Shown here: one piece after another, positions 1 to 32,000 of the stretch
Position numbering within the stretch: position 1 is the first letter of the stretch
Layout: each line of letters starts with the position of its first letter
NCBI RefSeq assembly: GCF_018398935.1
Contig: NZ_CP074694.1
Location: 1,770,001-1,802,000, forward strand
DNA length: 32,000 nt
Source of the DNA: Telmatocola sphagniphila
Lineage (GTDB): Bacteria > Planctomycetota > Planctomycetia > Gemmatales > Gemmataceae
Direction of reading: 5' to 3'
Position numbers and translations under genes: made by a program
The notes under the pieces: model-generated
The model's database searches: none
Told to the model about the DNA's origin: nothing
Seen by the model: only the letters and a program-made list of their open reading frames with translations

Positions 1-683
1 GCCGGGAATTCGTGCTAACGATGGCCCGTTTGTGCGGTTTTTCGGCTCCGCTGGCCAAATCCCGCACGGAGGAAGTTCTCGCTCAGGTCGGGATGGCGGA
101 GCGAGCGGACCGCAAACTGCGCGGCTATTCCAAAGGTATGCGGCAGCGGGTAAAACTGGCCCAAGCTTTACTCAATGATCCGCAATTGCTGGTTCTTGAT
201 GAACCACTTTCCGGCATCGATCCGATTGGTCGTAAAGAAATGCTGGACGTTTTCCGGAGTCTTGCGGAAGAAGGAAAGTGCCTACTGATTTCCAGCCACG
301 AACTGGAAGAACTGGAAAAGCTCACCGATCATGTGGCCATCATGGCCCGGGGTCGGATTGCCGCCGTGGGCACGCTGACCCAAATTCGAGAATTGATCGA
401 CGATCAGCCTCTTTCGGTACGAATCGACGCACCGAATATCCGACAACTGGCCGCGGCCTTGTTGCAACTCCCCGAGGTGGTGGGGCTCGATCTGGAACCG
501 AAAATCTTGAAATCCGCGCAATCCCAAAGCCTGATCGTCTTCGTACGCCATCCGAAACGATTCTTTGAAGAATTTGGCAATCGCGTGCTGGAGAACAACT
601 GGCAGGTCTCGCGGTTGGAGGCCCTCGACGATTCCGCGCACGCCGTGCTCGGTTATCTGCTGGGGGGCAGTGGCAAAACTTAG
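1..683 (+). CDS. ABC transporter ATP-binding protein, C-terminal part (5' end lies upstream of the window)
   Basis: The frame is open from base 3. No Walker A is present. The ABC signature-like YSKGMRQR, Walker B LLVLDEPLSGIDP and H-loop SSHELEE are present, followed by a ~100-aa C-terminal accessory domain. Confidence 0.8.
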   Translation, partial: REFVLTMARLCGFSAPLAKSRTEEVLAQVGMAERADRKLRGYSKGMRQRVKLAQALLNDPQLLVLDEPLSGIDPIGRKEMLDVFRSLAEEGKCLLISSHELEELEKLTDHVAIMARGRIAAVGTLTQIRELIDDQPLSVRIDAPNIRQLAAALLQLPEVVGLDLEPKILKSAQSQSLIVFVRHPKRFFEEFGNRVLENNWQVSRLEALDDSAHAVLGYLLGGSGKT

Positions 684-687
684 CCTA

Positions 688-1764
688 TCAAATCAGCGGT
701 ACCTGCAATCGGTCCGCTTCTTTAACCAGTAATTCCCAAGTGCCTATTGGAATGGTAATCCCCTCCTTCAAGCGTTGAATCCGGGTCAGCCGCTCGGGAT
801 CACCCGGCAGCGTGATGCCTTTCACGCCGGGAGCCGTCGGACAAGCTCGGACGTAATCGGTCAGCTTGCCCGATTCGAAGAGAAAATGTTCGATTCCTCC
901 GAACATTTCGATGTTGAAGAGCACGAAGAGAACGGAGTTACCGAGCCCCGGTAATGGGGCTTCTGCCCGGCTGCACTCCCCACCGGACAAGCCACCCGCA
1001 AGTAGGTCCAGTAATAACCCCAGTCCAAACCCCTTGTAAGTTTGACTGCCGCCAAATGGTAAGATGCTGCCGCGATTTTTTTCATCGTAAATCGTGGCGG
1101 GATCGGTGGTTGGCTGCCCCTGCGAATCGAGCAGCCAACCTTCCGGCACCGCTTCCTTTTTCTGGAAGTACACACGCACTTTCCCCTCAGCCACGGCACT
1201 AGTACCGATATCCAGAACCACAGGATCTTGGGGAGTGGGCGCCCCAACGCAAAGAGGATTCGTGGAAATTCTTCCTTCGGTTCCGCCTGGCGGAGCTACG
1301 CGCCGACCACTGCCGTGAGAATTCACGGTGCCCAGAAAAGCCAGATTATTTTTCGCGGCCCATTCCGCATACTCACCGAGTCGCCCGGTATGGCCGCAAC
1401 GTCGTAAAGTTCCAGCCGCTAGGCCGATAGACTTCGCTTTGGGCAGGAGTCGATCGAGCAATCGATAAGCCTGCACTTGACCTAAACCCCAGCTGGCGTC
1501 AGCACTTAACATGGCCGGGGTCTCGGTCAGGATCTCCAATGGGCGATTGCAGGTGAGCTTTCCCTCCCGCAGATTGGTGAGATATTGCGGCACGCGCATG
1601 ACGCCGTGCGAGTCGTGTCCGCAGAGATTCGCATCGACCAAACTACGGCTAACTCTGTCGGCTTCCTCAGCAGGGACGCCCGCGGCTATAAAAAGATTCC
1701 TTGTGAAGTCTGTCAGAACGTCGGCTTGATAAAGAGGCATGGGATATTTTCCAAACGAGAACAA
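688..1764 (-). CDS. Ldh_2 family (malate/L-lactate/sulfolactate dehydrogenase type 2) oxidoreductase
   Basis: 358-aa ORF. The N-terminal pattern ...LVDANLCGHDSHGVMRVPQYL... and the Gly-rich central region are typical of the Ldh_2 family. An alternative start at 1740 (MPLYQ...) is possible. Confidence 0.7.
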   Translation of the reverse strand: MFSFGKYPMPLYQADVLTDFTRNLFIAAGVPAEEADRVSRSLVDANLCGHDSHGVMRVPQYLTNLREGKLTCNRPLEILTETPAMLSADASWGLGQVQAYRLLDRLLPKAKSIGLAAGTLRRCGHTGRLGEYAEWAAKNNLAFLGTVNSHGSGRRVAPPGGTEGRISTNPLCVGAPTPQDPVVLDIGTSAVAEGKVRVYFQKKEAVPEGWLLDSQGQPTTDPATIYDEKNRGSILPFGGSQTYKGFGLGLLLDLLAGGLSGGECSRAEAPLPGLGNSVLFVLFNIEMFGGIEHFLFESGKLTDYVRACPTAPGVKGITLPGDPERLTRIQRLKEGITIPIGTWELLVKEADRLQVPLI

Positions 1765-1778
1765 GAACCGGGTGAAGC

Positions 1779-2792
1779 ATGTTGTATCAGGTTCAATCGG
1801 AAATTCGGAAGGCCGGAGATCGTACCGGCCCCGTGGTCACTTTGCAAAGCCCGTCGGGCGCCCGAGCCGAAATCTGGTCGGCCTGCGGTTTCAACTGCCT
1901 CAAGTGGGCCGTTGCTCCGGGGCGCGAAGCCCTGTTCGTCATGCCCGATTGGGAGTCTAATCCGGTGCCGACCCGGTCCGGCACGCCAATTTTGGCTCCG
2001 TTTCCGAATCGGATTCGCAACGGCCACTTTCGCTGGGAGAATCAGGATTATCAACTGCCACTGAACGATTCGGTGAAGCAGAACGCCATTCATGGCGAAG
2101 CTCCACGGCATCCCTGGCGGATTCTCGAAAGCAAGGCCGATGGCCATTCGGCCTGGGTGACGGGGGCTTTCCGACCTTCGATTGATGCCCCGGCGGTTGC
2201 CAAGAATTGGACGGGAGATTACGAATTGCAGGCCACCTGGCGCTTGATCGATTGCGATCTGCATTTCAGTTACAGCTTCCAGAATCACAGTTCGAAATCG
2301 ATGCCGTTCGGATTAGGCTTGCATCCCTACTTTCGTTTTCCGTTGGCTGCTGCTGCGGAACTCATCGATGAATCGGTACTAGAAATTCCGGCAAAACAAC
2401 TCTGGGAATTAAACGAGAGCCTGCCGACAACGAAGAAACTCGATATCCAAGGGGAAACGGATTTTTTGAGGGCTCGAAAAATTGAGAAAACCAATATCGA
2501 CCTGCTCTACACCGACATGACCGGCCCGCTGGAACCCGACGGACTGAGAATCCATGGCCGACTGACTCACCCGAAGGCTCCGGGGGCGCTGGAAGTGTAT
2601 GCCGATGCCAGCTTTAGAGAGAGTGTGATTTTTACGTCGGTACACCGTCAAGCGGTCTGCATCGAGCCCTATACCTGTGCGAGTGATGCCGTGAATTTGG
2701 CGGCCCAGGGCTTCAATTGCGGTTTGATTACGGTTGAAACAGGGAAATCTATTTCTGGAAAAGTGGAATTTCGCTGGAAAAGTGGTCAGTAA
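1779..2792 (+). CDS. aldose 1-epimerase (galactose mutarotase-like) family protein
   Basis: 337-aa ORF with mutarotase-fold motifs AIHGEAPRHPW and GLGLHPYFRF. It is divergent from the Ldh_2 gene with only 14-38 bp between the starts. Confidence 0.7.
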   Translation: MLYQVQSEIRKAGDRTGPVVTLQSPSGARAEIWSACGFNCLKWAVAPGREALFVMPDWESNPVPTRSGTPILAPFPNRIRNGHFRWENQDYQLPLNDSVKQNAIHGEAPRHPWRILESKADGHSAWVTGAFRPSIDAPAVAKNWTGDYELQATWRLIDCDLHFSYSFQNHSSKSMPFGLGLHPYFRFPLAAAAELIDESVLEIPAKQLWELNESLPTTKKLDIQGETDFLRARKIEKTNIDLLYTDMTGPLEPDGLRIHGRLTHPKAPGALEVYADASFRESVIFTSVHRQAVCIEPYTCASDAVNLAAQGFNCGLITVETGKSISGKVEFRWKSGQ

Positions 2793-2833
2793 TCGATCAG
2801 ACTACGGTGCAAATTCATAATTAAGGAATCCGC

Positions 2834-3769
2834 ATGATATCCGTCCGAGGGCTTCGCGTTGATTTCGATAATTTTTGTGCGGTTAAAAATCTCTCGTTCG
2901 AGGTGGGCAAAGGTCATGTCTTCGGCTTGATCGGTCCCAACGGAGCTGGCAAAACGACTACGATGCGATCCATCATCGGATTGCTCGAACCGACCTACGG
3001 CGACATCGAAGTGGCGGGTGTTAACATCCGCGAGAAGCCTGAAGAGGCCAATCGCAAAGTCGCTTTCATGCCCGACTTCCCTCCGATTTACGAAGATCTG
3101 AGAGTCTGGGAATTTCTCGATCTGTTCGCTGCCAGCTACTACGTGCCCAAAAGCGAACGGCCGGAAATCATCGATCGTTATCTGCATCTGGTCGATCTGT
3201 ACGAGAAACGTGATGCTTTTATCCCAGGTCTCTCCCGAGGGATGCGTCAGCGCTTGATGCTTGCCAAGACTCTGATCCCCGATCCGGAAGTCATCATCCT
3301 TGACGAGCCGGCCAGCGGTGTCGATCCGCACGGTCGGATTCTCCTCAAAAACATTTTTAAGCAACTCTCGCAGGCCGGTAAAACGCTACTGGTGTCTTCG
3401 CACATACTCTCGGAAATGAGCGAGTTCTGTACTGCCATCGGCATTATGGAACGGGGCAAAATGGTGGAGAGCGGTACCGTCCAGGACGTTAGTCGGCGGG
3501 TCATGGGGCACGCTCTAGTCAGTCTGGAATTGCTGCATCCCGAACAGGAAGAATTGTTACGCAGCGTGCTGAGCCGAGATTCCAAGGTGGGTAAACTGGA
3601 ATCGCTCGGTCAAGGTCGCTGGGAGATCGGCTATGAAGGCGAGGAGCAGGAAACTGCGGACCTGCTGAAAAAGCTGGTAACTTCAGATCTGCAGATCATT
3701 TCCTTCGGCCGCAAGAAGGAAGCTCTGGAAGATATTTTTCTCAAGATCGGTGCCAAAGAAGTTTCCTAA
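2834..3769 (+). CDS. ABC transporter ATP-binding protein
   Basis: Walker A GPNGAGKTT, signature-like LSRGMRQR, Walker B VIILDEPASGVDP and H-loop VSSHILSE, plus an ~80-aa C-terminal extra domain. AAGGAA lies upstream of the ATG. Confidence 0.9.
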   Translation: MISVRGLRVDFDNFCAVKNLSFEVGKGHVFGLIGPNGAGKTTTMRSIIGLLEPTYGDIEVAGVNIREKPEEANRKVAFMPDFPPIYEDLRVWEFLDLFAASYYVPKSERPEIIDRYLHLVDLYEKRDAFIPGLSRGMRQRLMLAKTLIPDPEVIILDEPASGVDPHGRILLKNIFKQLSQAGKTLLVSSHILSEMSEFCTAIGIMERGKMVESGTVQDVSRRVMGHALVSLELLHPEQEELLRSVLSRDSKVGKLESLGQGRWEIGYEGEEQETADLLKKLVTSDLQIISFGRKKEALEDIFLKIGAKEVS

Positions 3770-3811
3770 ACGCGAACCGAATACGAATCTTAAAATTTAT
3801 TGGATGCTGAT

Positions 3812-5557
3812 ATGGGTGAAATGCTGCGGCTAGCGGACAATCCGCTTTTTTTGAAGCACGTTCGATCTCGATTGAGACGCTCGGCGATGCTACCGACATT
3901 GATCCTCGTCGGGTTCCTCTGTTGCTGCCTTTTGTTCGTCGATCTTTGGTTCCGTTTTATGTCGGCTCCGCCCAACCCGAACCTCTACCCGTTCTGTTAT
4001 TTTATCCTGGTGGGGATGCAAGGCCTGATTCTCTACATACTGGGGGGCTCGCAGGTCTCCAGTTCAGTTGCCTACGTTAAAGACAGCGGGATTCTTGACT
4101 ATCATCGAATTACGCCGATTCCTGCGCGCGTGCAGGCCATCGGGTTTATCCTTGGTGCACCCATTCGGGAATACATTCTCTTCATCATCACTTTGCCGTT
4201 CTCTTTTGCACTAGCAATGCTGAGTGATGTGGGGATCTCGGGTTTCAGCAAGATATTCCTGGTGATGGTCGGGGCCACTGTTTTGAATCACACCATCGCC
4301 TTCCTGGTCGGACTTTCGGCGAAAACTTCACGAGCTGCAACCGGTCGCTATTTCGGTATTCTTGCCATGATCTGGTTTGGTACGAATGCCATCAGTGGGA
4401 TGGCGTTAATGAATGCCGAGCAATACCACGGGCCGACTCTCATATCCCCGTATCCGGTGGTACGGGAAGTGATTAATGAAGTGCTTTTCAAAAACGCTCC
4501 CGCAGCGAATGTGCCCCCGCCTAACAACTTCGTCAAGCCCCAGCCGGCTCAGAATAAAGGCGCGGCCGTCAAACAGAATCCATTCGGAGCTCCCGTCCAA
4601 CCCGGCTTCAATCCGAATGCCAATCCTCTGTTTTTCGCCAATAAAGCCGAACCGAAACTCTTTGGTATCGAAATCCCCTTAGTCCTTCAAACCTTGTTGG
4701 CTCAGGGCACGCTCTTGACTTTTCTCTTCATTGGAGCGACTCGAAGAATACACTCGGCCCGGATTTCCATCTTCTCCAAGCTGGAGGCCGTTGCCTTCTT
4801 CGGAGCCGTCAATCTCTTTGCCATTGCCACGCTGTGGAAAATCCCCGTGGAAGGACTGGTCATAGCCAATGTTTACGGCCTGATGATTCTTGCGATCGTA
4901 ATGATTGGTTTGTGTACGCAAACTCGGGGCGAATTGATGCGGGGTTATCAGAGAGCCCTCAAACAAGGCCGGAAGGTGCCGCGCACGTTCGACGATCTGG
5001 CTTCGAACCACGGCGCCATTCTGAGCATTGGTGCGATCCTCGGCGCATTCGCTATTTTTCATTACAACCTGATGGCCGGAGTGCAAGTCGCCGCTCAAGC
5101 ACCTCGCGTCGAATCCTACGTGTATGGGTTTGCCGTGGCCCTGGGGGCGATTGTTTCGGTTGGATTTCTCATTCAATACTGCAAATTGCGATATCCCAAA
5201 CGCTGGAGTCACCGGCTCGGCTTTTTCATGTTTTTCATCTGGTTTGCCCCAATGCTTCTCGCGCTAATCAGTTCGGTGATTGGTAATGGCAACTCGGCCA
5301 TTTCCCAAATGTTTCTGGCTCTCTCCCCTATCGTCAGTTTGCCGATGGTGATTCTGATCGATCGCGTGGGGGCGGCTGTCAATATGGGGACCGAGGAATT
5401 CCGGGCTATCGCAATAGGTGCGGTGTTCTTCGAATCGATTCTTTTCCTTTTGATTTCTGTTCGTGCGGAACGCCGGTTGCGGTCGGAGGCCCTCAGCGAA
5501 CATGAAGAAGATCACCGGCAATTGAATGATCCGGAATATGAAGTGGAATTAGATTAA
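3812..5557 (+). CDS. large polytopic membrane protein, probable permease partner of the preceding ABC ATPase
   Basis: The ORF is open from TTG 3800; the first ATG is at 3812. N-terminal NPLFLKHVRSRLRR resembles the cytoplasmic N-terminus of ABC-2-like permeases. Many hydrophobic segments are present. A Pro/Asn/Gln-rich low-complexity insert lies at about nt 4494-4655. Confidence 0.6.
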   Translation: MGEMLRLADNPLFLKHVRSRLRRSAMLPTLILVGFLCCCLLFVDLWFRFMSAPPNPNLYPFCYFILVGMQGLILYILGGSQVSSSVAYVKDSGILDYHRITPIPARVQAIGFILGAPIREYILFIITLPFSFALAMLSDVGISGFSKIFLVMVGATVLNHTIAFLVGLSAKTSRAATGRYFGILAMIWFGTNAISGMALMNAEQYHGPTLISPYPVVREVINEVLFKNAPAANVPPPNNFVKPQPAQNKGAAVKQNPFGAPVQPGFNPNANPLFFANKAEPKLFGIEIPLVLQTLLAQGTLLTFLFIGATRRIHSARISIFSKLEAVAFFGAVNLFAIATLWKIPVEGLVIANVYGLMILAIVMIGLCTQTRGELMRGYQRALKQGRKVPRTFDDLASNHGAILSIGAILGAFAIFHYNLMAGVQVAAQAPRVESYVYGFAVALGAIVSVGFLIQYCKLRYPKRWSHRLGFFMFFIWFAPMLLALISSVIGNGNSAISQMFLALSPIVSLPMVILIDRVGAAVNMGTEEFRAIAIGAVFFESILFLLISVRAERRLRSEALSEHEEDHRQLNDPEYEVELD

Positions 5558-5635
5558 AGTTTTTGATCTTGAACAAATCGGAAGGTTCGGTTATCGCTCC
5601 GCGGCGTGTTCCTCAACCCCGGAAGGATAACCGAC

Positions 5636-6994
5636 ATGTTGAAAAAGCTATTCGTCGCCGGCCTGGCGACTGCACTTTCGTTTCAATCGAGTTTTGCCCA
5701 AGAAAACCAAGCTATTATTCGCATCAAGGCTCACGTCTTCGAAGTGAGTGACGAAGCGTTTCGCGATTTGAATCTGTCCAAATTCACTAAGGGACGCGAT
5801 TTGGAAGCTTTATCGCCCCAATCGGAAGCAAAGCTACTACATGATTTGCAATTGCGTCAGGATTTAAAAGGCGATTGCTCGCTCATCGCCATGCCCCAAA
5901 TGGCAACAGATTCTGGAAGAGAATGTACCATAAATGTAGGGCATAAAGCCTCTTTTTTAACCAAAGTGACTATCGAAAGTCAAAATGGCCATATTGTGTA
6001 TCTTCCAAAATCGGAAGAGGTGGATTTGGGCTTCAAATTGGCCTGCACTGCCAAGAGTTCGACAGACAAGCAAACGATTAATATGAATGTGAAAGCTGAG
6101 ATAAAATCGCTGGCGAACGAAGGGCACGTGCCGCTATTTCCTATTACTACCGTAATTACTCCGGTCTACGAGGGTGGTTCGCAGGGTCAGCCCATTGAGG
6201 CCATCCAGTACATCCAACAGCCAGAATTTAATCAAACCGAAAACAGCATTTCGATGGGTATGCGCGCGGGTTTCGCCAATGTTGTAGAGCTAGGTCAGGA
6301 AAAACGTGCGGTGAACCTCAAATGCCAAAATCCGATTCTGGCGGAGGTTCCTTACCTAAACAGGTTGTTCACTCAGCAGAAATCATCGACATGTAATATT
6401 CATTATGTGATGATCGTCCTGGCGGATGTCTTACCAGCGACCAGTAGTCCCGCTTGTATTACGGTTAAGGAAATGCCGCCGAGTGCAACTACGATGACAC
6501 TCAGTGCACTAAATATTCCGATTCAGGAAGTTGTTCCTCCTCAGCCGATCGCCTTAACCTTTTCGGCCGTGGCTCCCGCGCCGATGACTTCCATTCAGCC
6601 AGTCGGTTGGACTACGGTTCAGGTAGCAAATACTAATGCCCTCCCTGCGATCACTCTTAGTGATTACTTGGCTCAGCAGGCGCCTCCTTCGGTTCCCGTC
6701 CCTCCGCCCGTTGCGGTTGCTCCGCCGGCGTTATTCAAGGTCGCTATGCCTGAGGCATGCATTACAACACAGGATTTCTGTGTGACTCTGCCAGCGGAAA
6801 AAGTCATTCGAGAATGCATTTATACCCAGGCTGCGAATTCGATTGCCGGTTCAACCAAGTGTGCGAACAGGGAAATCCTAAAGATCCTGCTGGAACAGTA
6901 CGAAGTCGCTTGCAAGGCGGGCGATTTGGCCAAGGCCAAAACCATCGCCGCGTTCTGCATGGATATGGATCCGACCTGCTTCGCTAACAGATAG
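5636..6994 (+). CDS. exported secretin-like (type II/III secretion system secretin family-like) protein with Pro-rich and Cys-rich C-terminal region
   Basis: The start is taken at ATG 5636 (GGAAGGA lies 8 nt upstream). Signal peptide MLKKLFVAGLATALSFQSSFAQE. Secretin-domain-like blocks are AIIRIKAHVFEVSDEAFRDL, SLIAMPQMATDSGRECTINVG and NPILAEVPYLNRLFTQQK...YVMIVLADVL. The last ~190 aa are Pro-rich and then Cys-rich. Confidence 0.55.
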   Translation: MLKKLFVAGLATALSFQSSFAQENQAIIRIKAHVFEVSDEAFRDLNLSKFTKGRDLEALSPQSEAKLLHDLQLRQDLKGDCSLIAMPQMATDSGRECTINVGHKASFLTKVTIESQNGHIVYLPKSEEVDLGFKLACTAKSSTDKQTINMNVKAEIKSLANEGHVPLFPITTVITPVYEGGSQGQPIEAIQYIQQPEFNQTENSISMGMRAGFANVVELGQEKRAVNLKCQNPILAEVPYLNRLFTQQKSSTCNIHYVMIVLADVLPATSSPACITVKEMPPSATTMTLSALNIPIQEVVPPQPIALTFSAVAPAPMTSIQPVGWTTVQVANTNALPAITLSDYLAQQAPPSVPVPPPVAVAPPALFKVAMPEACITTQDFCVTLPAEKVIRECIYTQAANSIAGSTKCANREILKILLEQYEVACKAGDLAKAKTIAAFCMDMDPTCFANR

Positions 6995-7008
6995 CCTGAA
7001 ATTTCAGC

Positions 7009-7048
7009 GGAGAGGTGAAAAATCCTCTCCATTTTTCTTTTCTTTTTT
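7009..7048 (+). terminator. rho-independent terminator after the secretin-like gene
   Basis: Perfect 7-bp stem GGAGAGG (7009-7015) / CCTCTCC (7024-7030) with an 8-nt loop, followed by the T-rich tail ATTTTTCTTTTCTTTTTT (7031-7048). Confidence 0.75.
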
Positions 7049-7083
7049 CGCGGAAAATTCACTCGCGAATAGAGCATTGGCGG

Positions 7084-7113
7084 TTGACATGCTCGGCGTG
7101 GAACCGCTACAAT
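7084..7113 (+). promoter_or_regulatory. sigma70-like promoter candidate for the glycosyltransferase pair
   Basis: TTGACA (7084-7089), an 18-nt spacer, then TACAAT (7108-7113). It lies between the terminator and the GGAGG/GTG start at 7153. Planctomycete promoter consensus is poorly known, hence the moderate confidence. Confidence 0.45.
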
Positions 7114-7152
7114 CCCTCTCTTACTCGCCCCCAACGGCATGGAGGCTTCCGC

Positions 7153-8844
7153 GTGGTCAACCGCGTTGGATCAATATCGCGATTTGACACTTCTTCCGCC
7201 CCAAAATCGTCACTGCAACTCGTTTTCGATCTGCCGCCGGGTACCCGCTGGATTCGATTGAAGGTCAATATGACCAGTTCGGATTCAAACACGATTGAAT
7301 CAACCCTGAAAGGCTTTTCGGGTGCAATTCTGGCGACGCAGAATTGGGCGGGATTATGGATCGACGAAATCTTTGTACGAGTTCCGCCCGATGAACGGGG
7401 TTTAGTCCTGGAACCCACCCCATCTGTAAACGTGCACGTTGTGGAATGCCGCGTTCAACCGATCAGTTCGCATCAAATGTGGCTGATCGCCACCGGCAAG
7501 AAACTCAAATTGCTTCGCGATTACGGCTGCACCACGCGCGTTCTGCGACGCGGGCTTGGCCTGCTGCTGAAGGGTCAGTTCGGAGAGTTTCGCCAGAAGT
7601 TGCTGCGCGGCGTCGATGATTCGCGATTTATCTCGACCGATGAGAATCCGACCTTCGATACCAGTATCTCCGAAAACCTTCCGACTTGGGCAGTGAATCG
7701 GAAAATCGATTCGAGGGTTCTGGGCCGACGATTTGTCATTCTGACGCCTTCTTTGAGTGCGGGAGACGCCGTCAGTAATGATGTCTTAGGCATGGCTTAT
7801 ACCCTTCGGGCCGCGGGAGCTGAGGTTCTGGTTTGCAGCCGCTTTGCCAGCAAAATCTGGCCGGTCGTGGCCATCAATCGGCTGCCGGAAATGCTGCGAC
7901 CGCAGGATACTCTGATCTATCACCATTCGATCGGCTTCACGGAAGCGGTAAGGTTGTTTGAAAAATTGCCCTGCCGGAAGATTCTCAAGTACCACAACAT
8001 CACTCCCCCGGAATTGTTGCGAGAGCAGTCTCCCGAGCTCTCCAAAGCCTGCGAACAAGGTCTGGCAGAGTTGCCCCGATTGCGGGAAAGGGCTCACGCC
8101 GTCTTGGTGGACTCTCCGTTTAATGCGGCGAACTTTCCGGCCCAAGCCCAGTTCGAAATCCTTCCCCCCTTCAACCAAATCGACGAACTCCTTCAGGTAG
8201 AACCTCAGGAAATTGAAGGCGTGCTGCCGGGAATTCTCGTCGTGGGCCGGGTGGTACCTAATAAGAACATCGAAAAAGCCATCGAAACGCTGGCTTTTCT
8301 GCGGAAGGATTCACGACCGGAACTCAAGCTTTATATCGTCGGCTCCATTCAGAGCTGGGATTACGTTCACAAGCTGAAATCTCTGGCCGAGAAATTGGAT
8401 ATCCAGGATGATGTGCAATTTCTCGGGAACGTGACGCCGCAGCAGTTGAAGGGGCTTTACAAAACGGCTCTGGTATTACTTTGCACCAGTCTGCATGAAG
8501 GCTTCGGGCTTCCGTTGCTGGAGGCGGCCGCGCTGAAGCTGCCGATTGTCGCGGTTCCCAATGGAGCCATTCCGGCCACCGTGGATGGCTGCGGCTGGAT
8601 GGCGGCCGATATCCCTGAGACGCTGGGACGAACGATTCTGCGAACGATGGAAAATTCCGGTGAGCGCGAGATTAAATTGATGCTGGGTGAAAGACATTAT
8701 CGGAAACACTATACCAACTCAAGTATTGCCGATCGATTTCTGGATCTTCTGCATACGAGCCTCAGAGTCGAAGCCGATCCACTCCTTCAGTTATCCCGTG
8801 CGGAACTGTCCGTGGAGGCCGACTCGCAAATAACGGTAACTTGA
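7153..8844 (+). CDS. glycosyltransferase family 1 (GT4-like) protein with unknown N-terminal domain
   Basis: C-terminal GT1 motif LLCTSLHEGFGLPLLEAAALKLPIVAVP. The tracked ORF begins at 7015 but reads through the terminator and promoter. GTG 7153 is preceded by GGAGG (7141-7145) at 7-nt spacing; ATG 7270 is an alternative start. Confidence 0.8.
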   Translation: MVNRVGSISRFDTSSAPKSSLQLVFDLPPGTRWIRLKVNMTSSDSNTIESTLKGFSGAILATQNWAGLWIDEIFVRVPPDERGLVLEPTPSVNVHVVECRVQPISSHQMWLIATGKKLKLLRDYGCTTRVLRRGLGLLLKGQFGEFRQKLLRGVDDSRFISTDENPTFDTSISENLPTWAVNRKIDSRVLGRRFVILTPSLSAGDAVSNDVLGMAYTLRAAGAEVLVCSRFASKIWPVVAINRLPEMLRPQDTLIYHHSIGFTEAVRLFEKLPCRKILKYHNITPPELLREQSPELSKACEQGLAELPRLRERAHAVLVDSPFNAANFPAQAQFEILPPFNQIDELLQVEPQEIEGVLPGILVVGRVVPNKNIEKAIETLAFLRKDSRPELKLYIVGSIQSWDYVHKLKSLAEKLDIQDDVQFLGNVTPQQLKGLYKTALVLLCTSLHEGFGLPLLEAAALKLPIVAVPNGAIPATVDGCGWMAADIPETLGRTILRTMENSGEREIKLMLGERHYRKHYTNSSIADRFLDLLHTSLRVEADPLLQLSRAELSVEADSQITVT

Positions 8845-8849
8845 GTTAG

Positions 8850-11399
8850 ATGTCCATTCGGCAAATTATCAAAAAAGGGGTCGTACAACCGGCCAAATGG
8901 CTGGCTCGACCAATCGTTCGCCCACTTCGGGATCTATTCTTACTCCCGGCCATCCAGCAATTCAAAGACCTGGGCCAGCAACTCCAAGCGCAGCTTCAGG
9001 AATTGAGCGATTCGGTCAAAATGACCGATCGCACGCTTCTGGGAATGGGATTTCTCAGCAATCTGGCCAGCCGGGATACCAATCGCCTGCCCTCGTTCCC
9101 AAAAGTGCTCTACGCGGATTTGCGCTGCCTGCAAGATCCTTTTTATTCCAAGCGCGGCATCGGTTTTCACGCTTCCGGGGTGCTTCGACACGTTCGGCAG
9201 TTTCTGTCGCCCTCGCTTCGCGTCATCGGTCTGACCGATCTTCAGCTTCCCGATTTGCCCGAAGAATATTGCACTCTTGTGGATGAAGTGCGAGCCTATC
9301 GATTGGCCGAGCCGCTGTCGGGGATTTTGATTCATCTTTCCCCAATGACGCACGACCCGGCTTGGCTCGCACCGCTTTTTGCAAGGAATGACCTGCTGCA
9401 TGTGGCCCTGGTCTACGATTTCATTCCGCTAGATGAAACCTCGCGGTACCTCGCCTCCGCGAATGCCCATCGTTCCTACCTGAACTGCTTGATCTGGCTG
9501 AAAGCCTGCGATATTTTCTGTCCCATTTCCGAGCTCGCTGGTAGAAGATTGCAGGAATTGCTGGGGATACCGAGCGAGCGTATCGCAGTGACCGGGGCCT
9601 GCATTCGATCTGATTTCCTGAATGCAACGAAGGTCGATCCCGGAAATCTGCCCTTCGAGAAGGAAAACTATTTCCTGGTCGTAGGCGGTGGCGATAGCCG
9701 CAAGAATGTGGAAATCGTTCTTCAGGCACATGCGGAAGTGCCCGGGAAAACGGGTTTGGTGATCGCTGGCCATTATGAGGATGAACATTCAGAACGTCTA
9801 CGGGAACAGTATCGCTCCTTCGGTGGAACCGTTAAACGATTGAAGTTCGCTCGCGGCCTCAGCGATGCCGAATTGGCCATCCTGTATCGAAACGCTCTGG
9901 CGACGATAGTTCCCTCGAAGAATGAGGGCTTTTCGCTTCCGGTGGTCGAAGCTCTCTGTTGCGATTGCCCGGTGATTCTATCCGATATTCCCGTTCATCG
10001 AGAATTGGTGAAATGGGATGCCAGTTTTTTTGGTCCCAGCGATCTGCCCACTTTGAAAGATAAACTGGTTAAATTCCAAGAGTCCTCGGATATCAGGAAT
10101 AGCTGGCTTTCCGGGCAGAAAACGATGCCTCTCGATTTTTCGGAGCCTCAAGTCTCTCAAAAAGTCTGGTCGCAGGTACTGCGTTTTTTACCGGAACACT
10201 CCTCCGTGGAAGTAGGAATTCCGCAGCTTCGCACCGCGAAGCCCAAAATTGCCTTTTTAACACCCTTGCCGCCGGAGCGATCCGGTGTGGCGGATTATTC
10301 GGCTGATTGTCTGCGCAGCCTCGTTAAGTACGCCGAGGTCGATGTTTACACCAACCGCGCCAATTGCGTACGCGACCCCGGTGTTCATCGATACGAATTA
10401 ATTTGCGATCTGCCTTACATCAACGGTAAATACGACCGTGTGGTGAGCGTAATTGCCAACTCCACCGAGTATAACCGCAAGTGCATCGACTTATTGAAAC
10501 GCTACGGCGGCCCTTGCATCAGCCACGATGCCCGCATGATCGACTACTACATGGCTCTTCATGGCCGATTTGGTTTCGCGGAACTGGCTTCCCAATGGCT
10601 GAAACGCCCGGTCTCCTTCGAGGAAGGCTGGGAGTGGTACATCGAACAATCGAAAATGCAGACGCTCTGCTTCGAGCAGATACTGCCCAAAGCCGCCCCG
10701 ATGATCGTTCATTCTCGAGGAATTCAAAAAGCCATTGAGAAACAATATGGCGTAACACCTGCAGTCGTTCCTTTCTCCCCGTACCGTCACTTCCAGGAGA
10801 AGGATCTATCGCCACATACGAAGGCGGAAGCCCGGAACCGGCTCGGCTTGGATCCGAAGCGGCTGATCATCGTCTCTCTGGGAATCGTTGCCAAAGAGAA
10901 AGCGCCGATTCCCTGTCTGGATGCTCTGCAAATTCTCCGCGAACAAGGCCTCGATGCGGAATTGTACTTTGTCGGTACCAATGGTGGCATAGCGGAGTTT
11001 TGGTCGGAATGGATTGCGGAGCGGGGACTTCGCGGTCACGCTCATTTCCTGAACCGCTGGATCGATGAGGCGACTTATCGCGATTACTGCCTGGCCGGGG
11101 ATTTGGCTTTGCAGCTCCGCACGCATCGCTTTGGAGGTATTTCCGGGGCGCTGGCCGATTGCATCAGCGCCGGTCTGCCGACCGTAGCCAACCTGGATCT
11201 CGCCGATGCTTTAGATTCCCCAGATTATGTGTTTCGGGTCAGCGATGAACTAGTGCCTGCCGATATCGCTGCTCGACTGACACAAGCCCAAAGTTCACTC
11301 GCTCAAGTTTCGGATCGGCTCGAAATCCGACGGAAATACCTGGAAGAGCGGAATTTTGACAGTTATTCCAAGAATCTTCTGCAGGTTCTTGGGCTCTAA
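8850..11399 (+). CDS. two-domain glycosyltransferase (tandem GT1/GT4-like modules)
   Basis: 849 aa. The first module carries VPSKNEGFSLPVVEALCCDCPVILSDIP. The second module starts near KIAFLTPLPPERSGVADYS and ends with FGGISGALADCISAGLPTVAN. The N-terminus is coiled-coil-like (QQLQAQLQELS). The start is 5 nt after the upstream stop. Confidence 0.8.
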   Translation: MSIRQIIKKGVVQPAKWLARPIVRPLRDLFLLPAIQQFKDLGQQLQAQLQELSDSVKMTDRTLLGMGFLSNLASRDTNRLPSFPKVLYADLRCLQDPFYSKRGIGFHASGVLRHVRQFLSPSLRVIGLTDLQLPDLPEEYCTLVDEVRAYRLAEPLSGILIHLSPMTHDPAWLAPLFARNDLLHVALVYDFIPLDETSRYLASANAHRSYLNCLIWLKACDIFCPISELAGRRLQELLGIPSERIAVTGACIRSDFLNATKVDPGNLPFEKENYFLVVGGGDSRKNVEIVLQAHAEVPGKTGLVIAGHYEDEHSERLREQYRSFGGTVKRLKFARGLSDAELAILYRNALATIVPSKNEGFSLPVVEALCCDCPVILSDIPVHRELVKWDASFFGPSDLPTLKDKLVKFQESSDIRNSWLSGQKTMPLDFSEPQVSQKVWSQVLRFLPEHSSVEVGIPQLRTAKPKIAFLTPLPPERSGVADYSADCLRSLVKYAEVDVYTNRANCVRDPGVHRYELICDLPYINGKYDRVVSVIANSTEYNRKCIDLLKRYGGPCISHDARMIDYYMALHGRFGFAELASQWLKRPVSFEEGWEWYIEQSKMQTLCFEQILPKAAPMIVHSRGIQKAIEKQYGVTPAVVPFSPYRHFQEKDLSPHTKAEARNRLGLDPKRLIIVSLGIVAKEKAPIPCLDALQILREQGLDAELYFVGTNGGIAEFWSEWIAERGLRGHAHFLNRWIDEATYRDYCLAGDLALQLRTHRFGGISGALADCISAGLPTVANLDLADALDSPDYVFRVSDELVPADIAARLTQAQSSLAQVSDRLEIRRKYLEERNFDSYSKNLLQVLGL

Positions 11400-11560
11400 A
11401 AACCAGCGGCCAATCAAACTTTTCGGCAAAATCGTATTATCCATCAAGTCCGTACTCTGCGATGCCGATTTAGATAATAAGCAAAGTTGCAGACCGCTAA
11501 GTCTGGGGGATTAGACAGCGCTGTAATACTTGCGATCGGCATTGTGGGGAGATGCGGACT

Positions 11561-11881
11561 ATGTGGAAAATGAATCGCAGCAAGCTGCTGGCTGTAGCTG
11601 GACTGGGATTGATCCTGAGCGCTCAGACCGGCTGCCAAACTCAGATCGCTGGCATGACGCTGCCGACAGGTCATTACCTGGAGCATCCACCACAGTACTT
11701 CCCTCAAGATCCGGATTTTCCTTTAACTAAGGAATTGGCGGATCAGGAAGAAAAAGCCGGCCTGTTACGAACTCGCGACGGCGTATTGCCCGCGGGTGGA
11801 GCGGTGGCCCCGGTACCCGGTGCGGCCGGACCGGCTCAGCCTCTGCCTAAAGCCGAAATTCCTCCTATGACCGGCAGCTGA
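11561..11881 (+). CDS. small exported protein (possible lipoprotein), Pro-rich C-terminus
   Basis: The ORF is open from ATG 11552. ATG 11561 lies 9 nt after GGGGAG (11546-11551). The signal-like segment MWKMNRSKLLAVAGLGLILSAQTGC is only a weak lipobox match. A strong terminator follows. Confidence 0.5.
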   Translation: MWKMNRSKLLAVAGLGLILSAQTGCQTQIAGMTLPTGHYLEHPPQYFPQDPDFPLTKELADQEEKAGLLRTRDGVLPAGGAVAPVPGAAGPAQPLPKAEIPPMTGS

Positions 11882-11905
11882 TAGATCTATCGAACTCGAT
11901 CGACG

Positions 11906-11955
11906 GGCAGAGCAAGACCAGGGACGGTCTTGCTTCTGCCCTTTGTCATTTTCCA
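11906..11955 (+). terminator. rho-independent terminator
   Basis: 15-bp stem GGGCAGAGCAAGACC (11906-11920) / GGTCTTGCT(T)CTGCCC (11927-11942) with one bulged T and a 6-nt loop, followed by the TTTGTCATTTT tail. Confidence 0.8.
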
Positions 11956-12010
11956 GGCTTCCGCTAGAAACTCTTCAGGTTAGTTTTTGAACCCGAAAAG
12001 GAATCTAAGC

Positions 12011-12385
12011 ATGGCCATGCAGCACAGCCCCGGCTTCCTGAAGATTGTCAACGAAGTCCGTCCGCACATCAAAGAATGTACAGTTGAAGACGTCAAATCT
12101 CGAATCCAAGCTGGCGACAAATTCGTTCTGATCGATGTCCGCGAAGAGAGCGAATGGGCCGCGGGTCGGATTCCCGGAGCCATCCATCTCGGTAAGGGCG
12201 TCATCGAAAGGGACATCGAATCGAAAATTCCCGATCACGGTGCCCCGCTGATTTTGTACTGCGGCGGCGGTTTCCGCTCGGCCTTGGCGGCGGATAATCT
12301 TCAGAAGATGGGATATACCAACGTCATTTCGATGGACGGTGGATTCCGAGGCTGGAAAGACTCCGGCGGCGAGATCGTGAAGTAA
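12011..12385 (+). CDS. rhodanese-like domain protein (sulfurtransferase)
   Basis: LIDVREESEWAAGRIPGAIHL and the active-site loop YCGGGFRSALAADNL...GGFRGW. ATG 12011 lies 8 nt after AAGGA; the tracked ORF starts at TTG 11987. Confidence 0.85.
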   Translation: MAMQHSPGFLKIVNEVRPHIKECTVEDVKSRIQAGDKFVLIDVREESEWAAGRIPGAIHLGKGVIERDIESKIPDHGAPLILYCGGGFRSALAADNLQKMGYTNVISMDGGFRGWKDSGGEIVK

Positions 12386-12487
12386 CATTTCCGACGGTTC
12401 GCCCACGACTGCCTTGACATCTGGAGCCGGAGCGGTACTTATCTAAGGAGCCTATTAAAAAGACATTTCCTTTCGGAGAATTGTGGT

Positions 12488-13909
12488 ATGCCCGGTCTTG
12501 ATACGGTTGAAATGCTCGGTTTCAACCTCAAGCTGATTGGCAAGAAGTCGAAGAAAAATGTTCTCATTTCTGCCGGAAAACTCTCGGACAAGGAAAAAAT
12601 GCTTTCCTCCATCGAGAAGTTGTCCAAACTCAACGTCTCGATTTACGCCACCCCGGGAACGGCCCGTTTTCTCAACAGTAAAGGCGTCCCGAACCAGGAA
12701 CTGTACAAGATTCTGGATCATCGGGAACCGAACATCCACAGCTTCCTGAAGGATAATCGCCTCGATCTGATCATCAACGTTTTGACGGGCAATAACGACT
12801 ACGACGAATCCTCGGACAGCAACCTGATCCGGTCGATGGCCATCGAGAACGGCATCCCGTTGATTACCGATGTCGATGTGGCCATTCTGACCATCGAACA
12901 GCTGATCAAGAAGGATACCGAGGGATTCTACAAGTACAAACTCTCCGACCCGGCGCGGCCCTGGGACATGAAATCGGAGTTTCTCGAAATCGTGCAATCG
13001 CTCGGCGGATTTGCCAGCTATCACGCCCACTACGACAAAGCCTACCTGATCTCCATGGAGAATCTCCGACTGAGCATGGTCGACATGCAGAAGAAGTGGA
13101 CTCTCTACAAGCACTTGAAAGAAAACTATACATTCGATGATCTGGTCGAACGCATCTCGCGCGGGGTGGAGAATATGATCGCCCAGGGGGCCGCTTACTG
13201 CCGCACCATGGTCGATGCCGACAGCACGGCCAAGACACTGCCGATGCAGGCCGCGCTGGAAGTGAAGAAACGGTACTCCGACCGGATCAATTTCGATGTG
13301 GGCGTTCAGCCGTTACAAGGGGTACTCGATCCCGAATCCCGTAGGTACTTCGAAGAATCTTGCGAGATGGGCGATTTCGTCGGCGGCCTGCCCTCTAAGG
13401 ACCGGCCGCTGCCCGAAAAACATTTCGACGTCATTCTCAGCGTTGCCAAGCGGTTGAACAAGCGAGTCGATGTGCACGTCGATCAGGAAAATAATCCCTA
13501 CGAAACCGAAACGGAAATGCTGGCTTTGAAGACAATCGAGCATGGCATGGAAGGGCGCGTCGCCGCCGTGCATGCGATCTCGCTGTCGGCCAAACCCCCG
13601 ATTGAGCAGGATCGCATCATCCGGGTGATGAAGCAGGCCGGAGTGAGTGTGATCTGCTGCCCCTCGGCCGCTCTGTCGATGAAGCAGCTCGATATGCCGG
13701 CCCCACTGCACAACTCCATCGCTCCGGTCCCTCGGCTGCTGGATGCGGGCATTCCGGTCCGACTGGGCGTCGACAACGTCTACGACCTGTTCATGCCGCT
13801 GGTGGATGGCGACATGTGGTTCGAATGCCGGCTGCTCATGGAGGCTTGCCGGTTTTACGATCTAAGAAAAGTGGCCGAGCTGGCCTGCGATAAAACGGGT
13901 TACGGTTGA
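12488..13909 (+). CDS. fusion protein: N-terminal MGS-like domain + C-terminal cytosine-deaminase-like amidohydrolase
   Basis: Residues ~20-145 (KKNVLISAG...IYATPGTARFLNSKGV...LDLIINVL...IRSMAIENGIPLITDV) match the MGS-like fold pattern seen in the CarB C-terminus. Residues ~170-473 carry amidohydrolase metal-ligand motifs YHAHYD, VDVHVDQ, AVHAISL and GVDNVYD. GGAG lies 9 nt before the ATG. Confidence 0.7.
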   Translation: MPGLDTVEMLGFNLKLIGKKSKKNVLISAGKLSDKEKMLSSIEKLSKLNVSIYATPGTARFLNSKGVPNQELYKILDHREPNIHSFLKDNRLDLIINVLTGNNDYDESSDSNLIRSMAIENGIPLITDVDVAILTIEQLIKKDTEGFYKYKLSDPARPWDMKSEFLEIVQSLGGFASYHAHYDKAYLISMENLRLSMVDMQKKWTLYKHLKENYTFDDLVERISRGVENMIAQGAAYCRTMVDADSTAKTLPMQAALEVKKRYSDRINFDVGVQPLQGVLDPESRRYFEESCEMGDFVGGLPSKDRPLPEKHFDVILSVAKRLNKRVDVHVDQENNPYETETEMLALKTIEHGMEGRVAAVHAISLSAKPPIEQDRIIRVMKQAGVSVICCPSAALSMKQLDMPAPLHNSIAPVPRLLDAGIPVRLGVDNVYDLFMPLVDGDMWFECRLLMEACRFYDLRKVAELACDKTGYG

Positions 13910-13919
13910 TCGAGTTCGC

Positions 13920-14915
13920 TCAAATCGTCAGCACGACCTTGCCGAAAAGCGATTTCCCATCGGGAAGCGTCCCCGTCTCCTGAACTTTATGAGCGAGTGC
14001 CGCTTGCTCCAAAGGTAATTGCAAACCGATCAGGGCTTTCAGTTTCTGCTCTGACAGAAGATCGTTGATCTCCTCGGCGCAAATCCATTGTTCCATGGGC
14101 GTGCAGTTGAACATGGCAAAGCCGTGAAGCGATAGACACTTCACATAAAACGGTCCGATCGGGATAATCGGCTTGGATTGCCGGCCAGCCATGACTATCA
14201 CCCGGCCCCGGGGCGACATGAGATCGATGATGCGGCCAAAATCCTGTTCGCGATGGGTTTCGTACCAGACTTGAACGCCTTTGCCCGCCGTAAATTCCTT
14301 GATTCGGACCGAGAGATCGTCCGTTTTGTAATTGAGAACCATATCGGCCCCTAACTCCTCGGCGATCTTCGCTTTCTCGGCCGATCCTACAGTGGTTATG
14401 ACGCGAGCCCCTTTCGCTTTGGCAATTTGCACGGCCATGGAACCCACGCCGCCGGTGCCCCCGTTGATGAAAACCGTATCTTCCTCTTGCAGATCGCCGA
14501 ACTGAAAAAGTCCCAGATGGGCCGTGATTGCCGTTAGCGAAGCGGCGACAATTTGAATATCTTCCACCCCTTCCGGTGCCGGGTAGATCCAATCCTGATT
14601 AACGCAAATAAACTCGGCAAAGGTTCCCTGCCGGCCCAGCATCCCCTGATTGGAGCCCCAGACACGCTGTCCAATAGTCAGATTTTCCGAGTCTTCGCCG
14701 AGTTCTTCGATGACGCCGACGAAATCGCAGCCGATCACGTACGGGAAAGGAGCGGGCATCGGTACCAGGCCGGAGCGGAAATAGGTGTCAATGGGATTGG
14801 TGGCGACCGCGGACACCCGGATTAAAGCTTCTTTTTTCTGGGGTCGAGGCATCGGCAATTCACCGACCTGAATAACCTCCGGGCTACCGGTCTGGGTAAT
14901 GAAAGCGGCTTTCAT
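13920..14915 (-). CDS. NADPH:quinone oxidoreductase / zinc-type alcohol dehydrogenase superfamily (MDR) protein
   Basis: MKAAFITQTGSPEVIQVGELPMPRP...ALIRVSAVATNPIDTY, the Rossmann motif INGGTGGVGSMAVQIAKAKGARVI, and a length of 331 aa. It is convergent with the preceding gene, with a 10-bp gap. Confidence 0.85.
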   Translation of the reverse strand: MKAAFITQTGSPEVIQVGELPMPRPQKKEALIRVSAVATNPIDTYFRSGLVPMPAPFPYVIGCDFVGVIEELGEDSENLTIGQRVWGSNQGMLGRQGTFAEFICVNQDWIYPAPEGVEDIQIVAASLTAITAHLGLFQFGDLQEEDTVFINGGTGGVGSMAVQIAKAKGARVITTVGSAEKAKIAEELGADMVLNYKTDDLSVRIKEFTAGKGVQVWYETHREQDFGRIIDLMSPRGRVIVMAGRQSKPIIPIGPFYVKCLSLHGFAMFNCTPMEQWICAEEINDLLSEQKLKALIGLQLPLEQAALAHKVQETGTLPDGKSLFGKVVLTI

Positions 14916-15013
14916 GGAATACTCCGTTTACAGGGACTACCAAAGTAGATGTATTGCAAGCGGGAAAATCGTGCATAGCTTTAACTAGAGATTCGCATCC
15001 TGGAGAATTCACC

Positions 15014-16120
15014 ATGAGTATCGATGCCGTTCCCATTCGCCGAATCGACCATGTCCGCTTTTTTGTTGGCAACGCCCGGCAATCCGCGTTTTTCTACCGC
15101 AACGCCTTCGGATTCGATGTGGTCGCCTACGCCGGATTGGAAACCAAGGTTCGGCATGAGGCAGGCTATATTCTGAAATCGGGAGATATCACCTTTGCCC
15201 TGATTTCCCCGTTAAAATCTTCGCACCCCGAATATCCCCGGCTAGTGACGCACGGCGACGGCGTGATGGATATCGCGCTGGAAGTGGATGACGTCAAAAA
15301 AGCTTATAACGAAACGGTTTATCGAGGGGCTGTCGGTGTGGTGGGACCCACCGTGCTGGAAGATGAGCAAGGGCAATATGAGTTTGCCTCGATTCGAACG
15401 TATGGAGATACAACCCACAGCTTTGTGAATCGCGACAAATACAAGGGAGTTTTCTCCCCAGGGTTCAAGCCGCTCGACCCCGGACGTTACAACCCGAACA
15501 CCGCCAAGCCGGCCGGCCTGAAAAATATCGATCACATCGTAGGGAACGTCGAACTCGGCAAAATGAATGATTGGGTGGAATACTACAAGAAAATCATGGG
15601 ATTTGATCAGTTGGTTTCCTTTGACGATAAACAGATCTCCACCGAATACACGGCACTTATGTCGAAAGTGGTTCAGGGAGGCGATGGCCGGGTGAAGTTC
15701 CCTTTGAACGAACCCGCCCAGGGGCGGCGTAAATCGCAAATCGATGAATACCTGGACTTCTACGGCGGACCCGGTGTACAGCATATCGCCCTGGCCACGG
15801 ATGACATTATCAAGACGGTGAAAGCTCTTCGGGCGAATGATGTGAGTTTTCTGCGAGTTCCGAAGACCTATTACGAAATGTTGCCCAGCCGGGTGGGTCC
15901 GATCAAAGAAAATATCGACGAATTGGCCGATTTGGGAATTCTCGTTGACCGCGATGACGAAGGCTACATGCTGCAAATCTTCACCAAGCCGGTCTGCGAC
16001 CGACCGACCGTGTTTTTTGAGATTATCCAGCGGGCGGGATCGAAGAGCTTCGGTAAAGGGAATTTTAAAGCCTTGTTCGAAGCCATCGAACGGGAGCAGG
16101 CAAAGAGAGGAACGCTGTAA
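15014..16120 (+). CDS. hppD: 4-hydroxyphenylpyruvate dioxygenase
   Basis: IDHVRFFVGNARQSAFFY, two VOC-fold modules, and the C-terminal hallmark FGKGNFKALFEAIEREQAKRGTL. ATG 15014 lies 7 nt after GGAGA; the tracked ORF starts at 14954. The stop TAA overlaps the next ATG by 1 nt. Confidence 0.9.
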   Translation: MSIDAVPIRRIDHVRFFVGNARQSAFFYRNAFGFDVVAYAGLETKVRHEAGYILKSGDITFALISPLKSSHPEYPRLVTHGDGVMDIALEVDDVKKAYNETVYRGAVGVVGPTVLEDEQGQYEFASIRTYGDTTHSFVNRDKYKGVFSPGFKPLDPGRYNPNTAKPAGLKNIDHIVGNVELGKMNDWVEYYKKIMGFDQLVSFDDKQISTEYTALMSKVVQGGDGRVKFPLNEPAQGRRKSQIDEYLDFYGGPGVQHIALATDDIIKTVKALRANDVSFLRVPKTYYEMLPSRVGPIKENIDELADLGILVDRDDEGYMLQIFTKPVCDRPTVFFEIIQRAGSKSFGKGNFKALFEAIEREQAKRGTL

Positions 16121-17109
16121 TGATTCGACTAGAATCGCTTCACATCAGCCGCTTTCGAGGCATCCGAGAAGGGAAGATCGAAGGCTTCACTGACGTGAAC
16201 ATCCTCGTTGGAAAAAACAATTCCGGCAAGACGACCGTGATGGAAGCGATCATGCGATGCATCGATTCTTGGACTTCCATGCCAGATATTATGGGAAGGG
16301 ATGTGCCCAATACTTGGAGTGAGATAAGAAAAAGCGGAACTCCAAGTATAATTTCGGACTTCTGGTATCAGCAAGATCTGTCTACTAACGCCAACTTGAG
16401 TATCACTTTAAAAAATGCGGATACCAATTCTCAGATTCAGTTAATTCGTTTTTCGGTCACTTACTCCAAGGATACACACGGAAATCTAAATGCTTTACCT
16501 CAAGGCGATTCAGTTCATGTAACTGGTAATTGGGTTACATTTCGCAAAGGACTAATTCTTATCCAGCCTGAGGATTGCCGAAACAGCAGAATCGAAGAGT
16601 TATTTTGGCAGAGCATCCTCTCCAATCGAAGAGACAAAATCTTACTTAAAAACTTGAACGAAGTTTTCGGCCTAAATGCAGAAGCTTTACAACTGATTCC
16701 GCCTAACAAATTAATGGTGCTCTACGACAACTATGGAATCCCTCTCGATGTGCTGGGGGATGGAACACGAAGTGCATTAAGAGCCTTAATTCTGCTCTCG
16801 ATGGTAAAATCCTGCTTGGTACTGATGGAAGAGCCTGAATGCTATCAGCATCCGGGCTCACTCGAAAAGTTTGCACTCGCCGTTACCAAATTGGCTCAGC
16901 AGCAACAAATCCAACTGATTTTATCGACGCATAGCATCGAATGCGTCAACGCCTTCCTCAAGGCTGCGAAAACCGTTGCTTCAAATGCCGCTGTTTTCCA
17001 TCTGAGCGTGAAGGATGGCCATCAGATCGCTCGCAAACTCGAAACGGAAACCGTGGAAACTCTTGAAAGCACTGGAATCGATGTGAGGTTCGCCGATCTT
17101 TATGCCTGA
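16120..17109 (+). CDS. compact SMC/RecF/OLD-type ABC ATPase (AAA_15/AAA_21-like), candidate defence-system sensor/ATPase subunit
   Basis: N-terminal MIRLESLHISRFRGI, Walker A GKNNSGKT (aa 31-38), signature-like LGDGTRSAL (212-220), Walker B LVLMEEPE (233-240) and H-loop LSTHS (268-272). It has no transmembrane partner. It is much more AT-rich than the flanks. An SD-like GAGAGG lies 9 nt upstream, inside the hppD 3' end. Confidence 0.8.
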   Translation: MIRLESLHISRFRGIREGKIEGFTDVNILVGKNNSGKTTVMEAIMRCIDSWTSMPDIMGRDVPNTWSEIRKSGTPSIISDFWYQQDLSTNANLSITLKNADTNSQIQLIRFSVTYSKDTHGNLNALPQGDSVHVTGNWVTFRKGLILIQPEDCRNSRIEELFWQSILSNRRDKILLKNLNEVFGLNAEALQLIPPNKLMVLYDNYGIPLDVLGDGTRSALRALILLSMVKSCLVLMEEPECYQHPGSLEKFALAVTKLAQQQQIQLILSTHSIECVNAFLKAAKTVASNAAVFHLSVKDGHQIARKLETETVETLESTGIDVRFADLYA

Positions 17110-17884
17110 AAATCGCTTAATTACAATTCTCTATGAAGGGGATGACGATAAAGCAGTGCTTCAGAAACTGCAAGCGTGCGGATTGATTCCTCCTTCGAAC
17201 GAAGTGAAAATAGCAGAGAGAGACAAAACCAAACACCCTGGCAAGGAAGGTCTTTATGGGCAATTGCTACCCATAATCCACCCATTTAAGGGGTTGGATG
17301 GTAGAGCAATCGTCCTGATGGATCTCGACGGGAACTCTCATCAAGGCTTGCAAAACGAATTTAGAGATGCCTTAAAAGCAAGTCTCAGGAACGACACAGT
17401 TCCGATAAAGATCACTGATGGAAATCGAGTTGGCAGGCTTGAGGAAATCGTTCTTGAGTACGAGGAAAGGCGGGGAAGCGTTGTTTTGGTTCCAGTAGGC
17501 AACCCAGAGGACAAAGAAGTCTCCTCTAAATATGGAATTGATCGCTTCGCTATCGATGATTGGATTCTAAAACTTGCCTTGCACCAGCAGGCTTTTGAAG
17601 CCGTTTCAGAATTTGAAAAGCTCGGCTATGATCGTGCCCTGAAGAAGTTCGAGGAAGTCTCAGATCTTCTTCGAAACAATAGCTTAGAAGTTCGGAAGGC
17701 AAAAACCTATGTTCAAATTCTTAGGTTGATCGCCGATATTCGCCCCTCGACCGCAACCGTTATCGGGCGTATAGTCGAGAAGGCCTTCGCAAGTTTAGGT
17801 CGCGAGGAGTTCACGAGGCTTCTGAAACCTTTTCTATCGGACCTGAACGATGCCAGCTCGATTCTGAGGAGGACTGAATCGTGA
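17102..17884 (+). CDS. TOPRIM-like protein (DUF4435/DUF3226/RloB-type partner), candidate nuclease effector
   Basis: There is an 8-nt overlap (ATGCCTGA) with the ATPase gene. ILYEGDDD (Glu12) and VLMDLDGN (Asp74, Asp76) give the E...DxD arrangement of a TOPRIM fold. The C-terminal ~110 aa are helical with no motif I recognise. The family call is from motifs only. Confidence 0.55.
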   Translation: MPENRLITILYEGDDDKAVLQKLQACGLIPPSNEVKIAERDKTKHPGKEGLYGQLLPIIHPFKGLDGRAIVLMDLDGNSHQGLQNEFRDALKASLRNDTVPIKITDGNRVGRLEEIVLEYEERRGSVVLVPVGNPEDKEVSSKYGIDRFAIDDWILKLALHQQAFEAVSEFEKLGYDRALKKFEEVSDLLRNNSLEVRKAKTYVQILRLIADIRPSTATVIGRIVEKAFASLGREEFTRLLKPFLSDLNDASSILRRTES

Positions 17885-18597
17885 TCCCCCTTCCCCCCGT
17901 GCGGTCCTTGCGGGATTTTTACGCCTTCGAACAACATGTCAAAACCTGCCGGGCCCAGCGCGGGCTGGAGATGGTGAAGGAATGGTACGAAATACCCGTT
18001 TTTTACTTCTCGAATCCCGCGGCGATCATCGGTGACGGCGATACTGTCTATGCCCCCTGTGGTTCGCAAGCACTCGACTATGAGCTAGAGATCGCCTGCG
18101 TCATCGGTCAAAAAGGTCGAAACCTGGTCGCCGACGATTCCGCCCTAAGTTACATTCTCGGCTTTACAATAATGAATGACTGGTCCGCCCGCGACATTCA
18201 ACGAAAAGAAATGGCCGTGGGACTCGGGCCGAGCAAGGGTAAGGATTTTGCCACTTCCCTGGGCCCGGGTGTCGTACCCATGTCCGAATTGATGGATGTT
18301 TATAAGGACGGCCGATTACATCTGGAAATGACGGCCCGCGTTAATGGCAAAGAGTACTCTCGCGGCAACGCCGGAAGCATCCATTATACCTGGCCACAGC
18401 TTCTGGCACATGCGAGCCGGGATGCCGATCTGTTACCGGGCGATGTGATCGGCTCCGGAACTGTGGGTACTGGCTGCATCCTGGAATTAACCCCCGAGAA
18501 GGTTGGGGGATGGCTGAAAGCGGGCGATCGGGTGGAACTGATCGTAGAAAGATTAGGAACACTTCGGAATGAAGTGATCGCCAGACCGCCCTTGTAA
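17881..18597 (+). CDS. fumarylacetoacetate hydrolase (FAH) family protein, catalytic domain only
   Basis: SLRDFYAFEQHV, WYEIPVFYFSNP, LDYELEIACVIG, GFTIMNDWSARDIQ and GDVIGSGTVGTG match the FAH catalytic domain. The GTG start overlaps the upstream stop (GTGA) and lies 8 nt after GAGGAGG (17866-17872). Confidence 0.8.
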   Translation: MIPLPPVRSLRDFYAFEQHVKTCRAQRGLEMVKEWYEIPVFYFSNPAAIIGDGDTVYAPCGSQALDYELEIACVIGQKGRNLVADDSALSYILGFTIMNDWSARDIQRKEMAVGLGPSKGKDFATSLGPGVVPMSELMDVYKDGRLHLEMTARVNGKEYSRGNAGSIHYTWPQLLAHASRDADLLPGDVIGSGTVGTGCILELTPEKVGGWLKAGDRVELIVERLGTLRNEVIARPPL

Positions 18598-18606
18598 ATC
18601 GGGAGA

Positions 18607-19782
18607 ATGTCGATGCCTTACTACCGCCAATTTGGGTCGATCCCCCCCAAACACCATATCGAACATCCCCAGATACCCGGCTATCGTAACGAAGGAATCT
18701 TCTACGAAGAGGTCATCACCACCGAGGGTTTTAACCGGGCCTACAGTATTCTCTATCACCTGCGGCCCCCGACCCGGGTAAAACATCAGGAGCACCTCAA
18801 GAGCATTGCGATCGAATTGGTGAGTGATCCGATGCTCCGGCACATTCACTTGAAAACCAAGGAGATTGCACGCGCGGGTGATGTGATTTTTGGCCGAACC
18901 CCGATGTTCCATAATTCGGATGTGACGATCTCCCGTTGTCGGCCCGCGAAACAACAGGAACAGCTTTACAAAAATGCCTCGGCCGATGAGGTGCTATTCA
19001 TTCACAGTGGTTCGGGGGTTCTGCACTCGCTCTATGGAAAGCAAGCTTTTCATCCTTTCGACTATGTTGTGATCCCGCGCGGAACGATTTACAAAATCGT
19101 TTTCGACGACATTCAGAAGGCCGACCTGCTGATCGTCGACTCCCCGCCGCCGATTCGCCTCCCGCACCGCTACAAGAATGCCGATGGGCAGATTCGGCTG
19201 GGGGCTCCTTATAGTGAACGGGATTTTCACGGCCCCTCTCAACTCGATATCGTCGATCAGGAAGCCGATACGGAATTGATCCTGAAAAAAGGTGAGAACT
19301 ATTTCCGATACGTTCTGGCCAGCCATCCCTTCGACGTGGTGGGGTGGGATGGCCTGATCTACCCTTATACCTTTAATGCGGACGATTTCGAACCGATCAC
19401 CGGTACGATTCATCAGCCGCCGCCCATCCACCAGACCTTTGAAACGAGTGGCTTCGTCATCTGCACTTTTGCACCGCGTGTTCTGGATACTCATCCCAAA
19501 GCCGTAAAAGTCCCTTATGCCCATTCGAACGTCGATTCGGATGAAGTTCTCTATTACGTTCGGGGCAAATTCGGTTCTCGGCGTGGGGTGGAGGAATCTT
19601 CTTTTACCTTGCATCCGTTGGGAATTCCACACGGCCCGCATCCCGGCACCATCGTGGCCAGCCGAGCGCACACTCGGACGGATGAACTGGCCGTAATGAT
19701 TGACACATTTCGACCGCTGCATCTCACCCAAGTTGCGATAGAATACGACGATCCGAAATATCCTTTGAGTTGGCTGGAATAG
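18607..19782 (+). CDS. hmgA: homogentisate 1,2-dioxygenase (short bacterial cupin type)
   Basis: MPYYRQFGSIPPKHH..., PYAHSNVDSDEVLYYV and HPLGIPHGPHPG (His ligands), with a length of ~390 aa. ATG 18613 (MPYY) is an equally good start given GGGAGA at 18601-18606. Confidence 0.8.
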   Translation: MSMPYYRQFGSIPPKHHIEHPQIPGYRNEGIFYEEVITTEGFNRAYSILYHLRPPTRVKHQEHLKSIAIELVSDPMLRHIHLKTKEIARAGDVIFGRTPMFHNSDVTISRCRPAKQQEQLYKNASADEVLFIHSGSGVLHSLYGKQAFHPFDYVVIPRGTIYKIVFDDIQKADLLIVDSPPPIRLPHRYKNADGQIRLGAPYSERDFHGPSQLDIVDQEADTELILKKGENYFRYVLASHPFDVVGWDGLIYPYTFNADDFEPITGTIHQPPPIHQTFETSGFVICTFAPRVLDTHPKAVKVPYAHSNVDSDEVLYYVRGKFGSRRGVEESSFTLHPLGIPHGPHPGTIVASRAHTRTDELAVMIDTFRPLHLTQVAIEYDDPKYPLSWLE

Positions 19783-19794
19783 GTGGAAAGCGGC

Positions 19795-20400
19795 ATGAGG
19801 ATCGATCCCAAGACGACCAACCCCGTAGATGTGTATCAGGCTCTCGTCGGTCTAGTCACTCCCCGACCTATTGCCTGGGTAAGTACCGTCGACGCCCAGG
19901 GGCGTCCCAATCTGGCCCCGTTCAGCTTCTTCAACGTGTTCAGCGCCAATCCGCCGGTCGTGGTTTTCTCGCCGACCTTGCGACGCGACGGCACCAAAAA
20001 GGGAACGCTTTTAAATATCGAAGCAACCAGCGAATTCGTTATTCACATTCCCACGAACGATCTGGTCGAGCCGATGAATCTGACGGCCAAGGAATTGCCC
20101 GAGGGGGAAAGCGAATTCGATCTCGCGAAACTGACTCCGATTCCGTCGGAAAAGGTGAAGCCGCCGCGCATCCAGGAATCGCCGACAGCACTGGAATGCA
20201 AACTTCAGCAGATCATTCCCCTGGGGCATGGCCCCATTGCCGGAAATCTGGTGATTGGGGAAATTCTGCTCATCCATTTCGAAGATCGACTCCTGGGTGC
20301 AGACGGCAAAATCGACCCCCATAAAATGCAGTCGATTGGCCGCCTGGGCGGCGATTACTATGCCCGAACGACCGATCTATTTGCATTGAAGAGACCGTAA
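19795..20400 (+). CDS. flavin reductase-like (FMN-binding split-barrel) protein
   Basis: VYQALVGLVTPRPIAWVSTVDAQGRPNLAPFSFFNVFSANPPVVVFS is the classic flavin-reductase-domain N-terminus. The ORF is open from GTG 19783, immediately after the hmgA stop. Confidence 0.85.
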   Translation: MRIDPKTTNPVDVYQALVGLVTPRPIAWVSTVDAQGRPNLAPFSFFNVFSANPPVVVFSPTLRRDGTKKGTLLNIEATSEFVIHIPTNDLVEPMNLTAKELPEGESEFDLAKLTPIPSEKVKPPRIQESPTALECKLQQIIPLGHGPIAGNLVIGEILLIHFEDRLLGADGKIDPHKMQSIGRLGGDYYARTTDLFALKRP

Positions 20401-20404
20401 ATCC

Positions 20405-20887
20405 ATGATTCATCCACTGCAGCCTTCCCACAAATCGCATCTGGTGCCGCTGGTCGATAAGACCGGCGTTTTCAAACCGAACGAAGTCGAGACGCTGGAT
20501 AGCCTCCTGGAGGGCTACTTCGACGCCTATCACAAGGAGGATCAGCACCGCTCGTTCGTGCTCGAGGAAGAGGGCCACATTCGGGGCTTCGTTTATTTTG
20601 CCCCGGAAGATTCCACGATGACCGACCGCACCTGGACGCTCTATTGGATCGCGGTGGACGTTACCAAACAGCGTGGCGGCTACGGCAAGAAGCTGATGAA
20701 TTTCGTGGAGGATTACATTCGGAAGGAGAACGGCCGCCTCCTGCTGATCGAAACCTCCTCCACTCCCAAGTACGAACCGACTCGAAACTTCTACTTGAAA
20801 TATGGCTACGTCCAGGTGGCCTTGGTACCCGACTTCTATTCGGACGGGGATGGCAAGGTTATCTTCGCCAAACATCTGCAGCGCTAG
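20405..20887 (+). CDS. GNAT family N-acetyltransferase
   Basis: Acetyl-CoA binding motif VDVTKQRGGYGKKLMNFV and the C-terminal NFYLKYGY; 160 aa; starts 4 nt after the upstream stop. Confidence 0.85.
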   Translation: MIHPLQPSHKSHLVPLVDKTGVFKPNEVETLDSLLEGYFDAYHKEDQHRSFVLEEEGHIRGFVYFAPEDSTMTDRTWTLYWIAVDVTKQRGGYGKKLMNFVEDYIRKENGRLLLIETSSTPKYEPTRNFYLKYGYVQVALVPDFYSDGDGKVIFAKHLQR

Positions 20888-21245
20888 GAATTCGCCCAGG
20901 CTCGCCCAACGCCTCATTTTGCATAACCGGAAAAGCCGTCAATTTCGGAAAATCCTTCCTAATAAACAATGCTTAATCGATAATCGTTCCCATCGTTTCA
21001 TGCCCTACAATGCTCACGGTTCGACTGTTTGTCAGAAATCGATCATTCGCGACAGACGGCCCTCCAATTACACCGGCTGGATCATTTTCAACGAAACTCC
21101 GTTAAGGATCAATGCTGTCAAGGGCGACACTAAATTTGCGTGGTTGATTGAAGCGGTTCGCGCAGAGGTTGCGTGAATGAAAATTTCCATTGCTTCCATA
21201 ATTCGCGTTGCATCGCTGAAACCTGTGAGTCCGCCAGATTGACTG

Positions 21246-21290
21246 GTTTGACTAAAACTCGATTACCCACCGAGTTTGACTAAACCTCGA
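21246..21290 (+). repeat. 17-nt direct repeat pair in a long intergenic region
   Basis: GTTTGACTAAAACTCGA (21246-21262) and GTTTGACTAAACCTCGA (21274-21290) match at 16 of 17 positions with a 28-bp period. A third TTGACT lies at 21239-21244. Confidence 0.6.
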
Positions 21291-21428
21291 AGGCGGCTCA
21301 TCCGATTTAGTAGGTGTAGTAAGCGAAAAGCGGTTGCAAGGATGGTGCCGGACAATCCAATCCCCCCGGATGGAAGTTCGGTAACGCTTGTCGGTCTGCT
21401 CGCCCCGACGCAGTGGCTCAAGGATGAG

Positions 21429-21476
21429 CCTGGATGGGAAGACGGCCCCCGCCGATTTTCCCGGACACGATCCAGG
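21429..21476 (+). other. nested three-tier hairpin (possible structured leader or small RNA element)
   Basis: CCTGGAT (21429-35) pairs with ATCCAGG (21470-76). It encloses GGGAA (21436-40)/TTCCC (21458-62), which encloses CGGC (21443-46)/GCCG (21451-54) with a CCCC loop. There is no U-tail. The function is unknown. Confidence 0.3.
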
Positions 21477-21549
21477 GCTTAACTAGAAGGCCGGCGCGAA
21501 GGCAGGGGCGGATGGGGCGGAATGCAAACAAAATACGGAGAGGCCTGCC

Positions 21550-22128
21550 ATGAAAAAAGTGTTTACCACTGGCCAAGTCGCCAAAATCTGTAAGGTGGCG
21601 CCGCGGACGGTGTCCAAGTGGTTCGATTCGGGCCGTTTACGGGGCTATCGTATCCCCGGCAGTCAGGATCGTCGAATTCCCCGCGAACAGCTGATCCGTT
21701 TCCTGAAGGAACACGGAATGCCGTTGGGTGAACTCGAAGAAGAAGAGTGGCACAAGATCCTGGTGATCGGTGCCGAAAAGCTCTTCATCGATCGGATGAA
21801 GGAAATGCTTCCTGAATCCGAAGATTTCAAGTATGAAATCGCCCAGAGCGGTTTCGAAGCCGGCATTATGGCCGAAAGCTTCCATCCAGATACGATTGTG
21901 ATCGATCTGGCTCTGGGACGCAGCGAAGCGATTCAAATCGTGTCGAATCTTCGCCGCAATCCCGCTTACGAAACCACTTTGATCATCGGCCTGGCATCCG
22001 AAGACGAAGCGGCTCCCGAAAAGCTGATCGAATACGGCTTCACCGAAATCTTCAAAAAGCCTTTCGATGTCGCGCTGCTCGGCGAACGGGTCAAGACTCT
22101 CGCCGACGCCAAACGAGACGATATTTAA
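21550..22128 (+). CDS. excisionase/MerR-type HTH + receiver-domain regulator (degenerate acidic pocket)
   Basis: The N-terminal MKKVFTTGQVAKICKVAPRTVSKWFDSGRLRGYRIPGSQDRRIPREQLIRFL is an HTH_17-like domain. The receiver-like part has ILVIGAE in place of the DD(E) pair, Asp119 in IVIDLAL, Ser150 and Lys170-Pro. GGAGAGG lies upstream. Confidence 0.8.
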   Translation: MKKVFTTGQVAKICKVAPRTVSKWFDSGRLRGYRIPGSQDRRIPREQLIRFLKEHGMPLGELEEEEWHKILVIGAEKLFIDRMKEMLPESEDFKYEIAQSGFEAGIMAESFHPDTIVIDLALGRSEAIQIVSNLRRNPAYETTLIIGLASEDEAAPEKLIEYGFTEIFKKPFDVALLGERVKTLADAKRDDI

Positions 22129-22155
22129 TTTGCCCCCCAGCAGACTTTTATCCGA

Positions 22156-22197
22156 CCCCTGGTCGTGAAGGGATTCACGCCAGGGGTTTTTCTTTTT
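22156..22197 (+). terminator. rho-independent terminator
   Basis: CCCCTGG(t)CGTGA (22156-22168) pairs with TCACGCCAGGGG (22175-22186), giving 12 bp with one bulge and a 6-nt loop. The tail is TTTTTCTTTTT (22187-22197). Confidence 0.85.
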
Positions 22198-22275
22198 CCC
22201 CGGCTCACTCCCCCTTCTTCACTCAACCGCTTCGGGCGGAATAAGATATTCTCATCGAAATTCGAGAGAATCCTT

Positions 22276-23949
22276 ATGAATCGTCGCCATTTTCTGACAA
22301 CCAGCCTCGCCACGCTGGCCCTGCCCGCTTTTGCAGAATCTGCCGAACTCCAGGCCGATGTCGTAATCTGCGGAGGATCACTCGGAGGAGTCGCCGCCAC
22401 ACTGGCGGCCGCCCGCAATGGCCTAAGAGTCGTTCTGACGGAAGAGACCGATTGGATCGGCGGTCAACTGACCAACCAGGCCGTTCCTCCCGATGAACAC
22501 CCCTGGATCGAACAGTTCGGTTGCACCGCCAGCTACCGAAACTTTCGGAACCTGGTCCGCGACTATTACAAGAACCAGTACCCTGTGACGGCCGAGGCCC
22601 GCGCCCAACGGTATCTCAATCCCGGAAACGGCAGCGTTTCCAAGCTCTGCCACGAACCCAAAGTTGCTCTGGCGGTTTTGGAAGGAATGCTGGCACCTTT
22701 TGTGAGTAACCGGCAAGTACAGATTCTTCTGGAACATAGATTAGTGCGAGCGGATGTCCAGGGGGATCTGATTCGAAGCGTTTGCCTAAGAGACGTAAAA
22801 AATGGTAAAGAGAGAATCCTTTCTGCCCCCTATTTCATTGATGCAACGGAACTTGGCGATTTACTGCCGCTCAGCAAAACCGAATATCTGATCGGCTTCG
22901 AATCGCAGAAACAGACTCAAGAACCGCACGCTCCGGCCGAGGCGCAACCCTCCAATCAGCAGGCATTTACGTTTTGCTTCGCCATGGACTACCTGGAAGG
23001 CGAGGATCACACCATCGAGAAACCGGCGGACTATGCGTTCTGGAAAGATTACGTCCCTCAAATGAAGCCAGCGTGGCCCGATAAGTTGCTCAGCTGGAAT
23101 ATGAGCAATCCCACCACCTTGGGCCGCCGGGAAGTCAGCTTCGATCCGAGCGGCGCGGTCACAAAGGGTATGAATCTCTGGACCTACCGCAGAATAATCG
23201 ATCGAAAACAGTTTTCCACCGGCGCTTTTCGAGGCGATATCAGCCTCGTGAACTGGCCGCAGAACGATTACTGGCTCGGAAATCTCGTCGATCTTCCCGA
23301 AGCCGAGATTCAAAAGCACTTAAAGCGGGGCAAGGAGTTGTCGTTAGCGCTCCTTTACTGGCTGCAGACTGAAGCACCTCGCTCGGATGGCAAGCAGGGC
23401 TGGCCCGGATTGAGACTCCGGGAGGATCTGGTCGGAACCCAGGATGGCCTGGCCAAGTATCCCTATATCCGCGAGAGTCGCCGTATCCAAGCCCTGTTTA
23501 CCGTACTGGAACAGCATGTGGGAACGGAGGCCCGTATCAAATGGACCGGAAAAACGAAAGAGGAAGTCACGGCTGAGCCATTCCGGGATAGCGTCGGGAT
23601 CGGTTCGTATCGCATCGATCTGCATCCTTCTACCGGCGGGGATAACTACATCGATGTGAGTTCGCTTCCTTTTCAGATTCCGCTCGGGGCCTTGATCCCC
23701 CAGCGAGTCGAGAACCTGATCGCGTCCTGCAAAAACATCGGGACCACGCATATTACCAATGGCTGCTACCGCTTGCACCCGGTCGAGTGGAATATCGGCG
23801 AAGCCGCTGGGGTCCTCATTGCCAAAGCACTCGACGCGAAAGTCCGCCCGGCCCAGATTCGAAAGAATCCGAAGCTGCTGGCGGAACTGCAAACGCGCTT
23901 GCAGAATCAGGGGGTTGAACTGAACTGGCCCCGGCTGACCGCCCGCTAA
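22276..23949 (+). CDS. TAT-exported FAD-dependent oxidoreductase
   Basis: Start taken at ATG 22276. Twin-arginine signal MNRRHFLTTSLATLALPAFA, then the FAD dinucleotide fold DVVICGGSLGGVAATLAAARNGLRVVLTEETDWIGGQ. The tracked 5' extension from 22165 crosses the terminator. Confidence 0.8.
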   Translation: MNRRHFLTTSLATLALPAFAESAELQADVVICGGSLGGVAATLAAARNGLRVVLTEETDWIGGQLTNQAVPPDEHPWIEQFGCTASYRNFRNLVRDYYKNQYPVTAEARAQRYLNPGNGSVSKLCHEPKVALAVLEGMLAPFVSNRQVQILLEHRLVRADVQGDLIRSVCLRDVKNGKERILSAPYFIDATELGDLLPLSKTEYLIGFESQKQTQEPHAPAEAQPSNQQAFTFCFAMDYLEGEDHTIEKPADYAFWKDYVPQMKPAWPDKLLSWNMSNPTTLGRREVSFDPSGAVTKGMNLWTYRRIIDRKQFSTGAFRGDISLVNWPQNDYWLGNLVDLPEAEIQKHLKRGKELSLALLYWLQTEAPRSDGKQGWPGLRLREDLVGTQDGLAKYPYIRESRRIQALFTVLEQHVGTEARIKWTGKTKEEVTAEPFRDSVGIGSYRIDLHPSTGGDNYIDVSSLPFQIPLGALIPQRVENLIASCKNIGTTHITNGCYRLHPVEWNIGEAAGVLIAKALDAKVRPAQIRKNPKLLAELQTRLQNQGVELNWPRLTAR

Positions 23950-24062
23950 AAAGGAGGATGGACAACTCCGGACATTAATGAGCAATGAACCCGTCGATCT
24001 TCGGCACGCTCTTTCTATAATTGCAATTCGGATTGGAACTCGTAGGCGGAGTCGTTTTCATC

Positions 24063-25832
24063 ATGGCAGAGTGGCAACGTACGCACACCTGTGGCGAATT
24101 ACGCGATACACACATCGGGCAGACCGTCACCCTCAATGGCTGGGTGAACACCTTTCGCAGCTACAACAACCAGGTTTTCGTCGATCTCCGCGACCGCTAC
24201 GGCATCACTCAAATCGTCTTCGAATCGAGCGACACCGAGGTGATGAAAATCGCCAATAGTCTCGGCCGGGAATTCGTGATTTCCGCGACGGGTAAAGTTT
24301 CGGCTCGTCTTTCCGGGAAGGAAAACGCCAAGCTCGCCACCGGAAAGGTGGAATTGAAGGTCGAAAAGGTCCGGCTGCTCAATGGCTGTCCGACCCCTCC
24401 ATTTGAAATCACCGAGTTTGGTAGCGAACTGGCCAACGAAGATCTCCGCCTCCAGTATCGCTTCCTCGACTTGCGGCGCAAATCGATTCAGGACGTACTG
24501 CAACTGCGGCATCGCATCTGCAAGACCATCCGCGATTCGCTGGATGCCCAGGGCTTCCTTGAAGTGGAAACTCCATTACTCGGCAAGAGTACACCTGAGG
24601 GGGCACGCGATTACCTGGTTCCCAGCCGCGTCTATCACGGCGAATGGTACGCCCTGCCCCAGTCGCCGCAGTTGTATAAGCAACTGCTGATGGTGGCCGG
24701 ATACGATAAATACTTCCAGATCGCCCGCTGCCTCCGCGATGAGGACTTGCGTGCCGACCGACAGCCCGAGTTCACCCAGCTCGACGTCGAAATGAGCTTT
24801 GTCGAGATGGAAGACATTTTCCGCGTGATGGAGAACCTCACCCGGCAGATCTTTAAAGAATCTCTGGACCTGGAAATCCAAACACCTTTCCCGCGGTTGA
24901 GTTATGACGATGTCATGCTGCGGTATGGCAGCGACAAACCCGACCTGCGCTACGACATGCAAATTATCGATTGCTGCGACGTGGCCAATGAGACCGAATT
25001 CAAAGTCTTCAAGGACGCACTCGCCGCTGGCGGCAAGGTCCGGGCTTTGAACGCCAAAGGGGCAGCGGAAAAATACAGCCGTAAAGGCCTCGATGAACTG
25101 ACCGAAGTGGCCAAAACCTACAAGGCGAAGGGGCTCGCCTGGATCAAGGTCGAAGCGGGAAAATTCAATTCCCCCATCGAGAAATTCCTGCCCGCGGCTG
25201 CCCAAGCCAAACTACGGGAACTGCTCAAAGCCGAACCTGGGGATCTTCTCCTCTTCGTGGCCGACACGGAAGAAGTGGTTTGCAATGCTTTGGGAGCTTT
25301 GCGGACCACGCTGGCCTATCAATTGAAGCTATACGATCCGGCGAAGAAAGACTTCAAAATCGCCTGGGTCGTCGACTTCCCGAGCTTCATGTACGACGAG
25401 GAAGAAAAACGCTGGGTCGCCAACCACCATCCTTTCACGGCTCCCAAGGACGAGCACCTGGAATTCCTGGAGAGCGATCCGGGCAAGGTGAAAGCCAAGG
25501 CCTACGACCTCGTCATGAACGGCTACGAAGTGGGCGGCGGTTCGATCCGGATCTACAGCGGAGAAGTCCAATCGAAGGTCTTCGGAGTCCTTGGCATGAA
25601 GCCCGAAGACTACCAGTCCCGATTCGGCTTTTTGCTCGACGCCTTGAAATTCGGGGCGCCACCCCACGGCGGGATTGCCCTGGGTCTCGACCGCTGGTGC
25701 ATGATGCTCGCCGGAACGACGAACATCCGCGATGTGATCGCCTTCCCGAAAAACGCCAAGGGTCGGGATTTGATGACGGGCGCACCCGCCTCGGTGGAAA
25801 GCCGTCAATTGCGGGATTTAGGCTTAAAGTAA
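24063..25832 (+). CDS. aspS: aspartate--tRNA ligase
   Basis: RTHTCGELR...GQTVTLNGWV (OB fold) and class II motifs FLEVETPLL, QSPQLYKQLLMVAG, FQIARCLRDEDLRADRQPEFTQLD and GGGSIRI...PPHGGIALGLDR. The start is ATG 24063; the tracked ORF starts at TTG 24021. Confidence 0.95.
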   Translation: MAEWQRTHTCGELRDTHIGQTVTLNGWVNTFRSYNNQVFVDLRDRYGITQIVFESSDTEVMKIANSLGREFVISATGKVSARLSGKENAKLATGKVELKVEKVRLLNGCPTPPFEITEFGSELANEDLRLQYRFLDLRRKSIQDVLQLRHRICKTIRDSLDAQGFLEVETPLLGKSTPEGARDYLVPSRVYHGEWYALPQSPQLYKQLLMVAGYDKYFQIARCLRDEDLRADRQPEFTQLDVEMSFVEMEDIFRVMENLTRQIFKESLDLEIQTPFPRLSYDDVMLRYGSDKPDLRYDMQIIDCCDVANETEFKVFKDALAAGGKVRALNAKGAAEKYSRKGLDELTEVAKTYKAKGLAWIKVEAGKFNSPIEKFLPAAAQAKLRELLKAEPGDLLLFVADTEEVVCNALGALRTTLAYQLKLYDPAKKDFKIAWVVDFPSFMYDEEEKRWVANHHPFTAPKDEHLEFLESDPGKVKAKAYDLVMNGYEVGGGSIRIYSGEVQSKVFGVLGMKPEDYQSRFGFLLDALKFGAPPHGGIALGLDRWCMMLAGTTNIRDVIAFPKNAKGRDLMTGAPASVESRQLRDLGLK

Positions 25833-25844
25833 ATCCATTTGCCC

Positions 25845-25886
25845 CCCGGAAGTCGAAGCGGTTTCATATAACTTTTAACTTCCGGG
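25845..25886. repeat. 9-bp perfect inverted repeat between aspS and argH
   Basis: CCCGGAAGT (25845-25853) and ACTTCCGGG (25878-25886) are separated by 24 nt. No T-tail follows. Confidence 0.5.
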
Positions 25887-25914
25887 AATTTCCGATTGAA
25901 CCTTCGAGAACTCT

Positions 25915-27348
25915 ATGAGCCAGAAGACCTGGGGGGGCCGCTTTACCGTTTCGACCGATAAACGGGTCGAGCTTTTCACGGAATCGATCAGTTTCGATCA
26001 AAGGCTGTACAAGCATGACATTCGCGCCAGTCAGGCCCACGCCCGCATGCTCGGGGAAGTCGGTTTACTGACCAACGACGAAGCGAAAAAAATCTGCGAA
26101 GCTTTGAACGAAATCGGCGAAACGATCGAAGCCGGAAAGATGGAATTCCGGATTGAACTCGAAGATATTCACACTCATATCGAACGAGCCCTGATCGAGC
26201 GTTTAGGCGATCTCGGCCGCAAACTGCACACCGGCCGGAGTCGAAACGACCAAGTCGTTACCGATGTGAAACTTTGGACCCGCGAAGCCATCGATCAGCT
26301 CGATAAAGACCTCGCTGAAGTCCAAAAAGCCTTTCTGGTACTCGCGGAGAAATCGAAAGACCTGGTACTGCCCGGCTATACCCACATGCAGCGGGCCCAA
26401 CCGATTCTGGCCGCGCACTACTGCCTGGCCTACGTCGAAAAATTCCAGCGTGACCGCGATCGGTTGCAGGACTGCCGGAAACGAGTGAATATTCTACCTT
26501 TGGGGGCGGCGGCCCTCGCGGGGACTTCTCTGCCGATCGATCGGCACAGTGTGGCCGCGCAATTAGAATTTGCCGAGGTGGCCCGCAACAGCCTGGATGT
26601 TTCCAGTGATCGCGATTTCACCCTCGAATTCCTGTATTGTCTGTCGAACATCGCCATCCATCTCTCCAGCTGGGCGGAAGAGTGGATTTTCTGGGCTTCC
26701 ACCGAGTTTGATTTTCTCATCCTTCCGGATGCTTTCTGCACGGGCAGCAGCATCATGCCGCACAAGAAAAATCCGGATGTTCTGGAGTTGACCCGCGGTA
26801 AAACCGGCCGGGTCATCGGGCATCTGCAGCACATGTTCATCACGCTCAAGGGCCTGCCCATGGCCTATAACCGCGATCTGCAGGAAGACAAACCGGCCCT
26901 CTTCGATTCCTTCGACACCGTGTCGCTGTCGTTACAAGTCGCCGCACCCATGATCGTGGAAACCCTGTTCAAGGCGGATCGGATTACCGCCCGGCTCGAG
27001 GACGGCTTCCTGGACGCCACGACCCTCATGGAGTACTTCATTTCCAAAGGCGTTCCGATGCGAAGTGCCCACGAAGCCATAGGCAATCTGGTCCGGGAAT
27101 GCGAGAGCCGCAAATGCCGTCTGGCGGAACTGCCGGTCGAAAAATTCGAAGACATTCTGCCCGGCCATGGTCCGGGAGTCTTCGCCCTGTTAGGTGTTCA
27201 GAAGTCGCTCACGTCTTTCCGGAGCTACGGTTCCACTTCGCCCACAGAAGTCCAGAAGCAGCTCGATTACTGGAATGAACTCTTTCAGGCTCCGGTGGAA
27301 TCGAAACCGGAAACCAGCGCCAAACTCAAAAAACGAAAGAAGAAGTAA
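25915..27348 (+). CDS. argH: argininosuccinate lyase
   Basis: WGGRFT...[26 protein letters not shown] and the signature [12 protein letters not shown]. It ends with an unusual basic tail, [10 protein letters not shown]. Confidence 0.95.
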
Positions 27349-27375
27349 AGCCGCCCCAGGTGGTAAGAGGAAATC

Positions 27376-28662
27376 ATGGATCATTTTCGATACGTTAATC
27401 GCGAATTGTTCTGCGAAGAAGTCCCCGTTCGGGAACTGGCGGAAAAATATGGTACGCCGCTGTACGTTTACAGTCAGGCCACCCTGCTCCACCATCTGAG
27501 CGAAATTCAGACGGCTTTTGCCTCCGCGAAACCGGTGGTCTGCTTCAGCATCAAAACCAATTTCAACCATCACATCAGCAAGTTGATGGCCCAGCATGGC
27601 AGCGGCTTCGACGTTACCAGCGGAGGCGAGTTGTATCGGGCACTGGCCGCCGGAGGCACCGGCGACAAGATCGTTTTTGCGGGAGTGGGCAAAACCGATG
27701 AAGAAATGAAGTACGGCCTGGGCAACAACGTCCTGTTATTCAACGTGGAAAGCGAGCAGGAACTGCATGCCCTGGGCGCTGTGGCTCAATCGATGGGTAA
27801 AGTGGCTCCGGTGGCCCTGCGCGTGAACCCGGATCTGCCGCCGAAAACTCACGTGAAGACAGATACCTCCGTCAAAGGTGTGAAATTCGGACTGGATATC
27901 GAAACGATTCTCGATGTCGCCCAGGGTGTAGTCGGCCATCCCGGCTTGAGCATCGTCGGACTGCATATGCATCTGGGGTCGCCGATTCTTTCCAACGAGC
28001 CCTATAAAGCCGGCGGAGAAAAAGGGCTGAAACTGATCGCGGAACTGCGGAAGCAGGGGCATCCGATCAAATTCCTGAACATGGGAGGCGGGTTCGGCAT
28101 TCACTACCGCAAGCAGGAGGCCCTGCCCGCTAAAGCCTTTGCCGATGTGATTCTGCCGATTGTGAAGGAAGCCAACTGCCAGTTGGTTTTGGAACCGGGC
28201 CGCTTCATTGTCGGAAATGCCGGGATTCTCCTGGGTCGCGTGATATTCACTAAAGAATCGGGCGGCAAGCATTACATCATCCAGGACGCGGCCATGAACG
28301 ATCTGATTCGGCCGACGCTCTACGATTCGTTCCATCGCATCTGGCCGACCCATCCCGCCGCGGATTTACCGGCTCCGCCTGAGGATTATGAAGCCGAAAT
28401 TCCCCAAACTTTCAAACAAAATGTGGTGGGACCCGTTTGTGAATCCGGGGACTTTCTGGCAAAAGATCGCAACTTGCCGAAGGTTCAGCGGGGCGATTTA
28501 CTCGCGGTTTTTAGTGCTGGTGCTTACGGGATGGCGATGAGTTCCAATTACAACAGCCGACTGCGAGCGGCCGAGGTCCTCGTTACGGGCGGCAAACACA
28601 GACTAATCCGACGCCGGGAAACCTATCAGGACTTACTCGCGCCAGAACTTGATTGCAAATGA
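27376..28662 (+). CDS. lysA: diaminopimelate decarboxylase
   Basis: LAEKYGTPLYVYS, the PLP-Lys region CFSIKTN, HMHLGS, GGGFGI and the C-terminal CESGD...GAYGMAMSSNYN. Confidence 0.95.
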   Translation: MDHFRYVNRELFCEEVPVRELAEKYGTPLYVYSQATLLHHLSEIQTAFASAKPVVCFSIKTNFNHHISKLMAQHGSGFDVTSGGELYRALAAGGTGDKIVFAGVGKTDEEMKYGLGNNVLLFNVESEQELHALGAVAQSMGKVAPVALRVNPDLPPKTHVKTDTSVKGVKFGLDIETILDVAQGVVGHPGLSIVGLHMHLGSPILSNEPYKAGGEKGLKLIAELRKQGHPIKFLNMGGGFGIHYRKQEALPAKAFADVILPIVKEANCQLVLEPGRFIVGNAGILLGRVIFTKESGGKHYIIQDAAMNDLIRPTLYDSFHRIWPTHPAADLPAPPEDYEAEIPQTFKQNVVGPVCESGDFLAKDRNLPKVQRGDLLAVFSAGAYGMAMSSNYNSRLRAAEVLVTGGKHRLIRRRETYQDLLAPELDCK

Positions 28663-28748
28663 GCCATTAGGCGGTGATGCTATGATTAGGATGTAATGCT
28701 TTGCAGAGTCCGCACGTACCCGTGCGGGCGCACGTCGGAGGTTTACCC

Positions 28749-31124
28749 GTGCCGCACCGTTATTTAGTTTGGGCAATTGCCGGTCTCCTGACTTACAGTG
28801 TAGCGTACGCCCAATCAGAACCGGAATATTACTCAAAACCGGAAAAAGTTGCAGAATACTGGCGTGCTGTCAAATTCGAAGTGAGCATCGGCAAATATGA
28901 AATGGCCGCCTCGCTCATCAAAGGCCTGCTGGAAAAAAATCCCACCGACGAAGAACTTCTAGCGATCGAAGCCAAAGATGGCATGGCCCCCCTGCTACGG
29001 CTCCGCAATATCCCGGTCTGGACCAAGCTCAGCTTCCCGGCAATTGAAGACAAATTCCGGCGGAAACAGGCCGAAGAAAAAGCGACGGCGTTGAATGAGG
29101 AATACAAGAAAAACGCGGAGACCCTGATTCAGAAGGTTTCTGCGGCGGTCAAGGCCAAGCTCGGCGATACCAAGCAGATCGCTAAATTCGCCGCCAATCT
29201 GCGTGCGACTCCCGAAGAGGCGGCCTTCGCCGAAAAAGAGCTCTATCGAAGTGGCTCGGCGGCCATCCCCGTTCTCATTTCGCTAATGAAAACCGATGAG
29301 GATCTGCGCCTCCCCATCCGGCAGACCTTGTCGCGACTCGATCTTTCCACGGTCCCGGTAGTACTGGCTTGTCTCGAAATTCCCGATCCCAGCCTGCAGC
29401 TGGAACTGCTGGAAGCGCTTCGCAATCGCGGCGATTACTTCAGCTTGCCCGCTCAGGTTGAAACCGATCCCCTGCCGATTCTGAATTTTCTTTCTTCCAA
29501 ATTGGCTTCCATTCCCGAGCCGGTGCGCAGCAAAGCCGGCTCCATGCTGGAAGGGCTGAGCGTCAAGGATCCTAAGGACGCCCTGGTTCCCGAGTTGAAC
29601 ACACCTCAAGGACAGTTGTGGAAGGCCGCGAATAAACTTTATGAGCACAAAGGTCGATTCCGCGACACCAATCAGGTAACCCTTTGGACGGCGGAAGCCG
29701 CGGATAAGATTACCTCTCGAACCGGTAGCGTTTCGGATGGCGAGGAATTCTTCGGACTGAAATATCTTCGCTGGAGTTTGAAGATCCAGCCCGATTTTCT
29801 CCGCTCGCAGCAGTTGTTTCTGAAGCTGGCTATAGAGAAGCACTTTCAACGAACGGGCTTGGATAAACCCCTTAACCTCACCTCCCCGGAACTGCACGAG
29901 TTGCTGGTCGGAGCTCCCTATGATCTTCTGAGCGATCTGCTCGTGAGTTCCATCCAGGAGCAGAAATCGGGTGTGGCACTCGGCGTTATTCAGGCTCTGA
30001 GCGATCGGATCGATCCGCGAGCCGTGGCCACTTCGAAACGAGCGAACGAAAAAATCGAACGCCCTGCTCTTTTGGAAGAAGCTCTGAATCATCCGGATTT
30101 CCGAGTGCAATTAGCCGCTGCGGTGGCCATTCTGAAAATCAGCACCAAAAAGCCACTCGCGCCGGACGCGGTTGTCAAAATCCTCTCCCAGGCCGTTCGA
30201 AATGGCGTGGAATCGGCTCAAAAAGGGAAACCGACGGCTTTGATTGGGGATTTTGATCAACTGCGGGGCCAATCACTCGCCAATCTGGTTCGCAAGGCCG
30301 GCTTTGACGTCGAATGGATTCGGACGGGCAAAGATCTGCTTCGTCGGATCGTCAGCGATTCAAACGTCGATCTCGTGATTCTGGATACCTCGATTCCCGG
30401 ACCGCCGGTCAGCGATGTGATTGCTCAGATGCGGTCCGACAATCGCATGAAATCGATACCCGTGCTTTTCAGCCAGGGTTTCGAAAATAAGACGACGAAG
30501 AAGGAAAGCCTGATCAAGCTCGCCGGTTATTACCGAAATGTCGTGCTGGTCAACGAAATGCTGACCGACGACGCGGTTAAAGAGGGCCTGAGCAAGGTGC
30601 TGATTTCGGCCGATACCCAAGTCCTTTCCCTGGAAGAGAAGAAGCGAAATGCCGCGGTGGCCATCGAATGGCTGAAGCGAATTGCCTTGGGCGAGCGAGT
30701 GGGCTATCCCATCGCTCCTGCGGCAAACGCCATCCGGGAAGCCCTGAGCGATTCCGAACTGGTGAATCAGGCCATCGAAGCTAGTTCCAACATTCCCAAC
30801 AAGGAATTGCAGCAAGATTTGGCGAATCTGTTCCTGAATGCCGGCCAACCGGTGGAATTACGGGTGAAAGCCGCGGATGCGGTTATCAAGCAGTTCCAGC
30901 AGTTCGGCGCCGGTTTGGCGCCGAACCAGCTCAAGATCATGAACGATCTTCTGAAGACCGAAACCAATCCGGTCATCAAAGGGAAGCTCACTGCTCTATT
31001 GGGCGTTATTCAAGCCAACAGCAAGCTGACGGGGGAAGCGCTCCAGGGTTACAGCCCGAAGTTCTCGTCAACCCCGCCGACAGCGCCTTCGAGCGACGCC
31101 CCAGCGCCCAAGGAAAAGAACTAA
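28749..31124 (+). CDS. exported HEAT-repeat protein with embedded receiver-like (REC) domain
   Basis: GTG 28749 lies 7 nt after GGAGG (28737-41) and gives the signal peptide MPHRYLVWAIAGLLTYSVAYAQS. HEAT-like repeats include ALNHPDFRVQLAAAVAILKI and PVELRVKAADAVIKQF. The REC-like block at nt ~30228-30605 contains ALIGDFD and DLVILDTSIPGPP...IPVLFS. The tracked ORF starts at TTG 28701. Confidence 0.6.
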   Translation: MPHRYLVWAIAGLLTYSVAYAQSEPEYYSKPEKVAEYWRAVKFEVSIGKYEMAASLIKGLLEKNPTDEELLAIEAKDGMAPLLRLRNIPVWTKLSFPAIEDKFRRKQAEEKATALNEEYKKNAETLIQKVSAAVKAKLGDTKQIAKFAANLRATPEEAAFAEKELYRSGSAAIPVLISLMKTDEDLRLPIRQTLSRLDLSTVPVVLACLEIPDPSLQLELLEALRNRGDYFSLPAQVETDPLPILNFLSSKLASIPEPVRSKAGSMLEGLSVKDPKDALVPELNTPQGQLWKAANKLYEHKGRFRDTNQVTLWTAEAADKITSRTGSVSDGEEFFGLKYLRWSLKIQPDFLRSQQLFLKLAIEKHFQRTGLDKPLNLTSPELHELLVGAPYDLLSDLLVSSIQEQKSGVALGVIQALSDRIDPRAVATSKRANEKIERPALLEEALNHPDFRVQLAAAVAILKISTKKPLAPDAVVKILSQAVRNGVESAQKGKPTALIGDFDQLRGQSLANLVRKAGFDVEWIRTGKDLLRRIVSDSNVDLVILDTSIPGPPVSDVIAQMRSDNRMKSIPVLFSQGFENKTTKKESLIKLAGYYRNVVLVNEMLTDDAVKEGLSKVLISADTQVLSLEEKKRNAAVAIEWLKRIALGERVGYPIAPAANAIREALSDSELVNQAIEASSNIPNKELQQDLANLFLNAGQPVELRVKAADAVIKQFQQFGAGLAPNQLKIMNDLLKTETNPVIKGKLTALLGVIQANSKLTGEALQGYSPKFSSTPPTAPSSDAPAPKEKN

Positions 31125-31147
31125 ACCAACAATTCGCGGACCTTCTA

Positions 31148-31180
31148 GCGAGAGAGCATTTTCCCTCGCTTTTATGTTTC
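31148..31180 (+). terminator. weak rho-independent terminator candidate
   Basis: GCGAG (31148-52) / CTCGC (31165-69) form a stem extendable by one G-C pair, followed by TTTTATGTTT. The stem is short. Confidence 0.35.
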
Positions 31181-32000
31181 AGCCTTCAAAGCGGAAATCC
31201 GAATCGAGTGATTCCCGCAGCAAAAAACCAAACGCTACAAAAACCAGACTGGTATGGTGATGCCAGCCCAGCCAGTTCCGGCCCTCAAAGTGTCCTAAGC
31301 CCAAATTGTTTCGCAACCACTCGTACAACCTAAAAACGCAGCGGCCATCTTCGGGGGACTCTTGCAGGTTAGCACAATTATGGAATTGTCGAGATTGCAA
31401 TCCATCGGAGAACTGGCCGGTCAGGGAGTAGCCCTCCTCGGCGTACATACGGCCGAAAGTGATGTCTTTGAATTGAAGGTCGTCGAGCATATTCAGGGCG
31501 ATGGTCGCTTTGGGAGAATATTGGCGGGCGGACAGCGGAATCGAAGAATCGAACTTCTGCTCGAGATTCGCCCGGAGCCACTGGTTGGGCAGATAAAGCC
31601 GGACCGCCAAGGGCACGGCAAAACGTTCAGAGGTGGCTGTGATTGCCACGGCCACCTGGCAGTTGGATTTCCGCCCCAGACTGCGGGCCAGCTGTCTTTG
31701 AACCCCGACGGAATGACGGCCTTTTTTCGGGTAAACGATATCGTGCACTACCCAATCGGTCTTTTCCCAAGGAAGCAATTCCGCGAGGAACTGCCGGTAG
31801 CGTTTCAGCAATAAATCGTGATTCCAAGGGCTCTGAGCGATGAAGTGCTGTAGGGCCTGGCCGAAATCGGGCTGAGCGGATACGTACGGCAAAGACGCGG
31901 TTGCAATCGATTCGATGTTCTTGCGTTCGGCTTTCGAGAGCAGGCCCAAGATGTAGGCTCGGAACCGCTGGAACTGATCCGATCGTTGAAAAACCGTCTT
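31179..32000 (-). CDS. IS701/IS4-like DDE transposase, 5' end beyond the window; possibly degenerate
   Basis: The - strand frame stays open to base 32000 (..KTVFQRSDQFQRFRAYILGLLSKAERKNIESIA..), matching the IS701-family N-terminal pattern. It also has VVHDIVYPKKGRHSVGVQRQ, AEEGYS and the C-terminal LGLGHFEGRNWLGWHHHTSLVFVAFGFL. No terminal inverted repeats are identifiable because the other end is outside the window. Confidence 0.65.
   Translation of the reverse strand, partial: KTVFQRSDQFQRFRAYILGLLSKAERKNIESIATASLPYVSAQPDFGQALQHFIAQSPWNHDLLLKRYRQFLAELLPWEKTDWVVHDIVYPKKGRHSVGVQRQLARSLGRKSNCQVAVAITATSERFAVPLAVRLYLPNQWLRANLEQKFDSSIPLSARQYSPKATIALNMLDDLQFKDITFGRMYAEEGYSLTGQFSDGLQSRQFHNCANLQESPEDGRCVFRLYEWLRNNLGLGHFEGRNWLGWHHHTSLVFVAFGFLLRESLDSDFRFEG

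Follow-up and report, generated by a model that had tools for sequence, protein, structure and literature searches.

In the planctomycete Telmatocola sphagniphila, two overlapping genes form a low-GC insertion located precisely between hppD and a gene of the FAA-hydrolase family (FAH gene). The first (gene A) encodes an SMC/Rad50/OLD-type ABC ATPase and the second (gene B), judging from its sequence, a probable metal-dependent nuclease. We consider it fairly likely that the two genes arrived by horizontal transfer and make up a conflict module of the 'split OLD' type. We infer a defence function for the pair, along with complex formation, nuclease activity, a trigger and co-transcription of the cassette. 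Coordinates refer to the window, i.e. the whole 32-kb stretch of DNA that was analyzed, and all features described are on its + strand.

The insertion is bordered on the left by hppD (4-hydroxyphenylpyruvate dioxygenase; 14954..16120) and on the right by the FAH gene (17881-18597), downstream of which lies a homogentisate dioxygenase-like gene (18607-19782). The ATG of gene A and the stop codon of hppD overlap (TAATG), as do the GTG start of the FAH gene and the stop codon of gene B (GTGA), and the 3' end of the cassette (17866..17884) carries a Shine-Dalgarno-like run, GAGGAGG, 8 nt before this GTG. The cassette has no intergenic DNA on either side, so that a promoter could lie only within coding sequence; no internal promoters or terminators were found beyond chance. 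The GC content of the cassette is 0.456 versus 0.537 in its flanks, and hppD is directly followed by the FAH gene in 12 related metagenome loci, all of which lack both A and B. The lower GC and these twelve empty junctions argue for a foreign origin of the cassette. Neither terminal repeats nor target-site duplications were detected beyond chance at the cassette ends, and no mobility gene marks it. Short inverted repeats (GATTC...GAATC) seen by eye at both ends went unreported by the repeat finder, and as the left one lies within the conserved MIRLES codons, they were discounted. Truncation of the FAH gene by the insertion was considered and rejected; its FAA_hydrolase domain is complete (profile positions 4-213 of 214) and its relatives align from residues 1-7. 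The position inside a catabolic operon, one for tyrosine degradation, is the most distinctive feature of the cassette and was absent from the initial annotation of this DNA. In other genomes, the hppD-FAH junction holds a Uma2-type endonuclease gene.

Gene A (16120..17109; ATG start, 329 aa) and gene B (17102..17884; ATG start, 260 aa) share an 8-nt overlap (ATGCCTGA, 17102..17109) that contains the start of B and the stop of A. Both ORFs and their overlap are present where the initial annotation had placed them, and all of the motifs that it quoted were found at the corresponding residues of the two proteins. According to gene calls, the same 8-nt overlap occurs in 8-9 loci (L001, L004, L005, L009, L010, L012, L013, L014, L098). 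The A-then-B order is retained in almost all related loci examined; B was lost from one (L097), and the single natural A-B fusion among the relatives (P0148) has a degenerate Walker A motif (GSHNAGRS). Because homologues of both genes are found and their order and overlap are kept across loci, A and B are real genes rather than chance ORFs. The retained overlap and the fusion suggest that the two are coupled, with the overlap itself apparently implying translational coupling. Gene B is annotated in GenBank as KIH39_07225, a protein of 242 aa starting at V19. Since homologues align from residue 1 and E12 is conserved, this start is, by sequence comparison, too short.

Homologues of gene A number at least 65, with identities of 37-50 %, and the protein matches the Pfam families AAA_15 (9.6e-22) and AAA_21 (2e-16). 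Its first 15 residues are MIRLESLHISRFRGI, as quoted in the initial annotation. In Walker A (GKNNSGKT, residues 31-38, including K37; 16210..16233), G31, N33, N34, G36 and K37 are invariant among 68 homologues. Across these same 68 sequences, G213 and G215 of the ABC signature-like motif (LGDGTRSAL, residues 212-220; 16753..16779) are invariant and D214 is almost so, E237, E238 and E240 of the Walker B/D-loop segment (LVLMEEPE, residues 233-240; 16816..16839) are each at least 90 % conserved, and the H-loop (STHS, residues 269-272; 16924..16935) has invariant T270 and S272 and an H271 that is at least 90 % conserved.

Among PADLOC models, gene A was best matched by PDC-M38A (2.7e-29, 101 bits; four PDC-M38A models matched) and AbiLi (2.9e-29), and further by AriA (7.8e-22), Old (3.8e-17), GajA (~1e-13), HEC-01A (5e-13) and HEC-02A. 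In the PDB it matched OLD (6p74, 9e-7), and its alignment with the solved AriA was restricted to residues 7-49 (E 4e-4). The NCBIfam MAD3 model was hit at 7.9e-8 with 31.9 bits, relative to a cut-off of 420. The AF2 model of A (pLDDT 93) resembles the heads of SMC, Rad50, PtuA, the retron ATPase and OLD in Foldseek (E ~1e-12, TM ~0.6). A transporter nucleotide-binding domain was considered and rejected, with ABC_tran reaching only E 0.055, under the cut-off, and the top structural matches being SMC/Rad50/OLD heads. There is also no membrane partner near A, the neighbours of which are soluble enzymes. Pfam, PADLOC, PDB and Foldseek results thus all agree with the initial description of A, an ABC ATPase of the OLD/SMC type in which the insert is short and which lacks a membrane partner.

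The evidence on gene B is less direct. Queried by itself against Pfam, PADLOC, NCBIfam, PHROGs and the PDB, B gave zero matches, and nothing appeared at E ≤ 1 against the B-type partner models of PADLOC. Foldseek searches of its model against the PDB and BFVD returned no TOPRIM protein; the best matches, to gephyrin E-domains (E 0.02, TM <0.3), were dismissed as noise. The B family gave no TOPRIM alignment with the single P2 Old sequence in hhalign. A homologue search with the OLD C-terminal part yielded four fragments, too few for a profile, and tblastn of PLSDB yielded none. B has 16 close homologues among 5.8 billion proteins, and its family profile recovered 162 cluster representatives at E ≤ 1e-3. 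Among 113 relatives of B, 30 matched DUF3226 (ten relatives sampled first barely matched it, unlike a second sample picked by similarity to the PH0156 fragment), 11 matched OLD-like_TOPRIM and one matched Toprim. In PADLOC, mad4 was matched by 11 of the 113, PDC-M38B by nine (best 8.8e-7) and HEC-01B by six (best 3.1e-5). Alignment of the close B family (A1) with P0152 by hhalign had a probability of 97.6 % (E 3.6e-12), and residues 5-83 of P0152 score above the Pfam DUF3226 gathering threshold. The link between B and TOPRIM proteins is thus indirect, with each of its steps significant. The likeness to TOPRIM proposed in the initial annotation was recovered through the profiles of relatives, which point to an E...G...DxD core of the DUF3226 kind, but not by direct HMM or Foldseek searches. 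The best PDB profile match of the B family was 2p62 (PH0156, DUF3226), at a non-significant E of 0.2, in an alignment that pairs the EG..D, GK and DxD motifs. A search of one literature library for DUF3226 found no paper.

The AF2 model of B (pLDDT 91) shows the strand-helix order of TOPRIM followed by a helical domain. The predicted layout, with a TOPRIM core of the DUF3226 type in the N-terminal half and a helical domain in the C-terminal half, is that of an OLD nuclease in its C-terminal region. The putative TOPRIM glutamate, E12, and D16 four residues on lie in ILYEGDDD (residues 9-16; 17126..17149); E12 is present in 107/107 ungapped sequences and position 16 is D in 99 and E in four of 113. 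The TOPRIM glycine, G47, is in the HPGKEG loop (17234..17251) after strand 2, is preceded by model strand E35-37 and is conserved in 107/111. The DxD motif (D74, D76) falls within VLMDLDGN (residues 71-78; 17312..17335) at the end of strand 3 (model strand E68-74), with D74 found in 113/113 and position 76 occupied by D in 104 and N in nine. IDRFAIDDW (17537..17563), at helix 1 of the helical domain, contains the acidic pair D152/D153 (107 D and six E; 111 D and two E, respectively), and further along this domain EVRKAKTYVQILR (17687..17725) contains lysine K201, which is conserved in 105/113. These catalytic-type residues are almost invariant down to 20 % identity. The active site of BpOLD comprises E400/E404, T506/E508 and K562 (PMC6755086). 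E12/D16 of B have the spacing of E400/E404 and may correspond to them; by analogy, D152/D153 might play the part of T506/E508 as a candidate second-metal site, and K201 that of K562 as a candidate catalytic lysine.

In its sequence the pair appears to be a split OLD-like module, and 'an OLD nuclease split into two genes', as the initial annotation put it, is a fair description. OLD proteins (P2 Old, BpOLD, TsOLD) likewise combine an ABC ATPase, a TOPRIM domain and a helical domain, and the conserved residues come in the same order (E, an acidic residue at +4, G, DxD, an acidic residue in helix 1 of the helical domain, lysine). However, OLD is a single polypeptide of 528-586 aa with an ATPase of ~390 residues, whereas the Telmatocola system is split over two ORFs with a much smaller ATPase, and neither HMM nor Foldseek searches linked B directly to the OLD TOPRIM. 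For the N-terminal half of B, the nearest curated family is DUF3226 (PH0156, PDB 2p62), although B itself does not match it.

Membership in PARIS or AbiL, which had been suggested, did not hold up. In PARIS, too, adjacent genes encode an ABC ATPase and, as a protein of its own, a TOPRIM effector, but A matches AriA more weakly than PDC-M38A and AbiLi, AriA is 464 aa long rather than 329, and DUF4435, the AriB family, was matched by one of the 113 B relatives at E 0.027, which does not indicate a relationship of B to AriB; the PADLOC matches of these relatives included no AriB model. AbiL is likewise encoded by two genes and A matches AbiLi; nevertheless, neither B nor any of the 113 relatives matched an AbiLii model at E ≤ 0.01. 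Gabija, which consists of a fused ATPase-TOPRIM protein (GajA) and a helicase (GajB), was also rejected, as A matches GajA through its ATPase motifs only, the cassette divides its functions between two genes and no helicase gene adjoins it.

By sequence, the pair seems closest to the PDC-M38 and HEC-01 candidates and to mad3-mad4 of MADS. In PDC-M38 as in HEC-01, one gene encodes an ABC ATPase and a second one a TOPRIM protein. PADLOC rules would not call a PDC-M38 system here because B matches no B model at E ≤ 1, PDC-M38B included. HEC-01, the nearest relative to have been assayed, was defined as a pair of ABC ATPase and TOPRIM protein embedded in Hma, and it did not protect against the phages used in the challenge (Payne et al. 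2024, bioRxiv 10.1101/2024.01.29.577857); the Telmatocola copy differs in that it sits in a metabolic operon, with no Hma gene in the 32 kb. In the MADS system of Pseudomonas, mad3 and mad4 are required for defence, and deletion of mad5 succeeds only if mad2 or mad3 is removed as well (Maestri et al., bioRxiv 10.1101/2023.03.30.534895). MADS resembles the cassette in that a gene for a small partner comes after that for an ATPase of the AAA_15/21 type, and 11 B relatives match the mad4 model. It differs in that A falls far under the MAD3 cut-off, in that the mandatory mad6, mad7 and mad8 are absent, with no methylase, DUF499 or helicase gene in the window, and in that its discrimination of self by methylation has no counterpart there. 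Cassettes of this kind are thus already known as candidate anti-phage ATPase-TOPRIM pairs, and the suggestion that the pair might be undescribed as a kind is not supported, given that PDC-M38, HEC-01 and mad3/mad4 already catalogue related pairs.

The genomic contexts of the relatives vary greatly. The closest Pirellulales pair, an orthologous one (L001-L003), lies between DUF1156 methylase and DUF499 ATPase genes in an Hma-type arrangement, with a DrmD-like helicase adjoining. In three stand-alone loci (L005, L009, L011), ~55 nt upstream of A resemble the 3' end of a DUF1156 gene. Elsewhere the pair is embedded, with overlapping stop and start codons, between queC and queD (L098) or between atuA and ECH (L010), and two relatives adjoin RNA-repair genes. 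Most close relatives have housekeeping neighbours rather than defence islands, so the expected enrichment of homologous pairs in such islands is weak, and the neighbours differ in nearly every genome. A tblastn search with B against PLSDB plasmids and INPHARED phages found no relative. In the window, a Pfam scan of 20 long ORFs outside the pair detected no DUF499, DUF1156 or helicase domain, with two of the 20 (3800-5557 and 28701-31124) lacking any Pfam match.

The Hma-embedded locus and the DUF1156-like remnants, together with the weak MAD3 match of A, the mad4 matches of B relatives and the conditional deletion of mad5, are what would be expected if the pair were an escaped piece of an Hma/MADS-type system, i.e. 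a mad3-mad4-like restriction component that functions only with its methylase, DUF499 ATPase and helicase partners and is inert or decaying alone. We consider this unlikely. Both Telmatocola ORFs are intact, with none of the conserved catalytic residues lost, the MAD3 score is low and none of the partner genes was detected in the window. Moreover, many stand-alone pairs in different genomes retain both genes and their overlap, which implies selection in the absence of Hma genes.

Alternatively, the pair might be a selfish, toxin-antitoxin-like addiction cassette in which nuclease B is a toxin restrained by A and which persists by embedding in useful operons, giving its host no anti-phage benefit. 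This too seems improbable, although the low GC, the patchy distribution and the seamless insertions at hppD|FAH, queC|queD and atuA|ECH would fit, AriA is deposited in the PDB as an 'antitoxin' and HEC-01 gave no defence phenotype. The same architecture is defensive in PARIS, Gabija, OLD and HEC-04, the cassette lacks a mobility gene, terminal repeats and target-site duplications, and addiction and abortive-infection roles can coexist. A housekeeping role in DNA repair or RNA processing (a RecF/Rad50-like ATPase with an RNase M5-like or OLD-like TOPRIM protein) or in tyrosine catabolism is largely refuted by the empty hppD-FAH sites and is very improbable, despite the resemblance of A to RecF, Rad50 and SMC heads, the co-orientation and translational coupling of the pair with catabolic genes and the RNA-repair neighbours of two relatives, as the family is rare and patchy, has lower GC than its hosts and has ever-changing neighbours.

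If the cassette is a split OLD-type conflict module, as we favour, A would dimerize on ATP as expected of its class, and its translation would be coupled to that of B, with which it probably forms a complex. B would be a nuclease made of TOPRIM and helical domains, with a two-metal site formed by E12/D16, D74xD76 and D152/D153 and with lysine K201. By analogy to OLD, Gabija, PARIS and MADS mad3-mad4, A might sense a foreign protein or nucleic-acid structure, and ATP binding or hydrolysis by A would license B to cut nucleic acid (DNA or tRNA/RNA), stopping the invader or the infected cell. The cassette would be transcribed by read-through from the hppD operon, and its 3' end would supply the ribosome-binding site and start codon of the FAH gene. 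The link to defence is drawn from the Hma-embedded copies of the same pair, the definition of HEC-01 and the need for mad3 and mad4 in MADS. The absence of a direct match for B, including in Foldseek and in hhalign with P2 Old, the lack of protection by HEC-01, the housekeeping contexts, the negative plasmid and phage searches and the degenerate Walker A of the P0148 fusion count against this explanation.

More tentatively, the pair might be a self-embedding module of stop/start junctions, with the hppD-FAH junction a recurrent insertion site and B possibly an RNase, a combination that we regard as possible rather than likely. Such a module may enter operons irrespective of whether they are defensive (Hma) or metabolic (hppD-FAH, queC-queD, atuA-ECH), using host operon transcription and restoring translational coupling to the downstream gene. 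The hppD-FAH junction may be a recurrent site because other genomes carry the Uma2-type endonuclease gene there, and the RNA-repair clusters beside two relatives hint that B could cut RNA and not DNA. If true, this reading would extend 'guilt by embedding' past defence systems.

These results indicate that an entire planctomycete branch of ABC-ATPase/TOPRIM modules escapes the current defence-finder models. Its predicted nuclease partner goes unseen by Pfam, PADLOC, NCBIfam and PHROGs and, in the case of Telmatocola, is deprived of its catalytic-type glutamate by the GenBank start codon. The embedding of such pairs in metabolic operons, with stop/start overlaps on both sides, calls for caution in the use of 'defence island' context, for example in Planctomycetota. 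At 589 aa in total, the cassette is a compact version of a split OLD, and its clear set of candidate catalytic residues would allow tests of the way in which a TOPRIM nuclease is held in check or activated by an ABC ATPase.

Gene A (16120..17109, forward strand, 329 aa) and gene B (17102..17884, forward strand, 260 aa) of Telmatocola sphagniphila, a planctomycete in the Gemmatales, were both found at the positions assigned in the initial annotation, with every motif it quoted at the residue it named, and they overlap by 8 nt (ATGCCTGA, at 17102-17109). The GenBank version of B (KIH39_07225, 242 aa) starts instead at a GTG that corresponds to V19, and thereby drops the conserved N-terminal strand of the protein together with the catalytic-type residue E12 (window 17102-17155). 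The alignment of B homologues begins at residue 1 and E12 is kept among them, which favours the ATG at 17102 as the start of B. The gene order A-B holds in all related loci examined except L097, in which B has been lost, and the same 8-nt overlap is present in the gene calls of L001, L004, L005, L009, L010, L012, L013, L014 and L098.

Profile searches with A returned AAA_15 (9.6e-22) and AAA_21 (2e-16) in Pfam, where ABC_tran reached only E 0.055. PDC-M38A (2.7e-29) and AbiLi (2.9e-29) were the top PADLOC models, followed at lower rank by AriA, Old, NsnB, GajA and HEC-01A/HEC-02A, and NCBIfam gave only sub-threshold matches to the Eco8 effector, PtuA, RecF and MAD3 (31.9 bits for MAD3 against a cut-off of 420). 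The closest solved structure by sequence is the Thermus OLD nuclease 6p74 (9e-7), and the alignment of the AriA structure with A is confined to residues 7-49. An AF2 model of A built from 68 homologues (pLDDT 93.1) retrieved the heads of SMC, Rad50, PtuA, retron Eco7/Eco8 and OLD proteins in Foldseek (E about 1e-12, TM about 0.6). Among family members, the residues of the Walker A, signature, Walker B and H-loop motifs show little or no variation. On this evidence A is an ABC head of the SMC/Rad50/OLD type whose insert is short. The possibility that it is a transporter subunit was rejected, given the ABC_tran value and the identity of the top Foldseek matches.

Searches of Pfam, PADLOC, NCBIfam and PHROGs with B itself yielded nothing at E<=1, and a sequence search of the PDB found no match either. 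Among 5.8 billion clustered proteins it has only 16 close homologues (42-52 % identical), and those bearing an organism name belong to Pirellulales. A profile of these 16 sequences recovered 162 cluster representatives from 1.84 billion proteins, nearly all of 220-270 aa; no relative was found on PLSDB plasmids or INPHARED phages. We aligned 113 full-length family members and scanned them individually against Pfam and PADLOC. In Pfam, 30 of the 113 matched DUF3226 (best 4.2e-8) and 11 matched OLD-like_TOPRIM (best 3.9e-5), with a single match each to Toprim and DUF4435; in PADLOC, 11 matched mad4, nine matched PDC-M38B models and six matched HEC-01B. B can be linked to DUF3226 through the family member P0152, which matches the profile of close homologues over its whole length (E 2e-6); in hhalign, the comparison of the two covers 192 columns (probability 97.6 %, E 3.6e-12). 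Against DUF3226, P0152 reaches 33.7 bits with its residues 5-83, where the gathering score is 27. In the alignment of P0152 with the profile, residues E12/D16, G47, D74xD76, D152/D153 and K201 of B face identical residues.

These same positions are conserved throughout the 113 sequences, the identity of which falls to 20 %: E12 occurs in all 107 ungapped sequences, D16 as 99 D and 4 E, G47 in 107 of 111, D74 in 113 of 113, D76 as 104 D and 9 N, D152 as 107 D and 6 E, D153 as 111 D and 2 E, and K201 in 105 of 113. The active site of BpOLD, the Burkholderia class 2 OLD nuclease, comprises E400, E404, D455, D457, T506/E508 and K562 (PMC6755086). B presents its conserved residues in the order described there: a glutamate with an acidic residue four positions further on, a glycine after the second strand, a DxD motif and then, in the following helical domain, acidic residues at helix 1 and a more distal lysine. 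We infer the residue-by-residue match of B to OLD from order and conservation rather than from superposition. In the AF2 model of B (pLDDT 90.9), strands at 7-10, 35-37, 68-74 and 123-132 with helices between them precede a helical domain, and this predicted order is as expected for a TOPRIM core followed by such a domain.

One relative, P0148 (547 aa), is a natural fusion of A and B and the sole fused one. Its first 291 residues align end to end with A (28 % identity, E 7e-44); the B profile matches it at residues 311-542. Since the lysine of its Walker A motif is replaced (GSHNAGRS), P0148 may be degenerate, perhaps an inactivated or regulatory derivative; it also has a single aspartate at the DxD position.

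The general architecture proposed in the initial annotation, an ATPase paired with a TOPRIM-like protein, was right, but the specific families to which it likened the pair, PARIS and AbiL, were not. The pair does not belong to PARIS, since no relationship of B to AriB/DUF4435 could be detected, nor to AbiL, since none of the 113 B relatives matches AbiLii. Assignments to Gabija, MADS or a fused OLD nuclease were also rejected. The closest known systems are PDC-M38 and HEC-01, candidate ABC ATPase and TOPRIM pairs in PADLOC, from whose partner models B has diverged beyond reach.

The two genes lie directly between hppD (14954-16120) and a FAA-hydrolase (FAH) gene (17881-18597), which is followed by genes for a homogentisate dioxygenase-like protein and a flavin reductase. 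At the left border the hppD stop codon and the ATG of A overlap (TAATG); at the right border the B stop codon shares nucleotides with the GTG that starts the FAH gene (GTGA), and 8 nt ahead of this GTG is a GAGGAGG run. GC content is 0.456 in the cassette versus 0.537 in both flanks. We mapped the window proteins onto 80 metagenome loci carrying an HPPD 58-79 % identical to that of Telmatocola. The recurring gene order among them is ADH (reverse strand), HPPD, FAH, HGD and flavin reductase; in 12 loci only about 7-70 nt separate HPPD from the FAH gene that follows it (L027, for instance, reads ...ACGCTGTGATGGCGATCCCCCTTCCCCC), and neither A nor B occurs in any of the 80. The cassette was thus inserted precisely, as a segment of about 1.76 kb. 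Neither its ends nor its interior show terminal repeats, a target-site duplication, or a promoter or terminator beyond chance expectation.

In other loci the hppD-FAH junction holds a gene of ~190 aa (L015 6110-6710, L016 3307-3905, L020 6101-6774 and L051 1977-2559), which also lies downstream of HPPD in L032, L034 and L036, loci that lack the FAH gene. Its product is akin to Uma2/TT1808 proteins, labelled 'putative restriction endonuclease' (PDB 9y1l and 1wdj, about 5e-10), and its presence at the same junction suggests a site that takes insertions repeatedly. L028 and L057 have another insert of ~1 kb there. Elsewhere in the window, the sole mobility gene noticed is an ORF for a transposase of the DDE_5 superfamily, which lies at the far end, 13 kb away from the cassette (31179-31949, reverse strand, E 5e-33), and two adjacent large glycosyltransferase genes (7015-11399; 609 and 849 aa, Glycos_transf_1) match the 'GT4-conflict' family more weakly (7.5e-9 and 3.9e-6).

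The neighbours of the pair vary from genome to genome, and cassette GC is below flank GC in nearly all loci. The settings in L001-L003, L009 and L011 are defence-like. In L001-L003 (Pirellulales), the pair sits between genes for an anti-phage-type DUF1156 methylase and a DUF499 ATPase, and a DrmD-like SNF2 helicase and DUF3800 lie upstream; this is an Hma-type operon with embedded genes by the definition of Payne et al. (2024). In L009, which is a MAG from the Gemmataceae, the pair has a fragment of a Ser/Thr kinase on its upstream side, and a second, distinct AAA_21/AAA_15 ATPase (391 aa) with a downstream 239-aa ORF comes right after it (2709-4605); DUF4365 lies near the pair in L011. Housekeeping genes surround it in L004, L012, L014, L096 and L099. 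In three loci it is embedded in an ordinary operon: it lies between queC and queD in L098 (7300-10190, a 4-nt overlap on each side) and between atuA and an enoyl-CoA hydratase gene in L010 (7231-11589, an ATGA overlap downstream), and an aldolase gene begins 11 nt after it in L013. An SD-like GGAG precedes the ATG of the downstream gene in L098 and L010.

The ~55 nt upstream of the ATG of A in L005 (4734-4793), L009 (671-730) and L011 (9941-10000) are similar to the 3' end of the L001 DUF1156 gene (3682-3741) and look like a fragment of the methylase gene that was carried along, which suggests that these three stand-alone copies derive from an Hma-embedded one. Genes of RNA-repair type occur near two of them. 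In L005 (6695-9244) the pair is immediately followed by a methyltransferase, a PF09414 RNA ligase and an HD/AAA_33 kinase, and in L011 (16178-21002) Hen1, AAA_33, Thg1 and RlaP lie about 4.5 kb from it. Such neighbours could be a sign that B acts on RNA, or they may be there by chance.

The reading we favour, and think fairly likely, is that the pair is a split OLD-like ATPase-nuclease conflict module. By analogy with related systems, A would act as an ATP-driven sensor or regulator and B as a metal-dependent nuclease effector. AriB of PARIS is a TOPRIM tRNase, and the ATPase and nuclease sites are both needed in HEC-04, a fused relative (Payne et al.). HEC-01, which has the same architecture, gave no protection in E. 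coli (Payne et al.). MADS defence requires mad3 and mad4, and mad5 can be deleted only jointly with mad2 or mad3. One rival reading is that the pair is an inert remnant of an Hma/MADS system. Another is that it is a purely selfish addiction cassette. A housekeeping function is largely excluded, because hppD-FAH sites are found empty and contexts vary among genomes. In Telmatocola the pair would be expressed from the host operon, and its interest lies in this operon-embedded lifestyle and in its candidate catalytic residues, which form a compact and well-conserved set that experiments can address.

What the first reader, a model, noticed from the sequence alone, without database searches (positions are those of the whole stretch)
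16100..17900. The cassette is an AT-rich island joined by overlapping stop/start codons into the homogentisate (tyrosine catabolism) operon
I counted G+C by hand in single 60-nt lines. Inside the cassette, the lines starting at 16381, 16441 and 16501 have 22, 22 and 23 G+C (37-38%). The line at 17521 has 23 (38%), 17641 has 26 (43%) and 17161 has 28 (47%). Flanking hppD (line 15961) has 32 (53%) and fah (line 18001) has 33 (55%). Despite this foreign composition the cassette has no intergenic DNA of its own. The hppD TAA shares one base with the cassette ATG (TAATG at 16118-16122). The cassette stop overlaps the fah GTG (GTGA at 17881-17884). The SD for gene A (GAGAGG, 16105-10) lies in the last hppD codons, and the SD for fah (GAGGAGG, 17866-72) lies in the last codons of gene B. 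A defence-like module that is obligatorily co-transcribed and translationally coupled with a catabolic operon is unusual. It implies either expression tied to tyrosine/homogentisate metabolism or a non-defence role. The lowest GC falls in the variable insert of the ATPase (aa ~85-150), where a sensor or specificity region would be expected.
Basis: partly seen in the sequence, partly recalled or inferred. Interest (0 to 1): 0.65.

Follow-up and report, generated by a model that had tools for sequence, protein, structure and literature searches.

The report
Defence-type gene pair inside tyrosine operon
A foreign, AT-rich pair of genes (an OLD-type ATPase and a probable nuclease, of the kind bacteria use against phages) was spliced into the one-base stop/start overlap between two genes of a tyrosine-breakdown operon, so it probably rides on that operon's transcription and translation; a tidy insertion event, not a new kind of system.

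Summary
Gene A (16120-17109) and gene B (17102-17884) are the lowest-GC, most codon-atypical stretch of the window (45.6% vs 53.4% GC). They have no intergenic DNA: TAATG with hppD, ATGCCTGA between A and B, GTGA with fah.

None of 80 related Planctomycetota hppD loci carries A or B. The closest relative found (hppD 90% identical) has the empty site, where the hppD TAA overlaps the fah ATG. So this is a lineage-specific insertion into a translationally coupled junction, flanked by a 4-nt repeat (TGAT).

A is an intact OLD/Rad50-type ABC ATPase; its best defence-model hits are PDC-M38A and AbiLi. B has no direct family hit and no structural neighbour. By profile it is a divergent DUF3226 protein, distantly linked to mad4 and PDC-M38B, with Toprim-like E and DxD motifs.

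In relatives, A and B always occur together with the same 8-nt overlap. They sit either inside DUF1156-DUF499 BREX-related defence loci or alone, sometimes with a relic of the methylase gene upstream.

The same hppD|fah junction holds Uma2 endonuclease or IVP genes in other relatives. Co-transcription and defence function are inferred, not shown. Verdict: a new member of a known kind in an unusual context.

The parts
15014..16120 (+). hppD (4-hydroxyphenylpyruvate dioxygenase), first gene of the operon. The longest ORF starts at 14954.
   Evidence: TIGR01263 scores 432 bits against a cut-off of 277. The C-terminus GNFKALFEAIEREQAKRGTL* is identical to that of the closest relative L104, so the gene end is native.
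16118..16122 (+). Left junction TAATG: the hppD stop TAA shares one base with the gene A ATG.
   Evidence: In the empty site of L104 the same TAATG joins hppD to fah.
16120..17109 (+). Gene A, 329 aa, an OLD/Rad50-type ABC ATPase.
   Evidence: Pfam AAA_15 78.5 bits (cut-off 32.1) and AAA_21 61.4 bits. PADLOC PDC-M38A 2.7e-29, AbiLi 2.9e-29, AriA 7.8e-22. PDB by sequence: OLD 6p74 9e-7, AriA 8ux9 4e-4. AF2 pLDDT 90; Foldseek hits to Rad50, PtuA, OLD and GajA heads at E 1e-13 to 1e-11.
16210..16233 (+). Walker A / P-loop of A (G31-K-N-N-S-G-K37-T38).
   Evidence: G31, N33, N34, G36 and K37 are invariant in 32 homologues.
16267..16569 (+). Hypervariable insert of A (about aa 50-150), predicted as a beta-rich subdomain. 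It holds the GC minimum of the window.
   Evidence: Unalignable across 32 homologues. GC is 38.7% at 16401-16700. AF2 predicts strands 91-99, 105-117 and 123-131 with pLDDT 68-92.
16756..16932 (+). ABC signature-like GDGTR (213-217), Walker B LVLMEE (233-238) and H-loop H271 of A.
   Evidence: G213, D214, G215, E238, Q243, H244, P245, T270, H271 and S272 are invariant. All catalytic motifs are intact.
17102..17109 (+). A/B junction ATGCCTGA: the B start lies 8 nt inside the end of A.
   Evidence: The same 8-nt overlap, ATGCCTGA in all of them but L090 (ATGTCTAG), is seen in relatives L002, L006, L007, L008, L090 and L093.
17102..17884 (+). Gene B, 260 aa, a divergent DUF3226-like protein and probable Toprim-type nuclease with a C-terminal helical domain.
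   Evidence: No direct Pfam, PADLOC or NCBIfam hit. The profile finds 165 cluster representatives. Ten of 65 distant members hit DUF3226; smaller numbers hit mad4, PDC-M38B and HEC-01B. hhalign to the DUF3226 member P0227 gives 97.6% probability. AF2 pLDDT is 91. No Foldseek neighbour in PDB or BFVD.
17135..17137 (+). Codon of E12 of B, just after strand 1. It is the only residue invariant in the whole family.
   Evidence: It aligns with the Glu of the EGxxD motif of PDB 1t6t, the best though non-significant PDB hit at E 0.07.
17321..17329 (+). Codons of D74-L-D76 of B (DxD at the end of strand 3).
   Evidence: Invariant in the close family and at least 90% conserved in the broad family. AF2 places strand 68-74 just before it.
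17555..17560 (+). Codons of D152-D153 of B (IDRFAIDDW motif). Together with K201 (17702-17704) these are further near-invariant polar residues.
17866..17872 (+). GAGGAGG Shine-Dalgarno for fah, inside the non-conserved C-terminal tail (RRTES) of B.
   Evidence: Strongest anti-SD duplex of 24 starts in the window, -11.7 kcal/mol. The tail is not present in B homologues.
17881..17884 (+). Right junction GTGA: the B stop TGA overlaps the fah GTG start.
   Evidence: Relatives start fah with ATG, as M-L-PVPPVR in L104 and M-A-IPLPPVR in L039. Here it is GTG-ATC-CCC.
16121..16124 (+). Left copy of the 4-nt direct repeat TGAT that flanks the insert. The right copy is at 17882-17885, 1761 nt (587 codons) away.
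   Evidence: Read from the sequence. Its role as microhomology or target duplication is an inference.
17881..18597 (+). fah-like gene (FAA_hydrolase family), downstream neighbour.
   Evidence: PF01557 184.6 bits. In 46 of the 80 related loci a fah homologue lies downstream of hppD; of the 32 junctions read, most are under 60 nt.
18607..20887 (+). Rest of the operon: hmgA-like cupin dioxygenase (18607-19782), flavin reductase (19783-20400) and GNAT (20405-20887), with gaps of 9, 0 and 4 nt.
   Evidence: The order hppD-fah-hmgA-like-flavin reductase is conserved in about 30 related loci.

Best explanation
A 1.76-kb two-gene module was acquired horizontally. It was inserted exactly into the 1-nt stop/start overlap (TAATG) that originally joined hppD to fah.

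Gene A is an ABC ATPase of the OLD/AbiLi/PDC-M38A type. It has all catalytic motifs and a hypervariable beta-rich insert. Gene B is a divergent DUF3226-family protein with Toprim-like E...DxD acidic motifs and a conserved helical C-domain.

The module comes from a lineage of dyads that normally sit between the DUF1156 methyltransferase and the DUF499 ATPase of BREX-related (MADS/MANTIS-type) defence loci. There the A start codon already overlaps the methylase stop codon.

The join is most simply explained by illegitimate recombination at microhomology. The donor reads ..TGATGATCCGA and the inferred recipient ..TAATGATCCCC. This left TGAT on both sides of the insert. The consequences were:
- A took over the coupled ATG that belonged to fah.
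- B now ends on a TGA made partly of host bases.
- fah restarts on GTG (GTGA), behind a very strong SD that lies in the tail of B.

The module has no intergenic DNA, so it is most likely transcribed from the hppD promoter and translated by coupling: hppD to A, A to B, B to fah.

By analogy with PARIS, AbiL and mad3/mad4, A would act as an ATP-dependent sensor or scaffold that keeps B in check. On a phage cue, B would act as a metal-dependent nuclease, giving an abortive-infection or backup-effector role.

Shown: the insertion, the foreign composition, the overlaps, the intact motifs, strict A-B co-occurrence and the defence-locus contexts in relatives. Inferred: the recombination mechanism, co-transcription, nuclease activity and anti-phage function.
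For: Insertion. None of 80 related hppD loci contains A or B, and 46 of them have a fah homologue downstream of hppD. The closest relative L104 (hppD 90% aa identity) has hppD TAATG fah with identical flanking protein ends.

Foreign composition. GC is about 8 points below the window (GC3 about 11-13 points below its hppD and fah neighbours), and codon z-scores are -2.8 and -4.5.

No mobile-element signatures at the boundaries and no Rfam element in the window.

Gene A. Pfam and PADLOC hits, all ABC motifs invariant, and Foldseek matches to Rad50, PtuA, OLD and GajA heads.

Gene B. The family has 165 cluster representatives. Distant members reach DUF3226 above its gathering score, and also mad4, PDC-M38B and HEC-01B. 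hhalign gives 97.6%. A fused A+B protein, P0220, exists. E12, D74 and D76 are conserved. The best PDB sequence hit of the N-domain profile, 1t6t (E 0.07), aligns both motifs.

Strict pairing. All 17 loci with a close A homologue have B directly downstream, with the same 8-nt overlap where it was checked.

Origin. The dyad lies between DUF1156 and DUF499 in L002-L005 and L007, with a 1-nt overlap to the methylase. A relic of the methylase C-terminus lies upstream of the standalone copies L008/L009 and L091/L092, at E 1e-8 to 1e-11.

Literature. BREX and BREX-related systems recruit OLD-ABC plus nuclease dyads inside their operons as backup effectors (PMC12839542). mad3 and mad4 are each needed for MADS phage resistance, and a mad3 deletion strain was still used to produce methylated plasmid (bioRxiv 10.1101/2023.03.30.534895).

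Coupling. The overlaps TAATG, ATGCCTGA and GTGA, and the strongest SD of the window before fah.
Against: The window's B gives no direct hit to any Pfam, PADLOC or NCBIfam model.

Its confident AF2 model has no significant Foldseek neighbour in PDB or BFVD. The Toprim and nuclease assignment therefore rests on motifs, topology and remote profile links.

A's matches to AbiLi, PDC-M38A and AriA cover only the conserved ATPase halves. NCBIfam MAD3 scores 32 bits against a cut-off of 420.

Most relatives of the dyad sit among housekeeping genes rather than in defence islands. Nothing else in this window is defence-related.

No B homologue was found in the phage or plasmid collections.

The 4-nt repeat is short and partly forced by start-codon function. 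The ancestral second codon of fah (ATC) is inferred, not observed: L104 has TTG.

Internal promoters cannot be excluded. Two weak sigma-70-like sites lie in the 3' part of B.
Confidence: 0.6

Rival explanations
1. The pair is a non-defence housekeeping or repair module: an SMC/RecF/Rad50-like ATPase plus a Toprim-like partner acting on host DNA. It happens to be mobile, and its place in the operon has no link to immunity.
For: Most dyad relatives lie among housekeeping genes: next to aldolase and holA in L090, after ribosomal protein L3 in L106, and near respiratory-complex genes in L093. A also hits RecF, Rad50 and SMC models, and Rad50 and SMC heads by fold. There is no direct defence-model hit for B.
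Against: The distribution is patchy and rare: 16 close B clusters among 5.8 billion proteins, and absence from 80 related hppD loci. Composition is AT-shifted in every host examined. The dyad is embedded in DUF1156-DUF499 defence loci, and relics of that origin remain in standalone copies. A's best profile hits are defence ATPases. A core repair function would be vertically conserved.
Confidence: 0.15
2. The cassette is transcriptionally autonomous. Promoter activity inside the 3' end of hppD or inside A/B drives it, and possibly fah as well. The overlaps are then only a packing accident, not a regulatory tie to tyrosine catabolism.
For: Weak sigma-70-like matches at 17605-17632 and 17747-17775 on the + strand lie upstream of fah. 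AT-rich foreign DNA often creates spurious promoters (general knowledge). Planctomycete promoters are not covered by the consensus scan.
Against: The number of promoter-like sites is below the shuffle expectation, 4 against 6.5 +/- 3.0, and none lies upstream of A. There is no terminator-like site between hppD and A. The stop/start overlaps on both sides, and the SD in the tail of B, fit translational coupling within one mRNA.
Confidence: 0.2
3. The cassette is a decaying passenger: a recent, neutral or slightly harmful insertion on its way to loss, with no current function.
For: Composition is not ameliorated. The cassette was seen only in this genome. The core BREX-related partner genes (methylase, DUF499, helicase) are absent from the window. 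One relative, L091, has a frameshifted B.
Against: Both ORFs are full length. They keep every residue that is invariant in 32 A homologues and 14 B homologues, including the Walker A and B, H-loop, E12 and DxD positions. The internal 8-nt coupling overlap is retained. Standalone dyads without a BREX-related system are the commonest context, so the pair can persist alone.
Confidence: 0.1
4. The GC dip is not a sign of foreign origin. It would reflect amino-acid composition and relaxed constraint in a fast-evolving native gene pair.
For: The dip is deepest in the hypervariable insert of A. Dyad relatives also have GC 1.5-7 points below their flanks while tracking host GC.
Against: GC3 and synonymous-codon choice, which do not depend on amino-acid content, are the most deviant in the window. 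The genes are absent from the empty site of the closest relative and from all 80 related loci.
Confidence: 0.03

Closest known systems
PADLOC candidate system PDC-M38 (PDC-M38A ATPase + PDC-M38B)
   Same: It gives the best defence-model hit for A (PDC-M38A, 2.7e-29). Four of the 65 distant B-family members hit PDC-M38B models, two for each of two models, at 4e-4 and 8e-4. Both are two-gene ATPase-plus-partner modules.
   Different: The window's B does not hit PDC-M38B. A matches only in the two conserved ATPase halves. PDC-M38 is itself an uncharacterised candidate system.
MADS components mad3 (ABC ATPase) and mad4
   Same: A hits the NCBIfam MAD3 model (8e-8), and distant B relatives hit PADLOC mad4 (4e-5). 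In relatives the dyad lies directly after the DUF1156-type methyltransferase of BREX-related loci, which parallels mad2-mad3-mad4. mad3 and mad4 are each needed for phage resistance in P. aeruginosa (bioRxiv 10.1101/2023.03.30.534895).
   Different: The scores are far below the equivalog cut-off, 32 bits against 420. No methylase, DUF499 or helicase gene is present in this window, so the dyad stands alone inside a catabolic operon.
PARIS (AriA OLD-type ABC ATPase + AriB DUF4435 Toprim nuclease)
   Same: Both are two-gene modules of an ABC ATPase and a small acidic-motif partner. A hits AriA models (7.8e-22) and the AriA structure 8ux9 by sequence (4e-4). PARIS-like dyads are reported inside BREX and BREX-related operons (PMC12839542).
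   Different: B has no DUF4435 or AriB hit, and its model finds no AriB-like fold. A's insert is predicted beta-rich rather than coiled-coil. The trigger and the target (tRNA for AriB) are unknown here.
AbiL (AbiLi ATPase + AbiLii) abortive-infection system of Lactococcus
   Same: AbiLi is the joint best PADLOC hit of A (2.9e-29). Both are two-gene abortive-infection-type modules.
   Different: B does not hit AbiLii. The taxa are unrelated. The mechanism of AbiL is itself unknown (own knowledge).
OLD-family nucleases (P2 Old, class 1/2 OLD, Gabija GajA): ATPase and Toprim in one chain
   Same: The best solved-structure sequence hit of A is OLD nuclease 6p74 (9e-7), and Foldseek finds 6p74 and GajA. 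B carries E...DxD motifs in the order of a Toprim core. One family member, P0220, is an A+B fusion with the OLD-like domain order.
   Different: Here the two domains are separate polypeptides. The OLD-like_TOPRIM Pfam model is hit only weakly, by one distant B relative (E 0.005, below its cut-off).
Pfam DUF3226 (PF11536)
   Same: Ten of 65 distant B-family members hit it, and P0227 does so above the gathering score (33.7 bits against 27). hhalign of the close B family against P0227 gives 97.6% probability over 193 columns.
   Different: The window's B itself does not reach the model. The family has no described function, and no paper in the searched library mentions it.

Membership tests
OLD/Rad50-type ABC ATPase (Pfam AAA_15 / AAA_21) | Profile score above the curated cut-off | tested here: met
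   AAA_15 78.5 bits (cut-off 32.1); AAA_21 61.4 bits (cut-off 27).
OLD/Rad50-type ABC ATPase (Pfam AAA_15 / AAA_21) | Walker A, signature-like motif, Walker B acidic pair and H-loop all present | tested here: met
   G31xNNxGK37T, G213-D-G-T-R, E237-E238 and H271 are invariant or nearly so in 32 homologues and present in the window protein.
OLD/Rad50-type ABC ATPase (Pfam AAA_15 / AAA_21) | ABC head fold | tested here: met
   AF2 pLDDT 90.2. Foldseek hits to Rad50, PtuA, OLD 6p74, SMC and GajA at E 1e-13 to 1e-11, TM 0.5-0.6. The fold alone does not separate OLD from Rad50 or PtuA.
Toprim-fold nuclease (for B) | Conserved Glu after strand 1 and DxD after strand 3, in a beta-alpha-beta-alpha-beta-alpha core | tested here: met
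   E12 is invariant; D74 and D76 are at least 90% conserved across 65 diverse members. The AF2 element order is E7-10, H14-25, E35-37, H49-59, E68-74, H80-95.
Toprim-fold nuclease (for B) | Significant sequence or structure match to a known Toprim protein | tested here: inconclusive
   Foldseek against PDB and BFVD gives nothing at E <= 0.001. The N-domain profile's best PDB hit is 1t6t at E 0.07, with both motifs in register; that 1t6t is a Toprim protein is my recollection, not tested. One distant member hits OLD-like_TOPRIM at E 0.005, below its cut-off.
Toprim-fold nuclease (for B) | Metal-dependent nuclease activity | not testable with these tools
   Needs biochemistry.
Pfam DUF3226 | Score above the gathering cut-off for the protein itself | tested here: not met
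   No DUF3226 hit for the window's B even at E <= 10.
Pfam DUF3226 | Homology to bona fide members by profile methods | tested here: met
   P0227 (DUF3226, 33.7 bits against 27) is found by the B profile at E 1.8e-6 for the whole library. It aligns to the close family with hhalign probability 97.6%.
PARIS (AriA + AriB) | AriB-type DUF4435 Toprim partner next to the ATPase | tested here: not met
   B has no DUF4435 or AriB hit in Pfam or PADLOC.
AbiL (AbiLi + AbiLii) | AbiLii-type partner next to an AbiLi-type ATPase | tested here: not met
   A hits AbiLi at 2.9e-29, but B hits no AbiLii model.
PDC-M38 | Both PDC-M38A and PDC-M38B models hit by adjacent genes | tested here: inconclusive
   A hits PDC-M38A at 2.7e-29. 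B gives no hit, though distant B relatives hit PDC-M38B at 4e-4.
MADS / DUF499-centred BREX-related system | Methyltransferase, DUF499 ATPase and helicase-nuclease genes in the same locus | tested here: not met
   None of these is in the 32-kb window. They flank the dyad only in relatives L002-L005 and L007.
MADS / DUF499-centred BREX-related system | MAD3 equivalog score | tested here: not met
   NF047739 scores 31.9 bits against a cut-off of 420.
Autonomous mobile element (IS, transposon, integron cassette) | Terminal inverted or long direct repeats, a transposase or integrase, or an attC-like site at the boundaries | tested here: not met
   There are no boundary repeats beyond the 4-nt TGAT. 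The nearest transposase (DDE_5) is 13 kb away at 31179-31949.
Translationally coupled operon member | Stop/start overlaps with both neighbours on the same strand and no intergenic DNA | tested here: met
   TAATG, ATGCCTGA and GTGA.
Translationally coupled operon member | A single transcript spanning the junctions | not testable with these tools
   Needs RNA-seq or RT-PCR. The consensus scans are uninformative.

The most novel reading that the evidence does not exclude
In Gemmataceae, the tightly coupled hppD|fah junction of the tyrosine-catabolic operon may act as a recurrent safe harbour. Small nuclease-type selfish or defence genes lodge there and borrow the operon's promoter and ribosomes: the OLD-ABC/DUF3226 dyad here, and Uma2 endonucleases and an IVP protein in relatives. 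In this strain that would place an abortive-infection-type module under metabolic (tyrosine/homogentisate) control. Its effector, B, would represent a structurally undescribed branch of Toprim-like nucleases.
Probability: 0.15. Interest if true: 0.6.

Novelty: new member of a known kind. Interest (0 to 1): 0.38.

Why it matters
It gives a base-resolved example of how a defence-type dyad leaves its home locus, a BREX-related methylase operon. It re-inserts into an unrelated catabolic operon and keeps translational coupling on both sides. An empty site in a close relative defines the event.

It also flags a small, strictly paired protein family: about 65 close A clusters were found (32 aligned) and 165 B cluster representatives, mostly from Planctomycetota metagenomes. 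Current defence finders miss the B partner, and its confident predicted structure has no solved neighbour.

If the module is really expressed from the hppD promoter, immunity in this strain would depend on a nutritional signal. That can be tested with simple RT-PCR. None of this changes current concepts, because OLD-type ATPase plus nuclease dyads and their recruitment into other operons are already described.

Tried and rejected
- Mobile-element boundaries. The repeat search over 15800-18200 found no terminal inverted or direct repeats at the cassette ends. An IS or transposon origin was rejected.
- Internal promoter or terminator. The scans gave counts at or below the shuffle expectation. 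The hairpin at 17896-17914 is weak (4 G-C plus 2 wobble pairs) and is not conserved in L104, so it is not taken as a terminator.
- RNA elements. Rfam found nothing in the window.
- Direct family assignment of B. Pfam, PADLOC and NCBIfam gave no hit even at E <= 10. Only the exhaustive profile search followed by scanning of distant members gave a link.
- Fold search of B against PDB and BFVD. There were no significant matches, only gephyrin E domain and ATP synthase noise at TM <= 0.27. Whole-length profiles against PDB sequences found nothing. The N-domain profile gave only a marginal 1t6t hit.
- The metagenome scan with the single A protein was a poor choice of query. An alignment should have been used.
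- The viral-contig scan with the A alignment found only distant ATPases without a B partner. B has no homologue in the phage or plasmid collections. A phage or plasmid origin is therefore not supported.
- DUF3226 in the literature. No paper in the library mentions it. The published MADS paper is not held, so the preprint was used instead.
- Homology between the end of hppD and the DUF1156 tail, as a possible carried-over relic in the window. None was found: the hppD C-terminus is native.

Full report
OBSERVATION. The finding is accurate to the base.

The ORF list gives hppD as 14954/15014-16120, gene A as 16120-17109 (329 aa), gene B as 17102-17884 (260 aa) and fah as 17881-18597, all on the + strand. 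A and B also overlap by 8 nt, ATGCCTGA at 17102-17109. All eight hand-counted 60-nt lines are exact.

The composition is clearly atypical. A is 44.9% GC and B 46.4%, against 53.4% for the window. Their GC3 is 48% and 47%, against 57-75% for all but one of the other ORFs tabulated; the secretin-like gene 5606-6994 has 52%. The lowest 300-nt GC of the whole window (38.7%) is at 16401. Only 0.25% of 1765-nt windows have lower GC than the cassette, and the minimum of that scan overlaps it. A synonymous-codon score puts A at z = -2.8 and B at z = -4.5 relative to 21 native genes. The dip is real and is not explained by amino-acid content.

IS IT AN INSERTION? Yes.

A scan of species-representative genomes returned 80 hppD loci, at most 78% identical, labelled Gemmataceae, Pirellula and other Planctomycetota. 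None contains A or B. In 46 of them a fah homologue lies downstream of hppD, often followed by the hmgA-like gene and a flavin reductase; most of the 32 junctions read are gaps of 2-60 nt. Several relatives have the stop/start overlap TGATG (L030, L039, L045) or TGA-TC-ATG (L015, L017).

The closest relative found is a JGI metagenome contig, L104, with hppD 90% identical. It shows the empty site...GGTACTTTGTAATGTTGCCCGTGCCGCCGGTGCGG. Here the hppD TAA shares its last A with the fah ATG. The hppD C-termini are identical in L104 and the window (GNFKALFEAIEREQAKRGTL*). The fah N-termini match as well: MLPVPPVRSLRDFYAFE against V-IPLPPVRSLRDFYAFE.

The cassette therefore went exactly into a translationally coupled junction. 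The window reads CTGTAATGATTCGAC on the left and GAATCGTGATCCCCC on the right. If the ancestor was CTGTAATGATCCCC, the insert is flanked by TGAT (16121-16124 and 17882-17885), 1761 nt or 587 codons apart. This ancestral sequence is my inference. No inverted repeats, long direct repeats, transposase or RNA element mark the boundaries.

WHAT ARE THE GENES?

Gene A is an ABC ATPase of the OLD/Rad50 class.
- Pfam: AAA_15 78.5 bits and AAA_21 61.4 bits.
- PADLOC: PDC-M38A 2.7e-29, AbiLi 2.9e-29, AriA 7.8e-22, Old, GajA.
- NCBIfam: only weak hits, for example MAD3 at 31.9 bits against a cut-off of 420.
- PDB by sequence: OLD nuclease 6p74 at 9e-7 and AriA 8ux9 at 4e-4.
- Motifs: Walker A, a GDGTR signature-like motif, the Walker B EE pair and the H-loop are invariant in 32 homologues and present here.
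- Structure: the AF2 model has pLDDT 90. It matches Rad50, PtuA, OLD, SMC and GajA heads at E 1e-13 to 1e-11.

Residues about 50-150 cannot be aligned across the family and are predicted as a beta-rich subdomain. This is also where the GC minimum lies.

Gene B gives no hit in Pfam, PADLOC or NCBIfam, even at E <= 10. A word-indexed search found only 16 clusters, at 42-52% identity (42-49% for the full-length ones), from Pirellulales and other Planctomycetota MAGs. A profile search of 1.84 billion cluster representatives found 165 members.

Of 65 diverse members:
- ten hit Pfam DUF3226, and P0227 does so above the gathering score, with residues 5-83 matching profile positions 2-85;
- one of these also hits OLD-like_TOPRIM weakly (E 0.005);
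- four hit PADLOC mad4, two each hit two PDC-M38B models, and two hit HEC-01B;
- one, P0220, is a fusion of an A-like ATPase with a B-like domain.

hhalign of the close family against P0227 gives 97.6% probability over 193 columns.

Across the whole family E12 is invariant. G13, G47, D74, D76, G133, D152, D153 and K201 are at least 90% conserved.

The AF2 model is confident (pLDDT 91.2). Its first elements run strand(7-10)-[E12]-helix-strand-helix-strand(68-74)-[D74xD76]-helix, which is the order of a Toprim core. A beta-meander and a helical C-domain follow.

Foldseek found no significant neighbour in PDB or BFVD. The best PDB sequence hit of an N-domain profile is 1t6t, at a non-significant E of 0.07, but it aligns both acidic motifs in register. 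I recall 1t6t as a Toprim-domain protein, but did not test that. I therefore call B a probable Toprim-like nuclease. That assignment is an inference, not a demonstrated fold.

WHERE DOES THE PAIR COME FROM?

Every locus with a close A homologue has B directly downstream: 17 loci in about 10 independent contexts. Six of them (L002, L006, L007, L008, L090, L093) show the same 8-nt overlap.

In L002-L005 and L007 the pair lies between a DUF1156 methyltransferase and a DUF499 ATPase. In L003 there is also an SNF2 helicase. This is a DUF499-centred BREX-related (MADS/MANTIS-type) locus. There the A ATG overlaps the methylase stop by one base...TTCTGATGATCCGA.

Other copies stand alone among housekeeping genes, with 120-200 nt upstream: L006, L008/9, L090, L091/92, L093, L106/107 and L108/109. 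In L008/9 and L091/92, the 31-37 codons just upstream of A are a relic of the DUF1156 C-terminus, at E 1e-8 to 1e-11. So the dyad has repeatedly left BREX-related loci.

A recent survey reports that BREX and BREX-related systems recruit OLD-ABC plus nuclease dyads inside their operons as backup effectors (PMC12839542). In MADS, mad3 and mad4 are each needed for resistance but are not found in all systems, and a mad3 deletion strain was still used to produce methylated plasmid (bioRxiv 10.1101/2023.03.30.534895).

The dyad's GC is 1.5-7 points below its flanks in every host examined, and about 8 points below here. B has no homologue in the phage or plasmid collections.

HOW IT LIKELY WORKS.

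Shown: a foreign, intact, strictly paired ATPase-plus-partner module sits with zero intergenic DNA between hppD and fah.

Inferred, step by step:
1. The module entered by illegitimate recombination at microhomology. The donor reads T-G-ATGATCC and the recipient T-A-ATGATCC.
2. A took over the ATG that was coupled to the hppD stop.
3. B now terminates on a TGA built from the old fah start region.
4. fah restarts at GTG behind GAGGAGG. This is the strongest anti-SD match of 24 starts in the window, -11.7 against -6.9 kcal/mol or weaker. It lies in a C-terminal tail of B (RRTES) that homologues lack.
5. The whole run hppD-A-B-fah-hmgA-like-flavin reductase-GNAT has gaps of 9 nt or less and is probably one mRNA.

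By analogy with PARIS, AbiL and mad3/mad4, A would sense a phage cue, perhaps through its hypervariable insert, and would control B, a metal-dependent nuclease. Nothing in the window speaks to the trigger or the target.

IS THE CONTEXT UNUSUAL? Less than it first seems.

The same hppD|fah junction holds other inserted genes in relatives:
- a Uma2 putative restriction endonuclease in L105, L022 and L034 (Pfam 1e-21 for L022 and L034; precomputed Pfam annotation for L105);
- a 23S_rRNA_IVP four-helix protein in L040;
- an unknown 325-aa ORF in L037.

The Uma2 and IVP genes are tightly packed with short spacers. The dyad's own home context also uses a 1-nt overlap with the preceding gene. What is particular here is the seamlessness, with overlaps on both sides, and the availability of an empty site.

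CAVEATS.
- Only hppD is assigned at equivalog level. 'fah' (PF01557) and the 'hmgA-like' gene (HgmA_N 30.9 bits; TIGR01015 50 bits against 510) are family-level calls. The conserved synteny still supports one functional unit.
- The promoter and terminator scans are not informative for this phylum.
- The ancestral second codon of fah is inferred.
- P0220 could be a frameshift artefact, and its P-loop reads GR-S instead of GK-T.
- I wasted the single metagenome scan on a single-sequence query.

VERDICT. The structural interpretation is supported: a foreign island spliced in by overlapping codons. The functional implications remain untested: obligatory co-transcription, a metabolic tie and a sensor role for the insert.

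The module is a new, poorly detected member of the known class of OLD-type ABC ATPase plus Toprim-like effector dyads, closest to PDC-M38 and mad3/mad4, in an unusual but not unique kind of genomic lodging. Interest is moderate to low at 0.38. It is a clean evolutionary vignette and a candidate family for defence-finder models, not a new principle.

Noticed in passing
L105:7128-7673; L022:6006-6578; L034:7122-7694; L040:7183-7590; L037:2351-3328: The hppD|fah junction of related Gemmataceae genomes carries other inserted small genes. These are Uma2 putative restriction endonucleases in three loci, a 23S_rRNA_IVP four-helix-bundle protein in one, and an unknown 325-aa high-GC ORF in one. The Uma2 and IVP genes are packed into the operon with short spacers. 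The junction looks like a recurrent lodging site.
   Followed up: partly
L008:4684-4791; L009 (same sequence); L091:7906-7998; L092 (same sequence): Directly upstream of 'standalone' A-B dyads lies a 31-37-codon relic of the C-terminus of a DUF1156 methyltransferase. The copy in L008 has an in-frame stop. These copies therefore derive from BREX-related loci.
   Followed up: yes
window 5606-6994 (+): A secretin-domain gene (PF00263) is the only other compositionally atypical gene in the window: GC 49%, 300-nt windows down to 43%, codon z = -2.9. It may be a second foreign or fast-evolving gene.
   Followed up: no
window 31179-31949 (-): A DDE_5 superfamily transposase gene lies 13 kb from the cassette. 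No link to the insertion is evident.
   Followed up: no
window 17896-17914 (+): A terminator-like hairpin (CCCGTGCGGTCCTTGCGGG followed by ATTTTT) lies 12 nt after the cassette, inside the first codons of fah. It is weak (4 G-C plus 2 wobble pairs), the hairpin is not conserved in L104, and the T-run comes from conserved D-F-Y codons. It is probably not functional.
   Followed up: partly
window 17860-17884: The last five codons of B (RRTES) have no counterpart in homologues. They encode GAGGAGG 8 nt before the fah GTG, the strongest SD-like site of 24 starts in the window. This may be an adaptation that restores fah translation after the insertion.
   Followed up: partly
L011:3312-3539; L047:7141-7356; L061:7125-7325; L076:7300-7521: A small conserved ORF of 66-75 aa, ending ...DEF.YDFL..LE...RWL.FGV., lies between hppD and the hmgA-like gene in relatives that lack fah at that position. 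It has no Pfam hit.
   Followed up: no
protein P0220 (547 aa, from the representative library): A single-chain fusion of an A-like ATPase (28% identical to A) and a B-like domain, in the OLD-nuclease domain order. Its P-loop reads GR-S instead of GK-T, so it could be degenerate or a frameshift artefact.
   Followed up: partly
L091:8959-9764 vs L092:8959-9765: In two near-identical metagenome contigs, the B homologue is split by a frameshift in one (L091) and intact in the other (L092). This is either a sequencing error or decay in progress.
   Followed up: no
window 21550-22128 (+); L105:12483-13061: A gene encoding an HTH_17 domain plus a response-regulator receiver domain lies downstream of the operon, both here and in a relative with 82% identical hppD. 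It is a candidate regulator of the cluster.
   Followed up: no
L090:8881-10289: In a Fimbriiglobus MAG, the dyad is followed after 11 nt by an aldolase gene and then holA on the same strand. Co-transcription of the dyad with housekeeping genes may therefore occur elsewhere too.
   Followed up: no
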